Positions 1 through 64,000 of a stretch of 64,000 bases of DNA are shown piece after piece. Where the stretch lies: the NCBI GenBank assembly GCA_964491475.1, contig CAZBFO010000005.1:841-64840 (forward strand), given 5' to 3'. Numbering within the stretch: position 1 is the first letter of the stretch; the number at the start of each line of letters is the position of its first letter. The DNA is from an uncultured Gammaproteobacteria bacterium (lineage in GTDB: Bacteria > Patescibacteriota > Patescibacteriia > SG8-24). The position numbers and the translations under genes are program-made. The notes beneath the pieces were generated by a model. That model was not told the origin of the DNA. It saw only the letters and a list, made by a program, of their open reading frames with translations, and did not search any database.

Positions 1-3000
1 AGCCGCCGGACACCGTGGAGTCGATGAAGATGCCCTGCGCCGCCGTGCCCGCACCTTGGCGGTCGAGCGAAAGCACCGCAGCGTTGGTGTCGGCAGTAAC
101 GCCGTCGTAAACGTGCGAGGCCTTGATGGTGCCGTGGCTGGTTTCGTGACCGGTGACCTCGAAAGCCGTGAAGGCGTTACTGGTGGACACGAAGTTGCCG
201 GCAGCGACGCTCGATGTCGAACCGCTGTAAGTCGCAGTGATGGTGTGGCCGGTGCCGTCGGCCGAAACCGAGATGCCGCCGCCGGTGCCGCCCGTAGCGT
301 TGATGTCGAGCGAGGTACCGGTGCCATCGTTGGAAATCGCCATCACGTTCTGGTCGTAGGAAGTGTTGTCTGCGCGCAGCGAAAGCAGGCGTGCACCCGA
401 AGTCGAAGCGCCGGCGTTCGAGTACACGACGATGCCGGAACCGAGGTTGCTGGTATTGTTGATCAACAGCGTTCCGCCGATCGAGGTCGAGGTCGAAGTG
501 TTGCCGGTCGGGGTCAGGCGCAAAGCCGCTCCAGTACCCGAGTTTGCGACATCGAGCGTCGTGCCGTTACCTGCATTGTTGATCTTGATGGCGCTCGACG
601 TGCCGTCGTTGTCGAGGCGCAGCACCGGACCGTCACCGGCGGAGTTGTCCTGCTTCATGAAGACGAGTCCGGCCGACGATTGGCCCGAACCGGCGTTCGT
701 GTAGAAGTTCACGCCGATGCCGAGGTTGTTGGTGTTGTCGACCAGAAGCGCGCCGCTCGAGGTGGCATTGCTGCCGGTGGCGCCGTTCTGCTGAATGTAG
801 ATGGCGTTACCGGTGCCGGCGTTGGTCACGGCGATTCCCCTGCCGTTGTTGGTGGTGTCGTTCTGCGTGAGCGTGATGCCGTTGCCGCCAAGGCCGTTGT
901 AGACGTTAAGCGTCTGCTTGCCGACCAGGCCGCTGCTGTACCGCGCGTTAATGAACGCGGTCGCGGTGCCGTTGTCAGTGATGTCCGTGGTGTTGCTGGA
1001 AATGGTCGCGCCCTCGACCGTCACGCGGGAAGCGCCAGAGTCGATCAAGAGACCGGTGGCGTTGCCCTCGATCCAGGAGTTCAACAGCGAGATGTTCTGC
1101 GAAGTGCCGTCGATGTGCACGCCGGTGATGCCCGTCGGCGAAGACGGCTCAAAGTCGGAACCGACCACCGTCAGGCCGCGAGTGTCGACGAGGTTAAGAC
1201 CCGTACCTGCGCCACCTGCCTTCGGGCGGCAGCGGACGTTGATCATGTGGTTGGCGTTGGCCTGGCTGCCGGAGTACTCGACGCAGCTGTTGTTGTCGAA
1301 CAGGCGGGCATCGGTGAGCGAGTTGTAATAAGTGGTGGCAGCGGTGTCCTGGTACAGTACGCCGAGGTTCCAATTTTCGATGCTGACCTTGCTCACCCAA
1401 GTGTAGGCGGCATTGGACATGTCGAACGCCGTACCGACGGCAGAACCGTTGGTGTTCAGCCAGCGTCCGCCGGTGATGGTCACCTGACCGATGCCCGAGG
1501 TCATCTGGATGAGCGGCGTGACGCTTGCGCCGTCGGCCTGAATGATGGCGCCGGCAGACATGAAGATCTGAATCTTCGAGTACGGGATGGTGATGGTGGA
1601 CGTTTCCGTGTAGGTGCCGTCCTTCACCCAGATGGAACAGCCGCTCGAAGGGCAAGCCGCGACCGCCGCTCCTAGCGTGGTGTAGTCGCCGCCGCTCGCG
1701 GCAACGACGTAAGTGTACGTCTTCGTTGCCGACCCGCCGGCACCGGCGATGGTTCCGGAACAGGACAGGTTGCCGTTGGTGCCATCAACGGTACAGCCGG
1801 TAGAACCGGAGCCGCCAGCGAGATTGACGCCGGCCGAACCGACCGCGCCGCCGACGTTCACCGTGGTGGCGTTGGTGTTGAAGACGCTGGCAGTACCAGT
1901 CGAACTGGTCGCAACGCTCGGGCTGGCGCCGTTCAAGTTGAGCGCCGTCGCATTAGTAAGAGTGACGGTCGGGTTGGCGACGGTAAACGTGCCGGTGGAA
2001 GCGCCAAGGTTGAGGCTGGTCGCCGCGCCGCCGACGTTGAGCGTGGTTGCCGCGGTGTTCACCAGGTCAAAGCTTGTCGAGCCGGTGGTGAGCGAGGTGG
2101 TGATGGCCGGGCTGGTGCCGAAGACGGCCGCGCCGGAGCCGGTCTCGTCGGTGAGCGTGGCGGAGAGGGCGGCGGAGTTCTGCGAAGCGGTCAGGTTCGA
2201 GGAGCCGTCGGTGGTCACGAAGCGGCTGGCGGTGATGCCCGAGAAGGTGATCGTGCCGGAGCTCGAGATGCCCGTAATGTTCGACAGCGCACCGCCGTTG
2301 GAGAGGCGCTGGGTGCCGCCGGTCTGCAAGTCACCGTTCGAGAGGTTGATGGTGCCGTTGGCCAGCGTCATCGTGCCCGTCGAGGCGCCGATGCTGACGG
2401 TGGTCGCCGCGCCGCCGATGTTGAGCGTCGTCGCGGTCGAATTGAACAGCGTAGCGCTCGTCTGGCTGGTGGTGAGGTCGCCGCCGTTCAGTGCCAAGTC
2501 GCTGGTCATGGTCACGTCGCCGGTGTCGGCGATGCGCATGCGCTCGGTGCGAGTGGTGGTGCCGTTTGTGGTGGTCTCGAAGGTGAGGTAGGTGCCGTTG
2601 GCACTGGTCGTGAAGTTTTCACCCGCCTTGAAGATGATCGCCGCATTGCTCAACGAGGTAAATGCGGACCCGTTGTAGCCCTTGGCATTAAAGGTGAAAA
2701 GCGTGTCGTTGGCGTTCACCGCGGTCGGCGAACCGACGCTGCCGCGAGCGCGGCGGGCAGTCAGGTTTGCGGCAACGGAATTGCCGTAAGCGTCAATCGT
2801 CTCCTGTACCGGATCAGTGCTGCCGACAATCTGGAAATTGGAGCTCGGAGAGGTGGTGCCGAGACCGAGGCGATTATTCGTGTCGTCCCAGTAGAAGTTG
2901 GCGTTGTCCTGGCCCAGGTTTCCGCTGGCGTCGGCGAACAGCACCGAACCCGCAGTCGCGGAAGTGATGGAATCTCCGATGGAAACTCCGCTGCCCGACG

Positions 3001-5995
3001 TAATGCAGTCCGTCCAGGCGCCGTTCTGGTAGCAGCGGAACTTATTGGAGGTGGTGTTGTAGTACACCAAGCCCGCCGAACCGGTCGGATCGGAAGAAAG
3101 GTTTGCGAACTGCAGCGGACCGCTCAACTGATTGTTCGAAGAGCTGGTGGAAACGATCGGGCCGGTGGCCGTGACGCCGCCGCCGAAGGTGACGGCTTGG
3201 CCGCTGGTCGCGTTGATGGCCAGCGCGCCGACCGATTCGATCTTGCCGTCGGAGTAATAAGTGGAACCGTTGCCGGCGACGACGCCGTCGATGAAGTAGC
3301 CGCGGCCGAAGCGGTTTGCCAGCGCCTGCGCGGTGTCGGTGCCGCCGACTTCCGGAACGTGAACTTCGGTCACCACGTCGGTGCTGGACCAGTCGAGCGC
3401 GGGGCTGATGGTCAGCGTGTCGCCGGTGACTGCCGTAATCTTGGCGTAGCAGGGATTGGAGACGCAGGTAGCCGAAGCCACTTTGGCGTAGTTGCCGACG
3501 TCGAAGTTCGCGCCGTCGCCGGTCTGCACGTCGAGGCTCGTGGAAGCGGTGCCGGAGTTCGCCGCAGTCGACGCGCCGTCAAGCGTCGTGAAGGCGGTGA
3601 TGGCGTCGCCGGTCGCGTTGACGTTGAAGTTGGAGCTGGTACCGACGGAGAAGAGGTTGGTCGGGGCGTTGTTGCCGATGCCGAGCCGGGCGCTTCCTGC
3701 GTTCCAGTAGAAGTTGGCGTTGTCTTGGCCAAGGTTGCCGGAACCGTCAGCGAACAGCACCGAACCGGCCGTGGCGCCGGTAATCGAGTTGCCGATGACC
3801 ATGCCGCTGCCGGTGAGCGTCGAGCAGTCGGTCCACGAGCCGCCCGCGTAGCAGCGGAAGGTGTCGGAGGTCGTGTTGTAGTACATCATGCCGTTCGTTC
3901 CGGCCGGATCTGCAGACGCCGTGCCGATGGTCAGCTTGGTGCCGGCACCGAAGACGAGATCGCCCGCCAAGTAGCTGCTGCGAGTGGACGCGCTGTAGAT
4001 TGCGCGATCGCCGGACGGGTTGGTGGTCGTGCCGATGAGCAAGTCGGTATTGTTGGTCGCTCCTGTCATCTCTTCGATGAGCACGCCCGCACGGTTCGTC
4101 ATGGTACCGACGGCAGAAATGGTGTTACCGGCAACGATGGCGCGGCTGCTGGTGATCGTTCCGGAGACATTGTTGGAAACGCCGGCATAGAAGGCAATCG
4201 CTTCACTGACCGTTCCGGTCGATGCGTTGCTTACCTCTCCATCGAGGCCTATCATGCGGTTCACGGTGCCGGTACCGTTGTGTTGAGCGTAGCTAAGGCT
4301 GCCGAGAATGGAGTTCGTCGCGGTGAAGTTCCTGCTGTTGCCCGACAGGGTTGCGATGTAGTTGTATCCGCCAAAGTACTGCGAAGAAGTATCAGCCGTA
4401 GGATCAAGCTCGAAGTTCTGGTACACGAGCGTCGCGCCAGTGGTGTCGGTGGTGCGGTGGGTGACGTTCAAAATCGACGTCGAGTCGTAGCCGGGCACCT
4501 GATTGCCGATCGTCGCGTAACCGCGAACGTCCAGAAGAGCGCTCGGAGTGCTCGTGCCGATGCCGACATCGCCCGCAAAGTAAGACTTCGCGCCGCCGCT
4601 GCTGTAAATGGAGTAGTTGTTAGCTCCGGTCGTGGTCTGATCGATGGCCAATCCCTTGTTGTTGGTTCCGGCGGACTGGTCGCTGACATGTACGCCCTCG
4701 ACGTCGGTGATGGTACCGCCACCGGTGTTGGTGATGGTGTCTGCCCAGATGCCGCGAGCGGTGCCGAGCGTGCTGGTGCCCTGGTTGCCGACGAACGTAT
4801 ACAGGCCGTAGGCGCTGTTCAGATTGCCGGTCGAGTTGAGAAACACCTCGCCGTCGAGAGCAGCGACCTTGGCGTTGGTGTATGACGTCGAGTTCTGGAC
4901 CGTGACGTAGCCGCTCACGGCAGCGTTCGTCGTGGTCGTGTTAGCCATGTTGTCTGCCTTGAGCCAGCCGAGAAGCGTGCCGTGATCTGCCGAAGCATTG
5001 GTCTCGGAGGCGAAGACGTTCGCGTCGTTGTAGCTGGCTGTGTTGTAGCCGCCGAGGTCGGTGAAGTTCGACGGGCCGGCCCAAACGTCGTAGTTGTACG
5101 TGCCGCCGGTCGCCTTGTTGATGCGAAGCGCGTAGTTCCTTGCGCCGGAACCGTTCCACGTGCCCGTAGAAGTCAGCTCGAGGCCCGCCTTGTTAACCGA
5201 TGCGGTGGACGAGGTGGTGGTGTTGGAGAGCAGCGTGCCGCTGAACGAGGCAGTTTTCGCGCCGGTGCTGCTGACCTCCAGCGTGGAAGTCGGCGTCGCC
5301 GTTCCGATACCGATCATGTTGGCAGCCGAATCCAGCACGAAGGTCGTCGTGTCGAACGTAACGTCCTTGGTGAGCGTGAAGTTGCCGGAAGCGTCGGTGA
5401 CCGGCACGAATGCATTGGAACCGCCGGCGTTCGAAGTCTCGAGGTCGTCGAGCTTGTCGGCGTTCATGGCATAACCGGCCGCCACGATGCGCTTGCGGGG
5501 TGTCATTTCTGCGTCGGTGTTGACGGTGACGCCCAGGTACATGACCGGATTGTTGAAAAGTGCGGCTGGCATCGCTGCGGGGCTGCCGGAAGTGCAAACG
5601 AGAGGGGTGGTAACGTCGCCCATCAAAACGGTGGTGGTGCCACCGACGAATGCCGCAGTCACTGCCGTGGGGGTGCTGGTGGGGTTGCCGTCGGTGGTGC
5701 ATGCAGAAAACAACTGCGTGCCACCGCTGGCCGAGTCGTAGACGGTCAGGTAGATGTCGTTGTTACCGTCAGCGACCGTGTTGCCAGCAAGATCGGTCAG
5801 TCGCATCTGGTAATTCAGAACGCGGTTCAGTTCCGGAGCCGAAGCGGCGAATGCCGTTGATACCGAGAACAGCGTCGCAAGGCCGGTAATGACCGTGATA
5901 ACGGCAAAAACAATCCGAGCAACATTGGCAAAAAATTGCTCAATGGAGCGGTTATTCTCGCGGCTCTTTCGGTCATGGTGCCTAATAGTAGCCAT
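1..5995 (-). CDS. Giant secreted/surface beta-helix (fibre-repeat) protein, 3'-partial (C-terminus lies beyond window start); paralogue of the 52985..60856 product
   Basis: Manual reverse-strand translation from ATG (complement of 5993-5995) gives MATIRHHDRKSRENNRSIEQFFANVARIVFAVITVITGLATLFSVSTAFAASAPELNRVLNYQMRLTDLAGNTVADGNNDIYLTVYDSASGGTQLFSACTT... This is clearly homologous to the N-terminus of the 2623-aa ORF (NRILNYQISLTD..., GGTQLFTAC, AEMTPRK, DDLDTSNAGGSNAFVPVTDASGNFTLTKDV). Frame continuity was checked at about 3060 (..VYYNTTSNKFRCYQNGAWTDC..) and about 915 (GNGITLTQND.. beta-helix-like repeats); all are in the same codon phase. No stop lies before the window edge, which explains its absence from the ORF track. 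The plus-strand ORFs 56..1675, 3197..4885 and 4982..5860 are codon-aligned antisense shadows. Confidence 0.6.
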   Translation of the reverse strand, partial: MATIRHHDRKSRENNRSIEQFFANVARIVFAVITVITGLATLFSVSTAFAASAPELNRVLNYQMRLTDLAGNTVADGNNDIYLTVYDSASGGTQLFSACTTDGNPTSTPTAVTAAFVGGTTTVLMGDVTTPLVCTSGSPAAMPAALFNNPVMYLGVTVNTDAEMTPRKRIVAAGYAMNADKLDDLETSNAGGSNAFVPVTDASGNFTLTKDVTFDTTTFVLDSAANMIGIGTATPTSTLEVSSTGAKTASFSGTLLSNTTTSSTASVNKAGLELTSTGTWNGSGARNYALRINKATGGTYNYDVWAGPSNFTDLGGYNTASYNDANVFASETNASADHGTLLGWLKADNMANTTTTNAAVSGYVTVQNSTSYTNAKVAALDGEVFLNSTGNLNSAYGLYTFVGNQGTSTLGTARGIWADTITNTGGGTITDVEGVHVSDQSAGTNNKGLAIDQTTTGANNYSIYSSGGAKSYFAGDVGIGTSTPSALLDVRGYATIGNQVPGYDSTSILNVTHRTTDTTGATLVYQNFELDPTADTSSQYFGGYNYIATLSGNSRNFTATNSILGSLSYAQHNGTGTVNRMIGLDGEVSNASTGTVSEAIAFYAGVSNNVSGTITSSRAIVAGNTISAVGTMTNRAGVLIEEMTGATNNTDLLIGTTTNPSGDRAIYSASTRSSYLAGDLVFGAGTKLTIGTASADPAGTNGMMYYNTTSDTFRCYAGGSWTDCSTLTGSGMVIGNSITGATAGSVLFADGSGNLGQDNANFYWNAGSARLGIGNNAPTNLFSVGTSSNFNVNATGDAITAFTTLDGASTAANSGTASTSLDVQTGDGANFDVGNYAKVASATCVSNPCYAKITAVTGDTLTISPALDWSSTDVVTEVHVPEVGGTDTAQALANRFGRGYFIDGVVAGNGSTYYSDGKIESVGALAINATSGQAVTFGGGVTATGPIVSTSSSNNQLSGPLQFANLSSDPTGSAGLVYYNTTSNKFRCYQNGAWTDCITSGSGVSIGDSITSATAGSVLFADASGNLGQDNANFYWDDTNNRLGLGTTSPSSNFQIVGSTDPVQETIDAYGNSVAANLTARRARGSVGSPTAVNANDTLFTFNAKGYNGSAFTSLSNAAIIFKAGENFTTSANGTYLTFETTTNGTTTRTERMRIADTGDVTMTSDLALNGGDLTTSQTSATLFNSTATTLNIGGAATTVSIGASTGTMTLANGTINLSNGDLQTGGTQRLSNGGALSNITGISSSGTITFSGITASRFVTTDGSSNLTASQNSAALSATLTDETGSGAAVFGTSPAITTSLTTGSTSFDLVNTAATTLNVGGAATSLNLGASTGTFTVANPTVTLTNATALNLNGASPSVATSSTGTASVFNTNATTVNVGGAVGSAGVNLAGGSGSTGCTVDGTNGNLSCSGTIAGAGGSATKTYTYVVAASGGDYTTLGAAVAACPSSGCSIWVKDGTYTETSTITIPYSKIQIFMSAGAIIQADGASVTPLIQMTSGIGQVTITGGRWLNTNGSAVGTAFDMSNAAYTWVSKVSIENWNLGVLYQDTAATTYYNSLTDARLFDNNSCVEYSGSQANANHMINVRCRPKAGGAGTGLNLVDTRGLTVVGSDFEPSSPTGITGVHIDGTSQNISLLNSWIEGNATGLLIDSGASRVTVEGATISSNTTDITDNGTATAFINARYSSGLVGKQTLNVYNGLGGNGITLTQNDTTNNGRGIAVTNAGTGNAIYIQQNGATGSNATSSGALLVDNTNNLGIGVNFYTNAGSGQSSAGLVFMKQDNSAGDGPVLRLDNDGTSSAIKINNAGNGTTLDVANSGTGAALRLTPTGNTSTSTSIGGTLLINNTSNLGSGIVVYSNAGASTSGARLLSLRADNTSYDQNVMAISNDGTGTSLDINATGGTGGGISVSADGTGHTITATYSGSTSSVAAGNFVSTSNAFTAFEVTGHETSHGTIKASHVYDGVTADTNAAVLSLDRQGAGTAAQGIFIDSTVSGG

Positions 5996-6172
5996 CTTTT
6001 TTGCGACAAATACCCGAGGCTCTAGAAAAATAGCTATAAATAGCCCTATTCTAGGCCTTGTACCATTTTACCATTTTTTGGCACGCTTCTCAACGGCAAT
6101 GAGCCACTTTTTGAGCTCATTTATGCTGCTGGGTTGAGCCAAATACTGGTACTGGTGTGGAAGATTTTTTAT

Positions 6173-6246
6173 TTGTCCACAAGCTCACTATCTTCTGGGA
6201 AGCATAAACCTACTGCTCCTGTGGATAGTTTAAGCCATGTGGACAT
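6173..6246. promoter_or_regulatory. DnaA-box-like motifs upstream of the partial giant gene (minus strand); shares TTTATTTGTCCACA(A)GC with the region upstream of its paralogue
   Basis: TTGTCCACA 6173-6181, TGTGGATAG 6220-6228, TGTGGACAT 6238-6246. Compare 6166-6186 (ttttttatttgtccacaagc) with 52850-52872 (cactttatttgtccacagcaag). Confidence 0.45.
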
Positions 6247-6256
6247 TTGTTCCCTC

Positions 6257-6299
6257 CACGCCTCGTTGCCAAAAAAACACGCTTTGGCAACGAGGCGTG
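6257..6299. terminator. Strong hairpin terminator between the two giant minus-strand genes
   Basis: cacgcctcgttgccaaa-aaaacacgc-tttggcaacgaggcgtg, 17-bp perfect stem. Confidence 0.65.
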
Positions 6300-6335
6300 T
6301 CCCCGATTTTCATCGGGAAACGCTTAATTCAGGCT

Positions 6336-9300
6336 TTATTCTGTCTTCTTCTCTTCAGGATGCGCCTGATCGGCATCGGGCAACAAGCGACCATTCTGGG
6401 CTCCAGAAGCCTCGTCCTTGAGTTCCTTTAGCAGTTCGGCGGCGGATTCATGCTTTATGACGGGAGTAGGCGCAGCTTTGTCCACGCTTGTTTGGACATT
6501 TGAGTCTTTCTTCGGTATCTCTCCCGGCTTCGGCATAACCTTAATGCCGTCATCGCCAGTCGTGGGCGGAGACGCTTCCGGTTTGCTGCCAGTGGTCATT
6601 TTCTTCAGGCGCGCGAGCATCTTTGCCTCATAGGACTCGCCTTCTGCCACGGGCTCTGCCTTTGGCATTTCTGGTTGCGCGGCTGCAGGTGCTACGGGTG
6701 ACGGGACTGCGGCTGCAGGCGCCGCCGGAGCCGGTGCGACCGGCGGTGCGATAGGAGTCTCGATGGACTTTACCGGTGTACGGAGAGCCAACCCAGCCGG
6801 CTGGGGCGGCATGGCCGGCAGTGACGTCGAAATGCGCTCACCGCCGTCCGTTGGCGGCCCTGAAGGCGTGCCCGGATCCGCCGAAGGCACGGCTGGCGGC
6901 TTTACGACCGCTCCCGCCGCTGGCGTAGCTCCCCCTTCCGTTCGCGGCAGGTGCACGTCCACGGCGACCACATGCATGCCCTTCTCCTTGGTGTCGATCA
7001 GGTTGACCGGACCCTTCTGCTGCTTCTGGTAGCCGGGCTTCTCGAAAGTCACGTAGTAGGTGTTCTGACCCACCAAGAACGCGTAGCGCCCGCGGACGTC
7101 GGTTACCTGCGTCTCGAGCAGCTTGTTGAAGCGGGTGTCGAAGATGCGCGCCACCACGTTGGAGAGCGGCTTCTTGGACTTGTCGTCGTAAACGATGCCC
7201 CAGTTCTTCGGCTTGCGCGTAATGGACAGGCGGCGGAACAGCAGGTACATGATGACGTTTGCCCCGAACATCGCGAACATGGTCGGCGTCGGCGAAAGCG
7301 CCGTCGCCACGGCCATGGCGAGAATGGTGATGACGCCGAGGCTCTTCTGCAGGCGGCGGGCAATGCCCTCGAGCAGGATCCTGCGCGGCGTCTTTTCGAC
7401 GCTTACCGGATCGAGCGGGACGTTGGCCGTGATCGTGGTCTCCTTGGTGACCTCGATGATTTCGCCGTGATACAGGTCGATGAACTTGGCGTCTTCCTTC
7501 ATTCCGCGCAGCACGTCTGACGGGAAAACGTACGAGGTCTTCACGGCAATCATCTTGTACGTGCCGGCCTGCACGATGAAGAAGTAGCGGCCGTCCTTGT
7601 CGGTAACGGCGGAGCGCACCACGCGGCCCGTCTTGGCATCAAGCAAGCGGACGATTGCCAGGTCGATGGGCAACTTGGAGAGCGAGTTGTAGACCACGCC
7701 CCACTGCTTGCGGCGCCGGCGGGCAATGAGCATGAACGGATGTGCCAGCAAGCTCCACAGGTACAGCAGGTACGGCACCACCGTCGCGGTGGCCACGCCG
7801 GCCGCAGCGACGTTCGCCACGGTCGCAACCGTCGCCGCGGGCGCGGCGATGTCCTGCGCGTTCTGCTTCACGTAGGCGTTGCCGGCGAAATCCGCTACGG
7901 CGTCGGCGGCGATCTTCGCGGCAAAACTGACGTTGGCGATGACGTCGTCTTTCGGCGGCAGCTTGATCAGCTTCACGTCGTTGCGCAGCACGTTCTCCGT
8001 GGCAAGCGGGAACGGAAGCGTGGTCTTCGTCGCGTATTCGTCGCGTTCGACGATCAGCTTGTACGAACCGATGGGCAGGATGTAGCCAAAGCGGCCGTCG
8101 GCGTCGGTAATCTGGGGGTTCTGCTGGCTCGAAGTGCCGCCGTCCCACAAGCCGAAGTTGCCGCCGCCGTTGTCGATCATCAGCGTCACGCGAGCGCCTG
8201 CCAGCGGAGCGTTTCCGTTATCGTCAAGCACGCGCGGTCGCGGCACGGTGCGCACGATGAAGTGCACGCTGTCGGAACCGCCGTCCTTGTACTTGACGAT
8301 GACGTCCATCGGATAGTCGGCGCTGGTCGAGGGCGTGGTCACCGTGGCTTCATAGCTGGCCGTCTGCCGCATCACGTAGCCGGCGTTATTGAAGTTGATG
8401 AAGGCGCTGTCGATCTCGTGCTTGATCGAAGGATCGGGAATCATCACGGTGAACACCGACGAGCTGTAGTAATTCAGCACGCCGCCCTGCATGCGCAGCT
8501 GGATCTTTCCCGAGGTGGCGAAGTAGCGCAGAGCGTCCGGAGTCAGCTTGATGTCCGAGCTGACCGTCGGCTTCGGCACCTCGACCGGAGGCTCCTGCGG
8601 AACGATCGGGCAGTCCGCCGGGCAGTTCAGCGAGTTCTCCTCGCCGGCGCAGATGCCGTTGCCGCATATCTCGGTGCTGGGCGGCGCGTTCGACGGGACG
8701 CACTTGCCGGCCGAGCACTTGAAGCCGCCGCCGCAGGCATGCGTCTCGGTCTGGTGCTGGTTGGCTTCGTCGCAGTAGCGCTCGAGCAGGGTGGCTTCAT
8801 CGGCGCACGAGTCGGTCTCGGTCTGACCGCCGTTGAAGCTGACCGTGCCCTGCAGGTCGTAATTCTTGCCGCCGTCGCTGTCGCTGCACGACGGTCCGAC
8901 CGGCGGAGGAAGGTTCGCCAAGGGAGTGGCGTCGTCGAACGCGCCTGACGCGTAGTTCAGCACGTTATCGTAGGCGAAGGCGCCGTAGTAGTACTTGGTG
9001 CCGTTGGTGACGCCGTTGTCCATTTTGTTGTCGCCGATGCCGTCGAATACGACGGTGCCGTCGTTCGGACCGCTCGGGTTGCTTCCCGTCTTGCGCACCA
9101 CGCGCGTGCCGGCCCAATCGGCATCGCTCGGATTGTGCCAGGTCAGCTGCACTTGCGCGTCGCCGGCGGTCGCCGTCAGCAGCGTCACCGGACCCGGCGG
9201 CACGTGGTCTCCGCCCGCGGGAGTCGCCTGCGCCTGCGCAGGCGTCGAATAATTCGGCACCGCGTCGTAGGCGTAGAGCGTGTAGAAGTAGAGCGTGCCG

Positions 9301-12014
9301 TTCGCGACGGCCGTATCAAGGTAGCTCTGTTGCGGACCCGAATACACCAGCGTGCCGTCGGTGGGGCCGGTGGAGTAATCGCCGATCTTGCGCAACACCT
9401 TCACGCCCTGGAAGTCGATGGCGCTCGGATTGTTCCAGTTGAGCTGGATCTGCGAATCCCCCGGCGTCGCGGTCAGGTTGGTCACCGGTCCCGGCGGCGT
9501 GGTGTCGGCAGTTCCGGCCGGCGTGGCGTTGGCGATCGCGCCCGAGGAATAGTTGGGCACGTCGTCGTAGGCGAACACCGCGTAGTAATAGGTGACGCCG
9601 TTGGTGACGGTGAGGTCGATCTTCGAAGTGCCGCTGCCGGTGTACACCGGCGTGCCGTCGTTGGAATCGGTCGGATACGAAGTCGTCTTGCGGAGCATTT
9701 TCACGCCCACGAAGTCGGCATCGGTCGGATTTGTCCAGTTCAGGGTCACCTTCGAATCGCCCGGGGTTGCGGTCAGCCCGGAAACGTTCGCCGGCGGCGT
9801 AGTGTCCGCAAGCGTCGTGAAGGTGAAGTCGTTCGAGATGACCGTCTGGCTGCCGGTGTCCGTAGAAGAGACGCGGAAATGGTAGAGCTTTCCTTTGGTC
9901 AGGCCCGTCAGCACGATGGCATGACTGGTCGTCAAAGTGGCGCTGCTGGCAGTCGAGCCGTAGCTTGCCTGCAGGCCGTACTCCACGGTGGAGTCCGACA
10001 TGGTGCCCAGCGTGTCCCAAGTGATCGTCGCGCCCGTCTGCGTGATGGCCGTCGACTGGACGTTGGTGATGTCTGGCGGCGTGCCGTTGCAGATGTTGGC
10101 ATCGTGCAGGAAGTTGATGGTCTGCGGGTTGCCGGCACCGTCATGCGAATCGGACCACAGCAGCTGGTCCTTGCGGAGCACGCCGTGATAGTAGATTTCC
10201 GCGCGAACCACATGGTGCCACGACGAGCTTTCCGGCTGGGCGCTGAACAGCACTGCCGAGCAGTCGCGGTGATCGACATCAACGACCACGTCGTTGTAGT
10301 CGAAGTCGATGCCCTTGTCTTCGAAGCCGTAGCGGTCGATGCCCGGCGACAAGTGCGTCACCTGCACGTAATTGCCGCCGACCTTTCGCACGGTGCCGTC
10401 CGGATTGATGATGTACGGATAGAATTCGGTGGCGGTGCAGTCCACGTTGCAGGTGCCGGGGGCCGCCGCCAGCGTCTTGAAGGTCAGGTCCGCGGTGTTG
10501 GCGGAGTTGGAAGAGAGGTCCTTCGAGGTCAGCTTGTAATGATAGGTCGTGTCGGGGTTCAGGCCGGTCAGGTCGAAGCAGCGCGTCAGCGCATAGTTGG
10601 TGTCCGTCTTGGACTGGCCGTAGGCGTTGGTGATGCCGTAATCGATCAGCCCGTCGGCGGCCTCGTTCGTGTCCCAGCAGACGTGCGCCGACTCGCTGGT
10701 GATCGAGGTCACCTGAATGTTGCTGATGATCGGCGGAGTGGTGTCGGCCACGCAGGAAAGCTGCGTCACGAAGGTGGCGTCCGAGGTGAACGACTCGTTG
10801 GAAGCGGCATCGCCCGAACGCACGCGGTAATGGTACTGCGTGTTGGGCGTCAGGCCGGAAAGGATGACCGTGTGCGAAACCACCAGCGTGGCACTGCCGC
10901 TGGTCGAGGCGTACGGCGGACCGACGGGCAGGCCGTAGTCGACGTAGCTTGTCGAGTTTTCGTCGGTGGTCCAGGTGACGGTAGCCGAGCTGCACGCGGC
11001 GCTCACGTTCACGCTCGAGATGCTCGGCGGCGTGGTATCGGCCATCGAGAACGTCTGATCGCCGGAGCAGGCCTGGTTGTTCGAAGGATCCTTTGAGCAG
11101 ACCTGGTAATGATAGGTCGCGCCCTCGGTCAGCGAGCTAAGCGTCAAACAGTGGACCGCGATGTACGCGCCGTTCGATTGCTGGCTGCCGTAAGTATTCG
11201 TCAGTCCGTAATTGACCGTCGAGTCGGCGACCTCGTTGGTGTTCCAGCACACGTCGATGCTGTTGGTGGTCGCGTTCTGCGTGTGGATGTTGGTGATGAT
11301 CGGAGGGGTCACGTCCGCGCCGCCACCGCCGCCGCCGCCCGGCGGGGGTGCGCCGACCACCGTCGCCGTGATGGTCACGTCGCCGCTGTCGATGATGGAA
11401 ACGGCCATGCTGCAGATGTCGCCCGCCACCTGGCAGTCGCCCGCGCCGTCCAGCACGCCGATCGCGTAAGAACCCGCAGCCGACGGGTTCGTAAGCGTGC
11501 CGTTGGGTGCCGCACCGCCGACGGTGAACGTCACGAAAGCGCCCGCAGCGCTGCTCGTGAACGATCCGCCGCAGGGAATCACGCGGAAAACCAGACCTGC
11601 CGTATCCACCGCCACGCCTACGTTGTTGACACCGTCGGGGCAGACGACCGTAGAAACGGAAGGCCCCTGGTTGACGCCGGCGATGGTGCGGGCGGTACCG
11701 TCATTAAAGGAGAAGTCGGCTGCGGCCCACACGCCGCCCGTGGTGAACGCGCTGGTCTCCGGCAGGTCGATGGCGATCTTTTCGCCGGCCGCAAAGGTGT
11801 TGCCTCCGGACAGGTTAAAGGAGATGACGTGGTTGGCGGCAGCGCTGACGGCCTGGTTGGAGAGCTTATCCTGGCGGTTGGTGAGCTGCGCCGCGTAAAT
11901 GCGAACCACGACCGCGGTCGCCGCCACGATCAAAAACAAAGCCAAGCCCATCCACGCGTTCATGCGTCGAAGGCCCTTTGCGGCTTTGACTTTCTTTTCC
12001 CTACTCTCCTGCAT
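6336..12014 (-). CDS. Giant (1892 aa) multi-domain membrane/surface protein. It has an N-terminal signal-anchor, at least 7 Fn3-like domains (YHYQV/YHYRV/YHYKL/YHFRV motifs; three tandem TTPPGPV..LNW..GVKVLRK..YYY..AYD repeats) and a Cys-rich module. CarboxypepD_reg-like domains alternate with TM helices, and there is a Pro/Ala-rich C-terminal tail
   Basis: Single 1892-aa ORF. Domains were recognised by eye from the translation. TM segments lie at the N-terminus and at about residues 1395-1420 and 1545-1580, each followed by RRRRKQWGVVY.. or RKPKNWGIVYD.. and a DGRYxF..G.Y beta-sandwich motif. Confidence 0.75.
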   Translation of the reverse strand: MQESREKKVKAAKGLRRMNAWMGLALFLIVAATAVVVRIYAAQLTNRQDKLSNQAVSAAANHVISFNLSGGNTFAAGEKIAIDLPETSAFTTGGVWAAADFSFNDGTARTIAGVNQGPSVSTVVCPDGVNNVGVAVDTAGLVFRVIPCGGSFTSSAAGAFVTFTVGGAAPNGTLTNPSAAGSYAIGVLDGAGDCQVAGDICSMAVSIIDSGDVTITATVVGAPPPGGGGGGGADVTPPIITNIHTQNATTNSIDVCWNTNEVADSTVNYGLTNTYGSQQSNGAYIAVHCLTLSSLTEGATYHYQVCSKDPSNNQACSGDQTFSMADTTPPSISSVNVSAACSSATVTWTTDENSTSYVDYGLPVGPPYASTSGSATLVVSHTVILSGLTPNTQYHYRVRSGDAASNESFTSDATFVTQLSCVADTTPPIISNIQVTSITSESAHVCWDTNEAADGLIDYGITNAYGQSKTDTNYALTRCFDLTGLNPDTTYHYKLTSKDLSSNSANTADLTFKTLAAAPGTCNVDCTATEFYPYIINPDGTVRKVGGNYVQVTHLSPGIDRYGFEDKGIDFDYNDVVVDVDHRDCSAVLFSAQPESSSWHHVVRAEIYYHGVLRKDQLLWSDSHDGAGNPQTINFLHDANICNGTPPDITNVQSTAITQTGATITWDTLGTMSDSTVEYGLQASYGSTASSATLTTSHAIVLTGLTKGKLYHFRVSSTDTGSQTVISNDFTFTTLADTTPPANVSGLTATPGDSKVTLNWTNPTDADFVGVKMLRKTTSYPTDSNDGTPVYTGSGTSKIDLTVTNGVTYYYAVFAYDDVPNYSSGAIANATPAGTADTTPPGPVTNLTATPGDSQIQLNWNNPSAIDFQGVKVLRKIGDYSTGPTDGTLVYSGPQQSYLDTAVANGTLYFYTLYAYDAVPNYSTPAQAQATPAGGDHVPPGPVTLLTATAGDAQVQLTWHNPSDADWAGTRVVRKTGSNPSGPNDGTVVFDGIGDNKMDNGVTNGTKYYYGAFAYDNVLNYASGAFDDATPLANLPPPVGPSCSDSDGGKNYDLQGTVSFNGGQTETDSCADEATLLERYCDEANQHQTETHACGGGFKCSAGKCVPSNAPPSTEICGNGICAGEENSLNCPADCPIVPQEPPVEVPKPTVSSDIKLTPDALRYFATSGKIQLRMQGGVLNYYSSSVFTVMIPDPSIKHEIDSAFINFNNAGYVMRQTASYEATVTTPSTSADYPMDVIVKYKDGGSDSVHFIVRTVPRPRVLDDNGNAPLAGARVTLMIDNGGGNFGLWDGGTSSQQNPQITDADGRFGYILPIGSYKLIVERDEYATKTTLPFPLATENVLRNDVKLIKLPPKDDVIANVSFAAKIAADAVADFAGNAYVKQNAQDIAAPAATVATVANVAAAGVATATVVPYLLYLWSLLAHPFMLIARRRRKQWGVVYNSLSKLPIDLAIVRLLDAKTGRVVRSAVTDKDGRYFFIVQAGTYKMIAVKTSYVFPSDVLRGMKEDAKFIDLYHGEIIEVTKETTITANVPLDPVSVEKTPRRILLEGIARRLQKSLGVITILAMAVATALSPTPTMFAMFGANVIMYLLFRRLSITRKPKNWGIVYDDKSKKPLSNVVARIFDTRFNKLLETQVTDVRGRYAFLVGQNTYYVTFEKPGYQKQQKGPVNLIDTKEKGMHVVAVDVHLPRTEGGATPAAGAVVKPPAVPSADPGTPSGPPTDGGERISTSLPAMPPQPAGLALRTPVKSIETPIAPPVAPAPAAPAAAVPSPVAPAAAQPEMPKAEPVAEGESYEAKMLARLKKMTTGSKPEASPPTTGDDGIKVMPKPGEIPKKDSNVQTSVDKAAPTPVIKHESAAELLKELKDEASGAQNGRLLPDADQAHPEEKKTE

Positions 12015-12126
12015 ATTTTTCCCTGAAAGACCCCGCGGCCGCCCCTCTTATAAAGAGGAGCGCTCGCGGAGCGTGGAGGAGGGCCGTTCCCGCCTCCACA
12101 CTCTAAACTCTAAACTTTCAACTCTT

Positions 12127-13131
12127 TTACTGCTTCTTAGTCTTCCTCTCGTAGCGGCGAATGACCGCCTTGTTGTACCCCTTCATGCCGACCGTGAAGA
12201 ACAGGATGACGATGAGCAGCGCGAGGCCGACCAGCGTCATCATTCTCCAAGGCCAAACGGTGAAGGTGCGCACTTCCGAGAGCGTCTGGTTGTTGGAGCC
12301 GTAGTTCACGAACAGCGTGGCCTCGTACCTGCCGAAGCCGAAGTTGTTCCACTCGTTGGCCAGCTGGGTAAAGAACCCTCCCTCCTTCGGCTTGCCCGCG
12401 CCCCATCCGAAGGTGAACTTGCGGATGCTGTGCGGCAGTACGGAGCCGAACTGGTCGTTCACCTTGATGGAGGCCACCTGGCGGCCGTACCAGTTCTTGA
12501 TGAAGACGTTACCGGCGGGGCGAAGGTTGGTGTTGCCGTCGTTTTCGAACCGCATGAACATGTCGATCGGCAGCGTGTTGTACCAGAGCTTCTTGTCCTT
12601 GAAGGTGAAGTCGAGGATGCGGCCGGTCTCGTTCAGGTCGCCGCTGACGTTGACGAAGATCAGCGAGCCGAGCTTGGTTTCCACGCCGACCTCACCACCC
12701 TTAGGATCCGCCTTGCCGCTGGCCATCAGCACCGCGCCGTAGTGAGCGCCAGGCTGGGCGTCCTTGGGAATGTTGATGGCAATCGGGATGTTGGCGCGTT
12801 CCTTGGGAGCGAGCGTGTAGGTCTTGCTGGGATCGGTGATCGTGATCCACCTGGCAAGGTCGGTGCCGTCGCGCTTTTCATTCGGCGGATAGAACACCGG
12901 AATGCCGTTTTCCTCACCCTCGATGCTAGTGAAGTTCATCACCTGCACGTGGAACGTGTTCGGAGAGGTGTCCTCGTTGTACACCTTGACCACGTCCAGC
13001 ACGGTGTCGCCGGGATTCAGACGGTAGTCGACGTACGGCGGCGAGATGGTCAGCGCTTGGGCCGAAAGTGCGGGCATGAGCGTTACCAATACCGTGGCTG
13101 CTGTGGCGACTTTTGCGAGAAACTTCTTCAT
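12127..13131 (-). CDS. Secreted protein with C-terminal TM anchor and basic tail; DUF916/DUF3324 (CscA)-like cell-surface protein
   Basis: Probable start is MKKFLAKVATAATVLVTLMPALSAQA (signal peptide). The architecture matches DUF916 proteins of WxL/Csc clusters: about 300-aa ectodomain, motif INIPKDAQPGAHYGAVLMAS, C-terminal TM (WRMMTLVGLALLIVILFFTV) and a KR-rich tail. The family assignment is from memory, not from a search. Confidence 0.55.
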   Translation of the reverse strand: MKKFLAKVATAATVLVTLMPALSAQALTISPPYVDYRLNPGDTVLDVVKVYNEDTSPNTFHVQVMNFTSIEGEENGIPVFYPPNEKRDGTDLARWITITDPSKTYTLAPKERANIPIAINIPKDAQPGAHYGAVLMASGKADPKGGEVGVETKLGSLIFVNVSGDLNETGRILDFTFKDKKLWYNTLPIDMFMRFENDGNTNLRPAGNVFIKNWYGRQVASIKVNDQFGSVLPHSIRKFTFGWGAGKPKEGGFFTQLANEWNNFGFGRYEATLFVNYGSNNQTLSEVRTFTVWPWRMMTLVGLALLIVILFFTVGMKGYNKAVIRRYERKTKKQ

Positions 13132-13234
13132 AACGTCGTTACAAGAATAAAATCTTCCTTTTCGACCGTGGCAGCTAATCTCCACGGGAGAGTCCCCCTC
13201 CCCGGAGGGAGAGAGGGAGCTCGTCCCGCAAAGA

Positions 13235-14275
13235 CTAGAAGGTGCCCGTGGCCACGAAGGTCAGGACGTCCGTGTAGTCGTTGTGTGCAGCGGTCAACGA
13301 ATTGGCGTTGGCGTTGACGATGATCTCGCCGACACCCGTGCCGACCGGACCGCCGGCCGTGTTCAGGATGTTCGTCGGAGTCAAGGTCGAGAGCGCCTTA
13401 ACGTCGTTCGTGGTACCGCCCGGAGCGCAGGTGCCCGCGTTATACGGGGAAGCTGCCTGGAACGTACCAGTGGTCGCCGACGGCGGTGTGACCGTGTTCA
13501 CGCACAGGCCGTAGTTGGCGTTGGCGCTAGCCATCGCAGCTGCGGCGTTCGGGATCGTGTCCAACGGAGCCGAGGTCGACTTGAGCGCGGCATTCAACGA
13601 GAGAACTGTCACGACTGCGCCGCTTGAGGCGTTTGTCGAGAGGTTCGCCCAGATGCTGTCGATTGCCGCGTTGTCCGACGACTTCACCGTGCCCGGAGTG
13701 AGCACTCCGAACGGTACGTCATACACGGGACCCTCGGACGCGTTATTCAGGTTGGCGTTGAGGTCGAACGTGATTGACGGGTCGACCGTCGCGGTGACAG
13801 TCACCTGGTCGCTGTCATCAAGAGCGACAGCGAACGTGCCGGTGGTGGCAGCGGTACCGGTGATGGTGACCGTGCGGCTACCTGCAGTCGTGTCGTCGTT
13901 GGTGGCTGCCGCTTCGGTGATCGTAGCGACGTCGCCAGCCGCACAACCAGTGGTCGTGACTTTGAGGACGTTGCTAGCCGAGGTGTTGTCGGCAATCGTG
14001 CCGCCCGAAGGAGTGCAAGTACCCGTGGCAGTGGCAGGGAAAGTCCAGCCAGCGCCGACGTTCTGGTACGTGAAGTCCAAGTTGCCATTAACGAAGGACG
14101 CGGGAAGCGTCAGCGTGACGGTGTGGTCTGACGTCGCGCCGAGAGCCTGGCGGCTCAAGGTGTCCGACATCAGCGTTGCGTTATCGGCCATTGCCGGGGA
14201 AACGGCGGCGAACATGGCGAGCATGGTCGCGGCGGCCGTAACCTTGGCGCCGAATTTCATGAATTTGTTCTGCAT
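13235..14275 (-). CDS. Secreted Thr/Ala/Gly-rich surface protein with conserved C-terminal motif DYTDVLTFVATGTF (WxL-like, F replacing W); paralogue of 15037..15891
   Basis: N-terminal signal peptide (MKFGAKVTAAATMLAMFAAVSPAMA), low-complexity T/A/G-rich body, C-terminus shared with the neighbouring paralogue. Confidence 0.55.
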   Translation of the reverse strand: MQNKFMKFGAKVTAAATMLAMFAAVSPAMADNATLMSDTLSRQALGATSDHTVTLTLPASFVNGNLDFTYQNVGAGWTFPATATGTCTPSGGTIADNTSASNVLKVTTTGCAAGDVATITEAAATNDDTTAGSRTVTITGTAATTGTFAVALDDSDQVTVTATVDPSITFDLNANLNNASEGPVYDVPFGVLTPGTVKSSDNAAIDSIWANLSTNASSGAVVTVLSLNAALKSTSAPLDTIPNAAAAMASANANYGLCVNTVTPPSATTGTFQAASPYNAGTCAPGGTTNDVKALSTLTPTNILNTAGGPVGTGVGEIIVNANANSLTAAHNDYTDVLTFVATGTF

Positions 14276-14637
14276 GTTTTTAGTCCTTTATGCCAGTCTG
14301 CTGCACCGGGTTAGAAACGCTTGCCACAATTGGGTTGTGGGCGTAGCCACCTGGCGTGGCCAGATGACTAGCCAATCCTCCACTCTCGAGCTATGGAAGA
14401 CCGGAGTAGATGCCAAGCGTGATGCAGAGCTGGTTGTTAATGTGACTAGAACTCGTCCGTACCTTCCCGCGTAGAGAAAGTGCATTTAGTCATTCTCCCG
14501 GACAGAATCGAAGAGGTCCTACACCCTCCGAGATGCATTAGAGATGACGTATCGACCTTTAATTCCGGTCGGTCCATTGCTGAACCAACCATAAACCGCG
14601 GGGCATTCCCCCCGCGCCCCTCCACACGCCAGTCCGG

Positions 14638-14660
14638 TAATCCACACCAACTGTGGATAA
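14638..14660. promoter_or_regulatory. Inverted pair of DnaA-box 9-mers (TAATCCACA ccaac TGTGGATAA)
   Basis: Lies in the 761-bp ORF-less spacer between the two WxL-like paralogues and is preceded by a cgcgggg-cattcc-ccccgcg hairpin. Confidence 0.45.
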
Positions 14661-15036
14661 CCTGTGTCTGACCTGTGAAGAAGTGCGGAGGCATGCCTTT
14701 AAGAGCAACGCCGCGTCGCTGCTATACACGTCGCAAACCTATCGAGTTGTGAGAGCGCGGCCGACGAGTCCGATGACCATTGCGGTCGTCGTGAACTCGA
14801 CCAGAAGCCGGAACAACTTGATTTTTGTTTTTTTGCACATACGAGCCTTCTGCCGGTTAAGGCTAAGTTCTCCGTGCCTAAAAACTGCGACCTTTTCGCG
14901 CCCCTTTTGTGGAGGGGCGGGGCCGATCCCAGAGCCATGCTTCTCTTGGATCGACCTCGCACCTTCACTTGTCATTTGTCTACGCTTTTCTGGACAACCG
15001 CTTGTTGCTCGATGCCGCTCATTCGCGGCCCCGTCG

Positions 15037-15891
15037 CTAGTACGTCGCAGTCCCAATGAACGTCAACGTGTCTGTGTAGTCGCTCCCTGCAGCCGTACCG
15101 TTGCTGATCGCTGCTTTGACGAACACTTCTGCCTGTCCGCCAAGCAACTTGCCGGTGGAAGAAAGCACCGTATTCGCCGTCGTCGATACGAGACCAACGT
15201 TGTGGGCACTTGTCGTACAGGTGCTGGCGTAGGGCGAAATCGGATTAAACGTGGTCGGGCTGGCTCCGTCCTGGGTTGCATTGGCCACGCAAATGCCGAA
15301 GCCGGCCGCACCAGGTGTAAGCAGGGCTGTCGCCGAAGAAATCAAATCTGCCGTCGAGACCCGCTTCAGGCCATTGTTGTTATCGACAACGGTCACGATG
15401 GTCCCGCCCGCGCCGTTGCTTTCGGCATTGATGAACACGGAGTTGATGGTGCTGTTATCACTAGTGTTTACCGATCCTGTCGTCAGCGTAGCGAGAGCCA
15501 CTCCTGCGCCGGCCGTACCGGGCGCGGAAGTCCCCTCCTTCACGGACATCGTGATGTACGGCACGTTTGAACCGAAACACTGAAAACCGGAACAGGTCTT
15601 GAAGTTCGCGCTGCTCAAATTTTCACCGGTGGCCAAATCGCCGAGCGTATCGTTGGCTTTGTAGCTCGCCGAGCTGCTGTTGCCGCCACCTTGGCTCAAC
15701 ACATCTTGCTGCACCTTGTAGCTGGCTGAACTCATCGTTTCTGCGAACGCAAACTCACTCGTAGGAAGTACGAGTGCGATAACCACAAAAACCGCAGTTA
15801 GCGTTTGGCGAGTCTTAAGCCCAAGCATGGATGGCTCAAAGATAACTTGCCTTATGACGGTATTGTAACATTTTTTTGTCCCTTTGTCCAA
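15037..15891 (-). CDS. Secreted Thr/Ala/Ser-rich surface protein with conserved C-terminal motif DYTDTLTFIGTATY (WxL-like); paralogue of 13235..14275
   Basis: Signal peptide/TM near the N-terminus (TLTAVFVVIALVLPTSEFAFA). The true start is probably internal, at about 15828 (MLGLKT..). The C-terminal 14 aa are conserved with the paralogue. Confidence 0.55.
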   Translation of the reverse strand: MDKGTKKCYNTVIRQVIFEPSMLGLKTRQTLTAVFVVIALVLPTSEFAFAETMSSASYKVQQDVLSQGGGNSSSASYKANDTLGDLATGENLSSANFKTCSGFQCFGSNVPYITMSVKEGTSAPGTAGAGVALATLTTGSVNTSDNSTINSVFINAESNGAGGTIVTVVDNNNGLKRVSTADLISSATALLTPGAAGFGICVANATQDGASPTTFNPISPYASTCTTSAHNVGLVSTTANTVLSSTGKLLGGQAEVFVKAAISNGTAAGSDYTDTLTFIGTATY

Positions 15892-16024
15892 GCTGAAACG
15901 TGGCTAATGTTAGCCTAAAAAAAGGCAATTTCGCCTCAATTTTTACTTATCAACAGAACCGAGGAGACGATTAAGCTCAATGACTATTTAAGTTGTTCAC
16001 ATAATTGGGTACATATTCACACTT

Positions 16025-16685
16025 TTATCCACATTTAAAATTTAACCTTTATTTATTGGGTTTTTTTATCCACACAGCTTGTGTACATGTGTGAATTTGT
16101 GGGAATAACTTTGGATTCTCTTTTAAAATTGGTGAAAAATGGCACCGATGGTGTCGGCAGATCTTCTGCTTTCGTTGCTTTTCATACACAGGTCTGGATT
16201 TCATTCACAATGCTATTAGAAATGGACTATGTTGCAGCAAGTCACACCGCGATCAAATCGGCGGATTTCTCTTAATAGGCGCAATGGTCTGCTTTGTTGT
16301 ACCCGACTTACATGAAGTACTATTTGTCGCTGTATAAGCCATTTATTTAGCGTCGCATAATTAATGACAGTAATTTTAATGTAATACGCACCATTTATAG
16401 AAACGCTGCCTCGTTTTCATTTTGTTTCACGTGAAACACATTTTGTGACTGGTAAAATGCACTACAATATAATCTCCAACTGACAAAAAATATGGTCCAT
16501 TTAAATATGCCCGTGCAATTAATCTTCAAAAAGTCGGCATGTCTGTTCCACGTGAAACATCCATAATCCACATATTTGACCCACTTATCACCATAAGTAG
16601 CATAGTTATCCACAGGTAATGCACCAAAAATGGCTGCTCGAAGAATTCATCCACAGCAAAAGGATTAGACATAAACATATCCACT
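16025..16685. promoter_or_regulatory. Cluster of DnaA-box 9-mers in a 1.3-kb AT-rich ORF-less island
   Basis: Perfect TTATCCACA at 16025-16033, 16066-16074 and 16606-16614. One-mismatch boxes lie at 16564-16572 (TAATCCACA), 16648-16656 (TCATCCACA) and 16923-16931 (TGTGGATAC); ATATCCACT at 16677-16685 has two mismatches. Confidence 0.55.
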
Positions 16686-16737
16686 CCCCTTTTCATACCC
16701 TCTAAAATCTGTTACACTCCGATACACGTCCATATAT

Positions 16738-16812
16738 GCCCTTGTAGTTCAATGGATAGAACAGATCCGTCCTAAGGATAAAATGGGGGTTCGATTCCCT
16801 CCGGGGGCACCA
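16738..16812 (+). tRNA. tRNA-Arg (anticodon CCT), CCA encoded
   Basis: Manual fold: acceptor GCCCTTG/CGGGGGC (2 G-U), D arm GTTC-AATGGATA-GAAC, anticodon arm GATCC-GTCCTAA-GGATA (one mismatch), T arm GGGGG-TTCGATT-CCCTC, discriminator A, then CCA. The T-loop GTTCGATTC is canonical. The anticodon call is less certain than the existence of the tRNA. Confidence 0.55.
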
Positions 16813-16933
16813 CAGAAACCAACTCTTCGTCGGCGGTAGACAAAAAGTGCATAACTCGTGAACAAAATGTGCATACACTAATCTCGACAGCAGATATTTC
16901 GCATAGTAAGCTAAAGTCCGCTGTGGATACTGT

Positions 16934-17009
16934 GGGCCAGTAGCTCATCTGGTAGAGCGCTGCATTCGCATTGCAGAGGTGAGGAGTTCGAGTCTCCTCT
17001 GGTCCACCA
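16934..17009 (+). tRNA. tRNA-Ala (anticodon CGC), CCA encoded
   Basis: Manual fold: acceptor GGGCCAG/CTGGTCC with G3-U70 wobble (Ala identity element), D arm GCTC-ATCTGGTA-GAGC, anticodon arm CTGCA-TTCGCAT-TGCAG, T arm AGGAG-TTCGAGT-CTCCT, then ACCA. Confidence 0.85.
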
Positions 17010-17010
17010 C

Positions 17011-17040
17011 AAAACACCCATCGTGATGATGGGTGTTTTG
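17011..17040 (+). terminator. Rho-independent terminator after tRNA-Ala
   Basis: aaaacacccatc-gtga-tgatgggtgtttt hairpin followed by T-run. Confidence 0.6.
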
Positions 17041-17165
17041 TCATTCCATATTTGCACGATCTCGCTAGAACCAAATAAACATTATTTGGCTATATTTAGC
17101 TAATAATATGTGTCGTACAATACAATTTCGGCGATTCAACCAAACTAGGCTATACTACTGCCGTT

Positions 17166-18116
17166 ATGCCAAACACTCTCATCCTCATCGGACTCGTACT
17201 CGCCGTCGCCGCACCCATCTATGCGCTGTTTCAAATGAAGAAGCAGCTGCAGCAGATGAGCGATGCCCAAAGCAACGACAAAGGCCTAGTGATGCTCAAC
17301 CAGAACCTCAACACCCTCAACACCAAGCTCGACAAGACCAGCGACACCATCAACGAGCGCCTCACGAACGCGGCTAAGGTCATCTCGGCTGTCCAAAAGG
17401 AGCTGGGGACCGTCCAGGAGCGCTTCAAGGGTTTCGAGGAGTTCAACGAGCTGCTGCATCCCAAGATGCGCGGCAACATCGGCGAACAGATCCTGGCCGA
17501 CATGCTCGCGCAGGTCTTTCCGGCAGAGCAGTACATCCTCCAGCATAAGTTCAGGGGCGGGGACACCGTGGACGCAGCCATCAAGACCCAGGCCGGCCTG
17601 GTACCTGTCGACTCCAAGTTCCCGTTGGAGAACTTTCGCCAGCTCACTAGGGCCACCACGGACGAAGAAAAGAAGCTGGCGACCCGGGAGTTCGTCAAAA
17701 TGGTCAAAAAGCACATCGACGACATCAGCAAGAAGTACATCCTGCCGGACGAGGGGACTATGAACTTCGCCCTAATGTACGTTCCGTCCGAAAACATCTA
17801 CTACCACATCATCACCGACGACGAGAGCGATCTGCTTCAGTATTCCAAGTCCAAGAACATCCTGATGGTTTCGCCGCACAGCTTCTTTAGCTTTCTGCGG
17901 GTCATCATCATGGGGCTGGAACGCAGCAAATTGCAGGAGCAGGCCCAGAAAATTTGGGATATTTTGAAGGGCGTGCAGCAAGAGTCGCTGCGATTCGGGG
18001 AAACGGTCGGGGTGCTTTCCAGGCACGTCAACAACGCCAAGAATGCAATGGATACGGTTCACGCCGGCTACGACAAACTGAACGGCAAGCTGGAACAGGT
18101 TAAACTGTTAGAGTAG
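17166..18116 (+). CDS. rmuC: DNA recombination protein RmuC
   Basis: N-terminal TM, coiled-coil, then the conserved RmuC core (KMRGNIGEQILADML.., FALMYVPSENIYY..). Confidence 0.8.
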   Translation: MPNTLILIGLVLAVAAPIYALFQMKKQLQQMSDAQSNDKGLVMLNQNLNTLNTKLDKTSDTINERLTNAAKVISAVQKELGTVQERFKGFEEFNELLHPKMRGNIGEQILADMLAQVFPAEQYILQHKFRGGDTVDAAIKTQAGLVPVDSKFPLENFRQLTRATTDEEKKLATREFVKMVKKHIDDISKKYILPDEGTMNFALMYVPSENIYYHIITDDESDLLQYSKSKNILMVSPHSFFSFLRVIIMGLERSKLQEQAQKIWDILKGVQQESLRFGETVGVLSRHVNNAKNAMDTVHAGYDKLNGKLEQVKLLE

Positions 18117-18185
18117 TCCATCCCTTGACCGAAACCGGCTTCATAGGCTATTCTCCTCACATTCCCTAAATACTGCATTTCCACT

Positions 18186-18458
18186 ATGCCGATCAAGAAA
18201 GCAGCAATGAAGGCCCTGCGCCAGACCAAGAAGCGCACCCTTCGCAACCAGAAGGTGAAGGACGGTATCCAGTTCCTCCGCCGCTCGGTCCGCAAGGCGC
18301 TCGACGCCAAGGAGACCAAGAACGCCGAGGAGCTCGCCAAGGCCCTCATCAAGTCGCTAGACAAGGCCGTTCAAAACAACGTGCTCAAGAAGAACACCGT
18401 CGCCCGCCTCAAGTCCCGCCTCGCCAAGAAGGTCAACGCCCTCAAGGCCAAGAAGTAA
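18186..18458 (+). CDS. rpsT: 30S ribosomal protein S20
   Basis: MPIKKAAMKALRQTKKRTLRNQKVK.. is a typical S20. Confidence 0.85.
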   Translation: MPIKKAAMKALRQTKKRTLRNQKVKDGIQFLRRSVRKALDAKETKNAEELAKALIKSLDKAVQNNVLKKNTVARLKSRLAKKVNALKAKK

Positions 18459-18465
18459 GAGCTGC

Positions 18466-18491
18466 AAACCCCGCATATGCGGGGTTTTTGG
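18466..18491 (+). terminator. Rho-independent terminator of rpsT
   Basis: aaaccccgcat-atgcggggttttt. Confidence 0.7.
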
Positions 18492-18581
18492 TATGGAATG
18501 AGGGGAGAATTTCTCATTGTCTACCAAAGTGTAGACATCCAATTAAGTAACAAAAAAACTCCCACGGAAGGGGAGTCGCTT

Positions 18582-19433
18582 CTAGCGTCGCGGAAGCATG
18601 CGCCAAAAGTCAATCAGCAGGATCGAGAGGATCAGGGCGAAGATGACCACCGAGGTCAGTCCGCGATACGCTTTGACGGCGTACATGCCGAGCTTTCCCG
18701 GCAGTTTGCCCAAGAGCTCGTCTACCACCCGACCGCCGTCGAGAGGGAACAGCGGCAACAGGTTCATTCCGGCCACGGCCACGTTGATGACCGCGAAGAA
18801 GCCGAGAAAGAACTTGACCAATTCCAGGGCTGAACGCCCGTGACCGAAACCGCTTGCGCCCATCTGCGCGATGCCGATCGGACCGGCAGCGCCGCTGAAA
18901 AAGCTGGCAATGCCGTTCATGAGTCCGTAGCAGACGAGCGCCGGCGTGGCCAGCCACACCCCGAACGACGACAGGAAGGCGGCGACTAGGGGCCGCAGCG
19001 CGCGCGGCACATGCAGCGAGTTCGTAATCGTCACGATCTCCGCTGGTCCGGACCTCGTCCAGTAGAAGAGAATCGTGAAGGCCACGAAAGCCGCGCAGGC
19101 GTTAAAGAACATGCCGGCCATGTAGATCTTCACGCGCGCCCAAGTCGAAGCTCCCTCGATGGCACCCTCTGCTGGACGCGCGGCGCCGCCGATCAAAAAC
19201 AGCCTGACGCGGAACATCGTCCCGCTTTTCAGCTGCCTCTCGTAAAGAGTGGGGCCGAATCCGATGAAAAACTCCTCGACCTGCACGCCGTTGCGGCGCA
19301 TCAGCGTGTAGTGTCCGTATTCGTGGATGAGCACGATCAGACCGATGATGAGGATCGGCGGAATCACCGCGGGGCCGAACTTCAGCAGCAGGAATCCGTA
19401 GAGTGCCAGACCAAGAACGGTTGTAATCTTCAC
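18582..19433 (-). CDS. Site-2 protease (M50 family, minimal RseP-like, no PDZ)
   Basis: HEYGH zinc motif in TM1, LDGG motif, multi-pass membrane protein. Confidence 0.75.
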   Translation of the reverse strand: MKITTVLGLALYGFLLLKFGPAVIPPILIIGLIVLIHEYGHYTLMRRNGVQVEEFFIGFGPTLYERQLKSGTMFRVRLFLIGGAARPAEGAIEGASTWARVKIYMAGMFFNACAAFVAFTILFYWTRSGPAEIVTITNSLHVPRALRPLVAAFLSSFGVWLATPALVCYGLMNGIASFFSGAAGPIGIAQMGASGFGHGRSALELVKFFLGFFAVINVAVAGMNLLPLFPLDGGRVVDELLGKLPGKLGMYAVKAYRGLTSVVIFALILSILLIDFWRMLPRR

Positions 19434-19501
19434 CGCTGGCTCCTTGTTGCGGAGAAAAGGAACGTTTAAAAGAGCTTAAACCGACAAAAAACCGCCGTCA
19501 A

Positions 19502-20464
19502 TCAGGCGGCGGTCTTTGCGAGCCAGAGGCCGAGCAGGGCATTCGGCTGTGCGGCGCTGGTCTTCATCTTTAGTTCGATTTCCAGAAGCTCGTCGTATCT
19601 TAGTCGGAGCGCGGCGGGGGAATGCCTGCGTACCGCGTTCATGGCCTTGCTTGCCGGGAACGGGTGAATGCCGACTCGTTTTGCAACCGCGTTCTTGTCA
19701 CGTTCGCCGCGCTCAACCAAATCAGCAACGGCGATCATCGTCCGATACTGCTTTTCGAGCATGGCCACGACCTGCAGCGCCGATGTGCCGGAACCCAACA
19801 TTCGTTCCAACATCGCGGCCGCATCGGCGCACCTTCCTTCGGTGCAGGCATCGATGAGCGCGAACAGGGATTCCTCGCGCGTGCCCGGCACCAGCGTGTC
19901 GAGCATTTCGTCTGTCACTGCCGTTGTCCCATTTGCCTTGGCATAAGCACACAACTTTTCAATCTCTTCGTGCATCTGCCAGGAATCCTCGCCGACGATG
20001 CTCACCAAAGCGCGCGCTGACCTTGGCGACAGCGTGACGCCGCGGGCCGCGCATTCTTCTATCGCGAATTTCTCTAGATTCGGCCCGACCAGTTTCATGC
20101 ATTCCTCGGTGAATTTCTGCGCCTTCATCAATGGCAAAAGAGGGGACTTGGCCAATTCCTCCGAGCCGACATCCTCATAAAAGATGACGTTGGTGCTTTC
20201 CGGCTTGCGACCAAGCATCTCCTTAAGGCGTTCCTGCGAAGCTGCGGGAGCACGCAGAAAACCGTCTAAAATCAGCAGTTTTCGCTCGGCAAGGAAGGGC
20301 GAGGCGAAGAAAGACGCTGCCACTTCGTCCATGTCCGCGCCCTTTGCGCTGAACAGAACCGCGTTCAAGCCGGTCGAATCTCGCGTAGACGAAAAACGCT
20401 CCCGCATGGCCGAGAGCTTTTGTCGTGAACGGTAGGTGTCCTCACCGCACAGCAGGAAAAACAT
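19502..20464 (-). CDS. holA: DNA polymerase III delta subunit
   Basis: N-terminal LLxGxD..., size and overall similarity to HolA; directly adjacent to other replication genes. Confidence 0.6.
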   Translation of the reverse strand: MFFLLCGEDTYRSRQKLSAMRERFSSTRDSTGLNAVLFSAKGADMDEVAASFFASPFLAERKLLILDGFLRAPAASQERLKEMLGRKPESTNVIFYEDVGSEELAKSPLLPLMKAQKFTEECMKLVGPNLEKFAIEECAARGVTLSPRSARALVSIVGEDSWQMHEEIEKLCAYAKANGTTAVTDEMLDTLVPGTREESLFALIDACTEGRCADAAAMLERMLGSGTSALQVVAMLEKQYRTMIAVADLVERGERDKNAVAKRVGIHPFPASKAMNAVRRHSPAALRLRYDELLEIELKMKTSAAQPNALLGLWLAKTAA

Positions 20465-20479
20465 GCCGACAGCGTACAG

Positions 20480-21280
20480 CTAATGCCGGATAAAAGCCAT
20501 GATGATTTCGAAGACGATCAGCAGGATGACGGTCATTTCCAGAATCTCCGCGCGGCGGTGCTGCAGCGTGTCGAGCATCAGCTCCGAACTGTCTTGGATG
20601 AAGGTCAGCTTGAAGCGGATGGTGCTGAAGCGGTCGTCCAGCTCGAACATCTTGCGCATGTTGATGAACAGCGTCTCCGCCTCTTTGTCCTCCCAAACGA
20701 TGTCAGGCTTGTCGAGCAACGAAAGCTGTCCGACGATGAAGTTGACGATATTGCCGCTCATGCCGATGGTCTTCATGACCTCGCGCGGCGTTGCGATCAG
20801 CGTTCCCTTCGTGGCCAAGTTGATGTGAATCTTCTCGAAGCGCTGCAGGGACTCTTCTACCTGGTTCTCAAGGAAGTCGATAGCCACGGATTGGGCTACT
20901 ACGTGATACACCAACAGCAGCTTTTCAATGGCCAGGTTCTTAAGTCGGACCAAGTTGAACTCGACCGATTCTGGCTGGTCGGCCTCAATAACCACTCCGT
21001 ACTCCTCCACCGGCAACCCGGCCAAAGTGACACCCGGCTCGTCCTCACCCAGCTTGGAAAACCGCTTCAACAGGCGCTCCCTCTCTTTGCGATCGTCGAT
21101 GCCAAAGAGGGTCACCACCCCGAAAGAATACACGCAAATATGCTGGGTTTCCGAGTGTTTGAAAACCAGCAAGTTTCGCTCCTTCCGCCACAGCACCAAG
21201 TCGGGGTTTTTGGCCTCAACTTTGGCTAGGTTGAGCGAATGTTTGATGTAGTGAGCTGAAAGGGAGTATCGGGTCTCCAT
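20480..21280 (-). CDS. DUF155/RMD1-like (YagE family) protein with C-terminal TM helix
   Basis: About 260 aa with a single C-terminal TM (ILEMTVILLIVFEIIMAFI), the architecture typical of the DUF155 family; assigned from memory. Confidence 0.4.
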   Translation of the reverse strand: METRYSLSAHYIKHSLNLAKVEAKNPDLVLWRKERNLLVFKHSETQHICVYSFGVVTLFGIDDRKERERLLKRFSKLGEDEPGVTLAGLPVEEYGVVIEADQPESVEFNLVRLKNLAIEKLLLVYHVVAQSVAIDFLENQVEESLQRFEKIHINLATKGTLIATPREVMKTIGMSGNIVNFIVGQLSLLDKPDIVWEDKEAETLFINMRKMFELDDRFSTIRFKLTFIQDSSELMLDTLQHRRAEILEMTVILLIVFEIIMAFIRH

Positions 21281-21339
21281 AGGCCTCTAGGATACCTTTT
21301 TTCAACCCCACCGTCCACGGGCGTGCGTTTTTGAAATGG

Positions 21340-21600
21340 TGTGCGTGGGCTCTAGGTCCGGGCGGCGGGGCGGCCCTCGGGACACGCTTGCGGACGCGCT
21401 GCGGCGCGTCCTCGCTCGTCCTCGTGTAAAGTCGGCTGCGGCCGACTTTCACTGCGGATGGTCCCGAGGGGTGCCACCCGGTGCCGACCCAGCGCACGCC
21501 AGGCGATTTGAAGCGCACGTCAGTGAAGGGTGACCACTGACGATCGACGGGCGCCTCAACGACCACCTCAAAGAGTGGGGGGGCCCCGCGCGGCCGAGGT
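21340..21600. repeat. GC-rich structured intergenic repeat (copy A of a MITE/REP-like family)
   Basis: Core 21375-21425 is the reverse complement of 24489-24551. It contains the gtcggctgcggccgac hairpin plus ctgcggatggtccc, which are also found in copy C at 35119..35292. Spurious ORF 21336..21533(+) resembles spurious ORF 24384..24638(-) (TLADALRRVLARPR..CGWS). Confidence 0.55.
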
Positions 21601-21620
21601 GGCATCTCTTAGGACTTCTC

Positions 21621-24359
21621 TTAGGACTTCTTCATCTCACCCCATCGCACCCCCGTCGAGACGTTCGCCACAATCGGCACCGCCAGTTTCTTTACGTTCT
21701 CCATTATCGGTATGACTTTGGCGGTGAACTCGTCCACCAAATCCTTTTTGACTTCGAAGACCAGTTCGTCGTGCACTTGCAGGAGCATGCGTGCGCCAGC
21801 ATCGGCACCTTCGCCATAGCGCTCGGCGATGAGCTTGTCGATTTGGACCATGGCTATCTTGATCATGTCGGCGTTGGTGCCTTGGATCGGCATGTTGATG
21901 GCCTGACGCTCGGCTTCGGCGCGCTCGCGCGGATTCATGAATTGGACGTTCTTGAAGAAGCGCTTGCGTCCGAAGAGCGTTTCTACGAAGCCTTCCTTCA
22001 CGATCTGTTCCTTGATGTCCTCCATGTACTTGGCGATGCCTCTGTACAGCGCGAAGTATTTTTCAATGTATTCACGGGCGTCGGCAAAGGAAATTCCGGC
22101 GGCGTCGGAAAGACGGTTGGCGCCCATGCCGTAGAGAATGCCGAAGTTGATGACCTTGGCGATGCGGCGGTGCGAGCCCGCCTCCCTTTCGCCGAACATT
22201 TCGGCGGCGGTGCGCCAGTGAATGTCCTCGCCCTTCTTGAAGGCGTCGATCATCACCTTTTCGTGGGCGATGTGCGCGGCGATGCGCAACTCAATCTGGG
22301 AATAGTCTGCGGCCACGAGCACGTAACCCTTCGTAGCGACGAAACCGTTGCGGACGCGCTTGCCGTATTCCGTCTCGGACGTCGGAATATTCTGCATGTT
22401 CGGATTTGCAGAGGACAGACGGCCGGTGGCAGCGACGGTCTGGTTGAACTCGGCGTGAATGCGACCCGTCTTTGGGTGAACGTAACCCGGAATCGCCTCG
22501 ATGTACGTCGACTGCAGCTTGGCCAGTTCGCGATAACGGAGCACGTCATCAATGATCGGATGCGTACCCTTCAGCTTTTCCAGTTCTGACGCTGCCGTAG
22601 AAAGCGTTTTGTTCTTGGAAGTCTTCTTCAGACCTTCCGGCGAGATGCCGAGCTTCTCGAACAGCACAACCTTCAGCTGCGCAGGCGAGTTGATGTTGAA
22701 TTCTTCGCCCGCATGCTTGTAGATGGCCGCGACGATCTCCTTCAGTTCGGCACCCACGTCGACGGCGATCTTCTTGAAGTAGGGGACGTCGACGGCGATG
22801 CCGTTGCGCTCCATTCGCGCCAGCACGGCGGCCAGCGGCAATTCGATCTCTTCGTTCAGCTTCCGCAAGTCATCGCCGATCAAACGCTTCTCGAACGCCG
22901 AAGCCAGCGGGACGAAGTGCGGCAATTCGACGCTAAGGCGGGCAATGCGCGTTGCCGACGTATCCTCTTTGTCCTCATCAAGAGGAACTCCGCTTTCATA
23001 GGCCAAAATCGCGTTCAAGGCGTGGCGTCGTTCGCCGGAGTGCAGCAAATACGAGGCAATCATCAGGTCAAAAGCATCCGTCGGCAAGGGCAAATCGTTC
23101 GCCAGGAGCACCTTGATTTCGCGGCGCAAGTCGTGACAGACCTTCCTCTGTCGCGAGGCAAAAAACTTCGCCAACAAGGGCTTTCCGTCTTCGAAGGCGG
23201 CCTTGCTGATTACGTAGGTCTTCTTCGCATCGGCGAGGCCAAGCGCGGCGACCTTGGGAAAGGCCGGATCGGCATCTTCGGTTACGAAGCGGAAACCGAC
23301 CTCTGATGCCTTCGACAAAGTTGCCAATGCCGCGGTGAGAGATTTCGTATCGCGAACTTCAATCATGCCGGACAGCGGTGCAGCTGACGCTTGCGGCGCA
23401 TCGCCAAAAAGCGAAGCGTTCGCATTGGCCTTCGTTCCGGCAGCGCCCTCAACCTTCGGTTGCGCGGAAGGCATACGCTCCAGCAGCTTCATGAACTCCA
23501 GTTCCGTGAAAATTTCCGCGACCTTCTCGCGCGTGACCGGATGAAAAACGCACTCCTTCAATTTGAAATCCAAATCCACATCGCGTCGAATACGGCACAG
23601 GTCAAGGGCGACAAGCGCATCCTTTTTGCTGGCAATCAGTTTTTCGCGCACGCCAGCCTTCAGCGCCTGCGCCTTTTTGTCGTTCTTCTCCAACGACTTG
23701 TACAGATCCGGCACCGAGCCGAACTCGATGATCAGCTCCGACCCCGTTTTTTCACCGATGCCGCGCACGCCGGGAATGTTGTCCGACGGATCTCCGCGCA
23801 AGGCCTTGTAATCAATCAGCTGAATCGGCTTGAATCCAAAGCGTTCCTTCACCGCGGCAATGTCGTACACCACGGTGTCAGACATGCCTTTTCGCAGCGT
23901 GAAAACCCTGGTGCGATCGTCCACCAGCTGCAGCGTGTCCATGTCTCCGGTCACGATGATCACTTCCACGTCCTTGCTCTGCTTCTCGGCCTGCAGCGAC
24001 AGCGTGCCGATGACGTCGTCTGCCTCGAAACCCTGCACGGAAAAGACGGGAATCTCCATTGCCTGCAGAATCTTGCGGATAGGATTGACCTGTTCGTACA
24101 GCTCATCGGGCTTCTTTTCGCGCGTGGCCTTGTAGTCGGCGTACAGCTCGTTGCGGAAGGTGCCGCCGGCCAAATCAAAAGTCACCGCCATGTAGTCCGG
24201 CGAGAACTTCTTGATGGCGTTGAGCATGATGGTGGTGAACCCGTAGGCCCCATGCACCACCTGGCCGCTCTTGGTCTGCATCGGCGGCAAAGCATGCCAG
24301 GCGCGGTGAATCAGCGCGTGCCCGTCAATGATCAGGAAAAGTTTTTTGGAGGAAGGCAT
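21621..24359 (-). CDS. polA: DNA polymerase I (5'-3' exonuclease, 3'-5' exonuclease-like and polymerase domains)
   Basis: Conserved motifs RRxAKVINFGILYG and YSQIELR; 912 aa. Confidence 0.9.
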   Translation of the reverse strand: MPSSKKLFLIIDGHALIHRAWHALPPMQTKSGQVVHGAYGFTTIMLNAIKKFSPDYMAVTFDLAGGTFRNELYADYKATREKKPDELYEQVNPIRKILQAMEIPVFSVQGFEADDVIGTLSLQAEKQSKDVEVIIVTGDMDTLQLVDDRTRVFTLRKGMSDTVVYDIAAVKERFGFKPIQLIDYKALRGDPSDNIPGVRGIGEKTGSELIIEFGSVPDLYKSLEKNDKKAQALKAGVREKLIASKKDALVALDLCRIRRDVDLDFKLKECVFHPVTREKVAEIFTELEFMKLLERMPSAQPKVEGAAGTKANANASLFGDAPQASAAPLSGMIEVRDTKSLTAALATLSKASEVGFRFVTEDADPAFPKVAALGLADAKKTYVISKAAFEDGKPLLAKFFASRQRKVCHDLRREIKVLLANDLPLPTDAFDLMIASYLLHSGERRHALNAILAYESGVPLDEDKEDTSATRIARLSVELPHFVPLASAFEKRLIGDDLRKLNEEIELPLAAVLARMERNGIAVDVPYFKKIAVDVGAELKEIVAAIYKHAGEEFNINSPAQLKVVLFEKLGISPEGLKKTSKNKTLSTAASELEKLKGTHPIIDDVLRYRELAKLQSTYIEAIPGYVHPKTGRIHAEFNQTVAATGRLSSANPNMQNIPTSETEYGKRVRNGFVATKGYVLVAADYSQIELRIAAHIAHEKVMIDAFKKGEDIHWRTAAEMFGEREAGSHRRIAKVINFGILYGMGANRLSDAAGISFADAREYIEKYFALYRGIAKYMEDIKEQIVKEGFVETLFGRKRFFKNVQFMNPRERAEAERQAINMPIQGTNADMIKIAMVQIDKLIAERYGEGADAGARMLLQVHDELVFEVKKDLVDEFTAKVIPIMENVKKLAVPIVANVSTGVRWGEMKKS

Positions 24360-24400
24360 CGTATTTGAAACATTTAGCGCGAATCACACGATCATGTACC

Positions 24401-24601
24401 GGCGCCGCGAGCCGGGAGAGCGGGCGGCCAGCCGTGCGGCTGGGAAGGATCGCCCGAGGGACCATCCGCAGGAAACTTCGTCCGCAGGCGAAGTTATCCG
24501 AGGACGAGCGAGGACGCGCCGCAGCGCGTTCGCAAGCGTGTCCCACGGGTGACCTTCCCAGCCGCACGGCTGGCCGCCCGCTCTCCCGGCTCGCGGCGCC
24601 G
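24401..24601. repeat. GC-rich palindromic element with about 48-bp terminal inverted repeats (copy B, inverted relative to copy A)
   Basis: 24401-24449 (ccggcgccgcgagccgggagagcgggcggccagccgtgcggctgggaagg) is the perfect reverse complement of 24553-24601. The internal core matches copy A. Confidence 0.65.
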
Positions 24602-24837
24602 CCCCTCTAAAATCGTTCGCTCCGCTCACTTTTCTCAAAAAAGGATATCACGTCCACAAAAAAACGCCCCTCGTCGGAGAGAGCCGCTTTTCATGGAGGC
24701 CCAGGCGGGATTTGCACCCACGCATAAAGGTTTTGCAGACCTCTGCCTTACTACTTGGCTACTGGGCCGAATGGTTTTCAGCAGGGATATTTTTAGCACT
24801 TCCAGCGTAATGGTGCAACTTGTATACTTGCGGTCGT

Positions 24838-25737
24838 ATGCCCAACACCATTGTCGCCATCGATGCCGGCGGAACCAAGATCAGCTCTGCCTTGATTTCC
24901 TCGAAAGGAAAAATACTCAAGAAAGCCAAAATCCCCACCGAGGCCAGCAAGGGGAAGGAGGCGGTCATGGCGAATCTCATCAAGAGCGTCGACTCTGTTT
25001 TGCAAAAGGACACCGTCGCCATCGGTATCGGCATGGCCGGACTGATTGACGCCAAAAAAGGCGTTTTCCGCGTCGGTCCCAACTTCCCGAAGAACTTCAA
25101 AGACGTTCCCCTGGCCGCTTTGCTTAAAAAGCACTTCAAAAAGCCGGTTTCACTGGACAATGACGTCCATTGTTTTACGCTGGCTGAAGCAAAATTAGGC
25201 GCTGCTAAGCGAAAAAAAACGGTTGTTGGCATTACCCTTGGTACGGGAATTGGTGGGGGCATCGTCATTAACGGTGAGCTTTATCGCGGCCGCGACAACG
25301 CTGCGGGCGAAATCGGACACACCACCATCGGTCTAGGCTCAAAAGCGCTTTGCGGCTGTGGAAAATTCGGCCACTTCGAGGCTTATGCCTCCGGATCAGC
25401 CATGAGCCGACTTTATAAAGACATCACGGGCAAGTCCGTCGAACCTTTAGCCGTAGAAAATGCCGCAAAAAATGGCGATGTTGAGGCAAATAAAGTCTTT
25501 GATATCATGTCCACAGGCCTAGCTGACGGACTGGCCAACGTTATCCACCTCCTTAATCCGGACGTCATAGTAGTTGGCGGCGGATTGGCTCATGTTGATA
25601 TCTTGTGGAAACCTGCTATGAATAAGCTGTCCAAAAGCATTATTTTCCCTGAACTTCTCGATACTCCGGTGGTCCGATCCGTGCTTGCCGGTGACGCCAA
25701 CTTGCTCGGAGCAGCCCTGATTACCAAAAAACTGTGA
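24838..25737 (+). CDS. ROK-family sugar kinase (glucokinase-like)
   Basis: MPNTIVAIDAGGTK.., GIGMAGL.D, C..GCGK.GH..ASG Zn-binding motif. Confidence 0.75.
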   Translation: MPNTIVAIDAGGTKISSALISSKGKILKKAKIPTEASKGKEAVMANLIKSVDSVLQKDTVAIGIGMAGLIDAKKGVFRVGPNFPKNFKDVPLAALLKKHFKKPVSLDNDVHCFTLAEAKLGAAKRKKTVVGITLGTGIGGGIVINGELYRGRDNAAGEIGHTTIGLGSKALCGCGKFGHFEAYASGSAMSRLYKDITGKSVEPLAVENAAKNGDVEANKVFDIMSTGLADGLANVIHLLNPDVIVVGGGLAHVDILWKPAMNKLSKSIIFPELLDTPVVRSVLAGDANLLGAALITKKL

Positions 25738-28619
25738 ACGAATACCGTTTTCGACAACGCGACTTAAGTCACCACGTCCGCCGCACCGGCAGGACTGGTT
25801 TTTTTAAGCCGTCTTCCGGCAGGCCTTCGACACCACGAACTCGGGGCGGACGCGGCCGAAAAATCCTTTCCTGGCTGCTTATCATCGGCGCGGCTGGTTT
25901 TTTTGCGTCTGCGATAGCAGTCGTGGGCCTGTTGGCGTGGGTCGCCAAGGACTTGCCTGATCCGAACAACATCATCCAGAGGAACGTCGCGCAGACGACC
26001 ACCATCTACGATCGCACGGGAAAAACCGTCCTGTACCAGATTCACGGCGACCAAAAACGGACCGTCGTCGAACTGACCGACATTTCCAAGTACGCCATCA
26101 ACGCCACCATCACCGCCGAAGACCGCGAATTCTACAATCACGGCGGCTTCGATCCGAAGGGGATGTTGCGTGCGCTCTACAACGACGTCTTCCGCCACAA
26201 GAGCGGTACGAACTTGCAGGGCGGTTCCACCATTACCCAGCAGTTCATCAAGAAATCGGTCTTGAGCGACAAGCAGACCCTGACGCGCAAAATCAAAGAA
26301 CTGCTGCTGTCGTTGGAAATCGAGCAAAAGTTCAGCAAGGATCAGATTCTCAAGCTGTATCTCAACGAGATTCCCTACGGATCGGTCTCCTACGGCATCG
26401 AATCGGCGGCGCAGACGTTCCTGGGAAAGAGCGCCAAGGACCTTAGTTTGTCCGAAGCGGCGCTGCTGGCCTCGCTGCCACGCGGCCCGACATACTATTC
26501 GCCGTACGGAAACAACCGTGATGCGCTCATCACCCGTCAGCATTACATCATCGACAGCATGGCCCAGCTCGGCTACGTCTCCAAAGACGAGGCCGAAGAA
26601 GCCAAAAAAGACGACGTCCTTTCGCGTGTCAAACCGAAGCGCGAGGCGATCATGGCGCCGCACTTCGTCTTCTACGTGAAGCAGATGCTCGCGGACGCCT
26701 ACGGCGACAACACCGTCGAAGGCGGCGGCTTGAGCGTCATCACCACGCTCGACGTCACCAAGCAGCAGAACGCGGAGCAGGCGATAGCCGACGGCGCGCC
26801 GATTCTCGCCAAGTGGAAAGCCAACACCGCGGCCATGGCAGCCATCGACGCCCACAGCGGCGACATCCTGGCAATGGTCGGCTCGCCCGACTATTTCGAC
26901 GACGCCAATAACGGAAAGTTCAACAACCTGCTCGGACGCCTGCAACCCGGTTCGTCCATCAAGCCGATCGTCTACGCTTCGGCTTTCGAAAAGGGCTTCA
27001 CGCCTGGCACGGTGGTAGATGACGTGAAGACAGAGTTCAGCACTTCGTCGCAGTCCTACTCACCCAACGACTACGACTCCAAGGAGCGCGGTCCCATCAC
27101 CCTGAAAGAAGCGCTGGCCGGATCGCTGAACATCCCTGCCGTGAAAGTCCTGTACCTCACCGGCTTCGACAAGTTCGAGGACTTCGCCAAGCGCGTCGGC
27201 TACACCACCTTCGGCGATCGCAGCACTTACGGCTTGTCGCTGGTGCTCGGCGGCGCGGAAGTGCGCCCGCTGGAACACATCGACGCCTACACGGCCTTCG
27301 CCCAGGAGGGAATGTGGCACCCCAGCCGCGCCATTCTCAAAGTAACCGACCGAGACGGCAAGGTGCTCGAGGATCACACCGGCGAGGATACCGCCAAGAA
27401 GGCATTCGAGCCGGAAATCGCACGACTGATCACCAACATCATGTCGGACAACAACTTGCGCGCCTACATCTTCGGCGCCAAGAACCACCTGACGCTGGCC
27501 GATCGCCCCGTCGCCGCCAAGACCGGTACCACCAATAACAACAAGGACGCTTGGACCATCGGCTTCACGCCATCGCTCGTGGCCGGCGTCTGGGTCGGCA
27601 ACTCTAAGGGCGGCTTCATGAAGGCAGGCGCGGACGGCAGCATCGTCGCCGCACCCATCTGGAACGAATTCATGACCAAGTCGCTTGCCGGAACGCCGGC
27701 GGAAACGTTCACCGACCCGCAACCGGTCACCACCGGCAAACCGATTCTCGACGGCAACAAGAACGCCCAGGCTTCGGTGAAGGTCGACAAGGCTTCCGGA
27801 AAGCTGGCGACCGACATGACTCCGGCTGACTACGTCGAAGAGCGCTACTACGGCCTGCCCCATTCCATCCTGTACTTCGTCAACAAGGACGACCCGCGCG
27901 GACCCGCGCCTGAACACCCCGAGAATGATCCGCAATTCGCCAATTGGGAAAAGGCCATCAATGACTGGGCCACGAAACAGAACATCGTGACCACCGGCGC
28001 TCCTCCCACGGAATACGACGACATCCACGTGACGGCAAACATCCCTACGGTGAGCTTCGTCAATCCCGTCGACGGCGGTTCCATCTCACAGCGCACGTTC
28101 ACGCCCCAAGTGAGCGCGTATGCGGCCCGCGGAGTAACCAGGGTCCAATACCGCATCGACGGCGAAACCATCGGCGAGGTGTCCAATTACCCGTCGCTCG
28201 GATCAATCCCGATTCCCAATCACATCGGCAAGGGCTTCCACACCCTCACGGCAAATGCCTTCGACGATGTGGGTAACACGGGTACAACGCAGATAACGGT
28301 GAACATCACCGCCGATCCAGGACCGCTGGGCATCGAGTGGTCGTCACCCTACTACTCCCAGGAGATCAGCAAATCGAGCTTCCCCTTCAACATCTCCGTA
28401 AGCGTGGATGATCGACAGAGCATCAATCACCTGGAAGTCACCGCAGTCAACGAGAACGGCGATGCCATCGACATCGGTTCGATAGACCATCCGCCTCTTC
28501 CGAATCTGTCATTCACCTGGAACGACCCGCCGCCAAAAGGAAAATACGACGTCACGATTCACGCGACACTCGTAACAGGGGACGAACGCACGGAAAAAAT
28601 TCCCGTCATCGTAAAGTAG
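25734..28619 (+). CDS. Bifunctional penicillin-binding protein 1A (GT51 transglycosylase + transpeptidase) with C-terminal Ig-like domain extension
   Basis: N-terminal TM, GT51 motifs (ITAEDREFYNHGGFD, GGSTITQQ), transpeptidase SxxK/SxN/KTG region, plus two extra beta-sandwich domains at the C-terminus. Confidence 0.85.
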   Translation: MNEYRFRQRDLSHHVRRTGRTGFFKPSSGRPSTPRTRGGRGRKILSWLLIIGAAGFFASAIAVVGLLAWVAKDLPDPNNIIQRNVAQTTTIYDRTGKTVLYQIHGDQKRTVVELTDISKYAINATITAEDREFYNHGGFDPKGMLRALYNDVFRHKSGTNLQGGSTITQQFIKKSVLSDKQTLTRKIKELLLSLEIEQKFSKDQILKLYLNEIPYGSVSYGIESAAQTFLGKSAKDLSLSEAALLASLPRGPTYYSPYGNNRDALITRQHYIIDSMAQLGYVSKDEAEEAKKDDVLSRVKPKREAIMAPHFVFYVKQMLADAYGDNTVEGGGLSVITTLDVTKQQNAEQAIADGAPILAKWKANTAAMAAIDAHSGDILAMVGSPDYFDDANNGKFNNLLGRLQPGSSIKPIVYASAFEKGFTPGTVVDDVKTEFSTSSQSYSPNDYDSKERGPITLKEALAGSLNIPAVKVLYLTGFDKFEDFAKRVGYTTFGDRSTYGLSLVLGGAEVRPLEHIDAYTAFAQEGMWHPSRAILKVTDRDGKVLEDHTGEDTAKKAFEPEIARLITNIMSDNNLRAYIFGAKNHLTLADRPVAAKTGTTNNNKDAWTIGFTPSLVAGVWVGNSKGGFMKAGADGSIVAAPIWNEFMTKSLAGTPAETFTDPQPVTTGKPILDGNKNAQASVKVDKASGKLATDMTPADYVEERYYGLPHSILYFVNKDDPRGPAPEHPENDPQFANWEKAINDWATKQNIVTTGAPPTEYDDIHVTANIPTVSFVNPVDGGSISQRTFTPQVSAYAARGVTRVQYRIDGETIGEVSNYPSLGSIPIPNHIGKGFHTLTANAFDDVGNTGTTQITVNITADPGPLGIEWSSPYYSQEISKSSFPFNISVSVDDRQSINHLEVTAVNENGDAIDIGSIDHPPLPNLSFTWNDPPPKGKYDVTIHATLVTGDERTEKIPVIVK

Positions 28620-28627
28620 CGATGAGA

Positions 28628-28660
28628 AAAAGAGGTCCGACCGATTGTCGGACCTCTTTT
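28628..28660. terminator. Bidirectional hairpin terminator between PBP1A (+) and dnaN (-)
   Basis: aaaagaggtccgac-cgatt-gtcggacctctttt, perfect 14-bp stem. Confidence 0.7.
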
Positions 28661-28673
28661 AAGTCATCACCCG

Positions 28674-29831
28674 TTACTGCCTGATGGGCATCACGATGTA
28701 CAGGTACTCCTGCATTGCATGTCCGTCCGCATATCCGCGCATCACGCACGGGCTCATGCCGTCGATCAGCTGCAGGATGACATGCTCGGAATCGATGTTG
28801 TTCACTCCATCGAGGAAATACTTGAAGTTCACCGTTATCGACCCCTGCTTGCCCTGTATTGCCCCTCCAAGCTCCACAGCGTGCTCACCGGTCTGATTAT
28901 TGGTACTGGAGAGCCTGATCGATGAGTCTGGCGTAAAGGTAACGAGAATGTCGTTCAATCCCGTTCTGGAGAACAGGCTGGCCGTTTTCACTGCTCGTGA
29001 CAATTCCTCCTTGCTGATCACCACCTCGGTTTCAAACCGGTCGGGGATAAGTTGTCGATAATCGGGATACTTACCCTCAATAGTCCGGGAAATCAGCTCA
29101 ACCGTGTCGTACACGAACTGCACCTGATTGTCGCTGACCTGAATTTCAATATTCGCCGGATTGTCCAAAGCGTCTCGGAAGACGCCCAGGATGCGGATAA
29201 CCTCCGAAACCGTCCGAGAAGGCACAATTATCGAGAATGGCTCGGAAATCTGCGTGCTGACCTTGGTATCGACCGAGATAGTCCTTTCAGCAAGCCTGTA
29301 GCTGTCCGTAGCAGCCAAAATCAAATCTAATCCACCGTCCCTGGGGACAAACTTGAACAAAACACCGCTAATTTCCGGGCGAGACTCATTCGGAGCAACC
29401 GCAAACAGCACCTGTCCGACAGCCTTCTTCAGATCCGCAACCTTCACGGTGAACTTGCGTTGACTCTCAATCGTCGGAATCAGAGGAAACTCGGAGGCGG
29501 CAATGCCATTCAGCTTCGTCTGGTAGGTTCCACAAGCCACTGTGAGCGCGTTACCGGACATTTCCACGTCCACGCGCTCCTTGGGCAGCAAAGAGACGTA
29601 ATCAGCAAACAACTTTGATGGCACCGTGAACTCACCGCCAGCCTCAATCTTCCCGCGAACCGCGCATTTCACGGCAATTTCCAAGTTGGTAGCCATGAAC
29701 CTCAACACTTTGTCGTCCGCCTTGATAAGAACGTTACCGAGGATCGGCAAGTTCACGTTCTTGCCGGCGATGTGGCTCACGATAGAGAGTCCTTGATTCA
29801 AATTTTCTTGCGTGTAGGAAAATTTCATCAC
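28674..29831 (-). CDS. dnaN: DNA polymerase III beta sliding clamp
   Basis: MKFSYTQENLNQGLSIVSHIAGK.., three-domain clamp. The ATG start is probably at 29828. Confidence 0.9.
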   Translation of the reverse strand: MMKFSYTQENLNQGLSIVSHIAGKNVNLPILGNVLIKADDKVLRFMATNLEIAVKCAVRGKIEAGGEFTVPSKLFADYVSLLPKERVDVEMSGNALTVACGTYQTKLNGIAASEFPLIPTIESQRKFTVKVADLKKAVGQVLFAVAPNESRPEISGVLFKFVPRDGGLDLILAATDSYRLAERTISVDTKVSTQISEPFSIIVPSRTVSEVIRILGVFRDALDNPANIEIQVSDNQVQFVYDTVELISRTIEGKYPDYRQLIPDRFETEVVISKEELSRAVKTASLFSRTGLNDILVTFTPDSSIRLSSTNNQTGEHAVELGGAIQGKQGSITVNFKYFLDGVNNIDSEHVILQLIDGMSPCVMRGYADGHAMQEYLYIVMPIRQ

Positions 29832-29975
29832 AACAATATCGTTCTTAAATATATTTATATATTACTGTGGTGGTTGTAGGTGAGTGGATAGCGGGGAAAA
29901 GTCACCTACGATTGCTGGGTTGAGCCACCTGAACCTGTGGAAGCATGTGGGGTACCACGGGAGAACTGGTGGTAC
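29832..29975. promoter_or_regulatory. Candidate oriC part II: AT-rich unwinding stretch plus DnaA-box-like motifs in the dnaA-dnaN spacer
   Basis: caacaatatcgttcttaaatatatttatatattactgtgg (AT-rich 29832-29872) followed by gtggatagc, ctgtggaag and ttccacagg. Confidence 0.4.
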
Positions 29976-29979
29976 AACC

Positions 29980-30025
29980 CGGGGAAAAAGCCAGGGGCAC
30001 CCTGCTTTCCGCAAGGTGCCCCTGG
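29980..30025 (-). terminator. dnaA terminator
   Basis: ccaggggcacc...ggtgcccctgg 11-bp stem followed (minus strand) by cttttt. Confidence 0.6.
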
Positions 30026-30096
30026 TTCTGTCCACCGGACATCCTAGGTTTTTCCCACGGTTGGCCTCACAGCTTCCACAGGTTATGCGCCGCGGA

Positions 30097-31500
30097 CTAT
30101 GTGTTGTACAAGCGCTGCTTGATGAGGTCGAGATCCTGCCGGACCTTCGGACTGGTTTCCAACTCACCTGCAATCTTGGAGTAGGCGTGCATGGCCGTGG
30201 TGTGGTCGCGACCGCCGAGTTCGTGACCGATTGACGGATAGGAGGCGCCGATTTCCTCACGCATCAGGTACATGATGACCTGACGGGGGAAAGCGAGGCG
30301 CTTTTCGCGGCATTTTCCGCTCATATCGGCCACCGTAACGTCGTAGTAGGAGGCAACCGTGTTGACGATGTGCTTGGCCGTGACGTTCTTCTTGGACTGG
30401 GTGGGACCGAAGCTGGAAAGCAGAGTTTTGGCTGCATCTAGCGTCGGTTTGGTGTTCTTGAACTGGTGGTAGGCGATGATTTTGTTGAGTGCACCTTCCA
30501 ATTCACGGACATTGGACTGGATAACTGTGGCAATGTAGCGGACGATTTCGGTATCCAGGTCATAGCTGCGCTCCTTGCACTTTGTTTCAAGGATAGCGAT
30601 GCGGGTTTCAAAGTCCGGGCTGGAGATATCCACCGTCATTCCCCACTCGAAACGGGAGATGAGGCGGTGCTCGAGGGCTGGAATCTGCTTTGGCGGCCGG
30701 TCAGAGGTGAGGACAACCTGCTTATTGTTCTGATGCAGGGCGTTGAAGGTGTGGAAGAACTCTTCTTGAGTGCCATCCTTGCCCGTCAGGAACTGGATGT
30801 CGTCGATCATCAGCAGGTCGACCGAGCGATAGGTGTCCTTGAATTCCTTGCCGCGGCCGCTTTTGACAGCGTGGATAAATTCGCTGGTGAACTTTTCACA
30901 GGTCACATACAGGACTTTGGCCTCCGGATTCTTGGTGAGAAGAGCGTTTCCAATGGCCTGGAGCAAGTGCGTTTTACCGAGACCGACACCGCCATAGACG
31001 AACAGCGGGTTGTACTTAGTGCCCGGATTCTCCGAGACAGCCATGGCCGCCGCGTGCGCCAGTTCGTTTCCCTTACCGACGATAAAGGTTTCAAAGGTGT
31101 ACTTAGCGCTCAACTTATTGTCAGTAGAATACTCTTTTTGCGCTAAGTTATGCGAAGTTTCAGGCCTTACGATAGTAGCAACTTCGTTGGCGGTTGGCGC
31201 GATGACCTGGAACGTTTCCTGGGACAACGGCTTATTGCCGAGGTTCATGGGGCGGACGTCCACCTTGTAAATGATCTCCTTGAAACCGGCGTTACCCACA
31301 GTCTGGAGCGACTTGAGGATAGAAGCGTTGTACTTCTTTTCCAACCAGGCCTTGGTGAACGTGTTGGGAACGCTGATGACGACCCTTTGGCCCTCGCAGG
31401 ACGAGATGAAGGTGTTCTTGAACCACGTGGTGAAGTTCGCCTTGCTCAATGTGAGCTCCAATTCACCGAGAACAGCCTGCCAAAGTTCGTGCGTATTCAT
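30097..31500 (-). CDS. dnaA: Chromosomal replication initiator DnaA
   Basis: True start MNTHELWQAVLGELE.. (ATG complement at about 31500). AAA+ Walker A GGVGLGKTHL, C-terminal HTH (AFPRQVIMYLMRE..), DnaA signature. Confidence 0.9.
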   Translation of the reverse strand: MNTHELWQAVLGELELTLSKANFTTWFKNTFISSCEGQRVVISVPNTFTKAWLEKKYNASILKSLQTVGNAGFKEIIYKVDVRPMNLGNKPLSQETFQVIAPTANEVATIVRPETSHNLAQKEYSTDNKLSAKYTFETFIVGKGNELAHAAAMAVSENPGTKYNPLFVYGGVGLGKTHLLQAIGNALLTKNPEAKVLYVTCEKFTSEFIHAVKSGRGKEFKDTYRSVDLLMIDDIQFLTGKDGTQEEFFHTFNALHQNNKQVVLTSDRPPKQIPALEHRLISRFEWGMTVDISSPDFETRIAILETKCKERSYDLDTEIVRYIATVIQSNVRELEGALNKIIAYHQFKNTKPTLDAAKTLLSSFGPTQSKKNVTAKHIVNTVASYYDVTVADMSGKCREKRLAFPRQVIMYLMREEIGASYPSIGHELGGRDHTTAMHAYSKIAGELETSPKVRQDLDLIKQRLYNT

Positions 31501-31775
31501 AGTATTGATGCGTCGAAAGACAAAGGCGAAAATATTTTGAGGCTGAATACAGTCTAAGACAGCAAAACATATTTGAAAAGCGGCCGAACTGGGCACAGAT
31601 TGTGTACCAATTGTGGATATCTTTCGATTTAAAAGCAAGTGTGGATGCACTGTGGGTTAGTCAACCCCATATGATGTGTTATCAACAGGTTCTTAACACC
31701 ATATGTGGTGTGTCTTGCCAAAAATGGGCAATTCTGGCAGGATAGAGCGACTTCGAATCAGATAAGTGATTTGTT
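31501..31775. promoter_or_regulatory. Candidate oriC part I / dnaA promoter region with DnaA boxes
   Basis: TGTGGATAT (31612-31620), TGTGGATGC (31640-31648), TTATCAACA and TGTGGGTTA in the dnaA-rpmH intergenic region; AT-rich tttcgatttaaaagc. Confidence 0.5.
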
Positions 31776-31913
31776 ATGCCCAAGCGCACACTCCAGCGCA
31801 ACCCGCGCAAGATGAAGAAAAAGCACGGTTTTCTGAACCGCATGCGCACCACCGGTGGCCGCGTCGTTCTCAAGCGTCGCCGCGCCAAGGGTCGCAAGAA
31901 GCTCTCCGTATAA
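31776..31913 (+). CDS. rpmH: 50S ribosomal protein L34
   Basis: [45 protein letters not shown], found by manual translation (too short for the ORF track). Confidence 0.9.
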
Positions 31914-31915
31914 AC

Positions 31916-31945
31916 AAAAAAGCCCAATAAAATGGGCTTTTTTGG
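31916..31945 (+). terminator. Hairpin/attenuator after rpmH
   Basis: aaaaaagcccaataaaatgggctttttt. Confidence 0.6.
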
Positions 31946-31957
31946 ACCCATCGGAAC

Positions 31958-32323
31958 GTGCTACAGTGTTTTCATATGTTGGCAAAGTCAGCCCGACTCA
32001 ATGCGGAAAAGGATTACTCACGCCTTTTTTCTAAAGGACGTGCTTTTCATGCGCGCGGCATCATCATGAAGGTCATGAAGAGCAAGGCCGAAGCTACCAA
32101 AGTCGGATTTGTAGTCAGTACGAAGGTGGCAAAGAAGGCCAACGTGCGCAACTTGGTCAAACGGCGCATGCGCGAAATCATCCGAAAGCATTACGCCCAG
32201 ATCGAAAGGGGCCTCGACATAGCCTTCAAGGCAAAAGTCGAGGCAAAATCAATGGAATTTGCGGAGGTGGAAAAGTCGATGCTTGAGCTTCTTTGGAAAG
32301 CAGGCATTTTGCCACGAACATGA
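31958..32323 (+). CDS. rnpA: RNase P protein component
   Basis: Position after rpmH, basic about 115-aa protein (..GFVVSTKVAKKANVRNLVKRRMREI..). The start may be the internal M at 31976. Confidence 0.7.
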   Translation: MLQCFHMLAKSARLNAEKDYSRLFSKGRAFHARGIIMKVMKSKAEATKVGFVVSTKVAKKANVRNLVKRRMREIIRKHYAQIERGLDIAFKAKVEAKSMEFAEVEKSMLELLWKAGILPRT

Positions 32324-32628
32324 GATCGGATCAGTTCCTCGTCTTCAAAATTATTTTTGGACTTCCCAAGATTGCCGTCTTGCAGACTATTCGTTTATAC
32401 CAAAAGCTTTTTTCTCCGGATCACGGTCCTTTGCGAGCGCTGTATCCGTATGGATACTGCAAATTCAAACCGACCTGTTCACAGTACACGTACGAGGCTG
32501 TGGAAAATATGGGGGTAACTCGCGGACTTATCCTCGGTGCCGTGCGCATCATGCGATGCAATCCATGGAACAAAGGGGGATACGATCCGGTTCCCGTGAA
32601 GAGAATGACTGATGCAGATAAAAAATAA
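32320..32628 (+). CDS. yidD: Membrane protein insertion efficiency factor YidD
   Basis: CKFKPTCSQYTYEAVENMG...RIMRCNPWNKGGYDPVP is the canonical YidD motif. Confidence 0.75.
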   Translation: MRSDQFLVFKIIFGLPKIAVLQTIRLYQKLFSPDHGPLRALYPYGYCKFKPTCSQYTYEAVENMGVTRGLILGAVRIMRCNPWNKGGYDPVPVKRMTDADKK

Positions 32629-32651
32629 TGGCTCTAGTGAGCCATTATTTT
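32627..32651. terminator. Bidirectional hairpin between yidD and the DUF167 gene
   Basis: aatggctc-tagt-gagccatt + atttt. Confidence 0.55.
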
Positions 32652-32858
32652 AAATATCTTCTTCGAAGAGGTTTCACCTTTCACCAACAGTACGCGTGAT
32701 TTTGGGACATTCATGTATTCCGCCAACATATCCACAACATCCTTGTTGGCTTTGCCTTTTTCGGGCGCGACGTTGGTCCAGATTTTGAGTGAGCCGTCCG
32801 GGGACGCTTCGACGGCACGCTTGCGGGCGCCTGCTCGCACGGTAACGGTGACCAACAT
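32634..32858 (-). CDS. DUF167 (YggU-like) small protein
   Basis: MLVTVTVRAGARKRAVEASPDGSLKIWTNVAPEKGKANKDVVDMLAEYMNVPKSRVLLVKGETSSKK fits the YggU/DUF167 family. Confidence 0.55.
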   Translation of the reverse strand: MLVTVTVRAGARKRAVEASPDGSLKIWTNVAPEKGKANKDVVDMLAEYMNVPKSRVLLVKGETSSKKIFKIMAH

Positions 32859-32864
32859 ACTCTT

Positions 32865-33737
32865 CTACTTTGCCTTGCCGCGAATCTTTTTCAGAATCGC
32901 CAGGTCGTCAGCGACGTGATCGGGTTCGGTTTCCAAAATCAGGTTCACGTTCTTGAAACCTTTGGAGCCGACGATTGCCTTGAACCCCTCCAGTCCGATG
33001 AAACCTTTGCCGAGATGCTCGTGGCGGTCCTTGTGTTCGCCGATGTCCACCTTGGAGTCGTTGCAATGGGAAAGTTCCAGACGGTCCAGGCCAATGGCTT
33101 TGTCGAATGACTTCATGGTTTTCGTCACCGCGTCGGCATCGCGCAGGTCGTAGCCAGAGGCGAAAGCGTGGGCCGTGTCGAAGCAAACCCCCAACATTTC
33201 GTGATCCGCGCCGGCCAGCATCGCGGCGACCTCCTCGAAGGTGTCGCCCATGACCATGCCGGCGCCGGCCGAAATCTCGATGAGCAGGCGCGTGGTGCCC
33301 TTGTAGCCCTTGAGGATCTTCTTGATGCCCTCGACGACCAGCTTGAGACCCATCTCCTCGCCGACGCCCGAGGCGGAGCCGGGGTGGAACATCATCGCGG
33401 TGACGCCGAGCAGGCTGCCGCGCTCCAGTTCGCCACGCAGGATTTCCACGGAACCGTTGCGGATGCGCTCCTCTTTGGAGGCCAGATTGATGATGTACGG
33501 CGCGTGAATGTAGCACTTCTCAAACGAGTGCTTCTCGCAAAGTTCGCGGAATTTGGTGATTTCTTCCTTGGGTATGGGGCCGACGCGGCTGCCTTGCGGC
33601 GGACGCGAGAAGAACTGGAAGGTTTCGAGGCCGAGCTGGGCCGCGTTCAAGGGTGCGTTGGAAACGCCGCCGGAAGCGGATACGTGTGCGCCGAATTGCA
33701 TAGGGAAAACAAAAGTGGTGAACCTGACGTTCACCAC
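32865..33737 (-). CDS. nfo: Endonuclease IV (AP endonuclease, TIM barrel)
   Basis: Conserved His/Glu/Asp metal ligands (HAPYIINL, HCNDSK, ILETE), about 280 aa. Confidence 0.8.
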   Translation of the reverse strand: MVNVRFTTFVFPMQFGAHVSASGGVSNAPLNAAQLGLETFQFFSRPPQGSRVGPIPKEEITKFRELCEKHSFEKCYIHAPYIINLASKEERIRNGSVEILRGELERGSLLGVTAMMFHPGSASGVGEEMGLKLVVEGIKKILKGYKGTTRLLIEISAGAGMVMGDTFEEVAAMLAGADHEMLGVCFDTAHAFASGYDLRDADAVTKTMKSFDKAIGLDRLELSHCNDSKVDIGEHKDRHEHLGKGFIGLEGFKAIVGSKGFKNVNLILETEPDHVADDLAILKKIRGKAK

Positions 33738-33765
33738 TTTAGCACCAATTGGCAGGAAATCTCCA

Positions 33766-35055
33766 TTACTTCTTACCGGTGGCGGCGTCGCGGAGCATCG
33801 CCAGCACCTTGCGGTTGCGCATCGAGGATCGGACGTAGTCCTGGTAATCCTCGGTGCGAATCTGCTGCTGCGCTTCGGGATTGTTGGCGTAGCGGTTGAT
33901 GAGGTTACCGATCTCGCCCAGCAATTCCTCGTCCGATACCTCCACCTTTTCCTTCTCGCCGATTTCGCGGATGAGGACCGCAGTCTTCACGCGCTTCACT
34001 GCCTGCGGCACGAACTCCATTTTGAGATCCTCTTCGGTCTTCTTGATGTTGAGCAGGTAGTCGGGCCAGGTGGCGCCCTGGTCGGCGACGCCGTGCTTGA
34101 GTTCGTCCAGCATGCGCTTCACTTCGTCGTTGAGGATGACTTCCGGAACGTCTTCGAAGCGTGCCTTCTCGACCAGCTGGTCCAGCACGGCGAGTTCGAC
34201 ACGCTGGGTTTCCTTGGTCTTGGCCTCTTCGAGCATGTTGGTCTTGATGAGCTCGCGCAGCTTGGCGATGCTCTCCTGACCGACCTTCTTGGCGAGCTCG
34301 TCATCGATGGGCGGGTGCTCAAGGTCGTACACTTCCTTGAGCGTCACCGCGAAGTCGACGTCCTTGCCGGCCAAGTTCTTCTGGAAGTGGTCGGGGTTGA
34401 ACTTGAGGGTGAATTCGCGCTTCTCGCCCTCCTTCATTCCCAGCACTTTGTCCCTAAGACCGGGAATGTAATATTCCTCGTTCAGGAAAATCCCGTGGTT
34501 GCGTGCCTGGCCGCCGTCGACGGCGACGCCACCGATGGTCAGGTCCATGTCGACGACAATCTTGTTCTTGTCGGTGGCTTCGTGGCTGGCGCGTACTTCC
34601 TTGGTGTGCATCGATTGCAGCTCCTTGAGCGTGGCTTCGACGGCGCTGTCTTCCACCTTGGGTTCTTTGGTCTCCACCTTGACGGCCTTGTAGTCAGGCA
34701 TGGTGGTCACGTCCGGAACGGCGGCGACGGTGGCGGTGAAAGAGATCGGATTGCCCGGAGCGAGTTTGGTGACCTCGATCTTCGGCTCGCCGTAGCTGTG
34801 CACGTGCTCCTTTACGACGGCGTTGACGTAGTGCTTTCGGATGATGGCGGGCAGGGCGGTTTCGTAGATGGCCATTTCGCCATACGCCTGCTTGACCATG
34901 TCGTAAGTGGCCTTGCCGGGGCGGAATCCCGGCATCGGCTTGTCCTCGGTGAGCTTGCGGGCGGCGTTCTCGAGCTCGTTCTTGACCTCGTCGAGAGACA
35001 CCTCGCAGGTGACTTCGACCATTCCCTTCGGGAGTTTTTTGATGGTGGCAGACAT
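33766..35055 (-). CDS. tig: Trigger factor
   Basis: True start MSATIKKLPKGMVEVTCEV.. (ATG complement 35053-35055); PPIase and C-terminal domains. The N-terminal extension in the ORF track derives from the upstream palindromic repeat. Confidence 0.85.
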   Translation of the reverse strand: MSATIKKLPKGMVEVTCEVSLDEVKNELENAARKLTEDKPMPGFRPGKATYDMVKQAYGEMAIYETALPAIIRKHYVNAVVKEHVHSYGEPKIEVTKLAPGNPISFTATVAAVPDVTTMPDYKAVKVETKEPKVEDSAVEATLKELQSMHTKEVRASHEATDKNKIVVDMDLTIGGVAVDGGQARNHGIFLNEEYYIPGLRDKVLGMKEGEKREFTLKFNPDHFQKNLAGKDVDFAVTLKEVYDLEHPPIDDELAKKVGQESIAKLRELIKTNMLEEAKTKETQRVELAVLDQLVEKARFEDVPEVILNDEVKRMLDELKHGVADQGATWPDYLLNIKKTEEDLKMEFVPQAVKRVKTAVLIREIGEKEKVEVSDEELLGEIGNLINRYANNPEAQQQIRTEDYQDYVRSSMRNRKVLAMLRDAATGKK

Positions 35056-35118
35056 AAAGGCAAAGCAAAATAAGCCGTAATGACTTCGGACTTTAGTCGA
35101 AAAATGATGGAGTGTCAA

Positions 35119-35292
35119 ACCGCGAGCGGCGCAGCCGCGGGGCGGCCGGGGGCTTGAGGGGTCGGTGTCGGATTTGGCCTGCGGGCCAAATCCGCACCTA
35201 AGCCTCGCCAAAAAATCGGCTGCGGCCGATTTTTTGTCTGCGGATTCCCCCTCAAGCCCCCGGCCGCCCCGCGGCTGCGCCGCTCGCGGTTT
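35119..35292. repeat. GC-rich palindromic element (copy C) with about 45-bp terminal inverted repeats and nested hairpins
   Basis: aaccgcgagcggcgcagccgcggggcggccgggggcttgagggg ... cccctcaagcccccggccgccccgcggctgcgccgctcgcggtt. The interior holds ggatttggcc-tgcg-ggccaaatcc and aaaaaatcggc-tgc-ggccgatttttt hairpins. It shares the tcggctgcggccga / ctgcggat core with copy A. Confidence 0.65.
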
Positions 35293-35435
35293 GACGCGTG
35301 CCATCGTTGTTTGGCTGGGCGTCCTGCGGATGTGCGGTGGGCGCGAGGTTGGTTGATGTTTGTGGCTCGCACCGGGGCTAAATAAAAACGTGCCGCATGC
35401 TGCGGCCGTTTTTATTTAGTGCTCATTACTCCGGG

Positions 35436-35867
35436 TTAGACGGTTTGATGTTTTTGGATGAAGGCAGCGGTTGCTGCGATTGTTTCGGCGTGCAGGGATG
35501 GATCGCTTTCGGCCACCCAGACGGCGAAGTTGTAGAGGCGACGTGCGTCGATGGTCAGCCACTTACCGTTCAGTTCCAAAAAAACCAACAAGGCTGTCAC
35601 GGCGACGCGCTTGTTTCCGTTTTGAAAAGGGTGATTTTTGATGAGCAAATAAAAGAGGGCCGCAGCCTTGTCGGTAAGCGTGGGATAAAATTCCTTGCCG
35701 CCGAATGATTGCGAGATGGTTTGCAGGCACGATTCCAATTTTTCCGGATAGCGTGTTTTGAAGGGAGGGATTGGTTCGCCCCAAGCCAATAACTCTGCAG
35801 CAAGCGAATGCGCAACGAGTTCAACGTCCTCGATAGTCAGGAGGCGAGGCATACTACTCCTTCGCAA
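35436..35867 (-). CDS. Doc (death-on-curing) / Fic-family toxin
   Basis: Conserved Fic/Doc motif HPFQNGNKRVAVTA; about 140 aa; start overlaps/abuts the stop of the upstream HTH gene. Confidence 0.7.
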   Translation of the reverse strand: MRRSSMPRLLTIEDVELVAHSLAAELLAWGEPIPPFKTRYPEKLESCLQTISQSFGGKEFYPTLTDKAAALFYLLIKNHPFQNGNKRVAVTALLVFLELNGKWLTIDARRLYNFAVWVAESDPSLHAETIAATAAFIQKHQTV

Positions 35868-36105
35868 GAAGCTTCAGCGTTTCACCGTACTCCTGGACGA
35901 CTTTTTTCACGGCATCTTTGATTTCCGTTTTTTTGTCCTGCGGCACTTCTTTCATGCACTTGGCCAGCTCGGACAGAGGAATGACAAAAGTGCGCCCGAC
36001 TTTTTCGGCGCTGATTTTGCCTGATTTGATCCAGCGGCCAATGGTGATTCGCTCAACGCCACAGAGTTTGGCTGCCTCGTTGGCTGAATAAAACTGCTTT
36101 TCCAT
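35854..36105 (-). CDS. HTH (excisionase/MerR-like) antitoxin partner of Doc
   Basis: 83 aa, N-terminal HTH (ANEAAKLCGVERITIGRWIKSGKISAEKVGRTFVIP), translationally coupled to Doc. Confidence 0.6.
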   Translation of the reverse strand: MEKQFYSANEAAKLCGVERITIGRWIKSGKISAEKVGRTFVIPLSELAKCMKEVPQDKKTEIKDAVKKVVQEYGETLKLLAKE

Positions 36106-36115
36106 ATTTTTCGCC

Positions 36116-36164
36116 TGTTACAATATGTAACATTATCTATATAGATATGTTACAATATGTAACA
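36116..36164. promoter_or_regulatory. Two tandem 17-bp perfect palindromes (TGTTACAATATGTAACA) flanking a tatctatatagata palindrome: probable TA operator/promoter
   Basis: Copies at 36116-36132 and 36148-36164, 10-45 bp upstream of the antitoxin start codon. Confidence 0.65.
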
Positions 36165-36214
36165 TATCTTGTCAATAATAAGGCTGATGCTTGCATTTAC
36201 TTATGACCAAATTC

Positions 36215-36246
36215 AAAAAAGCCCTCGAATTTTCGAGGGCTTTTTG
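36215..36246. terminator. Bidirectional terminator (hppA 3' end)
   Basis: aaaaaagccctcgaa-ttttcgagggctttttg. Confidence 0.65.
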
Positions 36247-36260
36247 TCTCATTTCATCCC

Positions 36261-38306
<2,046 letters not shown>

Positions 38307-38409
38307 AGTCTGATCAGACTGCGGCTTGCATGAGCCGCATCCAAGTTAATAAATAAAAAAAGGGTTTTCCGACCACAAGAGGATAGGAAATTAAGGCTTT
38401 TTTGTCAAT

Positions 38410-38440
38410 AAAAAGACCCGACGGCAGTCGTCGGGTTCGC
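38410..38440 (-). terminator. Terminator of the HD-hydrolase gene
   Basis: gacccgacg-gcagt-cgtcgggtt, followed on the minus strand by ctttttattg. Confidence 0.55.
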
Positions 38441-38444
38441 AGCA

Positions 38445-39104
38445 TCAATCCTCTTCTTTGCCGGCCTCCAAATTGGCCAGCTGAACTTCGAGGTGCGTTA
38501 CCATGTAGTGGATCATGTCGCGAACGCGACGAGCTCCCTTCTTGTAGCGCTTGGGAACTTTTTTGACCATCTGGTCCACCAGCGGATAGTACTTGGACCT
38601 CGTTTCCAACAGCTGCTTCCGTTGGAATTCGGGAGGCGCACCGTCCAGGGTTCGTAAGTTGTCGAGCCGGTCGCAGGCCTTGAGGAGCAGCTCCCTCCAG
38701 CTGCCGAACCGCTTCAGATTACCGACGTAGTCCGGCTGGAAGCCGCCTTTTTGGGCCGGCAACTTGCTGACCATGTTGACGATGGCAGCGATTTTTTCGC
38801 CGAAATAGCACTCGATTCTCTCGATGGTCAAGAAGCGCGTGTCTTCTTTTCCGTCATGGAGAAAGGCGGCAATCACCAGTCGGACGTCGCGGCAATTGAC
38901 CTCGTCGATCAGGATGATGGCCACACGGCGCGGATGTTCGAAGTAGCGCACCGGCCCGCCGGTCGCTTCGTCCTTTTCGGACTTGCGCGTCTGGTACTTG
39001 TGCGAATGTTTCGCCAGCACGTAGGCCAGGTCGATCATCGCCAGGTCTTTCGGGGCGAACAGCGAGCGGACGCGTTCGTAGAACGATTCGTAATTTTCTC
39101 TCAA
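38445..39104 (-). CDS. HD-domain (p)ppGpp hydrolase-like protein (RelA/SpoT N-terminal hydrolase homologue, small alarmone hydrolase)
   Basis: HSHKYQTRKSEKDEATGGPVRYFEHPRRVAIILID....IAAFLHDGKEDT matches the SpoT HD hydrolase consensus (H..Q.RKSGEPY..HP..VA.IL....D...I.AALLHDV.EDT). Confidence 0.6.
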   Translation of the reverse strand: MRENYESFYERVRSLFAPKDLAMIDLAYVLAKHSHKYQTRKSEKDEATGGPVRYFEHPRRVAIILIDEVNCRDVRLVIAAFLHDGKEDTRFLTIERIECYFGEKIAAIVNMVSKLPAQKGGFQPDYVGNLKRFGSWRELLLKACDRLDNLRTLDGAPPEFQRKQLLETRSKYYPLVDQMVKKVPKRYKKGARRVRDMIHYMVTHLEVQLANLEAGKEED

Positions 39105-39363
39105 AGGTCATCTCCTCGTCGGATTTCCGACAGGCAAACCTATCACGTTCGTGCTCGCGAGTCAAAGCTGCCACCGGCCCACCTGTGACTAATATGATTG
39201 ACACTACCCCACCAGGTTGTTACCATTTTTTAGTACATCGAGGAAAGGAGGAGAGGTAAAATTTACGCTAAATCTAGCGTAGAAATGTCTCTAGCCTAAG
39301 AAAAGTAAGCCTTTTCGTATACCTCGAACCGCCAAAAAAATTGGCATCAAGCTCCTGCTGGGA

Positions 39364-40743
39364 GTGTTCAAAGGGTTAATGGGCCTCAAGAAGGTCTTAA
39401 CCCTTTTGCTGTTAATGGTGAAGAATCCGTTTTTTTGGCTCTGTAAAGCGATTCTTTATCCATTGGTTGGTTTCTTTTACTGGATCTACCGCATCATAAA
39501 GAAGCTCGTCCTCCGCCTTTCGGAGTTCATGCGAGACCGGGCCATGGGCCTGTTGGCTAACCGCTACGCGATTCACGCCATAGTCATCATCTTGGCCTTT
39601 GCCGTCACGACCACCAATCTGCATGCGCAAAGCGCCCCGTTGCAAGCCGACAATGCTGCTCCGCAGAGCATTCTCGGCACACTGACCCAGTCCGAAGAGG
39701 ACGCGATCGTTATCGAAGAGGCTGGCTCCCAGAATGTGAATTCCTCCGAAGGCGTTGCCTATTTGGGTAGCCAGGCCTTGAGTTCGCACGACTCCGCGGC
39801 CCAGGCCGACCAAAGCGGAACCGACGCCTCGTCGTCAGGGTCGGCCGACGAAGAAGCCTACGTCGACGACGCCAGCGAACTCGAACTGGTCTCGCCCACG
39901 GCCAACGCCGTCCGCGTTCAGCCCGAAATCAACGGCGGTGAAACCCCTTCGACTCGCAGCAAGATTGAAACCTACGTGGTGGAAGACGGCGACTCGCTGG
40001 GTTCCATCGCCCGCAAGTTCGGACTTCGGACCGAAACCATCCTCGCATCCAACGGCCTTAGCGCTCGCAGCGTGATTCACCCCGGCGAGACGCTCAAGAT
40101 CACTCCGGTCGACGGCATCATTTACAAGGTAAAATCGGGCGACACGGTCAACGGCATCGCCAAGGCTTTCGACAGCGACGGCGACAAGATCATCGACATG
40201 AACGGTCTCGCCTCCGGAGCGGCGCTTTCTGCCGGTCAGGAACTCATCCTGCCGGACGGCAAGCTGCCGGCACCTCCGCCGCCCAAGCGCCCGTCGCGCA
40301 TTGCCACCAACATCAAGAACATCTTCGTCGCGCCCCCTCCGTCGCCTGATCGAGACTCCGGCGACGACATGGTCTGGCCGACCGCCGTCCGCCGCATCAC
40401 CCAGTACTTCGGACACTATCGCGGCGGCACGCGCCACACCGGCGTGGACATTGCCGGACCGACTGGCACGCCCATCTACGCGGCCGAGGACGGCGTGGTC
40501 GCCATCTCCAGCTGGAACACCGGCGGCTACGGCAACATGGTACTCATCAATCACGGTCACGGCGTCTTCACCCGCTACGGCCACGCCTCCAAGCTGATCG
40601 TCCAGGCCGGTGACACGGTCAAGAAGGGCGACGTCATCGCGCTTATGGGAACCACCGGCCACTCTACCGGCCCGCACCTGCACTTCGAAGTCATGACCGG
40701 CGACCCGCACCATCGCGTGAATCCGCTCGATTACGTCAGGTAA
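39364..40743 (+). CDS. Membrane-anchored M23 peptidase with two LysM domains
   Basis: LysM (YVVEDGDSLGSIARKFG.., YKVKSGDTVNGIAKAF..) and M23 (HTGVDIAGPTGTPIYAAEDG...GHSTGPHLHFEV). Confidence 0.8.
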   Translation: MFKGLMGLKKVLTLLLLMVKNPFFWLCKAILYPLVGFFYWIYRIIKKLVLRLSEFMRDRAMGLLANRYAIHAIVIILAFAVTTTNLHAQSAPLQADNAAPQSILGTLTQSEEDAIVIEEAGSQNVNSSEGVAYLGSQALSSHDSAAQADQSGTDASSSGSADEEAYVDDASELELVSPTANAVRVQPEINGGETPSTRSKIETYVVEDGDSLGSIARKFGLRTETILASNGLSARSVIHPGETLKITPVDGIIYKVKSGDTVNGIAKAFDSDGDKIIDMNGLASGAALSAGQELILPDGKLPAPPPPKRPSRIATNIKNIFVAPPPSPDRDSGDDMVWPTAVRRITQYFGHYRGGTRHTGVDIAGPTGTPIYAAEDGVVAISSWNTGGYGNMVLINHGHGVFTRYGHASKLIVQAGDTVKKGDVIALMGTTGHSTGPHLHFEVMTGDPHHRVNPLDYVR

Positions 40744-40807
40744 ACCAAGAAAGATGGGGTCTCGCGGCCTCATTTTTCGTATAAAAAACCGCCCACGAGG
40801 GACGGAA

Positions 40808-41230
40808 TCACTGCTGGAAGTCGCTCGGCAAAAGGAACTTTCCTTTGGCGAGGGACCAGCGCAGAATCATCGCGGCAGCGGCCGCCGCGAAGGCAAGCTT
40901 GAAAGGCGTCGGGATGAGGAAGTAGGTTCCGAGCTGCAGCAGAATCAGCAGGCTGACCGAACGAAGCGAAAGGGCGGCGAGCTCCTCGTGCCCCTCCGTG
41001 TCGCGCATCATGTACGCGCAACAGACCGTCGTCAGATTGGCAGAAACGCTGCCGAACAGAAGTATCAGCCCGATGACGCGCAGCACTTCTTGAGCCGAGT
41101 GCAGCGACATCGGCAGGCGCACCTCCGCTGCCCAGCTGACCGTGCTGATCAGCAGGAGTTGTCCGAACAGGTTGATGGACAGCGTCTTCACGAAGCTGTC
41201 GTGCATCCCCTCGGGATCGGTGTTGGGATT
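40808..41230 (-). CDS. Small hypothetical membrane protein (3-4 TM)
   Basis: Only the C-terminal about 140 aa of ORF 40808..41737 (from MNPNTDPEGMHDSFVKT..) look protein-like. The N-terminal Arg-rich extension is discounted as GC shadow. Confidence 0.35.
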   Translation of the reverse strand, partial: NPNTDPEGMHDSFVKTLSINLFGQLLLISTVSWAAEVRLPMSLHSAQEVLRVIGLILLFGSVSANLTTVCCAYMMRDTEGHEELAALSLRSVSLLILLQLGTYFLIPTPFKLAFAAAAAAMILRWSLAKGKFLLPSDFQQ

Positions 41231-41301
41231 CATCGGTGCCTCCAGGCACGTGAAAGGACTTTGTCGCATCCTTGCACGGAGGCTCGTTCTCGGCAAGGAG
41301 G

Positions 41302-42819
41302 CTAGCCGCCGCGTCGTTCCCGGTAATGAACGGCCTCGGCGACGTGCGGTGCGAGGATGCGGTCCTGCCCGTCGAGATCGGCGATGGTACGGGCTAGCTT
41401 GATGATACGGACGGCTGCCCTCGCTGACAGCTTGAGCCGCTGGGCCGCAGCGACCAGCAGCGCGTCCGCATCGGACGGAAGAGGGCACAACTTTTTGATG
41501 ATGGCATGGGTCATCTCTGCATTGGTGAAGATGCCGTGCGCCTTCAGTCGGGCGTGTTGCCGGTTGCGGGCAGACTGCACGCGCATGCGTATTGCCGCGC
41601 TCGGCTCCTCGCTCGTGCCGGCAAGCAGCCGCCCAACGTCCACTTTGGGTACCTCGACGTGCAGGTCGATACGGTCCAAGAGCGGACCGGATATCCTGCG
41701 GCCGTATTTGGCGACCTGCGCCGGGTTGCAGCTGCACAGCTGGTCAGGATCGGTGGCAAAACCGCAAGGGCAGGGATTTTGTGCCGCCACCAGCATGAAC
41801 TTTGCCGGCAACCGTACTGTTCCGCTGGCGCGCGAAATGGTCACAAACCCGTCTTCCAGCGGCTGCCGCAGGTTTTCCAGCGCCGAGCGGGGGAATTCCG
41901 GGAATTCGTCCAGAAAAAGCACGCCGCGGTGGGCCAGCGTGACCTCTCCGGGCTTTGGGTGCGGCCCGCCGCCGATGAGAGCGACGCCGGAAGCGGTGTG
42001 ATGCGGTGAGCGGAAGGGTCGGGAGGTGATGACGGTTCCGGCCCTGACCAGCCCGACCACGCTGGCGATTTTCGTCACCTCAAGAATCTCTTCCCTGGTC
42101 ATCGCCGGCAATATCGACGGAAGGGCGCGGGTCAGTATGGTCTTGCCGGAGCCTGGCGGGCCGGACAGCAGCACGTTGTGCCCTCCCGCCGCCGCGATTT
42201 CCAGGGCGCGCTTGGCATGCCGCTGCCCGACCACTGACGCAAAATCGGTTCCGGTCAGCGCGGGAGCGCATTCCGGCAGATGGCGGGGTTCCTTCGGAGT
42301 GATCGCTTCCGTGCGCGTGAGGTGGGCGATGAGCTGCGATAACGAACGTATCGCGAACACTCGGATACCCGGAGCGAGGGCGGCCTCGTCGGCGTTTTCC
42401 TGCGGCACATACAGCTCTTCTGTGCCGCATTGCGAGGCCAGCAGGGCGATGGCCAGCACGCCGGCAACGGGTCGCACGCCGCCGTCCAGTGCCAGCTCTC
42501 CCACGAACATCCGATGAGGATTTTTTCCGCACGGCACGGCAGAGCTTGCTTCTAGAATCGCCACGGCAATCGGCAGATCGTACGACGGCCCCTCTTTTCT
42601 GATGTCGGCCGGCGCCAAGTTCACCGTGATGCGCGTGCGCGGAAAGGGGAGTCCGCTATTTTTGAGCGCGGTCTTGATGCGCTCTTTCGACTCCTGCACT
42701 GACGCATCGGGCAGTCCGACGATGACGAAGTTCGGGAGGCCTTGGGCGATGTCGGCTTCCACTTCGACGGGAGCGGCATCGATGCCGACGAGTGCGGCTG
42801 ATTGAACGGTTGCTGGCAT
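41302..42819 (-). CDS. comM: Mg-chelatase-like AAA+ ATPase ComM/YifB
   Basis: True start MPATVQSAALVGIDAAP.. (about 42819); N-terminal Lon-like domain, Walker A GPPGSGKT, C-terminal Mg-chelatase domain. Confidence 0.8.
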   Translation of the reverse strand: MPATVQSAALVGIDAAPVEVEADIAQGLPNFVIVGLPDASVQESKERIKTALKNSGLPFPRTRITVNLAPADIRKEGPSYDLPIAVAILEASSAVPCGKNPHRMFVGELALDGGVRPVAGVLAIALLASQCGTEELYVPQENADEAALAPGIRVFAIRSLSQLIAHLTRTEAITPKEPRHLPECAPALTGTDFASVVGQRHAKRALEIAAAGGHNVLLSGPPGSGKTILTRALPSILPAMTREEILEVTKIASVVGLVRAGTVITSRPFRSPHHTASGVALIGGGPHPKPGEVTLAHRGVLFLDEFPEFPRSALENLRQPLEDGFVTISRASGTVRLPAKFMLVAAQNPCPCGFATDPDQLCSCNPAQVAKYGRRISGPLLDRIDLHVEVPKVDVGRLLAGTSEEPSAAIRMRVQSARNRQHARLKAHGIFTNAEMTHAIIKKLCPLPSDADALLVAAAQRLKLSARAAVRIIKLARTIADLDGQDRILAPHVAEAVHYRERRGG

Positions 42820-42917
42820 ATCAGGATTATCAGGAGTGAACTCGGCGCGTCTTGTAGCAAGGCGCAAAAAAGAGCGCAAGTCATGCCGAAATGTTTTGAC
42901 CCGTCGCGCTTGCCTAT

Positions 42918-42931
42918 TGTACGAACGTACA
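42918..42931. promoter_or_regulatory. Candidate LexA operator TGTACGAACGTACA (TGTAC-N4-GTACA)
   Basis: Imperfect 14-bp palindrome 16 bp upstream of the lexA ATG, in the comM-lexA divergent region. It is similar to the cyanobacterial/verrucomicrobial-type LexA boxes. Confidence 0.45.
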
Positions 42932-42946
42932 GTAAGCTGTGGACGT

Positions 42947-43528
42947 ATGCCCACCTCTACCAAAACGGCCGACCATCTCGCCAAGCTCAAGCGGTTTTAT
43001 GCCGACAATAGGCGCCTTCCCAGCTACGGCGAGCTGGCCGCGCTGCTTAAGTTCAAGTCCAAGAACGCGGCGCAATACGTCGTGGCCAAATGGATCGAGG
43101 TCGGCGTCGTGGCCAAAGACGCGGCGGGCAAGCTGGTTCCTGGTCGGGCATTTCGTCCGCTGCGGATGCTCGGCACCGTCGCGGCCGGCTGGCCTTCGCC
43201 GGCAGAAGAAGAGAACGTCGATACCATCTCCCTCGACGACTGGCTCATCGGCAACCGCGAAGCCAGCTTCATGCTCACGGTCACCGGAGACTCGATGATC
43301 GATGCCGGCATCCACGCCGGCGACATGGTCATTTTGGAACGCGGCCGCACGCCCAAGAACGGCGACGTCGTGGTGGCAGAGGTCGATCGCGAATGGACCA
43401 TCAAGTATTTTGAGCGCCGCAGCGGCAAGATTGCGCTGCTGCCGGCAAACAAGGCCTTCAAGCCGATCGAGGCCGAAGAAGAATTGAAAATCGCGGGCGT
43501 CGTAACCGCCGTGATTCGCAAATATTAA
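42947..43528 (+). CDS. lexA: LexA repressor (S24 peptidase)
   Basis: True start MPTSTKTADHLAKLKRFY..; N-terminal winged HTH; C-terminal S24 motifs (VTGDSMIDAGIHAGDMVILE, K in the KYF region). Confidence 0.85.
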   Translation: MPTSTKTADHLAKLKRFYADNRRLPSYGELAALLKFKSKNAAQYVVAKWIEVGVVAKDAAGKLVPGRAFRPLRMLGTVAAGWPSPAEEENVDTISLDDWLIGNREASFMLTVTGDSMIDAGIHAGDMVILERGRTPKNGDVVVAEVDREWTIKYFERRSGKIALLPANKAFKPIEAEEELKIAGVVTAVIRKY

Positions 43529-43550
43529 AAAACCGCCAAAGCCTTGGCGG

Positions 43551-43817
43551 TCAGATTTCGATGACGTCGATGTTTGCCCCGGCGGGTGACCGTTCGCGCA
43601 GATAGGTCACCAAGACGGCGTTTGATGCGAAATGGGTCCGGTCAAAAATGAGCCAGAGGTACACGTCGTTGCCGCCGTCGGTTTTACGCATTCCGAGCGG
43701 GATCACGCCGGAGTCACGCGCTTCGCGGACGATGGCGATCAATCGATTCCGGGCGCGCGGTTCGGCGGCCTGCACCTGTTTGTACATCCGCGTCACCAAC
43801 GAAATGAGTTTTACCAT
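43551..43817 (-). CDS. Hypothetical small protein (88 aa) encoded antisense between lexA and dinB
   Basis: MVKLISLVTRMYKQVQAAEPRARNRLIAIVREARDSGVIPLGMRKTDGGNDVYLWLIFDRTHF.. has normal composition (not Arg-rich shadow) but no recognisable family. Confidence 0.3.
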   Translation of the reverse strand: MVKLISLVTRMYKQVQAAEPRARNRLIAIVREARDSGVIPLGMRKTDGGNDVYLWLIFDRTHFASNAVLVTYLRERSPAGANIDVIEI

Positions 43818-43900
43818 TTTTCCTCCCGCGTCGGGCAGAACGCCGTTTGGCGCGAGGACTTAACCATATCGGCCTGATTTAGCCAAGGTTCCCTCCCGTT

Positions 43901-45217
43901 ATGCCGCACGGCACCCGTCTCATTCGTCCTTGGCCGCGAGCCATCATGCACGTCGACGGCGACGCGTTCTTTGCGTCCTGCGAACAGGCGGTCCACCCGG
44001 AATACCGCGGAAAGCCCGTGATTACCGGCAAGGAAAGAGGCATCGTCTCGGCGGCCAGCTATGAGGCCAAAGCTCTCGGCATTTCCAGGGCCATGTCCTT
44101 GGCCGAGGTGAAAAAAGTCTGTCCGGACGCCATTATCGTGCCTTCCGATTACGAAACCTACAGCCTGTTCTCCAAGCGGATGTTCGAAGTGATTCGCCGC
44201 TATACCAATTTGGTCGAGGAATATTCCATCGACGAGGCCTTTGCCGATATCACCGGCATGCGTCGTCCGCTCAACGGCTCCTACCAGGACATCGCCCTCC
44301 GCGTCAAGAACGAGGTTCAGCGCGAGCTCGGCATCACCGTTTCGGTCGGCTTGAGCGTGACCAAGTCGCTCGCAAAGATCGGCTCGAAGCACAAGAAGCC
44401 GGACGGCTTCACGGTCATTTCAGGACACGACATCGACCAGTATCTGCGCGGCCTGCCCGTCGGAAAAATCTGGGGCATCGGCGCGCGCACCGCCGCGTAC
44501 TGTTCCCAATACCGCATCGAGACCGCCTTGGACTTCGTGCGTCAAACCGAGGGGCAGGTGATGGAACGCTTCACCAAGCCGCATCAGGAAATGTGGCACG
44601 AGCTCAACGGCAGGTCGTTGTGGCCTGTCAGCCACGAGGAGGCGCCGCCGGCATACAGCATCGGCAAAACCCGCACCTTCACGCCGCCGTCCCGCAACAA
44701 GGACTTCGTTTTCGCGCAGCTGCTCAAGAACGTGGAGAACGCCTGCATCAAGGCGCGCCGCCACAAGCTCTTGGCCAAGAGCATGGTCATCTACCTCAAG
44801 ACTCAGGAGTTCCGTTACTCCGCCACCGAGGCCACCTTCACGCGCGCGACAGCCTATCCTACCGACGTCATCGGCGTCGTTCGAAAGTGCTTCGACGAGC
44901 TCTACGTTCCCAGGACCGAATATCGCGCCACCGGCATCACCCTTTTGGAGCTCACCTCTGCCGGCAGCATGCAGATGGACCTGTTCGAGCCGCCCCTGAA
45001 AGTCGAGAAACTCCAACGTTTATATGGCGCCGTCGATGAGTTGGCCAAGCGCTGGGGCAAACACGCCGTGCACCTCGCTGGCAGCGCCGCGGCGCACGAT
45101 GCGCGCCAGCATGCAGCCGAGCGCGGCGATTTGCCGATACGAAAACTCACCCGCGTGAAAGGTGAGTCCGAGCGCAAACACCTTACGATTCCGTTTTTGC
45201 TGCAACCGAAGGGGTGA
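43901..45217 (+). CDS. dinB: Y-family DNA polymerase IV (DinB)
   Basis: MHVDGDAFFASCEQ...ITGKERGIVSAASYEAKALGI..EYSIDEAFADITG matches Y-family palm motifs. The start may be the internal M at about 43946. Confidence 0.8.
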   Translation: MPHGTRLIRPWPRAIMHVDGDAFFASCEQAVHPEYRGKPVITGKERGIVSAASYEAKALGISRAMSLAEVKKVCPDAIIVPSDYETYSLFSKRMFEVIRRYTNLVEEYSIDEAFADITGMRRPLNGSYQDIALRVKNEVQRELGITVSVGLSVTKSLAKIGSKHKKPDGFTVISGHDIDQYLRGLPVGKIWGIGARTAAYCSQYRIETALDFVRQTEGQVMERFTKPHQEMWHELNGRSLWPVSHEEAPPAYSIGKTRTFTPPSRNKDFVFAQLLKNVENACIKARRHKLLAKSMVIYLKTQEFRYSATEATFTRATAYPTDVIGVVRKCFDELYVPRTEYRATGITLLELTSAGSMQMDLFEPPLKVEKLQRLYGAVDELAKRWGKHAVHLAGSAAAHDARQHAAERGDLPIRKLTRVKGESERKHLTIPFLLQPKG

Positions 45218-45662
45218 TCGCGCTCCCTGTTTTTCCGAACGAGAGTAACAGCAGCCCCAGGACGATCATGCCGTCGGCGATGTTGACGGCAGAGCGGTTG
45301 AAGAAAATCAGGTAGTCGGCGGTGGCGCCGATGGTCGCGCGGTCGATGAGGTTGGAAAGCGCGCCGAGCAGTACCATCCAGTACAAGCCCGCACGCATCA
45401 CGTCCTTGCGAAAGGACTTGGCGAACAAGACGGCCAAGATGACGAAGATCACCGCGGCCGCAGGCCAAAAAATTTCCGCCGCCAGAGGGATGCTGAAAGC
45501 GATGCCCTTGTTCTTGAACTCCCAAAAGGAAACCGCCGCATCCCTGAAGTACATGTGCCCCCGCTGGGACCAGAACTTGCAAAAGCGGTCAGCGGCAAAA
45601 AGCAGCGTACCCGCGATGAACCAGACGTTATTGAGCAGGGGGTATTTTTTGAGCAACGTCAT
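45183..45662 (-). CDS. lspA: Lipoprotein signal peptidase II
   Basis: True start MTLLKKYPLLNNVWFIAGTLLF..; 4 TM; conserved NxGxxF and DYLIFFNRSAVNIAD region. Confidence 0.75.
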   Translation of the reverse strand: MTLLKKYPLLNNVWFIAGTLLFAADRFCKFWSQRGHMYFRDAAVSFWEFKNKGIAFSIPLAAEIFWPAAAVIFVILAVLFAKSFRKDVMRAGLYWMVLLGALSNLIDRATIGATADYLIFFNRSAVNIADGMIVLGLLLLSFGKTGSAITPSVAAKTES

Positions 45663-45679
45663 GGGTGTCTCTATCAAAA

Positions 45680-45703
45680 TGCCGACCGTGTGTCCGGTCG
45701 GCA
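45680..45703 (-). terminator. Terminator of the dksA-like gene
   Basis: gccgaccg-tgtgtc-cggtcggc hairpin. Confidence 0.5.
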
Positions 45704-45723
45704 CTTCGGTCGGTAAAAGTCCT

Positions 45724-46119
45724 TTAGAACTCCTGGGTGAAAGATTTCTTGCACTCGATACAGGAGCTGGACGCGGGACGGGCGCGGAGGCGCTTCTCGT
45801 CGATTTCCTTGTTGCAGTACTTGCAGATGCCGTAGGTGCCCTTTTTGATGCGCTCAAGCGCCTTCTCGACGTCGCGCAGGGAAGCTTCGATGGTGCGCTC
45901 CAAGGTCAGGTTGGTGCTGAACATGTTCACTTCCTCGGCATTCTCGTCTTCCTTGTCGCCCATGTTGGGGAACTCCACGTCATAACCTTCGCTGTTCTTG
46001 GGGTTCTGTTTGGCAAACTCGGCCAGCTCGCCGCGGAGCTTGGTCTCTTCCTTGGTAAGCAGCGTCTCAACTTCGGCGAGAAAATCTTTCTTCATAAAAA
46101 TGTGACCACAGAGGGTCAT
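45724..46119 (-). CDS. DksA/TraR-family C4 zinc-finger protein
   Basis: Coiled-coil N-terminus and C-terminal CKYCNKEI....CIECK zinc finger. The start is probably MKKDFLAE (46095). Confidence 0.65.
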   Translation of the reverse strand: MTLCGHIFMKKDFLAEVETLLTKEETKLRGELAEFAKQNPKNSEGYDVEFPNMGDKEDENAEEVNMFSTNLTLERTIEASLRDVEKALERIKKGTYGICKYCNKEIDEKRLRARPASSSCIECKKSFTQEF

Positions 46120-46227
46120 TGTTTACGGCCTCTGGAGTAGCCCTTGATCATTAGACGGGCGCATGGAGACTCCGGAGGAATGTGCCCACAGTATACGATA
46201 CCCACGCTAAAAGGCAAATATTAAGCG

Positions 46228-46256
46228 AAAAACCGCCATTTGGCGGCTTTTTTGGG
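46228..46256. terminator. Bidirectional hairpin terminator
   Basis: gaaaaaccgccatttggcggcttttttg. Confidence 0.6.
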
Positions 46257-46710
46257 AAAAAGAAAATCGGCTCCAGAAGTTTTTGGCCGATGAAAGAATT
46301 CATGCCTCACTGGAGCCGATAAAGGCCCCTGATATCTACCCGTTAACGGGTGTAATGCCGACATTCCTCAAGCAAGGAGTGTCCGTTATACACCCGAACG
46401 CGTAAGCGTATGCAGGGGTGAAAGAACAAAGCCTTCTCTACCATTCCCCGGTAGAGCCCCCTACCCCGAAGGGCAAAATGGAGGATACCGAATGCCTTTT
46501 TGAATTTTTGTTTTTGGTATTCAAGGTGGGCACAAGGATTAGTAAAGAAGAAGGAATCGGTCCCGACGGGGTGTGCGTCAGAAGCGCTTCCTTTACCGCG
46601 TGATTGTCAAAGGTCCTTACCCTCGATGAACATAGTATACCAGTTTTAAGGAGGAGGGTCAATCCGCCCATATAGACAAAATACAGCTAAATAAAGCGGT
46701 ATTTTGTGGC

Positions 46711-46815
46711 TGTGGATATGCGTGAGTAAACATTTTGTTCGGACACGCTCGCCTTAACTTCGCCTTATCCACATATCATTTCTTATATCCACAGAAGAAC
46801 AGCTCGTTACCCACA
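46711..46815. promoter_or_regulatory. DnaA-box cluster
   Basis: TGTGGATAT 46711-46719, TTATCCACA 46765-46773 (perfect), ATATCCACA 46785-46793, TTACCCACA 46807-46815. Confidence 0.5.
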
Positions 46816-48164
46816 GAACGGCCGAATGAGACCGTATTTACCCCCATTCTCTCCACAAGATAGCTGAACGGCGGGATTTTTTCCCTAAAGATGTCCAAAT
46901 TATTGAGGGTGAGCTTATTTTCTAAGCGGCCACACGGATCTTTCGCTTGGTTTTGCGCCAATCTTGGACTGTTGCGGTAGTCGGCCAGAATGGAAGGCGC
47001 AGAACCGATGAGGCTGCCGCCGTTGCCGTCGGTCCCCACAATCACCTTACCAGACTCGTTCCCCAGCGTCAGATCGCCGCCCGCCGTTGTACCGGAGCCA
47101 AATGCGTTTTTGACCAACAGTTCCGAAGTGAAATCTCCGTCCGGAAGAGTGAGGTTCTGCGAGCTGGGATTTCGGATTGCAAAATTCTGGGCGACGGCGG
47201 CCTTGGCGACGGCGGTGCTCACGCGCGGGAAATGAAGCAAGAAGGTTGGCGGCTGCTGCGCGTCGGTCGATTGGCGCAGCCAAAGCACGAACGGCGAGTT
47301 GAGCGCGGCGCGCAACGCCTCATCGCTCTTTGCGAGGGCGTCTCTCGTGACGCCGACCTCGCCGCCGTCACCGAATGCGAACAGTTTTGAAATGCCGAAG
47401 TCGGGCGCAGCTTCGGTGAGAGCCGCGTCGGCGCCGATGCGTTCAGGGTCCAAGTCGCCGGTGCCGCCGCGAACAATGCCGTCGGACATGATGACGGACA
47501 GCGGCGTGACGCGGGCGATGAAGGAACCTTCTCGGAGGGAGATGCCGACGATCGTTGTTTCCGGAGAGATGTCGCCCAGGAGGTCCGCGAACAACGGCGA
47601 ATCGATGGCACCGATTGCCGCCCGCGGATTCGTCATGATCTGCACGCTGAAGAGGGCGCGGGCGGCATTCAGCGCGCCACGACGCACCGCGTCGTCGGAG
47701 AGCGAAACGTGCGCGGCGGCGGCCACCTTCGCGGCGGTGGCAAGGGCGCTGTCGCCAAAGAAGTAATGACGTCCGTCGAGCTGCGTCGCGCCGCGCTCTT
47801 TGAGTACGGCCAACTCTTCGGCATTGGGCTTCTTCAGCGCGCTCCAGGCCAGCACGATGCCTCGCTGCGGCGCGTCGTCTCCGGGCGCGATGAAGAGCGC
47901 GAACTCGTAGGGGTGAATGCCTGCGGGCATTTCCGTCGATGACGACAGCAGCGCCTCGGTAGAGGCGTAACCGTCGGAGTGCACGTAGGTGGTGGCGCTC
48001 ATCGGCACGAAGGCCATGGTCGTGTCCTTGCTGCCCATGAGCGCATCGGTCAGCACGAATGCCACGGCGGAAAAAACGAAAACGCCCACGACGAAGAGAA
48101 GGGTGGCGAACAAGTCGCCGCCCCTCCTCCCCTCGCCTGCATTGCGTTTCATGGCGTCGTGCAT
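46776..48164 (-). CDS. Hypothetical membrane-anchored protein (462 aa)
   Basis: N-terminal TM ([21 protein letters not shown]). No recognised domain. The C-terminal codons overlap a DnaA-box cluster. Confidence 0.45.
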
Positions 48165-48173
48165 CGTGCTTCG

Positions 48174-50381
48174 TTACTTCTTGAATCCGCCGTTATTCGG
48201 CGCTCCGGAGGAAGGCGGCGGTACCTGCGGCAAGCCGAGATCCTGCATGGCCCGCTTGTGCGAGAGGTTGACGCGGCCGAGCTCGTCGATTTCGGTGACC
48301 TTCACCGGAATCACGTCGCCGATCTTGACGATGTCGGTGACCTTGCCCACGCGCCACGGAGCGAGCTCCGAGATGTGGACCAGGCCGTCCTTGCCCGGGA
48401 CGAGTTCGACGAACGCGCCGAAGTCCATGATGCGGACGACCTTGCCTTCCTTGAACAGTTCGCCGGCAGTGACCTCGCGGGTGAGGTCTTTGACCCAGTT
48501 GAGGGCCTTCTCGAGCATCGCCTTGTTGGCGGAGCAGATGGTGATGGTGCCGTCGTTCTCCACGTCCATGGTGACGCCGGTCTTCTCGATGATCTCGTTG
48601 ATGACTTTGCCGCCGGGGCCGATGACGTTGCGGATGAGTTCGGGGTTGATCTTGAGGGTCTCGATGCGCGGGGCGTAGGGCGACAGCTCGGGGCGCGGCG
48701 CAGCGATGCACTTTTCCATCACGTCGAGAATCTGCAGGCGCGCGGCGCGGGCCTGATTCAGCGTCTCCTCGACGATCTTGGGGGTCAGTCCCTTGGTCTT
48801 GGTGTCGAGCTGGATGGTGGTGATGCCGTTGCGGGTGCCGCCGACCTTGAAGTCCATGCCGCCGTCGCCGTCCTCCAAGTCCTGGAGGTCGGTGAGAATC
48901 TTGTAGGCGCCGGTGGACTCATCGGAAGCGAGACCCATGGCGATGCCGGCGACCGGGTGCTTGATCGGCACGCCCGCGTCCATGAGAGCGAGCGTCGAGC
49001 CGCAGATGGAACCTTGCGAGCTGGAGCCGTTGGAAGAGAGCACCTCGGAAACGACGCGGATGGTGTAGGGGAACTCCTCCTTGGAGGGAAGCACGGGCAT
49101 GAGCGCGCGCTCGGCCAAACCGCCGTGACCGATTTCGCGGCGACCTGCGCCGCCGATGCGGCCGGTCTCACCGACGGAGTACGGAGGGAAGTTGTAGTGA
49201 TGCATGTAGCGCTTCTTGCCGACTTCTTCCATGCCGTCGAGAATCTGCGCGTCGCCAGGGGCGCCGAGCGTGGCGATGGAAAGAACTTGCGTGTCGCCGC
49301 GGGAGAACAGGCCGGTGCCGTGCACGCGGGGGAGCAAGGCGACGTCCGCAGTAAGCGTACGGATTTCGGTGAGCGAGCGGCCGCCGACACGTTGGCCCTT
49401 CTCGAGAATGGCGCGGGTAATGGCAGCTTCGACGATGTCGTCGAATTGGTGCGAGGCGTGCTTACGCAGGTCTTCCTCGACGCCGGCGCTCTCAAGGTGC
49501 GCCTCGAGCTCGCGGCGCAGGGCGGAGAGCGAGTTGCGGCGCTCGGTCTTGTTGACGTTGGCGCCGGCGAACAGCACTTCGGGGAAGCGCGTGTCCAAGA
49601 ACGCCTTGGCCTTGGCCGTGACTTCCTCCTTAGCTTTCAGGATTGCCTCGTCACCTTCGGCCTTGACCATCAGATCGCGAGCAGGGATCTTCTTGCGGCC
49701 GATTGCGGCCACCACCTGGTTGATGAGGTCGATGACTTCCTTGCAGTGCTTCTGGCCGAACATGATGGCCTCGTACATGTCTTTCTCGGTAGCTTCGTTG
49801 GAGTTGGCCTCGATCATGATGGCCTTCTCGGTCGTGCCGGCCACGACCACGTCGATGTCGCCCTTGGCGCGAGCCTCAAACGAAGGGTTGATGACCCACT
49901 CGCCTCCGACGCGACCGACGCGAATGCCGCCGATGGGCCCTTCCCAAGGGATGTCGCTGATTGCCAGCGCCGCCGATGCGCCGACGAGCGCAGGAATGTC
50001 GGTGTCGTTCTCGAGGTCGGCAGCCAGGCACTCCACAACGACCTGCACGTCATGGCGCACGCCGTAGGGGAACATGGGGCGGATGCTGCGGTCGATCATG
50101 CGGCCGGTCATCACGGCCTCGTCGGTGGGGCGGCCTTCGCGCTTGATGAAGCGCGAGCTCTTGATTTTGCCGGCCGCGTACAGCTTTTCTTCGTACTCCA
50201 CGGAAAGCGGGAAGAAGTCGACGTTGTCGCGCGCCTTGGAAGCGAGCGTGGCGGTCGCCAAAATCACGGTGTCGCCGTAGCGGACCGTACATGAGGCGTT
50301 GGCCTGCAAGGCCATGCGTCCCGTTTCGATGGTGAGGGTCTTGCCGCCCCACTCGGCCGAGAAGCTTTTCACTTCTGCCAT
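48174..50381 (-). CDS. pnp: Polyribonucleotide nucleotidyltransferase (PNPase)
   Basis: Two RNase PH domains, KH and S1 domains (..[22 protein letters not shown]). Confidence 0.9.
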
Positions 50382-50439
50382 ATGGATGTTTGCGCCGGCA
50401 TCTCGAGTCGTCCGAAAGCTTTAGACCATCGCAGGCTTG

Positions 50440-50620
50440 CGCTGCAGGTCTACGTGTCTTCGGGCGAGGTGGAGCCCCGGCGTGGTTAAAGTGCGTTTCC
50501 TAAAATGCGGATCGGCTCGTGGCCGAAAACCGCTCCGCAAGAGGCCGCTCGAGATGGCCGTCTTGCGAGTCGGTTTCCGGCCGCGCGGTCGGAAAGGCGC
50601 TTTCGCGCCGGAAACGCTAG
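50440..50620. repeat. Possible degenerate copy (D) of the GC-rich structured repeat family
   Basis: Imperfect inverted repeat ggccgaaaaccgctccgcaagaggcc / ggccgtcttgcgagtcggtttccggcc and an atgcggatcggctcgtggccga core. Confidence 0.3.
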
Positions 50621-51303
50621 TCGAGGCTAAGGTCGTTGTTGGCCGAGTCCGGCTTTTCTTCCTTCTTGTTCGGCTGCTGCCCGCGGCGCTGCGCGTTCCT
50701 GCGCGGCTGGCGCTGCTGGACCGGCCTGCCGTTCGGCCGTTGCGCCGTGGCAACCGTTCGCCCGCCAGTCGTACGAACCGTCGGATTCTTGGAAGCGCCG
50801 TCCTGCGGAGGCTTGATCAGGTAGCGCTCCAAGTCCTTGGACAGGTCGGTGAAGTCGTCGACGGCGTCCTTGAGCTTGGTGGCGGTGGTGTTGCCGAAGG
50901 CACAGACCTCCACTTGGCGTCCATGGTGTTTGAGATATTCCACCAACTCCACGAAGTCACCGTCACCGGTCACCAGGATGACCACGTCCAGAATCTCACC
51001 GATACGAATGGCGTCAACGGCGATGCCGACGTCCCAGTCGGCCTTCTTGGCGCCGGAGTCGAAAATTTGCAGAGGGCGCTTTTTGGTTTCGAGGCCGCGC
51101 TGGAACAAGGCGTCGAAGAAAGGCGTCTCTTCGCCCGTGGCCTCGACCACATAGGCGATGGCGCGGATGAGCTGGCGCCCCGCAACGGCAGTTTCCAGAA
51201 TGGCGCCGAAATCGACCTTGGAGTTGTAAAGATTCTTTGCCGAGTAATACATGTTTTGCACGTCGATGAAAACGCCGACGCGCTGGTCTTTGTGCTTGAT
51301 CAT
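50617..51303 (-). CDS. NYN-domain (LabA-like/DUF88) protein with basic low-complexity C-terminal tail
   Basis: VGVFIDVQNMYYSAKN....VILVTGDGDFVELVEYLKHHGRQVEV matches the NYN/LabA fold. Confidence 0.7.
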   Translation of the reverse strand: MIKHKDQRVGVFIDVQNMYYSAKNLYNSKVDFGAILETAVAGRQLIRAIAYVVEATGEETPFFDALFQRGLETKKRPLQIFDSGAKKADWDVGIAVDAIRIGEILDVVILVTGDGDFVELVEYLKHHGRQVEVCAFGNTTATKLKDAVDDFTDLSKDLERYLIKPPQDGASKNPTVRTTGGRTVATAQRPNGRPVQQRQPRRNAQRRGQQPNKKEEKPDSANNDLSLD

Positions 51304-51384
51304 AAAAGGGGCCTAGTTTGCGAGCCGAAGCGGCTCATAAAAAACGCGAGAACGCCGGCACGAGGCCGGCGTTCATCGGTGTCG

Positions 51385-51651
51385 TTATGCTGAAATTTTG
51401 AGGGCCTCCGACAATTCGGCGTATCCCTTGGCATCCTCGCGCTTCAGGTACTTGAGCAAGCGGCGGCGCTCGCTGACCTTGCGCATAAGACCTTTCCTAG
51501 AGGAAAAGTCCTTCTTGTGCGAGAGAAGGTGGCCAGTGAGGTCCTTGATCTCCGCCGTGAGGATGGCGATCTGGACCTGGGGGGAGCCGGTGTCCTTGTC
51601 GTGAGTCTTGTACTTCTCAATGATCTTCTCCTTTTGGCGCTTGTCCAACAT
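51385..51651 (-). CDS. rpsO: 30S ribosomal protein S15
   Basis: MLDKRQKEKIIEKYKTHDKDTGSPQVQIAILTAEIKDLTGHL.. is a typical S15. Confidence 0.9.
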   Translation of the reverse strand: MLDKRQKEKIIEKYKTHDKDTGSPQVQIAILTAEIKDLTGHLLSHKKDFSSRKGLMRKVSERRRLLKYLKREDAKGYAELSEALKISA

Positions 51652-51837
51652 ATTCGGTGCCTCCGGCGATTGCCGTGGCTGTTCGCGAGCATCCTAGCCG
51701 AAGCCGGGACGTCGTATGAGTTACCTGCCGATACTAGCAGCAGGCTTTGGCTTTGTAAAGGGGTATTTTGAGCCAAAAAGAAAAGGGATTGCGCTGGGCA
51801 ATCCCCCGAGAAAGGGCCTTTTTTCGGCCCGCTCTCT

Positions 51838-52626
51838 TTACGAGGCGTAGCCGCCGACGGCTTCGGAGACCATTCGAGGTCCGGAGAGGGGCGCGGACCC
51901 CTCGTCAACCGTCCCCGAGGGGACGATTTCGTCAGAGCGAGGCGGTGATTCCGACTCGAGCTCCGTCAAAAGGTCCTCCGAGGCAAGCTCGGTCTTGAGG
52001 GCGCCTCCGAACCCGAACTTTCTGGCCTCCTCCGCGCCACCGAAGAATCGCTCGATTGCGGCTTGGTCACGCGCGGTCATGACGGGTTGCATGGTCGGTA
52101 TCCGCGCCTCCTCGTCCTCGTAGATGTCGCACTCCTCGACCTCCATCGGTTCGTCGCCGTCGTCGAGGAACTGATCCACGGGGATTGCCCCCGTGAACTG
52201 GACACACCCCTTTGGCAGGCTCACGAACGGGTCGTTCACGAGCACGACAGCGGCGGTGACGTCGTTGCTGACGGGCGGGGCGGTGAGCGAGGGGGCCGGC
52301 GGAGCCGGCATCCGAATAACCGCGATGATGTTGTCGCACATCATCTTGAAGGCCCGGTTCCTCTCCCCGGAACCTGCGGTCTCGGGGGGAGGATTCAGGC
52401 AGATCCTGCGAGCCTCGGCGAGGTGCCCGGTGATGAGCAGCTGCCGAAGCTCGGCAGCAGTCGAACCGATGGCGTTCGGACGGAGACCGAACGCCCGAAG
52501 GATGTTCCAAATCTCCTTGATGTCCGTCGCGACGTTCCGTGCGCGGGCCTGCTCCTTGGTCTTAGCCAGGATTTGGCTGGCAAGAGAAAGGAGATTATAG
52601 ACCCCATTGGTCGACGATTGATGCAT
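51838..52626 (-). CDS. Hypothetical protein (262 aa), acidic C-terminal half
   Basis: Long ORF with plausible composition; no recognised family. Confidence 0.35.
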   Translation of the reverse strand: MHQSSTNGVYNLLSLASQILAKTKEQARARNVATDIKEIWNILRAFGLRPNAIGSTAAELRQLLITGHLAEARRICLNPPPETAGSGERNRAFKMMCDNIIAVIRMPAPPAPSLTAPPVSNDVTAAVVLVNDPFVSLPKGCVQFTGAIPVDQFLDDGDEPMEVEECDIYEDEEARIPTMQPVMTARDQAAIERFFGGAEEARKFGFGGALKTELASEDLLTELESESPPRSDEIVPSGTVDEGSAPLSGPRMVSEAVGGYAS

Positions 52627-52741
52627 TTTGAACCTCTGTGGTTGGTGTTATGGAACAGAATGTCTTTCAACCCAGCAGGGTCGAAAGAACCGATAATTAT
52701 TAGCAGAAACAAGCCATTTTGTCAACGGTGGAAGGTGTACA

Positions 52742-52868
52742 TGTGGATAGAATTTATATTGTGGATAATTCTGTGCACAAAAAGTATGCATAGTGGAAAA
52801 CTTATCCACCTTCTTTGATCAAATAGACGCAAGAACTATGTTGAAGTGAACACTTTATTTGTCCACAG
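52742..52868. promoter_or_regulatory. DnaA-box cluster in AT-rich region upstream of the 2623-aa giant gene
   Basis: TGTGGATAG 52742-52750, TGTGGATAA 52760-52768 (perfect), TTATCCACC 52802-52810, TTGTCCACA 52860-52868. It also contains GTGTACATGTG, which is shared with 16081-16091. Confidence 0.5.
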
Positions 52869-52984
52869 CAAGACTTTTCATATTTTTATCTAATTTTAGC
52901 CAAAAAAAAGACCATTTACCCTTGAAAAAAGTCGATTTTTTTGATATACTACTGTTGATTAGTAATTCAAATCAGTAAAAGCCT

Positions 52985-55900
52985 GTGTCCAAGATTTCCA
53001 AGGTCACGTTGCTCCAAAAAGCAACGGGAACGAGGAATGGACGTCAGGGTCTTTTCGGTTTCGCTTGGAGTTCTTTGCTGCTTGCAAGCCTCATTTCTGG
53101 ACTTTTTGCCAAATCCGTTGCCGCATCAGGCCCTTCAGCTAATCGCATCCTCAACTATCAAATCAGCCTGACGGACACTGCGAACTTTCCGGTGGCCGAT
53201 GGGGACAAGAGCATTTACCTGACGATTTACGACGCCAGCACGGGCGGTACCCAGCTGTTTACGGCTTGTTCCGTCGGTGCCAGTCCGACCGCCACGCCCG
53301 AGGCCATAACCGCCACATTCGTCGGAGGAAAAACGACCATTTTGATCGGCGATACGGCCACCTTGGTCTGCGCCGCAGGATCGCCTGTGCCGATTCCGGA
53401 TGACTTATTCAATAATACGTCGTTGTGGCTCGGCGTCACTGCCGAGTCCGACGCCGAAATGACCCCTCGCAAGCACCTCGTTTCGACGGGTTATTCGATG
53501 AACGCCGACAGGCTCGATGACCTCGATACCTCAAATGCCGGCGGGTCGAACGCTTTTGTGCCCGTGACCGACGCTTCGGGAAACTTCACGCTCACCAAGG
53601 ACGTGGACTTTGCCAGCGGGACGTTCGTGGTGGATTCAACGGGCTCCAACGTCGGAATCGGGACTGCCAGCCCTTCCGCACTCCTGTCCGTCGGCACGGG
53701 TTCGGCATTCCAGGTGGACGGCGCAGGCAACGTCAGCCTGAACGGCGGAGGGACGCTGATGCTCGGTTCGCAGACCTCTGACCCCACCGGCGCGAACGGC
53801 ATGACGTACTACAACAGCACTTCGGACGTTTTCCGCTGCTTTAGGAACAGCGCGTGGGGGGATTGCGACTCTTCGCGGCTTGATCAGCTTTCGGGCGCAA
53901 CTTCCGCGCACGGTCTTGACAGCGGTGACTTCGCGCAAACTTGGACATGGTCGCTCACGAGCGCGAACAACGCGGGCTTGACGCTCGGCGAAAGCAGCCC
54001 ATCGACGGCATCGGGCGCTCCTTCTGTCCTGACCGTCTCGACGCAATCCGGTTCGACGGCCTCGCCCGTTTACATCAAGAATCTCGGTGACGGTCCGAGT
54101 TTCCGCGTTGATGATGAAGGCGCAGACGCTACGCCCTTCTACATCAGCGCTGACGGCAACGTCGCGGTGGGCGCAGAGTCATTCGATATCGTCAATCCTG
54201 AAAAATTCAAGGTAGAAGGCGGCACCAACGGCACCATCAACATCATCAGCGGCTATGGCGACCGCGACGGCTATCTGCAGCTCAACATCCACAACCGCAA
54301 TGCTGGCGAGAATGCCTCGTCCGATTTGGTCGCCACTGCCGACGATGGCAACGAGAACGTGAATTACATCGACGTGGGCATCGACTCGTCGGGATACAAC
54401 AACGCCGACTACACCATAGTCGGGCCGCATGACGGTTACATGTACACGAACGGCGGCAACCTCGCCATCGGCACGCAAACGGCAGGAATGTCGATTAAAT
54501 TCCACACCGGAGACACGCTGGTCGGAAACGAGCGCATGCGGATCGACGGTGACGGCAACGTGGGCATCGGCACCACCTCCCCGGGTTCGAAACTCGACGT
54601 GAAGGGAGAGTTCCGACTTTCCGGCGCAACTTCCGGCTACGTCGGATTCGCGGCCGCTTCGGCGGCTGGTTCGACTACTTATACGTTGCCCAGCGCCGAC
54701 GGGAGCGCGGGATACGCGCTGATCACTAACGGATTAGGCACCCTTTCTTGGGCCGACGCCGCCACCAAATGGAACAGGACCGGAACGACGCTATCGCCGG
54801 TCAATGTCGGCGACGACATCACCACTTCTGGCAACATTTATACTACCGGTGGAGGCACCATTACTTCTGATGGCCTGTTCAGCGGCGCACTCGGTTTGGC
54901 CGTGGTCGGTGGCACCGTGAACGTCAACGCCAGCAGCAACTTCGACACCAACATTAATACCGGCAGCTCCACTGGCTCGGTGAACATCGGCAACGTCTCG
55001 TCAGGTGCCGTGACCATCACCTCCGGCGCGGGCATCACGCTGGCCGCAGGTGCCGCTTCGAACATTTCCAGCACCGCCGGCGATATCGTCTTCCAGCCCG
55101 CTGGCACGTCCACGAGCGCGGCAGTGCAGATCGGCGTCGGGGGTGCCGGTTCGACTACTCCCGACGTGCTCGCGCTCGACGTGAAATCCGATGCCGGCGA
55201 TCCTGCGGGCATGAATGGCGCGATGTATTACAACGACAGTGCGGCGAAGTTCCGCTGCTACGTCAACGGTTCGTGGTCCGATTGCGATACGACCGGCGGA
55301 ACGACGACGCTTCAGACCGCGTACAACGGCGGCGCCGCCATCACCACCAGCGGCTCCACGGACATCGCCTTCACGCTGACCTCGGGCAACTTCACGGCCG
55401 GCGGCGCGGGCGCCGTCAGTCTCACCCCGACCTCCGCCTCAAGCTTCACTTCCGGCGGCGCCCTCACGCTGACCGGCGGCGCGGCCTCGACCTGGGGCAC
55501 CTCGAGCGGAAACCTGACTCTCCAAGCTGCCGGTGCAGGTACGACAGCCGCAGTGCAAATCGGTGCGGGCGGATCGGGATCGACGACTCCAGACCTTTTC
55601 GGTGTTGACGTTAAGTCCACCTCGGGAGACCCGTCCGGCTTCAACGGAGCCATGTACTACAATGCCAATGCCAACGATTTTCGCTGCTATGTGAATGGCG
55701 GCTGGCAGAGCTGCGGTGCGACTGCTGCTTCGGCCACCACGTTGCAGCAGGCATACAACAGCGCCGCCGCCATCACCACCAGCGGCTCCACGGACATCGC
55801 CTTCACGCTGACCTCGGGCAACTTCACGGCAAGCGGGGCCGGCGCCGTCAGTCTCACCCCGACCTCCGCCTCCAGCTTCACCTCGGGCGGCGCGCTCACG

Positions 55901-58900
55901 TTCACCGGCGGCGCCTCCAGCACCTGGTCCACCTCCTCCGGCGCGCTGACCGTGGACTCCGCCGCCGCGCTCAACCTCGGCACCTCGAACGCCACCTCGG
56001 TGTCGCTGGGCAGGACCGGCGTGACCACCACCAACAACGGCGCGCTCACCTCAACGCAGACGCTGACTGCATCGAACGGCCTTACGCTCACGACTGGCGC
56101 GCTGAACCTCACGGCCACCAGCGGCACGCTCGCGATTTCGGGCCTCGGCGCGAGTTCCGTCAGCACCGGCTCCAACAGCCTTTCGCTCGTCGGCAGTCCC
56201 GTGAACGTCAACGCGTCCGGTTCCGGAACCGTCAATCTCGGAAGCGCGACCGCGGCGGTGAACCTTCCGGGCCTCACGGCCTCAAAGGTGGTCTTCACCG
56301 ACTCGTCCAAGAACCTGACCTCGTCTGGCACGGTCGGCATTGCGCAAGGCGGCACCGGACAGACCACCCAAACCGCCGGCTTCAATGCTTTGTCACCGCT
56401 GACGACGAAGGGCGACATCGTCGCATTCGACGGAACGGACAACGTGCGCATGCCCGTCGGCGGAACCAACGGCTTCGTACTGACGGTCGATTCGACGCAG
56501 GCAAACGGCATCAAGTGGTCCGCGCTGCCCAGTACCAGCCTGCAGAGCGCCTATAATGGCGGTGCCACCATCACCACCTCGGGGGCCACCAACATCGCCT
56601 TCACGCTGACCTCGGGCAACTTCACGGCAAGCGGGGCCGGCGCAGTCAATCTCACCCCGACCTCCGCCTCCAGCTTCACCTCGGGCGGCGCCCTCACGCT
56701 GACCGGCGGCGCCTCCAGCACCTGGTCCACCTCCTCCGGCGCGCTGACCGTGGACTCCGCCGCCGCGCTCAACCTCGGCACCTCGAACGCCACCTCGGTG
56801 TCGCTGGGCAGGACCGGCGTGACCACCACCAACAACGGCGGGTTGACCGTCACGCAGGCCACCACATTAAATGGGGGGCTGGCGGTGAACACCAGCGGGA
56901 GCGTTACCACCGATCAGGCCTCGTTTGATCTCATTAACGCCACGGCCACAACGCTTAACTTCGGCGGCGCGGCCACAGGCCTGACCATCGGCGCGACTAC
57001 GGGCACCGCGACCATCAGAAACGCCACGGTTACCCTCTCTAATGCCACGACCCTCAACATGAACGGGGCGAGCCCGAGCATCGTGACGTCGAGCAGCGGC
57101 ACCGCCAGCGTCTTCAACACCAACGCCGCCGTGCTCAACATGGGCGGTGCCGCCACCTCCGTGAGCATCGGCGCCTCGACCGGCACCATGACGCTGGCCA
57201 ACGGCACGATCAACCTTTCGAATGGCGTCCTCCAGACCGGCGGCACTCAGCGCCTCTCCAACGCCGGCGCGCTGTCGAACATCACCGGCATCAGCTCCTC
57301 CGGCACCATCACTTTCTCCGGCCTGACCGCCAGCCGCTTCGTGACCACCAACGGCTCCTCTGACCTGGCCACCTCGCAGAACTCCGCCGCGCTGTCCGCC
57401 ACCCTCACCGACGAGACCGGCTCCGGGGTCGCCGTCTTCGGCACCAGCCCGGCAATCACCACCTCGCTCACCACCGGCTCCGCCAGCTTCGACCTGCTGA
57501 ATACGACTGCGACTACGGTCAACTTTGCCGGTGCGGCGACCACCCTGAACGTCGGTATCGCCGGCGCCTCGGGCACGCTCGCGCTCATGGGCGGCAGCGG
57601 CAGCACCGGCTGCACCGTGGACGGCTCCACGGGCAACCTGACCTGTTCGGGCAATGTCGCCACTACCGCCACTTCCGGTACGCAAGGCTGGTGGAGCCGC
57701 TCCGGCACGACGATTCAGTCAGTCACCTCCGGAGACTCCCTCACCGTTTCCGGCTCCGGTGCATTCACGACCGGCACCGGTACCACCACCGTTAACGGCA
57801 CTTCAGTCGTCCTTGCCGGCAACTCCACGGTCATCGACATGACCGGAACGGGAACGCTTAGCCTCAACACGACGACGAACCGCGCCATCAGCACGGGCTC
57901 CGGATTGTTCACCGCGGGCGGCGCGCTCACCGCCACGGGACTCGTCACCGCAAACGGCGGCGTGACTCTCGCGGCAAACCAGAATTTCACGATGACTTCG
58001 GGTGCAGGTACTTCCACCCAGACTTTCACCGGCAGCTCGACCACCGCTGACACCATCGCCGCAGGTTCGCTGACTTCCGGCACCGCACTTGCGCTCACCG
58101 GCGGCTCGGCGATGACCACCGGCTCGCTGCTTACCGCCACCTCCGCCACTTACGTGCACACGGCTGCGGAAACGGGAAAAGTCATGAGCATCTCGTTAAC
58201 GGACGCCTCGACCAACTCCACCGGCGTGGCGTCCGTGACCACGGGATTGGATCTCGCCACGGCTTTCAACACTTCTGCCAGCGTCGGCTCGAAAACGATC
58301 AATGCCATGAACATTCCGGCGCTCTCCACCACCACCTGCGGCACCACCGGCGGCACCTGCGTGTGGAACGGCGTCCAGATGGCGACCCCCACGCTCTCGC
58401 AGACCACCACCAACGCCTATACCTTCAACGGCCTGAACCTGTCTTCGGCCGGCGCGCTGACGCAAAGCAGCACTGCGGGAACGATCAACTGGAACGGCGC
58501 GGCCATCGTCATGCCGAATATCACGCAGACGACGGGCACGATCACCTCTAACGGGCTGACGGTCACGATGGGAACGAGCACGACCGGAGGCACGCAGAAC
58601 GGCCTGCTCATCAAGGATTCCAGCAGCATCGCGACTGCCGCGCACGACTCGGCCATTCTCGTACAAGACAGCAGCGGCAACTCGCTGTTCGACGTAAGGG
58701 AGATGACCAGCGCCAACAACAACTTCGGCGCGACTGCCACGACGGGGGCGTTCATCGATCGCAACTCGACCTACCGCGAAGAGTTCAACAGTTTCCACGG
58801 GACGAATACGACGGCGACGACGGCGCAGATTCGCGGCGACGGCGGCGGCGCCGGCAGCGGCGAACTTAGCTTGAGCGTCGTTACCGTCGGTGCCGGCGGT

Positions 58901-60856
58901 TCCGGCACGGCGGCATCGCAAAACACCACGAACGGAGTGGAACGGCTCACTCCGGTTTCTGGCAACGCAAACGGAAGAACCGCGGCTATCCTCGAATACC
59001 TCGGTACCGCCACTACGGGAACCGCAAACAACATCTATGCGGCCGCGAACCTCCCCGTCGTTACCGTAAAGGCGAAGGTGGACGTGGCTGGCGCGAACAA
59101 CCGCGTGTTCATCGGCATCAGCGACGCGGCAGCGGCGGTCACGACCATGCCCACCAACGGCATCTTCTTCTCCAACTGCACCGCTTCTGCCACCTGCGAC
59201 GCGAACTGGCACGGTGTCGTCAACAATGCGGGCGCGGTCACCACCGTATCTTGCGGCGCAGTCGACACGTCGCACTTCGCCTACGGTCGAATCGAGGTGC
59301 GCTCCACGACCGACGTCCACTTCTTCATGGACACCAACGTTTCAGACGGCATCGTCGAAACGGAATGCGGAACCGGCCTCGTCGCGACTCCCAGCGCGGT
59401 CATGACGACATTGATTCAGGCTGCTTCGTTGAGTACGGCTGCCGCGACTAACACCACGAACCTCGACGTCGATTACGTTCGGACTTGGCAGGACGACGCT
59501 TCTTCGGAAGGCGCGGTCGCTTCGATAACTCCTGCCGCCCCCGCACCCCTGACCGACGACGACCTCCTGGGGGCGCTGGTCTCCCAGGCAAGCCTCCGCC
59601 CCGTCGATCAGACACCGGCAGACACTGCCGTCGATCGCTTGGTGGCAGGATTATCGGTGATTTCGCCAAAAGGCACTTTTGAAGGACTGTTCGCCAAGAC
59701 CGTGGAAGCGGACATCCTCGCGCTGAAAGACGTGGCCACCGCGGTGTCACGGTCCATCTCTTACGACGGTTCGGTCGGTCTGACCGGCGACATGATGCGC
59801 ACCGACGCATCTGGCTGGGCCGCGTCCACGCACGGCTTCGCGGACATGTTCGCCTCGAACGATTCGCTCTCGGAAGGCGACATCGTGATGGTCGACGCCG
59901 CCAATGCGACCAAGGTAGTTCGCGCCGTCAAGGACGACGCCCATCCGGACTTCCTGCTTGCCGGCATCGTGGCGTCTCGCCCGGGATACATCGCCGGAAT
60001 GAACGAGGCTGACAGCTATCCGGTCGCAGTCCAAGGCCGCGCCACCGTGAAGGTGAAGGGGCCGATCGCCATCGGCGATCCGATTACGGTCTCCGACACG
60101 CCCGGCGTCGGCTCCGTCGCGACCGACCCCACTTACATCATCGGCATCGCGCTACAGGCCAAAATCGGCGACGACAGCGGCCTTGTGACCGTATTCGTCC
60201 GCCCCGGCTGGTTCAACGGCAGCACCGTGCAGCCGCAGAACACTGCGGTATCCGGCATCAATCCAGGCGCACTCGTCATGGATGACAGTATCGCGGATTT
60301 CGCCTCTCGCGCGCTGACCGGAGTCGGCGCCATCCAAGGCATCGACAGCCTTTGGAACATCGACGGCAACGGCAAACTGACCATCAAGGAAATCAGCGCA
60401 GAGAACGTTTCTGTCACGCAGACCGACACTTCGTCTACCATGGAAACGGGCGTGATGCTTTCAGGCGAAGTCGTGACCCAGGTGCACAACGCTTCCGTGA
60501 AGCCGACGTCTCGCGTCTTCGTCACCTTCCGCAAGGATCCCGGCAGCAGCTGGTGGGTCGAGGACATCGGAGAAGGGTTCTTCACGCTCAAGGTGCGTCA
60601 GCCCGTGGTGGAGGACGTGCCCTTCGATTATTGGGTGGTCGGCGTGAATGACTTGCGAACCAGCCCGAAGGCGCCGGTATCAGCGCCTGGTGCTCCTGCG
60701 GAGCCGACCGTGCCGGTGCAAGCAGTCGAATCGCCGACAGTTACGCTGCCGAACGCGCCTCAAACCGATAGTGCGCCTGCGCCCGATGCCGTCTCCGATG
60801 GTACTGATACAGGTTCCTCGACCGGCGAAACCGCTGCCTCAACGACGAACCCGTAG
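52985..60856 (+). CDS. Giant (2623 aa) secreted/surface beta-helix fibre-repeat protein. It has an N-terminal signal/TM, repeated G(M/A)MYYNxxxxxFRCYxNGxWxDC and IGIGTTSPxSKLDVKG motifs, and long near-identical internal repeats. A conserved C-terminal domain (GDIVMVDA...PGYIAGM...PVAVQGRATVKVKGPIAIGDPITVSD.PGVG..ATDPTYIIGIALQA...GLVTVFVRPGW) recalls tail-fibre/appendage-like surface proteins
   Basis: Single uninterrupted ORF with a GTG start at 52985. The repeat structure is visible at both protein and DNA level. The minus-strand shadow ORFs 53491..53802 and 55687..56514 mirror shadows of the 1..5995 paralogue. Confidence 0.8.
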   Translation: MSKISKVTLLQKATGTRNGRQGLFGFAWSSLLLASLISGLFAKSVAASGPSANRILNYQISLTDTANFPVADGDKSIYLTIYDASTGGTQLFTACSVGASPTATPEAITATFVGGKTTILIGDTATLVCAAGSPVPIPDDLFNNTSLWLGVTAESDAEMTPRKHLVSTGYSMNADRLDDLDTSNAGGSNAFVPVTDASGNFTLTKDVDFASGTFVVDSTGSNVGIGTASPSALLSVGTGSAFQVDGAGNVSLNGGGTLMLGSQTSDPTGANGMTYYNSTSDVFRCFRNSAWGDCDSSRLDQLSGATSAHGLDSGDFAQTWTWSLTSANNAGLTLGESSPSTASGAPSVLTVSTQSGSTASPVYIKNLGDGPSFRVDDEGADATPFYISADGNVAVGAESFDIVNPEKFKVEGGTNGTINIISGYGDRDGYLQLNIHNRNAGENASSDLVATADDGNENVNYIDVGIDSSGYNNADYTIVGPHDGYMYTNGGNLAIGTQTAGMSIKFHTGDTLVGNERMRIDGDGNVGIGTTSPGSKLDVKGEFRLSGATSGYVGFAAASAAGSTTYTLPSADGSAGYALITNGLGTLSWADAATKWNRTGTTLSPVNVGDDITTSGNIYTTGGGTITSDGLFSGALGLAVVGGTVNVNASSNFDTNINTGSSTGSVNIGNVSSGAVTITSGAGITLAAGAASNISSTAGDIVFQPAGTSTSAAVQIGVGGAGSTTPDVLALDVKSDAGDPAGMNGAMYYNDSAAKFRCYVNGSWSDCDTTGGTTTLQTAYNGGAAITTSGSTDIAFTLTSGNFTAGGAGAVSLTPTSASSFTSGGALTLTGGAASTWGTSSGNLTLQAAGAGTTAAVQIGAGGSGSTTPDLFGVDVKSTSGDPSGFNGAMYYNANANDFRCYVNGGWQSCGATAASATTLQQAYNSAAAITTSGSTDIAFTLTSGNFTASGAGAVSLTPTSASSFTSGGALTFTGGASSTWSTSSGALTVDSAAALNLGTSNATSVSLGRTGVTTTNNGALTSTQTLTASNGLTLTTGALNLTATSGTLAISGLGASSVSTGSNSLSLVGSPVNVNASGSGTVNLGSATAAVNLPGLTASKVVFTDSSKNLTSSGTVGIAQGGTGQTTQTAGFNALSPLTTKGDIVAFDGTDNVRMPVGGTNGFVLTVDSTQANGIKWSALPSTSLQSAYNGGATITTSGATNIAFTLTSGNFTASGAGAVNLTPTSASSFTSGGALTLTGGASSTWSTSSGALTVDSAAALNLGTSNATSVSLGRTGVTTTNNGGLTVTQATTLNGGLAVNTSGSVTTDQASFDLINATATTLNFGGAATGLTIGATTGTATIRNATVTLSNATTLNMNGASPSIVTSSSGTASVFNTNAAVLNMGGAATSVSIGASTGTMTLANGTINLSNGVLQTGGTQRLSNAGALSNITGISSSGTITFSGLTASRFVTTNGSSDLATSQNSAALSATLTDETGSGVAVFGTSPAITTSLTTGSASFDLLNTTATTVNFAGAATTLNVGIAGASGTLALMGGSGSTGCTVDGSTGNLTCSGNVATTATSGTQGWWSRSGTTIQSVTSGDSLTVSGSGAFTTGTGTTTVNGTSVVLAGNSTVIDMTGTGTLSLNTTTNRAISTGSGLFTAGGALTATGLVTANGGVTLAANQNFTMTSGAGTSTQTFTGSSTTADTIAAGSLTSGTALALTGGSAMTTGSLLTATSATYVHTAAETGKVMSISLTDASTNSTGVASVTTGLDLATAFNTSASVGSKTINAMNIPALSTTTCGTTGGTCVWNGVQMATPTLSQTTTNAYTFNGLNLSSAGALTQSSTAGTINWNGAAIVMPNITQTTGTITSNGLTVTMGTSTTGGTQNGLLIKDSSSIATAAHDSAILVQDSSGNSLFDVREMTSANNNFGATATTGAFIDRNSTYREEFNSFHGTNTTATTAQIRGDGGGAGSGELSLSVVTVGAGGSGTAASQNTTNGVERLTPVSGNANGRTAAILEYLGTATTGTANNIYAAANLPVVTVKAKVDVAGANNRVFIGISDAAAAVTTMPTNGIFFSNCTASATCDANWHGVVNNAGAVTTVSCGAVDTSHFAYGRIEVRSTTDVHFFMDTNVSDGIVETECGTGLVATPSAVMTTLIQAASLSTAAATNTTNLDVDYVRTWQDDASSEGAVASITPAAPAPLTDDDLLGALVSQASLRPVDQTPADTAVDRLVAGLSVISPKGTFEGLFAKTVEADILALKDVATAVSRSISYDGSVGLTGDMMRTDASGWAASTHGFADMFASNDSLSEGDIVMVDAANATKVVRAVKDDAHPDFLLAGIVASRPGYIAGMNEADSYPVAVQGRATVKVKGPIAIGDPITVSDTPGVGSVATDPTYIIGIALQAKIGDDSGLVTVFVRPGWFNGSTVQPQNTAVSGINPGALVMDDSIADFASRALTGVGAIQGIDSLWNIDGNGKLTIKEISAENVSVTQTDTSSTMETGVMLSGEVVTQVHNASVKPTSRVFVTFRKDPGSSWWVEDIGEGFFTLKVRQPVVEDVPFDYWVVGVNDLRTSPKAPVSAPGAPAEPTVPVQAVESPTVTLPNAPQTDSAPAPDAVSDGTDTGSSTGETAASTTNP
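55796..56042 (+). repeat. Intragenic direct repeat copy 2 (247 bp)
   Basis: About 98% identical (5 mismatches) to 56594..56840. Its first about 90 bp are also shared with 55365..55455. Confidence 0.8.
56594..56840 (+). repeat. Intragenic direct repeat copy 3 (247 bp)
   Basis: Near-identical to 55796..56042 (differences cgtcagtctc/agtcaatctc and gcgctcacgttcacc/gccctcacgctgacc). Confidence 0.8.
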
Positions 60857-60952
60857 CTCGTCAGCGAAACCGCGCGGCATGCACGCTGCGCGTTTTCGTT
60901 TTCCCCAGCCCGCGCTTTCGCCGGTGCGTCGCCTAACGTATACTTGCCGCGT

Positions 60953-61900
60953 ATGGCGAAATCCACCGAATTGGTAACCGATTACCTTAATTACCTCGAA
61001 ATCGAACGCAACCGTTCCATTCGAACGGTAAGGAATTACGATTTCTACCTTCGTAGGTTTTTCACGTGGGCAAAGGGCATTCGGCCAGAGGCAATCACTC
61101 TCGACACCATACGCGCTTACCGCCTTTGGCTGAATCGTTATCGAGACGACAACGGCCGCGAAATGAAGAAAAACACCCAGAACTACCATCTCATCGCCCT
61201 GCGTTCGTTCCTCAAATACTTGGCCAAGAGGGATATCAAGACGCTGGCATCCGAAAAAATAGAGCTGGCCAAGATGCCCGAACGTTCGGTGGAATTTTTG
61301 GCCGCAGGGGAGTTGGAACGCCTGCTCGATGCTCCACTTAACGGTGGAAAAGTTGTTGATAAGACTGTGGGCATCTTGTCGCTCCGCGACAAGGCGATTC
61401 TGGAAATGCTTTTTTCCACCGGTTTGCGCGTGTCGGAGCTGGCCGGACTCAATCGAAAGATACTGAACTTGAAGCAGGAAGAGTTCACCGTGCGCGGTAA
61501 AGGCGACAAGCCGCGCGTTGTTTTCCTGTCCAATCAGGCTAGGTATTGGCTCAAACAGTATTTGGACAGGAGAAAAGACATCGATCCGGCCATCTTTGTG
61601 AGTCATGATCGTGCCGCAAATGGCCGCGAAACTGCAGGAGGACTTACTCCAAGAAGCATCCAGAGGATCGTTGAGCATTATGCCAGGGCCGCAGGCATCA
61701 CCAAGCGCATCACGCCGCACACGGTCCGCCACACCTTTGCCACCGATTTGCTGCGCAACGGAGCCGATATCCGCAGCGTGCAGACGCTTCTGGGCCATGC
61801 CTCCATAACCACCACCCAGATTTACACCCATATCACCGACGAACGCCTGCGAGAGGTGTACAATACCTTCCACGGTAAGCGCCGGAAAAAGGAGAATTAA
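60953..61900 (+). CDS. Tyrosine site-specific recombinase, XerC/XerD family
   Basis: N-terminal core-binding (SAM-like) domain, catalytic R...HTVRHTFAT...LGHASITTTQIYTH (R-H-R-Y tetrad). Confidence 0.8.
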   Translation: MAKSTELVTDYLNYLEIERNRSIRTVRNYDFYLRRFFTWAKGIRPEAITLDTIRAYRLWLNRYRDDNGREMKKNTQNYHLIALRSFLKYLAKRDIKTLASEKIELAKMPERSVEFLAAGELERLLDAPLNGGKVVDKTVGILSLRDKAILEMLFSTGLRVSELAGLNRKILNLKQEEFTVRGKGDKPRVVFLSNQARYWLKQYLDRRKDIDPAIFVSHDRAANGRETAGGLTPRSIQRIVEHYARAAGITKRITPHTVRHTFATDLLRNGADIRSVQTLLGHASITTTQIYTHITDERLREVYNTFHGKRRKKEN

Positions 61901-61981
61901 GCCCGTCGTTATTGACGGGTAAGCAAAAACTTGGTATCTTCCGCGAGTGCCAAGTACGACGCAACAGCGACCGCGCGCCAT

Positions 61982-62058
61982 GTGCCCGTAGCTCAGCTGG
62001 ATAGAGCAGCTGCCTTCTAAGCAGCAGGTCGGACGTTCGATTCGTCCCGGGCACACCA
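61982..62058 (+). tRNA. tRNA-Arg (anticodon TCT), CCA encoded
   Basis: Acceptor GTGCCCG/CGGGCAC, D arm GCTC-AGCTGGATA-GAGC, anticodon arm GCTGC-CTTCTAA-GCAGC, T arm GGACG-TTCGATT-CGTCC, ACCA. Confidence 0.85.
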
Positions 62059-62073
62059 CAAAAAAGACCACAT

Positions 62074-62149
62074 GGTGGCTATGGTGTAATGGTTAACACA
62101 GCGGGTTGTGGTCCCGCTGATGAGGGTTCGATTCCCTCTAGCCACCCCA
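62074..62149 (+). tRNA. tRNA-His (anticodon GTG) with G-1, CCA encoded
   Basis: Extra 5' G paired to discriminator C73, acceptor GTGGCTA/TAGCCAC, D arm GTGT-AATGGTTA-ACAC, anticodon arm GCGGG-TTGTGGT-CCCGC, T arm GAGGG-TTCGATT-CCCTC. Confidence 0.85.
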
Positions 62150-62260
62150 CGAGAGACGGACTTCCCCAAAGAGGTCCGTTTTTCGTTCCGCGGAATGTCG
62201 GCAAATGTGCTATGGTGGCAAAGATATCGTTTTCGAAATCATTTTGGTGACGTCATACCT

Positions 62261-63031
62261 ATGTACGCGGCAAAATCGGCCATCTACCGTCTCCCGCTCG
62301 CTCTTCAGCTTCTCATATTCGCCGTTGTTTCCGTGCTCTTGGCGGTGGGCGTTCCCTACAGCAAGGGCATCTATGAACTGAACAATACGGCTCTCCAGAG
62401 CTTGGCCGTGCTGTACGCCATCACCATCGCGTTCCTGATGTCTATTTCCATCGGGCGCCGCCGCTCGTTGCAGTCGATGATCCTGCTGGAGCTCAACAAG
62501 GTGCGGCGAGTCGATCATTTGGCAAAAAATATCGTTTTACAGCAGGCGGAGCTGCAGCCTTGGTATGTAGAATTGCACGCGTGCTTGGAGCAGTACTTGG
62601 AATTTTTTCGTAAACACGACATTGACGATTACGAGAAGGGGAATGCGCTGTTCCGTAAGGCGACCTACCTGATTTACTCGCTTCCGCAGCGAAAAGCCTC
62701 GTTTCAAGACGCGTTGTACGGCGAACTGTTGAGCACTACGGGAAGCGCCACGGAAGCCAGGGAATATGTGGGCAACTTGATTGCGCCCAACGTCGGCGGC
62801 TTTCAACTCGGAGTGGTACTGGTAATCAGTTTGGCCTTGAGCGTGATGACGGCCGCGACAAGCCCCTTCGATTTGATGGCACGCGTCGGCGTGGCTGCGG
62901 CCAGCTTCTGTACGTTCTTGGCATTGGGCATGTTCTACAACTACGAATTTATAGGAGGAAAAACGAAGCGTGCCATGGCCGATCTGTACGTGGAAAATCA
63001 GCAGCACCTCATCGGAACAAAGGTTGAATAG
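62261..63031 (+). CDS. Hypothetical multi-pass membrane protein
   Basis: ORF 62108..63031 begins inside tRNA-His, so a later start (MYAAKSAIYRLPLALQLLIFAVVSVLLAV, 62261) is assumed. It has several hydrophobic segments. Confidence 0.4.
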   Translation: MYAAKSAIYRLPLALQLLIFAVVSVLLAVGVPYSKGIYELNNTALQSLAVLYAITIAFLMSISIGRRRSLQSMILLELNKVRRVDHLAKNIVLQQAELQPWYVELHACLEQYLEFFRKHDIDDYEKGNALFRKATYLIYSLPQRKASFQDALYGELLSTTGSATEAREYVGNLIAPNVGGFQLGVVLVISLALSVMTAATSPFDLMARVGVAAASFCTFLALGMFYNYEFIGGKTKRAMADLYVENQQHLIGTKVE

Positions 63032-63036
63032 CACGA

Positions 63037-63063
63037 AAACCCCTCACAAAAGAGGGGTTTTCG
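63037..63063 (+). terminator. Rho-independent terminator
   Basis: gaaaacccctcacaaaagaggggttttcg. Confidence 0.7.
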
Positions 63064-63143
63064 TTTGCCCGGTGGGGTACGGGGCATTGTCAGCTTTGCG
63101 GACATGTGTTCTACTTTCGGTCCGTGCAAACAGGAGGACGCGC

Positions 63144-63626
63144 ATGGAAAACCAGGAAACGCTCGCAGTCGACATCGGCGGACCCATTCTGAATGCCAAG
63201 GGCGGTTCCAGCCCGCAGGTCTATGCGGCAGCGCCGCCGACGAAGGGCGCCTTCAGGGCGCTGCGCAAGTTGAGCCTGCAGCGGTTTTACCGCCGCATCT
63301 ACCTGATCTCGCAGTGCAACGAGGAAATCCAGGCCATCAAGCTTTCCTGGATGCTCCGTCACGACTTCTACTCCAGGTCAGGCATCATTCCTGGTCATGT
63401 GCGCTTCGTGCGCAAGCCGGAAGAGAAGGCCGTCGTCTGCAAGGAGGTCGGTGCCACCCACTACGTCGACGACCGGCCGTCGATCGTCGCGCATGCCATC
63501 GGCATCGTGCCCAACCTGTTCCTTTTTCGGCCCGATCCGGCCGAGCTCGGCAAACATCCGGAACTGATGCTCGCCGCCCGCGAGGTCGAAGACTGGAAAC
63601 ACCTGCTCCCGCTGCTCCTTCCCTGA
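63144..63626 (+). CDS. Hypothetical protein (about 160 aa)
   Basis: Only the segment from MENQETLAVDIGGPILNAKGG.. of ORF 62970..63626 looks protein-like. The overlapping frame 63065..63724 is Arg-rich shadow. Confidence 0.4.
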   Translation: MENQETLAVDIGGPILNAKGGSSPQVYAAAPPTKGAFRALRKLSLQRFYRRIYLISQCNEEIQAIKLSWMLRHDFYSRSGIIPGHVRFVRKPEEKAVVCKEVGATHYVDDRPSIVAHAIGIVPNLFLFRPDPAELGKHPELMLAAREVEDWKHLLPLLLP

Positions 63627-63705
63627 ACGTCACGTTTTGCGCCAGCAACCTGGCGCTTTTTCATACGAAAAACCCCGAGCCGAAGCCCGGGGTTTGCCGT
63701 TCACG

Positions 63706-63996
63706 TTACTTGCTGGTCGAATAGCTGCCGACGATCTTGGCTAATCCGGCGCGGTAATCGGTCCAGGAAAAATCCTTGAACGCGTCCTTCTTTTTGGTGA
63801 AAGTCAGCACCACGTACTGGCCGGACTTTTCGGTCACGTAGTAGTCGGTGGCCGAAGCGCCATCCTTGGCGTCGACGGCGGTGTGGCAGAACGTGGCCCC
63901 GCCGGCCGTGAGGCTGTCGGTCTTGCCGTCAGCGGCGACGAAACAACTGTCCTTGAAGCGTGCGTCACCCTTGCTGGCGACGGAGGTGTCCCACAT
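63706..63996 (-). CDS. Hypothetical protein, possibly 5'-truncated by window end
   Basis: 96-aa ORF ending ..YRAGLAKIVGSYSTSK; the start is at or beyond the window edge. Confidence 0.3.
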   Translation of the reverse strand: MWDTSVASKGDARFKDSCFVAADGKTDSLTAGGATFCHTAVDAKDGASATDYYVTEKSGQYVVLTFTKKKDAFKDFSWTDYRAGLAKIVGSYSTSK

Positions 63997-64000
63997 CGGC

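Follow-up and report, generated by a model that had tools for sequence, protein, structure and literature searches.

A conserved non-coding island with consensus parS sites and an ordered DnaA-box array near dnaA in an Uhrbacteria-like Patescibacteria chromosome

Introduction

In many bacteria, one parS site lies inside parB or adjoins it. The 16-bp consensus TGTTNCACGTGAAACA (taken here from Table 1 of PMC7022226) is tabulated as parS for Bacillus, Corynebacterium, Caulobacter, Hyphomonas, Burkholderia and others, and parS is usually found very near origins (PMC7022226). The locus described here is a non-coding island within a 64-kb window, the whole stretch of DNA that was analysed. It resembles the chromosomal parS/ParB (Spo0J) sites of the ParABS systems in Bacillus subtilis, Corynebacterium and Caulobacter in that the identical 16-bp sequence occurs in several copies near dnaA/oriC at a conserved position. 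It differs from them in that both sites detected in 64 kb lie in a single non-coding gap beside tRNA genes, that one of them is placed 4 bp from a DnaA box and that no parAB genes are nearby.

The origin-proximal DnaA-box clusters (DBCs) of B. subtilis and datA of E. coli are reportedly non-origin DnaA-binding loci that restrain initiation, and datA functions through IHF-dependent hydrolysis of DnaA-ATP. Loci of this type are recognised by a change in initiation frequency when they are deleted or amplified. The island shares with these loci a cluster of consensus boxes in intergenic DNA, at a distance from oriC/dnaA of between a few kb and tens of kb, and several further clusters nearby; its fixed-length spacer between key boxes recalls the order box 2, IHF site, box 3 of datA. 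Its order and its conservation both exceed what is known for DBCs. Unlike DBCs and datA, the island is joined to parS and no IHF site was identified in it; homology to datA is not claimed.

In E. coli, the origin itself is displaced from dnaA. A box-trio-AT arrangement has been described as the basal unwinding system of bacterial oriC (PMC8287927). The island has in common with bacterial oriC many phased boxes in both orientations, AT-rich neighbours, divergent flanking transcription and nearby parS sites. In contrast to oriC, it lies off the skew switch of the window, it contains no in-register run of DnaA-trios, its AT-rich partner is not conserved and the canonical locus rpmH-dnaA-dnaN, which has a conserved box block too, is found 13 kb away. 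We know of no experimental work on replication initiation or chromosome segregation in Patescibacteria (Candidate Phyla Radiation), whose members are not in pure culture, and a literature search on origins or ParB in Patescibacteria/Uhrbacteria found nothing relevant.

Extent and content of the island

The island covers positions 15892-17165 and has a GC content of 39.7%, compared to 58.8% across the window. A preliminary description of a low-GC, ORF-free island with two tRNA genes and three perfect DnaA boxes was borne out, and both AT-rich stretches that it quoted are present in the sequence. The island and its borders contain the following features:

15862..15890, minus strand: sigma-70-like promoter TGGACA-17-TACAAT of the leftward surface-protein operon (consensus scan)
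15902..15915, no strand: inverted repeat GGCTAA-tg-TTAGCC at the left edge of the island
15947..15955, plus strand: one-mismatch DnaA box TTATCAACA (box scan)
15993..16108, no strand: ordered DnaA-box array, boxes a-g
rightward boxes of the array: a TTGTTCACA at 15993; b ATATTCACA at 16013; 3 bp; c TTATCCACA at 16025; 32-bp spacer; d TTATCCACA at 16066
leftward degenerate boxes of the array: e at 16080, f at 16090, g at 16100
16034..16065, no strand: AT-rich c-d spacer of 32 bp
16350..16361, plus strand: promoter-(-10)-like 12-mer GCGTCGCATAAT (family GTGTCGYAWAAT), upstream of parS and followed by an AT-rich stretch
16423..16438, no strand: parS-1 TGTTTCACGTGAAACA, perfect palindrome with core 14-mer GTTTCACGTGAAAC at 16424-16437
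16544..16559, no strand: parS-2 TGTTCCACGTGAAACA, with 14-mer GTTCCACGTGAAAC at 16545-16558, 4 bp from a DnaA box
16564..16685, plus strand: second DnaA-box cluster, TAATCCACA at 16564, TTATCCACA at 16606, TCATCCACA at 16647 and ATATCCACT at 16677
16738..16812, plus strand: tRNA-Arg(CCT), CCA end encoded
16922..16930, minus strand: one-mismatch DnaA box GTATCCACA, 4 nt upstream of tRNA-Ala
16934..17009, plus strand: tRNA-Ala(CGC), CCA end encoded
17110..17121, plus strand: second copy of the 12-mer, GTGTCGTACAAT, 45 nt upstream of the rmuC start codon
17166..18116, plus strand: rmuC, DNA recombination protein (Pfam PF02646, E 8e-50), the right boundary of the island

An ORF scan of the island yielded no ORF longer than 72 aa clear of the tRNAs, and six-frame peptides of the islands from 10 relatives were conserved only in short matches over the box array. 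A hidden gene was ruled out on these two grounds. The Rfam search at E<=1 returned for the island the two tRNAs and one sub-threshold chance match, and nothing else. The gap, both flanking genes and the motifs are common to all ten relatives examined (RmuC identity 67-90%).

The synteny check also bears on the earlier proposal that an integrated element left a remnant at a tRNA here; on that reading, the low GC content would be a mark of foreign origin. The position of low-GC DNA beside two tRNA genes would suit such an event, as would a weak 16-nt repeat (81%) of the tRNA-Arg 5' end at 16505. Against it stand the absence of an integrase or other mobile-element gene and of att-like repeats, including any repeat of a tRNA 3' end, and the identical arrangement of gap, flanks and motifs in the 10 relatives. 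AT-richness is moreover a general property of the intergenic DNA of this genome, all of which is AT-rich. The integrated-element reading was rejected as extremely improbable. The island is read as ordinary origin-region housekeeping DNA of an Uhrbacteria-like Patescibacteria chromosome, neither a foreign insert nor a new kind of element, and it reveals no new mechanism.

Two consensus parS sites

The two palindromes that had been noticed in the island do exist, at positions 4 nt and 1 nt lower than first given. Their CACGTG centres had been taken to suggest a site for a dimeric transcription factor, which proved wrong in kind, as both match the parS consensus exactly and keep their position in relatives. 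Scanning the 64 kb with TGTTNCACGTGAAACA identified these two sites with 0 mismatches, where 0.10 matches are expected by chance, and no third site with at most two mismatches was present anywhere in the 64 kb. Judged by their sequence, the two palindromes are consensus chromosomal parS, the centromere sites to which ParB would be expected to bind.

Recurrence among relatives points the same way. parS was found at the equivalent gap position in 11 relatives with 1-4 copies each; L002, L004, L008, L010, L012 and L043 carry 1-4 copies in the corresponding gap, and variants with 1-3 mismatches occur in L005, L007, L009 and L011. The surrounding sequence diverges among these genomes while parS is kept, and no parS was found in the dnaA loci or in unrelated loci. 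Here, parS is multi-copy and origin-proximal, at a distance of 13.4 kb from dnaA-dnaN. The ParB motif GERRxRA and the ParA motif KGGxGKTT were absent from the long ORFs of the window and of the relatives' loci, which cover a fraction of each genome.

By analogy with all studied chromosomal ParABS systems, a ParB dimer would nucleate on parS and spread to adjacent DNA, and so promote both the loading of SMC and the segregation of the origin region. The conserved sites show that this Uhrbacteria-like lineage in all probability employs the universal parS sequence.

An ordered array of DnaA boxes

Perfect TTATCCACA boxes are located at 16025, 16066 and 16606, all on the plus strand, and boxes with one mismatch at 15947, 16564 and 16647 (plus strand) and at 16922 (minus strand). 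Altogether, the island contains 3 perfect boxes, 6-7 with at most one mismatch and 14 with at most two mismatches, which makes it the richest and best-ordered cluster in the 64 kb. In 1000 dinucleotide shuffles of the island, 0.019 perfect boxes and 0.51 boxes with at most one mismatch were expected, and the observed counts were never reached.

The array at 15993..16108 is the best-conserved block of alignment A1. L002, L004, L005 and L007 all keep the c-d spacing of exactly 41 bp, and L008, L010, L012 and L043 likewise have boxes a-c. Only one perfect and two weak boxes are left of the array in L043, which retains parS. Several of the more distant relatives (L008-L011) contain a perfect leftward TGTGGATAA within the equivalent AT-rich stretch at the left edge. 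The second cluster is phased at 42 and 41 bp and is partly conserved in L002 and other relatives. The c-d spacer, which contains the fifth least stable 30-mer of the window, is conserved in length and not in sequence. It is GC-richer in L008, L010 and L012, and is therefore unlikely to be a conserved unwinding element.

The phased groups at 15947-16108 and 16564-16685 are read as a conserved platform predicted to bind DnaA with high affinity. They show that the lineage apparently uses canonical TTATCCACA boxes in a conserved ordered module near dnaA. The origin-like or datA-like titration locus proposed in the preliminary description is retained as central to the present reading, the array being non-random, ordered and conserved in relatives; a second origin finds no support, with a single dnaA-dnaN locus 13 kb away and the skew of the window switching there and not at the island.

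Boxes of this kind could also serve solely as transcriptional operators for the divergent surface-protein, tRNA and rmuC promoters, which would belong to a wide regulon of DnaA as a transcription factor, without control of initiation and with parS as a chance neighbour. The other clusters of the window all lie in promoter-bearing gaps, namely upstream of giant surface-protein genes (6.2 and 52.8 kb), of the gene at 13235, of dnaA and of a possible RNA gene (46.7 kb). The 52.8-kb cluster is conserved in one relative, and the second cluster of the island is placed 50-170 nt upstream of tRNA-Arg, both of which would fit operators. The main array fits less well: it is located ~100-220 bp upstream of the leftward promoter, its distance to the nearest promoter-like element ranges from 8 to ~240 bp among relatives, a poor fit with precise control, and its seven phased boxes exceed what an operator typically needs. 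A role as operators only is considered quite improbable. Control of transcription by these boxes would be compatible with a titration role.

The dnaA-dnaN locus and strand skew

The window contains a single dnaA-dnaN locus, which lies 13.4 kb rightward of the island, and the island-dnaA arrangement is likewise contiguous in a second genome. A polA-anchored metagenome scan for loci spanning both the island and dnaA returned solely distant relatives (32-48% identity). The genes and gaps of the locus are:

28674-29831, minus strand: dnaN
29832..30096, minus strand: dnaA-dnaN gap with the dnaA terminator hairpin, tandem weak boxes TTTTCCCCG and CTATCCACT and period-3 CNA repeats
30097..31500, minus strand: dnaA (Pfam; translation with the DNA-binding motif of domain IV, GGRDHTT..H, intact)
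~31777-31914, plus strand: rpmH
31958-32323, plus strand: rnpA

The least stable 30-mer of the window (29835-29864) lies in the dnaA-dnaN gap, where it adjoins the conserved tandem-box block (alignment A2). This gap contains zero boxes with at most one mismatch and the rpmH-dnaA gap contains two. As a candidate unwinding site, the dnaA-dnaN gap rivals the island, although its AT-rich stretch before dnaN may be no more than the dnaN promoter and leader.

The GC-skew analysis suggested at the outset was run within the window and placed the switch at dnaA/dnaN, with relatives proving heterogeneous. Of the fourteen 1-kb bins between 16 and 30 kb, 13 have a negative GC skew, and all nine between 30 and 39 kb have a positive one, so that the cumulative minimum falls at dnaN/dnaA, at ~30 kb. 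At the island, the skew changes with a sign opposite to that expected of an origin (within the window). From rmuC to dnaN, GC3 skew amounts to ~0.00 for minus-strand genes and -0.24 for plus-strand genes; the minus strand is G-rich, the opposite of the polarity expected for forks leaving the island. Pooling of five genomes also placed the GC3 polarity switch at dnaA/dnaN. In the conserved rmuC-polA block, L004 and L012 show the reverse GC3 polarity and L043 a neutral one, with identical gene order, and owing to this inconsistency among relatives the skew argument is solid only for the window and the relative closest to it. Giant surface-protein genes dominate the skew left of the island and make it unreadable there.

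Auxiliary locus or origin

On balance, the island is probably an origin-proximal centromere combined with an auxiliary DnaA-binding locus, with unwinding taking place beside dnaA. The array would titrate or control DnaA, perhaps coupled with the flanking promoters and with ParB, and DNA unwinding would begin 13 kb away in the dnaA-dnaN or the rpmH-dnaA gap. The box-poor state of the gaps flanking dnaA is thin for an origin and counts against this auxiliary reading.

It appears rather unlikely that the island is oriC itself, located 13 kb from dnaA and joined to the centromere, with the boxes at dnaA just autoregulating dnaA and dnaN. DnaA would then fill the array and open either the 32-bp c-d spacer or the stretch at 16340-16400 that follows the 12-mer. 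Such an origin would account for the richest box cluster in the 64 kb, with its phasing of four helical turns, for the array architecture kept across relatives and for the scarcity of boxes at dnaA. It would also agree with the third and fifth least stable 30-mers of the window lying in the island, with the usual closeness of parS to origins mentioned above, with the orientation of tRNA-Arg, tRNA-Ala, rmuC and rpsT away from the island and with the plus-strand-leading GC3 polarity to its right in L004, L012 and, weakly, L007.

Several observations argue against unwinding at the island. The window and L002 display the opposite strand polarity to the right of the island, with the skew minimum at 30 kb, and the ancestral rpmH-dnaA-dnaN order persists, including a conserved box block that precedes dnaN. 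L008, L010 and L012 lack AT-richness in the spacer proposed for unwinding, and the array of L043 has decayed to about one good box. A box-trio-AT module was searched as a box, a spacer no longer than 16 nt, three or more NTN trios in register and a following AT-rich stretch. The island gave no match with at least four trios and only marginal three-trio matches, none of which is conserved across relatives. The strict search yielded nothing in the dnaA-flanking gaps either; the best match of the window is found at 52859, and the sole clear case comes from a distant relative, L041, in its dnaA-dnaN gap. Finally, boxes exceed chance in five other gaps of the window, and there are at least four other, comparable and conserved clusters (6.2, 14.65, 46.7 and 52.8 kb), so that a rich cluster is not diagnostic of an origin here. 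The intergenic DNA of these genomes commonly contains clusters of DnaA boxes, which calls for caution with automatic origin prediction by box counting; such a prediction would call the island oriC.

The DnaA array lies less than 350 bp from parS, and one DnaA box lies 4 bp from parS-2. It is doubtful that the origin of this clade moved away from dnaA and merged with the centromere to form a compact non-coding module of ~800 bp. If it did, the loading of ParB would be physically coupled to the assembly of DnaA, and the opposite GC3 polarities would mean that origin use, at the island or close to dnaA, differs between close relatives. The island supplies defined DNA targets for recombinant ParB and DnaA in vitro, namely the 16-mers and the 120-bp array.

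Promoters and small motifs

In addition to the predicted protein-binding sites, the island holds two tRNA genes, for tRNA-Arg(CCT) and tRNA-Ala(CGC), together with their putative promoters and with those from which rmuC and the surface-protein operon would be transcribed divergently. The 12-mer occurs in nearly every relative with one copy before parS and one before rmuC, and nowhere else in the sequence searched. Assignment of GTGTCGYAWAAT as an ECF-sigma or LexA site was rejected, as it has neither a conserved -35 element nor a palindrome, and the motif was left as promoter-like. The inverted repeat at the left edge of the island falls into conserved columns of alignment A1, with variants in L010, L011 and L012. 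Part of the island, with a promoter and this repeat, may serve as the regulatory hub for the surface-protein locus that the preliminary description had proposed. Directly 3' of tRNA-Ala, a perfect 14-bp hairpin (17009-17041) followed by a T run resembles a terminator. The surface-protein gene on the other side of the island (15037-15829/15891) encodes an N-terminus that is signal-peptide-like.

Composition and content of the island

The ORF-free island at 15892-17165 contains 39.7% GC compared with 58.8% in the whole window, and GC, box, tRNA, ORF and Rfam checks agreed with its preliminary description as an AT-rich region carrying DnaA boxes, tRNA genes and palindromes. The palindromes are present but span 16424-16437 and 16545-16558, so that the coordinates first reported were 4 and 1 nt too high. 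ORFs do not exceed 72 aa, save one antisense to the tRNAs. Six-frame comparison of ten homologous islands yielded no shared peptides beyond short matches over the box array, and an Rfam search of the island at E<=1 returned nothing besides the tRNAs.

Features of the island
15902-15915: conserved inverted repeat GGCTAA-nn-TTAGCC, directly upstream of a predicted leftward promoter
16025, 16066 and 16606: perfect DnaA boxes TTATCCACA
15947, 16564, 16647 and 16922: one-mismatch DnaA boxes
16423-16438: parS-1 TGTTTCACGTGAAACA, 0 mismatches to TGTTNCACGTGAAACA
16544-16559: parS-2 TGTTCCACGTGAAACA, 0 mismatches to TGTTNCACGTGAAACA
16738-16812: tRNA-Arg(CCT)
16934-17009: tRNA-Ala(CGC), followed by a perfect 14-bp hairpin

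As the DNA-recognition motif GGRDHTT..H of the DnaA protein is intact, use of the canonical box as search pattern was justified. Three perfect boxes and seven at <=1 mismatch were observed, whereas 0.019 and 0.51 are expected from dinucleotide shuffles of the island alone, and none of 1,000 shuffles matched the observed counts. AT-richness therefore does not explain the boxes.

parS centromere sites

A full-text literature search with the palindrome sequence matched exclusively ParB/parS papers. The chromosomal parS consensus in B. subtilis, C. glutamicum and Burkholderia is TGTTNCACGTGAAACA, and near-identical sites are found in Caulobacter, Hyphomonas, Mycobacterium and Streptococcus (PMC7022226, Table 1). 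Both island palindromes match this 16-mer without mismatch, a result that replaces their earlier reading as a CACGTG-type dimeric transcription-factor site. They are the sole parS sites at <=2 mismatches in the 64 kb. Among relatives' loci with a homologous island, perfect copies were detected in L002 (2), L004 (1), L008 (4), L010 (3) and L012 (3), all within the homologous gap, while L043 carries two parS-like sites with 1-2 mismatches and L005, L007, L009 and L011 carry parS-like sites with 1-3. No parS was present in the other loci examined, among them the dnaA surroundings of four relatives (77 kb). Sequence around parS aligns at approximately 50% identity among islands, and a 16-mer that stays intact in such surroundings is under selection. 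Neither parB nor parA was found in the available sequence (the window and relatives' loci, which represent partial genomes), and we therefore infer the binding protein. Judged by sequence, copy number, position and conservation, the island palindromes are parS sites of the known family, with a putative ParB partner. With one dnaA and one centromere cluster present, the earlier idea of a second origin was rejected as far as it would mean a second replicon.

Genomic neighbourhood

RmuC and DnaA homologues assign the window to a Patescibacteria lineage that is Uhrbacteria-like and high in GC. Surface-protein genes lie to the left of the island. To the right follow rmuC, rpsT, an M50 peptidase gene, holA, a DUF155 gene, polA, tRNA-Cys, a ROK kinase gene and a class A PBP gene, and beyond these dnaN, dnaA, rpmH, rnpA and yidD. 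The island is 13.4 kb from this canonical rpmH-dnaA-dnaN locus.

Flanking genes
6336-12014, minus strand: surface-protein gene
12127-13185, minus strand: surface-protein gene, WxL-interacting domain
13235-14275, minus strand: surface-protein gene
15037-15891, minus strand: surface-protein gene
28674-29831, minus strand: dnaN
30097-31500, minus strand: dnaA

The order surface genes-island-polA is kept in L002, L004, L007, L009, L010, L012 and L043 and, over the part that their sequence covers, in L008 and L011; the holA-M50-S20 segment is locally inverted in L005. In one second genome, island and dnaA lie on contiguous sequence, approximately 14 kb apart. The preliminary description had also considered a remnant of an integrated element at a tRNA and proposed a search for insertion boundaries in syntenic relatives; since neither an integrase nor a tRNA 3'-end repeat is present and synteny extends to both sides of the island in all relatives, this reading was discarded.

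A further open frame of at least 2021 codons (2-6067, minus strand) leaves the window at its left end and is absent from the ORF listing. Its GC3 is 0.81, as in real genes here. The listed plus-strand ORFs 56-1675, 3197-4885 and 4982-5860, with GC1 of approximately 0.8 and GC3 of approximately 0.5, are almost certainly not real genes but shadows of this giant gene for a surface protein.

The DnaA-box array

The best-conserved block of a five-island alignment corresponds to 15993-16108. It consists of box a (TTGTTCACA), box b (ATATTCACA), a 3-bp gap, box c (TTATCCACA), a 32-bp spacer and box d (TTATCCACA), followed by three degenerate leftward boxes that read TGTGGATTG, TGTGGATTT and TGGGGATAA in relatives. 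The c-d spacer is conserved in length and not in sequence; the resulting c-d distance of 41 bp is the same in L002, L004, L005 and L007 and is found again in the second cluster (16564, 16606, 16647), which begins 4 bp past parS-2. The distant loci L008, L010, L012 and L043 retain boxes a-c, with d-g lost or degraded, and L043 has only one perfect box. From its sequence, the array would work like a DnaA-assembly region.

Auxiliary locus or replication origin

The possibility that the island is oriC itself draws on its being the richest box cluster of the window (6 boxes at <=1 mismatch, 14 at <=2) and on the third and fifth least stable 30-mers of the window falling inside it, while the dnaA-dnaN gap holds no box at <=1 mismatch and the rpmH-dnaA gap only two. 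However, in 1-kb bins the GC skew of the plus strand stays below zero for 13 of 14 between 16 and 30 kb and above zero for all nine between 30 and 39 kb. The GC-skew analysis suggested earlier thus places the V-shaped minimum within the window at dnaN/dnaA, not at the island, where the sign change is of opposite polarity. Skew at third codon positions (GC3 skew) is approximately 0.00 for minus-strand and -0.24 for plus-strand genes from rmuC to dnaN, and -0.18 and -0.13, respectively, right of dnaA. When the window and four relatives are pooled, this polarity flips at the dnaA/dnaN boundary (dnaN side: plus strand -0.036, minus strand -0.239; dnaA side: -0.254 and -0.168).

The skew test is clean only in the window and its closest relative. 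GC3 polarity is reversed in the rmuC-polA block of L004 and L012 despite identical gene order, and L043 is flat; for the rmuC-polA orthologues, the window and L002 show a strand polarity opposite to that of L004 and L012. These differences reflect either noise or differing replication direction through the block. Left of the island, the skew signal is swamped by the giant genes for surface proteins, which have a C-rich coding strand at every location.

Of all 30-mers in the 64 kb, the least stable (29835-29864) lies directly before dnaN and not in the island. Before it, in the last ~70 bp upstream of dnaN (29832-29900, minus strand), a block is conserved in five genomes (the window and the dnaA loci L039-L042), comprising tandem abutting weak boxes TTTTCCCCG and CTATCCACT, period-3 CNA repeats (CTA CAA CCA CCA ...) and an AT-rich run. 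It resembles a DnaA-trio unwinding module that has degenerated, with the G and T of 3'-GAT-5' retained and the central A not. At the same position, the lower-GC relative L041 has a clean module of a box, a 4-nt GC-rich spacer, CTA TTG TTA ATA CTT and an AT-rich segment. The AT-rich stretch may, alternatively, be merely the dnaN promoter and leader. With orientation defined by how R1 and the DUE are arranged in E. coli and by published work (PMC7561715, PMC8287927), no box-spacer-trio-AT module was found in the island, and the c-d spacer of L008, L010 and L012 is not AT-rich.

Two of the three oriC features testable in the window, the skew switch and the unwinding module, are consequently absent from the island. 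Of the origin-like or datA-like character first proposed, the second part is the likelier: the island fits the operational description of datA and DBC, the non-origin DnaA-binding loci of E. coli and B. subtilis, and is a candidate for this functionally defined class. Weighing this evidence and the skew caveats, we lean towards an auxiliary DnaA-binding locus combined with a centromere, with unwinding near dnaA, and regard the island as a rather doubtful candidate for oriC. Slightly less likely still is a fusion of origin and centromere into one module, in which case relatives may also differ in the origin they use. The island features represent known biology in a lineage where they were previously undescribed.

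Additional DnaA-box clusters

Rich box clusters also occur in other gaps of the window, which weakens the case for the island as oriC. Five further gaps are box-enriched relative to shuffles of their own sequence:

6068-6335: between surface-protein genes; boxes TTGTCCACA, TGTGGATAG and TGTGGACAT at 6173-6246
14276-15036: between surface-protein genes; convergent pair TAATCCACA-5 bp-TGTGGATAA at 14638-14660
31501-31776: dnaA promoter; tandem boxes 11 bp apart
46141-46775: boxes run on to 46815
52627-52984: one perfect, three one-mismatch and further weak boxes

The last gap is flanked on one side by a 262-aa hypothetical gene (then rpsO, NYN-domain and PNPase genes) and on the other by a surface-protein gene of 2623 aa. 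No other place in the window has a strict module such as the one at 52859 in this gap (box, 6-nt spacer, five NTN triplets, AT-rich), and the arrangement of the gap is conserved in the relative L045, although the adjacent protein is only 61% identical. In this part of the chromosome, gaps with promoters thus generally contain DnaA boxes, and predicting the origin by counting them would therefore be unsafe in this genome. Several origin-proximal DnaA-box clusters are likewise found in B. subtilis.

Further sites in the window

The ORF-free 635-bp stretch at 46141-46815 has near-average GC and four DnaA boxes at its right end (46711-46815). On both strands it folds far better than shuffled sequence does (z = -3.8); it gave no Rfam match at E<=1 and holds GGAGGAAUGUGCC and GGGGUGAAAG on the plus strand, which are faintly RNase P RNA-like. 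It may be an unannotated RNA gene.

The promoter -10-like 12-mer GTGTCGYAWAAT occurs before parS (16350-16361) and 45 nt before the rmuC start codon (17110-17121); L002-L012 and L043 carry it at one of these positions or at both. No copy was detected elsewhere in the 64-kb window or in 77 kb around relatives' dnaA; a single stray copy lies on the minus strand of L011, downstream of rmuC. No conserved -35 element accompanies the 12-mer, which may belong to a specialised promoter or be the site of a regulator.

A XerC/XerD-type tyrosine recombinase gene (60944-61900) is located directly upstream of tRNA-Arg(TCT) and tRNA-His, and this region (60944-62149) would be a more plausible candidate for an integration hotspot than the island. 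Two nearly palindromic copies of TTACAATATGTAACAT at 36119-36165, 31 bp start to start, look like a paired operator. They are intergenic, upstream of a small gene on the minus strand that ends near 36105, and no other 60 bp of the window are less stable.

Follow-up and report, generated by a model that had tools for sequence, protein, structure and literature searches.

GC-rich nested-hairpin repeats in the intergenic regions around polA and upstream of tig in a Patescibacteria-like genome

Introduction

Several kinds of bacterial intergenic repeat fold into hairpins. REP, BIME and REPIN elements, found in Proteobacteria and associated with RAYT, are intergenic, GC-rich and hairpin-forming, occur in either orientation without target-site duplications (TSDs), carry a short conserved motif beside the hairpin and evolve as folded units. 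A REP is 20-40 nt long, has a 5' GT[AG]G and is present in tens to hundreds of copies beside a RAYT gene; in the REPIN it is the stem that is conserved. Correia (NEMIS) elements of Neisseria and ERIC (IRU) elements of Enterobacteria, with lengths of 100-150 bp, are likewise intergenic and form one long hairpin beside or in promoters and leaders, where they can contribute promoter hexamers, and their presence varies between relatives. Correia elements have conserved 26-bp terminal inverted repeats (TIRs) and a TA target duplication, and ERIC elements are conserved along their whole length.

The ITR of the parvovirus AAV folds into a T-shaped hairpin on which an HUH Rep protein acts. Its long A-A' stem encloses two small internal palindromes, a short motif is read at a hairpin tip and beside the stem, and the asymmetric centre can exist in flip and flop forms. 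Quasipalindrome correction by intrastrand template switching, the subject of the Ripley model and reportedly studied in E. coli by Lovett and colleagues, is a mutational process and not an element family.

Patescibacteria (CPR) have very small genomes with few described repeats, and a literature search for MITE or REP elements in Patescibacteria returned nothing relevant. Here we analyse a stretch of 64,000 nucleotides (the window, 64 kb) from a GC-rich genome that looks Patescibacteria-like (Uhrbacteria-like). An earlier note on this DNA had claimed a family of related GC-rich palindromic intergenic elements, with copies A and B bracketing polA, copy C preceding tig and a weaker copy near pnp.

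All the features of REP, BIME and REPIN elements listed first above recur in A, B and C, whereas the unit is longer (150-200 nt), few copies are seen and conservation lies in the apex, i.e. two hairpins with identical loops, instead of the stem. With Correia and ERIC elements the family shares its location, the single long hairpin, the variable presence and the potential to contribute to promoters; unlike A-C, they do not enclose a conserved three-way-junction apex in perfect arms that are specific to each copy, and neither has sequence similarity to A-C. The AAV ITR matches A-C in the arrangement of stem, internal palindromes and motifs and in the possible flip/flop of the centre, but the likeness is one of fold without sequence relation, and A-C are chromosomal and internal, with no linear replicon or Rep gene. 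Quasipalindrome correction, to which sequence patterns point here, would explain both the perfect arms that diverge between copies and the extension of a palindrome into its flank. In their behaviour the elements are closest to hairpin repeats of the REP/REPIN, ERIC and Correia type and not to a MITE with TIRs and TSDs. The kind of element, a bacterial "hairpin repeat", is familiar; this repeat family is previously undescribed.

Results

Regex hairpin scans and blastn-short were used to judge family membership. In the window, the three-motif pattern CTGCGG..CTGCGG..CTGCGGAT matches A (plus strand), B (minus) and C (plus) only, with 0 matches expected. The claimed family of GC-rich palindromic intergenic elements is real. 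The motifs proposed as shared fared unequally. While TCGGCTGCGGCCGA is exact in A and C and has two mismatches in B, and at up to two mismatches yields eight matches against 1.5 expected (equalled in 0 of 100 shuffles), CTGCGGAT taken alone is not significantly enriched in the window (6 found, 2.7 expected).

The window holds two members of type 1 (A and B) and one of type 2 (C), each a unit of 150-200 bp (Table 1); overall, three full and three partial copies were seen. In A, B and C a long GC-rich, copy-specific stem encloses two short hairpins with identical loops. At the apex of this stem is an asymmetric core, 70-80 nt long. The core consists of the two hairpins, a pyrimidine-rich linker and a third motif, CTGCGGAT, 2 nt 3' of hairpin 2. 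Both inner hairpins with a TGCG loop are present in all three copies, and the C-TGCG-G loop is invariant in nine of nine hairpins. A MAFFT alignment places the gaps in hairpin 1 inconsistently between type 1 and type 2. Folded as single-stranded DNA, B reaches -117 kcal/mol (z = -18) and C -113 kcal/mol (z = -20), A merely z = -4.5. The stem sequence differs from copy to copy and is perfectly self-complementary in the intact copies B and C.

Table 1. Coordinates of the elements, their parts and neighbouring features in the window
Feature	Position	Strand	Description
Copy A	21349..21495	+	type 1, decayed; between polA stop and DUF155 gene start
A 5' arm	21349-21383	+	
A hairpin 1	21392-21411	+	ggacgcgcTGCGgcgcgtcc
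A linker	21412-21427	+	
A hairpin 2	21428-21449	+	aaagtcggcTGCGgccgacttt
A third motif	21452-21459	+	CTGCGGAT
A 3' arm	21461-21495	+	
polA	21621-24359	-	start 24359
Copy B	24400..24601	-	type 1, intact; between tRNA-Cys and polA start
B arms	24400-24448 / 24553-24601		perfect 49-nt inverted repeat; imperfect inner stem inside
B third motif	24464-24471	-	CTGCGGAT
B hairpin 2	24474-24495	-	
B linker	24496-24511	-	
B hairpin 1	24512-24531	-	
tRNA-Cys	24694-24768	-	
tig promoter	35090..35120	-	10/12 promoter match; 17-nt spacer
tig -10	35095-35090	-	TAAAGT
tig -35	35118-35113	-	TTGACA
Copy C	35114..35295	+	type 2, intact; between Fic/Doc cassette and tig
C arms	35114-35161 / 35248-35295		perfect 48-nt inverted repeat
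C hairpin 1	35169-35194	+	cggatttggccTGCGggccaaatccg
C hairpin 2	35209-35236	+	caaaaaatcggcTGCGgccgattttttg
C third motif	35238-35245	+	CTGCGGAT
Solitary extra motif	35324..35331	+	CTGCGGAT; 29 nt outside C
Separate structured region	50440..50620	-	between NYN-domain gene and pnp start

The outer arms of A are 35 nt long and just 71% complementary, and its motif strand is antisense to both neighbours, polA and the DUF155 gene. A had been drawn as 21340-21600, of which the family part takes up only about 21349-21495; the small hairpins in 21496-21600 are unrelated to the family. Its match to B in inverted orientation was confirmed. Over 97 nt, the A core (21374-21470) and the B core (24453-24549) are 85% complementary, which upholds the inverted pair around polA, and the two paralogs are 87% identical in blastn-short. 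For B, the terminal inverted repeats are perfect as described, with a length of 49 nt instead of 48 bp; for C they are longer and more exact than the 45 bp or so first given, and the nested hairpins reported there correspond to the two inner TGCG-loop hairpins. B is probably in the 5' leader of polA, because it lies downstream of a -10-like box that is conserved in relatives. The solitary CTGCGGAT outside C may be a relic or a chance occurrence.

The elements do create the look-alike open reading frames noticed earlier, at 21336-21533 (plus) and 24384-24638 (minus), both containing ..DTLA[DN]ALRRVLARPR..CGWS..; conservation of the core is at the nucleotide level and not coding. A small protein encoded by these frames was rejected, as orthologous cores are nucleotide-identical where synonymous sites should diverge and the variable segment tracks hairpin complementarity.

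Both sites that flank polA are occupied by elements in a relative with 87% PolA identity. The orthologs of A and B are found at L140 1-50 and L123 1-110, respectively, with the orientation of B unchanged and the inverted A/B arrangement preserved. Between the window and this relative the orthologous cores are 96-100% identical, against 46-65% at 4-fold degenerate sites and 55-63% in arms and flanks. The A core matches its ortholog at 46 of 48 positions and B, outside the hairpin-2 stem, at 25/25 and 12/12; the paralogs A and B resemble each other less (87%). Covariation of the stems was evaluated on only four to five sequences, in which a palindrome-correcting process could mimic selection. 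Two-sided changes are found at four of nine pairs in hairpin 2, where 97% of cells are paired, and at six of eight pairs in hairpin 1, where the paired share is 95%. The observed covariation score was equalled in none of 500 shuffles for either hairpin, and slid controls collapse. One-sided variation is absent from the stem pairs, and on the motif strand all three mismatches read A.C. Compensatory pair changes and an invariant loop, the generic marks of a conserved structured element, are thus both present in these four to five sequences. Compared across the two genomes, the core is seen to be almost unchanged, the stems to change via compensated double substitutions and the arms to diverge.

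The same relative has a type-2 relation at L123 2888-2984 (90% over 41 nt in blastn-short), while 12.6 kb of its other contigs contained no further copy. One composite palindrome of a type-2 and a type-1 core in this genome was considered and discarded, the arm-to-arm score of 14 being below the shuffle mean of 16. In six relatives at 70-83% PolA identity no family member is present at any polA-flanking site, and the gap downstream of polA measures 13-158 nt; the window has 340 nt there. Upstream of tig, two genomes (L142 and L143) have an empty site. Since the polA and tig sites are empty in these more distant relatives, genome comparison shows that the elements were acquired, by insertion into intergenic DNA, once the lineage had separated from relatives with no more than 83% PolA identity.

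We then looked beyond these loci. A wider genome scan with the pattern CTGCGGN{20,50}CTGCGGN{8,14}CTGCGGAT gave, among the matches listed, 145 pattern matches in 120 unrelated loci, none with both hairpins; the matches listed are chance matches in GC-rich genomes. Searching metagenome contigs with AANNNNNNCTGCGGNNNNNNTTNNCTGCGGATGG returned 11 matches, all coding or chance and none with a hairpin. No family copy was found in viral, plasmid and phage collections, and an origin from a plasmid, phage or virus was dismissed, as there was no match beyond one chance 49-nt match in Streptomyces. In a Logan assembly made independently from the same species, breaks fall exactly at a 31-mer common to A and B and also 30 nt into the B arm.

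The arms behave differently from the core. They are perfect over 49/49 nt in B and 48/48 nt in C, yet unlike between copies: the arms of A, B, C and the copies in the relative (L123up, L123down and L140) differ, with only short GC-rich words in common. At the tig promoter the native GTTTGAC of the -35 box (35120-35114, minus strand) forms the last 7 nt of the C arm, and its inverted copy GTCAAAC is found at the far end of C, where the plus strand reads GTTTGAC at 35289-35295. The upstream sequence of tig, GTTTGACAC...CTAAAGT, is kept in the element-free L142 and L143. The end of the C arm is therefore native tig -35 sequence, which indicates that the palindrome has copied host flank in inverted form. 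The part of C known to be flank-derived is the terminal 7 nt, or more. We also considered whether the B arms are wholly flank-derived and rejected this, as they are GC-rich and without similarity to the empty site in L122.

Discussion

We favour, at about even chances, an explanation in which A, B and C are lineage-specific, insertion-derived interspersed repeats of nested-hairpin (T-shaped foldback) form, with a folded core that would be read in trans and arms that would be template-switched. The element would act as an intrastrand fold of extruded or single-stranded DNA, possibly of RNA, presenting the three CTGCGG motifs to a trans-acting protein, and this protein may have spread the element and/or may now use it. 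The arms would stay perfect, and could grow outward, via intrastrand template switching or hairpin-templated repair, which we propose as the cause of the inverted tig -35 flank within the palindrome of C. The case for template switching consists of one 7-nt flank duplication together with the perfection of the arms. Among 20 ORFs scanned against Pfam, the 64-kb window holds no transposase or HUH/Y1 gene.

Of the alternatives, a host cis-acting RNA structure survives best, although we consider it unlikely. The element would then be a transcript module for protein binding, RNase III processing or stabilisation. Its C(UGCG)G loops would belong to the UNCG class of tetraloops (we take cUGCGg to be a UNCG-type RNA tetraloop). 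In the polA mRNA, B would be part of the 5' leader, while the 3' region would contain A, with the core in reverse complement. Conservation of core nucleotides beyond synonymous saturation, the covarying stems and the retention of the inverted A/B arrangement in the 87% relative are all consistent with this, as is the location of B downstream of the conserved -10-like box, where it is probably co-transcribed with polA. However, the motif strand is sense for B and antisense for A, and that of C is antisense to both flanking genes, with C upstream of the tig -35. The lack of one-sided pair changes means that there is no G-U pair, of which functional RNA stems usually have some, and relatives with no more than 83% PolA identity have the same genes without the elements, which are thus dispensable. 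Nor do the elements match an Rfam family: at the gathering score Rfam 15 matched only tRNAs, and E-value scans found nothing for A and B and, for C, generic long-hairpin matches at no more than half the threshold (MIR1858, 68 bits vs 137; VA RNA, 30 vs 62).

A REP/REPIN-type element moved by a RAYT (Y1 HUH) or IS200/IS605-like transposase, as single-stranded DNA on the lagging-strand template, appears quite unlikely. The complementary strand does read 5'-ATCCGCAG-NN-hairpin, resembling a REP 5' motif followed by its hairpin, and hairpins with a conserved adjoining motif, the absence of a TSD and of a conserved TIR, the intergenic location and the gain or loss between relatives would all be expected. 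In four of the five copies that can be oriented, the motif strand lies on the presumed lagging-strand template (n = 5, not significant), a call that assumes oriC near dnaA at about 30-32 kb, the minimum of cumulative GC skew; moreover, the core can flip by recombination between perfect arms, which makes orientation weak evidence. Against this explanation, the conserved motif, located in the loops and again 3' of hairpin 2, is CTGCGG(AT) and not a GTAG-type 5' tetranucleotide, the unit has 150-200 bp instead of 20-40 bp, very few copies are seen and the 64-kb window has no RAYT or TnpA gene.

An origin-proximal chromosomal site, at which a cruciform or hairpin would load or bind a replication, segregation or nucleoid protein and would be kept for its position near oriC, is very unlikely. 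A, B and C all lie within 14 kb around dnaA-dnaN (28674-31650), parS-like palindromes are nearby (16423-16438 and 16544-16559) and the cores are conserved at orthologous sites; but relatives with the same ori-region synteny are without the elements, and the clustering was judged post hoc on three copies. We know of no ori-associated motif that matches CTGCGG.

A role as transcription terminators, as had also been suggested, is unlikely, as the elements have no T-tract and the neighbouring genes have ordinary intrinsic terminators. A scan of 20400-36400 placed such terminators after tRNA-Cys, the Fic gene, dnaA and the H+-PPase gene, and none at the outer stems of A, B and C.

The label MITE, i.e. 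a deletion derivative of a DDE-transposase insertion sequence recognised by its TIRs and flanked by direct TSDs, suits the long terminal inverted repeats, small size, intergenic location and variable presence between relatives, but is highly improbable, since the arms, which differ among A, B, C and the relative's copies around a conserved centre, are the least conserved part, the flanks have no direct repeats (B gtac / cccc, C gagt / gcgt) and the terminal 7 nt of C are host promoter sequence duplicated in inverted form.

The foldback repeat with a core read in trans may be taken one step further. Quite improbable, in our estimate, is a functional, self-maintaining T-shaped DNA hairpin module in which the three CTGCGG motifs, on the extruded or single-stranded fold, would be read by a lineage-specific protein such as a nickase or recombinase of HUH type, with the core under purifying selection and the arms continuously re-templated, hence perfect, and creeping into the flank. 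If true, the elements would not be junk, and reduced Patescibacteria genomes would harbour a structure-specific genomic site of a new kind. Parvoviral Rep on the ITR and XerCD on the forked hairpin of the CTX phage offer analogies for such reading.

The strong conservation of cores at orthologous sites is unlike that of decaying selfish copies, and a host function fits it at least equally well.

A core that outlasts synonymous saturation, combined with perfect yet copy-specific arms of 48-49 bp, makes a clean natural case. The family is well suited to study the upkeep of long palindromes, by template switching versus selection, and the proteins that may read them. The elements may also alter the expression of core genes, as C abuts the -35 box of tig and B is probably in the polA leader. 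They break short-read assemblies, with Logan contigs ending inside them, and mislead gene calling: spurious ORFs arise and genes are called too long, as with a 'tig' ORF of 512 aa whose real product has 429 aa, so that in such MAGs they are worth masking during annotation.

The region at 50440-50620, listed earlier as a weaker copy that follows pnp, does not belong to the family: MAFFT alignment and blastn-short revealed no similarity to A, B or C, and its location is upstream of pnp, a minus-strand gene with its start at 50381. With an RNA fold z of -6.2, this separate structured region is possibly the pnp leader.

Architecture of the repeat family

Read along the motif strand, i.e. the strand carrying CTGCGGAT, every copy runs from the 5' arm through hairpin 1, a linker, hairpin 2, two nucleotides and CTGCGGAT to the 3' arm. 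The same loop, C-TGCG-G, caps both hairpins, and the linker between them is pyrimidine-rich and contains CCTCG. Two subtypes are distinguished: type 1 (A and B) has the hairpin 1 stem GGACGCG/CGCGTCC and linker TCGCTCGTCCTCG, while type 2 (C) has CGGATTTGGC/GCCAAATCCG and CACCTAAGCCTCGCC. The pattern CTGCGG-N(20-50)-CTGCGG-N(8-14)-CTGCGGAT matches exactly A, B and C in the window and nothing in shuffles. None of the 145 three-motif pattern matches listed from unrelated genomes (120 loci) contains the two hairpins, demonstrating that the architecture is no by-product of GC-rich sequence.

The palindromic family described in the earlier note is real, apart from its copy near pnp. The arms of B and C are perfect, with hairpins nested in C, but are longer than the 48 and about 45 bp claimed for them. 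The inverted A-B match also holds and places polA between an inverted pair. Folded as single-stranded DNA, B reaches -117 kcal/mol (z = -18) and C -113 kcal/mol (z = -20), A only z = -4.5.

Features discussed in the text (L numbers, contigs of other genomes; all other coordinates, window; stems and A-B match from the repeat finder)
Feature	Contig	Coordinates	Strand	Description
A outer stem		21349-21383 / 21461-21495	motif plus	35 nt, 71% complementary, degraded; between polA stop and DUF155 gene
B arms		24400-24448 / 24553-24601	motif minus	perfect inverted repeat, 49 nt, 104 nt between arms; between tRNA-Cys (24694-24768) and polA start
C arms		35114-35161 / 35248-35295	motif plus	perfect inverted repeat, 48 nt, 86 nt between arms; between Fic/Doc cassette and tig
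A-B match		21374-21470 / 24453-24549 (B interior)		97 nt, 85% complementary
polA		21621-24359	minus	
Element, 87% relative	L123	1-110		type 1, orientation of B; upstream of polA
Element, 87% relative	L123	2888-2984		type 2; directly after polA stop
Element, 87% relative	L140	1-50		type 1, orientation of A; next to DUF155
tig promoter pair		35118-35090		10/12 matches
tig ORF		33766-35304	minus	512 aa
Fic/Doc cassette		35385-36230	minus	between H+-PPase gene and tig
Fic/Doc gene		35436-35867		Pfam Fic, E = 3e-12
Operator-like palindrome		36116-36164		tgttacatattgtaacat, repeated
Gene at Fic/Doc site, 87% relative	L142	244-717		157 aa
NYN-pnp hairpin		50382-50625	minus	-110.8 kcal/mol, z = -6.2
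Insert, 70% relative	L139	5803-5925		about 120 nt, directly after tRNA-Cys
PF05635 gene	L124	13692-14054		
PF05635 gene	L125	5838-6200		
PF05635 genes	L139	9718-10092; 11191-11580		
T3Sed10_216 unit	L004	3458-3531		
T3Sed10_216 unit	L033	4218-4289		
T3Sed10_216 unit	L051	1-225		
Tandem duplication		21604-21627	plus	12 nt, tcttaggacttc x2
Palindromes		16423-16438; 16544-16559		16 nt, TGTTTCACGTGAAACA and TGTTCCACGTGAAACA
Complementary stretch		2004-2446 / 57113-57555		443 nt, 84% complementary
Giant protein		6336-12014	minus	1892 aa
Giant protein		52985-60856	plus	2623 aa

The region 50440-50620, previously taken for a weaker copy following pnp, does not resemble A, B or C in MAFFT or blastn-short (E ≤ 0.05) comparisons and in fact lies upstream of pnp (minus strand, start 50381). 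The intergenic stretch from the NYN-domain gene to pnp folds into a long irregular RNA hairpin, a candidate pnp leader with autoregulation of the RNase III/PNPase type.

The unrelated PVC group MAG T3Sed10_216 (PXAS01) contains an intergenic repeat of its own with the unit CCTGCGGATGCTTCGCCG(G/T)(A/C)CTGCGGAT, arranged in tandem and in both orientations; two contigs carry copies longer than 150 nt that are approximately 95% identical. The unit has the word CTGCGGAT in common with the A/B/C family but lacks the hairpins; because it was found only through a scan pattern demanding this word, the link may be coincidental.

Constraint and covariation in the core

Six copies, three of them partial, are available for comparison. 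In a comparison of the window with the 87% relative (a genome with 87% PolA identity, Logan run SRR24204751), 46% (polA), 62% (DUF155) and 65% (tig) of the four-fold degenerate sites are identical, and the element arms and flanks reach 55-63% in an alignment with many gaps. The core of A is identical to its ortholog at 46/48 positions. For B the values are 25/25 (3' half of hairpin 1 and linker) and 12/12 (CTGCGGATGGTC), all core differences lying within the hairpin 2 stem, where they are compensated (AACTTCGC/ACGAAGTT versus AACGCGGG/CCCGCGTT). The paralogs A and B, at 87% identity, are less alike than the orthologs, which speaks for vertical descent with constraint on the nucleotide sequence and not for recent independent insertions.

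Changes on both sides affect 4 of the 9 pairs in hairpin 2 and 6 of the 8 in hairpin 1 (97% and 95% of cells paired, respectively), counts that are indicative only as they derive from 4-5 sequences. For each hairpin the covariation score was reached by 0 of 500 shuffles, and slid controls fall to 12-56% paired. No hairpin pair varies on one side only across copies, and each of the three mismatches reads A.C on the motif strand. The look-alike ORFs had rightly been called spurious: they are a consequence of nucleotide conservation, since coding constraint would have permitted synonymous change.

Distribution among relatives

The order ROK, tRNA-Cys, polA, DUF155, holA, M50, S20, RmuC is kept in all relatives examined. 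The 87% relative has no element upstream of tig (contig L142) or in another 7.5-kb contig (L145). Six relatives with 70-83% PolA identity (L122/L141/L143, from GCA_023246195.1 and an ENA assembly; L124/L125; L137; L138; L139) have short gaps and no family member at all these sites. Since the window's species and the 87% relative carry elements and these six do not, the elements were gained in the common ancestor of the former two. Each line then made further gains: C in the window's line, and in that of the 87% relative the type-2 copy that follows polA.

An independent Logan assembly of the window's species ends at position 21395, the exact start of a 31-mer common to A and B, and at 24429, 30 nt into the arm of B. 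These ends confirm the sequences of the elements and show how they fragment de Bruijn assemblies.

The extra insert in a 70% relative has its own hairpins (GTCTCATGC...GCATGAGAC) and holds GGCTCGCGGCGC and GCTCGTCCTC, words also present in the arm of B and the type-1 linker; these 12-nt matches (E ~0.8) could reflect chance or a very old relic. Small PF05635 (23S rRNA IVP / Avd-like) genes, absent from the window, are inserted in 70% relatives between DUF155, holA and the M50 peptidase gene, another sign that intergenic sites of the conserved block accept insertions.

Arms and the tig flank

Perfectly complementary within B and C, the arms nevertheless vary more than any other part, both from copy to copy and from ortholog to ortholog. 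Upstream of tig, the element-free contigs L142 and L143 (87% and 83% relatives) carry G-TTTGACA-C, a 17-nt spacer and C-TAAAGT, and a promoter scan recovers the same -35/-10 pair in the window. GTTTGAC, from this native -35 region, makes up the final 7 nt of C's arm, with the inverted copy GTCAAAC at the far end of the element. GTCAAAC is no element terminus, as the type-2 copy of the 87% relative does not begin with it. At a given position, 7 nt are complementary by chance with a probability of ~6 x 10^-5; C's palindrome has therefore taken in part of the host flank as an inverted copy. Neither B nor C is flanked by a direct target duplication. We infer that one arm would be re-templated from the other, for instance by intrastrand template switching or hairpin-templated repair, as in the known mechanism of quasipalindrome correction; this would explain the perfection of the arms, their divergence between copies and outward growth.

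The neighbouring cassette comprises a small HTH-like ORF and the Fic/Doc gene, with its own promoter-like site, operator-like palindrome and terminator. At this site the 83% relative has a 162-nt gap and no gene (L143), and the 87% relative a different gene. The locus resembles a hot spot for insertions and has C at its tig-proximal edge. C is free of stop codons in the tig frame, so that the ORF of tig continues 83 codons upstream through the element, to 512 aa in all, compared with a real product of 429 aa, the form held in the protein collection.

Nature of the elements

The family is a new member of a well-known class, the hairpin-forming intergenic repeats of bacteria, its unusual features being the conserved three-way-junction apex, copy-specific perfect arms and inverted flank capture. 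Rfam gave no family match, only generic long-hairpin hits at no more than half the gathering score; plasmid, phage and viral collections hold no counterpart, and literature text searches for such repeats in Patescibacteria returned nothing relevant. We give an even chance to a lineage-specific, insertion-derived foldback repeat, whose asymmetric core would be read as an intrastrand fold through three CTGCGG motifs and whose arms would be maintained by template switching.

The leading alternative, a cis-acting role at the RNA level, is unlikely. The loops would be UNCG-class tetraloops, the inverted arrangement of A and B is conserved, and B probably lies in the polA leader, since a -10-like box (GTGATATCC) aligned with the relatives' promoter region stands upstream of it. 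However, the motif strand is inconsistently oriented relative to transcription, G-U pairs are absent, and relatives do without the elements. The proposed function as transcription terminators does not fit, as A, B and C lack a T-tract and have canonical terminators beside them.

RAYT/IS200-like single-strand mobilisation appears distinctly unlikely. The motif strand is on the presumed lagging-strand template in 4 of 5 copies, but this number is too small, and recombination between the two arms can invert the core. Of twenty window ORFs scanned against Pfam, none encodes a transposase, HUH protein or recombinase. REP elements are defined by GTAG, a 20-40 nt unit and RAYT, whereas the A/B/C family has no GTAG and units of 150-200 nt, and no RAYT gene was seen in the window.

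The elements lie in the neighbourhood of the replication origin, which comprises rpmH-rnpA-yidD, dnaA and dnaN and has a cumulative GC skew minimum at ~28-32 kb. A role as ori-proximal binding sites is very improbable. The MITE label of the earlier note is hardly tenable, as neither conserved TIRs nor direct TSDs were found.

Organism and further features of the window

The best PolA relatives carry the labels Patescibacteria or Candidatus Uhrbacteria, and the exact PolA protein is also recorded on a Logan contig. In TPA MAG records several of the close PolA relatives bear the names Binatia or Eisenbacteria, perhaps through errors of binning or labelling. The window GC content of 58.8% seems unusually high for a Patescibacteria-like genome.

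The tandem duplication overlaps the polA stop codon. The two near-identical 16-nt palindromes, intergenic and 105 nt apart, match the parS consensus (tGTTNCACGTGAAACa), which fits their origin-proximal location. Besides the 443-nt stretch, other complementary pairs join 1-12000 and 53000-60900. Giant repetitive proteins are encoded at both window ends, on opposite strands, and look like paralogous repeats of surface proteins.

What the first reader, a model, noticed from the sequence alone, without database searches (positions are those of the whole stretch)
52985..60856. Giant fibre protein with recently homogenised 247-bp internal repeats and a tail-fibre-like C-terminal domain
Repeats at 55796-56042 and 56594-56840 are about 98% identical at DNA level, and a third partial copy lies at 55365-55455. 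This implies ongoing intragenic recombination or gene conversion that could vary repeat number and antigenic length. The protein carries a recurring G(A/M)MYYNxxxxxFRCYxNGxWxDC motif and IGIGTTSPxSKLDVKG motifs. Its C-terminal module (GDIVMVDA..PGYIAGM..VKVKGPIAIGDPITVSD..ATDPTYIIGIALQA..GLVTVFVRPGW) recalls the conserved C-terminal domain of phage tail-fibre/appendage-like bacterial surface proteins.
Basis: partly seen in the sequence, partly recalled or inferred. Interest (0 to 1): 0.6.

Follow-up and report, generated by a model that had tools for sequence, protein, structure and literature searches.

The report
Giant phage-fibre-like surface fibre of Patescibacteria
This gene encodes a 2,623-residue secreted fibre built from phage tail-fibre parts; its internal repeats show sequence copying between copies and a change in copy number, and its C-terminal assembly domain, related to that of the phage phi29 appendage protein, has lost the conserved self-cleavage motif.

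Summary
ORF 52985-60856 (+) is one 2,623-aa gene. 55796-56042 and 56594-56840 are 242/247 identical, with sharp edges (flanks 67% and 48%). A third copy is about 90% identical. All quoted motifs are present.

- Repeats: paralogous units share lineage-specific residues within each relative. The closest relative has four units; this gene lacks exactly one 432-nt period, with the junction inside the repeat core.
- C-terminus: aa 2284-2425 is a beta-tulip domain related to the phi29 gp12 pre-neck-appendage autochaperone (Peptidase_G2). Support comes from a profile match to PDB 3gqh (E=0.011), PF11962 hits in relatives, and Foldseek hits to 3gqh/3suc and to viral "preneck appendage" models (E=1.8e-9).
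- Shaft: aa 440-602 matches five crystal structures of Bdellovibrio MAT fibres (E=5e-12).
- Setting: the gene lies in the chromosome of a Patescibacteria (CPR) genome. The protein has a signal peptide, eight close cysteine pairs, and a confidently modelled N-domain conserved at the start of relatives.

One departure: the family's D-x-A-E boundary motif (D 95%, E 98%) reads G-F-A-D here, and there is no S74 motif. The assembly module is therefore probably retained rather than cleaved.

Verdict: a real feature and a new variant of a known kind. Interest is moderate.

The parts
52922..52950 (+). Promoter-like site (TTGAAA-17-TATACT, TG-extended), 35 nt upstream of the GTG start
   Evidence: consensus scan only; sequence
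52985..60856 (+). Whole gene: 2,623 aa, 259 kDa, pI 4.3, T+S+G+A = 52%
52985..53125 (+). Signal peptide or signal anchor, aa 1-47. Basic n-region, and the protein's only hydrophobic segment (aa 22-41, LFGFAWSSLLLASLISGLF), then AKSVAAS|G
   Evidence: hydropathy; the cleavage site is inferred
53126..53629 (+). Conserved beta-rich N-domain, aa 48-215 (NYQ..LTD...EMTPRK motif; Cys95/Cys129). It lies directly after the signal peptide in at least 45 relatives
   Evidence: AF2 pLDDT 92-98 for aa ~55-165. No PDB fold relative
53651..53692 (+). Capping-loop-type motif 1, VGIGTASPSALLSV (aa 223-236)
   Evidence: consensus taken from PMC10769870
53798..53866 (+). Knob 1, GMTYYNSTSDVFRCFRNSAWGDC (aa 272-294; Cys285/Cys294). 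Modelled as a small three-stranded beta unit
54302..54790 (+). MAT-type beta-helix shaft module, aa 440-602, including capping loop 2, VGIGTTSPGSKLDV (aa 526-539)
   Evidence: 8ond Bd2133 E=5e-12, 8oml 1e-6, 8ol4/8onf 1e-4, 8ojn, 8on4;
55217..55285 (+). Knob 2, GAMYYNDSAAKFRCYVNGSWSDC (aa 745-767)
55289..55588 (+). Repeat unit 1, short type (aa 769-868). It contains the third, about 90% identical DNA copy (55340-55500)
55646..55714 (+). Knob 3, GAMYYNANANDFRCYVNGGWQSC (aa 888-910)
55721..56095 (+). Repeat unit 2, long type (aa 913-1037). It contains the near-identical tract 55796-56042
56519..56893 (+). Repeat unit 3, long type (aa 1179-1303). It contains the near-identical tract 56594-56840. 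Relative to P0002 it is a hybrid of units 3 and 4
56894..58771 (+). Distal shaft, aa 1304-1929. Thr/Ser/Gly/Ala-rich (61%), with degenerate sub-repeats and Cys pairs 1543/1554 and 1785/1792
   Evidence: no PDB sequence relative
58772..59584 (+). Lineage-specific tip domain, aa 1930-2200 (Cys 2065/2071 and 2090/2128). Among 350 collected relatives it is shared only with P0002. Candidate ligand-binding end
   Evidence: no PDB or Pfam match; function inferred
59585..59833 (+). Linker, aa 2201-2283, shared with P0002 and P0092
59834..59845 (+). Degenerate autocleavage motif G2284-F-A-D2287, where the family has D-x-A-E
59834..60259 (+). Peptidase_G2-like beta-tulip intramolecular-chaperone domain, aa 2284-2425 (related to phi29 gp12 D4)
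60287..60694 (+). C-terminal beta-sandwich 'domain B', aa 2435-2570. It is conserved across the family and resembles tailspike C-terminal sandwiches
   Evidence: 7eea, 2vbm; rmsd 2.5-3.6 A over 72-77 columns
60695..60853 (+). Pro/Thr/Ser/Ala-rich tail, aa 2571-2623. No LPXTG motif and no transmembrane segment
60871..60902 (+). Terminator-like GC-rich hairpin followed by a T-run, 15 nt after the stop codon
   Evidence: consensus scan only

Best explanation
The gene encodes a Sec-exported surface fibre, presumably homotrimeric, of an uncultured Patescibacteria (CPR) bacterium. It is assembled from phage tail-fibre building blocks.

From N- to C-terminus it has:
- a signal peptide;
- a conserved beta-rich N-domain, inferred to be the cell-proximal base;
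- a shaft about 1,700 residues long, containing MAT-type beta-helix modules with capping loops, three small disulphide-bonded 'YYN..FRC..W..C' knobs, and three copies of a 100-125-aa Thr/Ser/Gly-rich unit;
- a lineage-specific tip domain, inferred to bind the ligand;
- a conserved C-terminal module: a Peptidase_G2-type beta-tulip intramolecular chaperone (as in phi29 gp12 D4), a beta-sandwich, and a Pro-rich tail.

Inferred mechanism. After export, the C-terminal module trimerises and nucleates folding of the intertwined shaft, as in phi29 gp12. In canonical family members it would then cut itself off at the D-x-A-E boundary and expose the variable tip. In this protein the boundary reads G-F-A-D and no S74 site exists, so the module most likely stays attached, as does the uncleaved C-terminal domain of the P22 tailspike.

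The dispersed repeats evolve in concert. A roughly 250-nt gene-conversion tract makes units 2 and 3 98% identical, and unequal in-register recombination has removed one 432-nt period relative to the closest homologue. This changes shaft length.

Shown: domain homologies, motif loss, repeat identity, and the unit-number difference. Inferred: trimer formation, surface display, adhesin role, and lack of cleavage.
For: Gene and repeats.

Concerted evolution: each protein's units share their own residues. This protein has GAGAVxLTPTSASSFTSGGALT, P0002 has GAGSVLLTPTGASSFTSGAALT, and P0010 has TPIAFTLTSGDFNVSGAGAVALTPTSASS. Unit 2 vs unit 3 here is 87% identical, against 75-78% to the P0002 counterparts.

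Unit number: P0002 has four units at spacings 441/798/432. The global alignment shows one clean 144-aa gap, with the junction at LTLTGGAxST|WSTS. Relatives carry two to four units.

Shaft: aa 440-602 hits five Bdellovibrio MAT crystal structures, best E=5e-12, and the alignments centre on the GNVGIGTxxPxxKLxV loops. MAT fibres are trimeric, surface-displayed adhesins of a predatory bacterium (PMC10769870).

C-module:
- The profile of 11 modules hits 3gqh_A (phi29 gp12 C-terminal fragment) at E=0.011, and the alignment begins at residue 1 of the cleaved fragment, DFAEYF.
- PF11962 Peptidase_G2 is found in 4 of 11 members, best E=2.7e-10.
- The AF2 model's first confident strand starts at the motif.
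- Foldseek PDB returns beta-tulip proteins plus 3gqh_A (E=4.9e-3, prob 1.00) and 3suc.
- Foldseek BFVD returns 'Preneck appendage protein' at the top, E=1.8e-9, 28% identity, with 72 viral hits at E<=1e-3.
- A canonical relative's module hits phage virion or tail proteins by tblastn.
- gp12 D4 is described as tandem beta-tulips acting as an autochaperone that is cleaved off (bioRxiv 10.1101/216911; PMC3357383).

Family size and position: 2,562 clusters at E<=1e-3, and the match lies near the C-terminus in the listed full-length proteins.

Motif census: D in 246 of 258 and E in 254 of 259 aligned instances. This protein has GFAD, the only instance of that form. Its closest relative, P0092, has GYAD but keeps an upstream canonical DLAE copy. 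This protein has no D[FYLVI][AS]E in that context and no SDxxxK anywhere.

Extracellular location: the only hydrophobic segment is aa 22-41, and the 16 Cys form eight close pairs.

Cellular rather than phage origin: the neighbours are PNPase, DinB, ComM, PolA and PBP1. No neighbour has a PHROG structural hit. The PNPase is 58% identical at best to Patescibacteria MAGs.

The N-domain follows the signal peptide in at least 45 relatives and is modelled at pLDDT 92-98.
Against: - No experiment or multimer model shows a trimer.
- The protein's own sequence does not reach any Pfam family, including PF11962. The direct PDB sequence match to gp12 is borderline (E=0.011) and comes from a family profile.
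- The C-module model has a mean pLDDT of only 58, although the two domains themselves score 70-88.
- Homology of the N-domain to the Bdellovibrio MAT N-domain could not be tested, because the afdb50 library was unavailable, and the PDB has no relative.
- The repeat unit, distal shaft and tip have no structural assignment.
- That D and E are the catalytic residues of family G2 rests on my memory of MEROPS and Xiang et al. 2009, a paper not held in the library, together with the conservation census. Cleavage by another route is possible.
- Which end faces the cell is inferred by analogy.
- Read-level support for the repeats is lacking.
Confidence: 0.68

Rival explanations
1. The C-terminal module is still removed after assembly, despite the GFAD motif. 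This could happen through residual autocatalysis (Asp replacing Glu) or a separate protease, so that the lineage-specific tip becomes the free distal end as in canonical family members.
For: The rest of the domain is well conserved: 42-63% identity to relatives and all core motifs are present. D2287 keeps a carboxylate where the family has Glu. Several relatives have G at the first position but keep E (GFAE in P0012, P0016, P0091, P0096), so a G at P1' may be tolerated.
Against: D and E are 95% and 98% conserved across 259 instances, and only this protein and P0092 change both. P0092 compensates with an upstream canonical copy, which this protein lacks. The closest overall relative, P0002, has dropped the domain entirely, which suggests relaxed need for cleavage in this lineage.
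Confidence: 0.25
2. The gene is a tail-fibre gene of an integrated prophage or other mobile element, not a cellular surface protein.
For: All recognisable domains have phage counterparts. A XerC/D-type tyrosine recombinase (60944-61900) and two tRNA genes lie immediately downstream.
Against: The protein has an N-terminal signal peptide and eight Cys pairs, which virion proteins assembled in the cytoplasm do not need. It appears to be monocistronic, with its own promoter-like and terminator-like sites. The flanking genes are housekeeping (PNPase, DinB, ComM), and no neighbour hits a PHROG structural family. The recombinase scores best as XerC/XerD. GC content matches the surroundings. Hundreds of relatives in Patescibacteria genomes share the same signal-peptide-plus-N-domain start.
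Confidence: 0.05
3. The 98% identical tracts are an assembly artefact, for example collapsed or chimeric reads from strain variants, rather than true paralogous copies.
For: The source is a metagenome-assembled contig. A 247-nt repeat is longer than typical k-mers. I had no read data.
Against: Both copies sit in frame in one uninterrupted 7.9-kb ORF, between unique and different flanks. They differ at five positions. An independent assembly of a 70%-identical homologue (GCA_037916205.1) has the same repeat family with the same 432 and 798-nt spacings. The concerted-evolution signature is seen in several other relatives.
Confidence: 0.04
4. It is a structural envelope or S-layer-type component, or an autotransporter-like adhesin (the JGI label on some relatives), rather than a phage-fibre-like trimer.
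For: JGI names three relatives 'fibronectin-binding autotransporter adhesin'. The composition is Thr/Ser/Gly-rich with a weak periodicity of about 17 residues, which would also fit a single-chain beta-solenoid.
Against: No autotransporter beta-barrel, SLH or other envelope-anchor domain is found in Pfam or NCBIfam. Patescibacteria are generally regarded as lacking an outer membrane (my own knowledge). The specific matches are to trimeric MAT fibres and to a trimerising phage autochaperone.
Confidence: 0.06

Closest known systems
Bdellovibrio bacteriovorus MAT (mosaic adhesive trimer) fibres, e.g. Bd2133 and Bd3182 (Caulton et al. 2024, PMC10769870)
   Same: Both have a signal peptide, then a conserved beta-rich N-domain, then a long fibre, then a variable tip. 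The shaft module aa 440-602 is sequence-homologous to five MAT crystal structures, including the capping-loop motif. Both are mosaic, with ends exchanged between paralogues. Both belong to small bacteria that live by attaching to other cells; for this organism that lifestyle is assumed from what is known of Patescibacteria.
   Different: This protein is about 2.5 times longer (2,623 vs ~1,000 aa). It ends in a Peptidase_G2-type chaperone, a beta-sandwich and a Pro-rich tail, rather than S74 or a bare tip. Homology of the N-domains is untested. The host is a Patescibacteria, regarded as monoderm, not a Gram-negative predator. It also carries Cys-bonded knobs and large concerted repeats.
Bacillus phage phi29 gp12 pre-neck appendage, C-terminal D4 autochaperone (PDB 3GQH/3SUC; Pfam PF11962, Peptidase_G2)
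   Same: Both have a beta-tulip fold at the C-terminal end of a beta-helical fibre. The family's domain boundary DFAE aligns with the first residues of the cleaved gp12 fragment. The role is presumed to be nucleation of trimer folding.
   Different: The motif is GFAD here, so cleavage is probably lost. The domain is followed by an extra beta-sandwich and tail. The protein is cellular and secreted, not a virion protein. Its own sequence does not reach the Pfam threshold.
Peptidase_S74 intramolecular chaperone fibres (K1F endosialidase, T5 pb1, 'tail fiber domain-containing proteins' of Patescibacteria)
   Same: Many relatives of this protein (P0013, P0014, P0016-P0018, P0021 and others) carry PF13884, and the shaft elements and capping loops are shared.
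   Different: This protein has no PF13884 hit and no SDxxxK motif. In P0016 and P0014 the S74 domain lies 40-135 aa upstream of the G2-type module, so the two chaperone types are distinct and can coexist.
Salmonella phage P22 tailspike C-terminal domain
   Same: It is a C-terminal trimerisation or auto-chaperone domain that is not cleaved and remains part of the mature fibre (PMC3357383). This is the behaviour proposed here. Domain B resembles the C-terminal sandwiches of the tailspikes of Shigella phage Sf6 and cyanophage Pam1.
   Different: No sequence homology was shown, and the fold of the chaperone part differs.

Membership tests
MAT superfamily (Caulton et al. 2024) | Signal peptide immediately followed by a conserved beta-rich N-terminal domain (~130 aa) | tested here: inconclusive
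   A conserved beta-rich domain (aa ~48-215; pLDDT 92-98) directly follows the signal peptide here and in at least 45 relatives. Homology to the Bdellovibrio N-domain could not be tested: afdb50 was unavailable, the PDB has no relative, and no Bdellovibrio names appear among the top 120 profile hits.
MAT superfamily (Caulton et al. 2024) | Beta-helical shaft modules with capping loops (consensus V-G-G/N-pi-x-x-P-x-x-x-L) | tested here: met
   aa 440-602 matches 8ond (E=5e-12), 8oml, 8ol4/8onf, 8ojn and 8on4. The motifs are VGIGTASPSALL (aa 223) and VGIGTTSPGSKL (aa 526). The consensus is quoted.
MAT superfamily (Caulton et al. 2024) | C-terminus is either an S74 chaperone (SDxxxK) or a non-S74 tip domain | tested here: met
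   There is no PF13884 hit and no SDxxxK, so it would fall in the 'NS74' class. Its terminus (G2-type chaperone plus sandwich) is not among those described in the sections I read.
MAT superfamily (Caulton et al. 2024) | Intertwined homotrimer displayed on the cell surface | not testable with these tools
   Only monomer AF2 was available. Surface location is inferred from the signal peptide and eight Cys pairs.
Peptidase_G2 / phi29 gp12 D4 autochaperone (PF11962) | Sequence match to the family model | tested here: not met
   The protein's own sequence gives no PF11962 hit at E<=1. Four of 11 aligned homologous modules do hit, best E=2.7e-10, and the family profile hits 3gqh_A at E=0.011. It is therefore a divergent homologue, not a scoring member.
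Peptidase_G2 / phi29 gp12 D4 autochaperone (PF11962) | Beta-tulip fold like 3GQH | tested here: met
   Foldseek PDB gives 3gqh_A E=4.9e-3, prob 1.00, TMt 0.50, also 3suc and other beta-tulip proteins. BFVD gives 'Preneck appendage protein' at E=1.8e-9, TMt 0.63. The domain is modelled at pLDDT 70-88.
Peptidase_G2 / phi29 gp12 D4 autochaperone (PF11962) | Conserved self-cleavage boundary (Ser|Asp-x-Ala-Glu in gp12; the identity of the catalytic residues is from my memory of MEROPS and Xiang 2009) | tested here: not met
   This protein has G2284-F-A-D2287. In the family, D is present in 246 of 258 and E in 254 of 259 instances.
Peptidase_G2 / phi29 gp12 D4 autochaperone (PF11962) | Located at the C-terminal end of a beta-helical fibre or spike | tested here: met
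   aa 2284-2425 of 2,623. The homologous match lies near the C-terminus in the listed full-length proteins.
Peptidase_G2 / phi29 gp12 D4 autochaperone (PF11962) | Autocatalytic cleavage and release after trimerisation | not testable with these tools
   This requires expression of the C-terminal fragment.
Peptidase_S74 (endosialidase chaperone, PF13884) | PF13884 match with the catalytic SDxxxK motif | tested here: not met
   No hit and no SDxxxK anywhere, although relatives P0014 and P0016 have it.
Autotransporter adhesin (JGI label on relatives) | C-terminal beta-barrel translocator domain | tested here: not met
   No Pfam or NCBIfam hit of that kind. The C-terminus is a beta-tulip, a sandwich and a Pro-rich tail.

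The most novel reading that the evidence does not exclude
This protein and its 2,500-cluster family could be the host-attachment fibres of episymbiotic Patescibacteria, domesticated from phage tail fibres. In that reading, a G2-type chaperone that normally cuts itself off has been converted, in this lineage, into a permanent distal cap through loss of the D-x-A-E site. Fibre length would be tuned by recombination among large dispersed repeats to reach across different host envelopes.
Probability: 0.2. Interest if true: 0.6.

Novelty: new variant of a known kind. Interest (0 to 1): 0.4.

Why it matters
Patescibacteria are ultra-small bacteria, and the cultured examples live attached to host cells. 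The molecules that recognise the host are largely unknown. This gene gives a concrete, testable candidate: a fibre with recognisable parts (base, shaft, tip, assembly module) whose closest characterised bacterial analogues mediate prey recognition in Bdellovibrio.

The result also links two chaperone systems, S74 and G2, within one large mosaic family that is poorly covered by Pfam: the N-domain, the C-terminal sandwich and most of the shaft matched no Pfam model. It offers a natural pair of cleavage-motif-positive and cleavage-motif-negative variants for studying how phi29-type autochaperones work. The repeats are a clean example of concerted evolution, and of unit gain or loss altering the length of a surface fibre.

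It does not reveal a new principle.

Tried and rejected
Searches and tools that gave nothing useful:
- A homologue search with the C-module alone returned one protein, a limit of the word index. The exhaustive HMMER search was needed instead.
- The search for related loci with alignment A2 failed in both the genome and viral collections, because no stretch was conserved enough.
- The window's own protein is not in the contig index, so the source record was not identified. The genome scan with PNPase found only relatives of 58% identity or less.
- Xiang et al. 2009 is not held, and literature searches for the G2 catalytic residues found nothing.
- tblastn of this protein's own C-module against phages gave no match. 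Only a canonical relative gave hits.
- PDB sequence searches of the tip, the repeat region and the distal shaft gave nothing.
- The NCBIfam hit to XopAP (E=0.008, 15 bits against a cut-off of 400) was rejected as noise.
- The exact 36-mer scan of metagenome contigs for strain variants gave 0 hits.
- TRF found no tandem repeats.
- Autocorrelation gave only a weak period of about 17 residues.

A gap of my own making: I used the second structure prediction on the N-domain and knob rather than on the repeat unit, so the fold of the repeat unit remains unassigned.

Readings rejected: prophage tail fibre, autotransporter, and assembly artefact. The reasons are given under the rival explanations.
Full report
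**1. The observation**

The region 52985-60856 (+) is one uninterrupted ORF of 2,623 codons with a GTG start. It is identical to a database protein from a 129-kb NCBI contig (P0001). The third copy, 55365-55455, is 84/91 identical to the second, and its homology really extends over about 55304-55500.

The copies are dispersed in frame at spacings of 432 and 798 nt. They are not tandem, and TRF finds nothing.

The 98% tract has sharp edges. The 60 nt upstream are still repeat-homologous but only 67% identical, and the 52 nt downstream are 48% identical. The five differences within the tract are two synonymous changes, S956N, and F973L (two nucleotides).

The quoted peptide motifs are all present. 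YYN..FRC..W..C occurs three times, at aa 275, 748 and 891. VGIGT(T/A)SP occurs twice, at aa 223 and 526. The C-terminal strings appear in the translation.

**2. Setting**

The window has 58.8% GC and the gene 63%. The neighbours are housekeeping genes:
- PNPase, DinB and ComM;
- PolA and a class-A PBP;
- five tRNAs.

The PNPase is 58% identical at best to MAGs labelled Patescibacteria group, Buchananbacteria, Magasanikbacteria, Falkowbacteria and Uhrbacteria. Named relatives of the giant protein are mostly Patescibacteria. The organism is therefore a Patescibacteria (CPR) lineage that is not among the species representatives searched.

The gene has a promoter-like site 35 nt upstream and a GC-rich hairpin with a T-run 15 nt after the stop codon, so it looks monocistronic. 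No neighbour matches a phage structural family.

**3. Anatomy of the protein**

The protein is 259 kDa with pI 4.3, and 52% of its residues are Thr, Ser, Gly or Ala. BLAST against 89 homologues shows a mosaic:

(a) aa 1-47 is a signal peptide or signal anchor. It holds the only hydrophobic segment in the protein.

(b) aa 48-215 is a beta-rich N-domain. It sits directly after the signal peptide in at least 45 relatives and in hundreds of database fragments. AF2 models it at pLDDT 92-98. It has no Pfam model and no PDB fold relative.

(c) aa 216-602 contains a first knob and a module, aa 440-602, that hits five crystal structures of Bdellovibrio bacteriovorus MAT fibres. These are 8ond Bd2133 (E=5e-12), 8oml, 8ol4/8onf, 8ojn and 8on4. 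The alignments centre on the 'GNVGIGTxxPxxKLxV' loops. These are the capping loops of the trimeric beta-helix described by Caulton et al. (PMC10769870).

(d) aa 603-1303 is the repeat region. It holds knobs 2 and 3 and units 1-3 (aa 769-868, 913-1037 and 1179-1303).

(e) aa 1304-1929 is a further Thr/Ser/Gly-rich shaft with degenerate copies of the same unit.

(f) aa 1930-2200 is a tip domain shared only with P0002 among the 350 proteins collected. It has no match in PDB or Pfam.

(g) The C-terminal module, aa 2255-2570, consists of sub-domain A (aa ~2284-2425) and sub-domain B (aa ~2435-2570). A Pro-rich tail follows.

All 16 cysteines fall into eight close pairs. That is what one expects of an exported, disulphide-stabilised protein.

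**4. The C-terminal module**

The exhaustive HMMER search finds 2,562 clusters at E<=1e-3. In the full-length proteins among the 150 listed hits the match lies near the C-terminus; the listed proteins, some of them fragments, range from 174 to 4,559 aa.

Several lines of evidence tie sub-domain A to the phi29 gp12 autochaperone:
- A profile of 11 modules hits the phi29 gp12 C-terminal fragment 3gqh_A (E=0.011). The alignment starts at residue 1 of that cleaved fragment, with DFAEYF matching the family consensus DFAExFP.
- Four of the 11 modules hit Pfam PF11962, Peptidase_G2 'IMC autoproteolytic cleavage domain', best E=2.7e-10. This window's own sequence does not hit it.
- The AF2 model has a mean pLDDT of 58, but 70-88 in the two domains.
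- Foldseek against the PDB returns beta-tulip proteins: the phi29 gp8.5 base, HFTV1 and other capsid decoration or cement proteins. It also returns 3gqh_A (E=4.9e-3, prob 1.00) and pre-mature gp12, 3suc.
- Foldseek against BFVD returns a 'Preneck appendage protein' at the top (E=1.8e-9, 28% identity, TMt 0.63), with 72 viral hits at E<=1e-3.
- A canonical relative's module hits virion or tail proteins of PA5oct-like Pseudomonas phages and of Campylobacter phages by tblastn, and those matches start at the Asp of DYAE.

Sub-domain B aligns with the C-terminal beta-sandwiches of the Pam1 and Sf6 tailspikes, at rmsd 2.5-3.6 A over 72-77 columns.

The literature held here describes gp12 D4 as tandem beta-tulips. 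They act as an autochaperone needed for trimer assembly and are then cleaved off. Rossmann's group had already noted homology to bacterial adhesins (bioRxiv 10.1101/216911; PMC3357383).

**5. The departure from the family**

I examined 259 aligned instances of the domain from 230 proteins. The first residue is Asp in 246 of 258, and the fourth is Glu in 254 of 259. This protein has G2284-F-A-D2287. It is the only instance of GFAD. Its closest module relative, P0092 (63% identity), has GYAD but keeps a second, canonical copy (DLAE) upstream.

This protein has no other D[FYLVI][AS]E in an equivalent context and no S74 SDxxxK motif. The closest overall homologue, P0002, keeps the tip, a B-like sandwich and a Pro-rich tail, but has no G2 domain at all.

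I infer that self-cleavage is dispensable in this lineage and probably lost here. The module would then remain on the mature fibre, as does the uncleaved C-terminal domain of the P22 tailspike. That Asp and Glu are the catalytic pair of family G2 rests on my memory of MEROPS and Xiang et al. 2009, a paper I could not retrieve. The conservation census supports functional constraint at these positions independently of that.

**6. The repeats**

Units from one protein share residues that differ between proteins:
- this protein: GAGAVxLTPTSASSFTSGGALT;
- P0002: GAGSVLLTPTGASSFTSGAALT;
- P0010: TPIAFTLTSGDFNVSGAGAVALTPTSASS.

Units 2 and 3 here are 87% identical to each other, but only 75-78% identical to their counterparts in P0002. 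That pattern is concerted evolution.

The P0002 gene (locus L001, from the independent assembly GCA_037916205.1) has four units at spacings 441/798/432. A global alignment shows that this gene lacks exactly 144 aa, which is 432 nt or one period. The junction lies inside the repeat core, at LTLTGGAxST|WSTS. This is the signature of unequal, in-register homologous recombination. Relatives carry two to four units.

The sharp-edged 247-nt tract is best read as a recent gene-conversion tract laid over older, more diverged paralogy.

An assembly artefact is unlikely for three reasons: the flanks are unique and in frame, the copies differ at five positions, and an independent assembly shows the same architecture. 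I had no reads to check this directly.

**7. How it most likely works**

Shown here: the domain homologies, the export signal, the mosaic conservation (both ends conserved, middle and tip variable), the motif loss, and the repeat dynamics.

Inferred: the protein is exported by Sec. The C-terminal module, which emerges last, trimerises and templates folding of the intertwined shaft. The conserved N-domain holds the fibre at the cell surface. The lineage-specific tip, here probably still capped by the retained module, contacts a ligand on another cell.

The closest characterised bacterial analogues are the MAT fibres. They are surface-displayed trimers with a conserved base and swapped tips, used by Bdellovibrio to recognise prey. 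By analogy, and given that cultured Patescibacteria are epibionts (my own knowledge), host attachment is the most plausible role.

**8. Comparison and novelty**

The protein works like a MAT or phage tail fibre, but membership is only partly established. The shaft and capping-loop criterion is met. The N-domain criterion is untested. The terminus is of a type (G2 plus sandwich plus tail) not described in the MAT sections I read.

It is a divergent homologue of Peptidase_G2, but it fails both the Pfam score and the cleavage motif. It is not an S74 protein and not an autotransporter.

I rate it a new variant of a known kind. It is a real and tidy example, useful as a candidate host-attachment fibre of CPR bacteria and as a natural non-cleaving G2 variant. 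It is not conceptually surprising. Interest: 0.4.

**9. Gaps**

There is no multimer model. The N-domain was not compared with AlphaFold models of Bdellovibrio MATs, since that library was unavailable. There is no read-level check of the repeats. The source record was not identified.

Noticed in passing
window 6336-12014 (-): A second giant ORF of 1,891 aa carries Pur_ac_phosph_N, fn3 and CarboxypepD_reg domains. It is another large putative surface protein of a different architecture in the same 64-kb window.
   Followed up: partly
window 60944-61900 (+), 61982-62149 (+): A XerC/XerD-type tyrosine recombinase (TIGR02224/TIGR02225, E~1e-71) lies 88 nt downstream of the fibre gene. It is followed by tRNA-Arg(TCT) and tRNA-His(GTG). 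The 410-aa minus-strand ORF 60839-62071 overlaps both and is probably spurious.
   Followed up: partly
relatives P0014 (aa 4095-4147 and 4188-4488) and P0016 (aa 2128-2181 and 2316-2625): Some relatives carry a Peptidase_S74 chaperone 40-135 aa upstream of the G2-type module. That places two different intramolecular chaperones in series in one protein.
   Followed up: partly
relatives P0012, P0092, P0093, P0094, P0111, P0109: Many relatives have two copies of the G2-type sub-domain about 220-250 aa apart. Where the C-terminal copy has lost the Asp (GFAE or GYAD; P0012 and P0092), the upstream copy keeps a canonical D-x-[AS]-E.
   Followed up: partly
L001 570-11204 (P0002, GCA_037916205.1): The closest homologue (70% identity over aa 258-1257) is 3,544 aa long and begins with a diverged N-terminal domain of similar motif pattern (KILSHQGRLLD..SPRQ). 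It lacks the G2 domain but keeps the same tip, a B-like sandwich and a Pro-rich tail with its own 27/87-nt repeats.
   Followed up: partly
relatives P0073, P0074, P0078, P0088 (table): Several giant relatives are annotated with PF14890 (an intein family, as I recall it; not checked here). Others carry LVIVD (PF08309), LamG-type, collagen (P0340) or DUF7452 (P0326, P0332) domains attached to the same N-domain. This shows extensive domain shuffling in the family.
   Followed up: no
window 55000-58000: GC skew is strongly negative (-0.12 to -0.20) inside the repeat and shaft part of the gene, against about +0.05 in the upstream genes. This presumably reflects C-rich Thr, Ser and Ala codons rather than replication strand.
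   Followed up: no
window 50437-52818: The ORFs between PNPase and the fibre gene (318, 262, 154 and 251 aa, on both strands) have no Pfam, NCBIfam or PHROG match. GC content drops to 52-58% there.
   Followed up: partly
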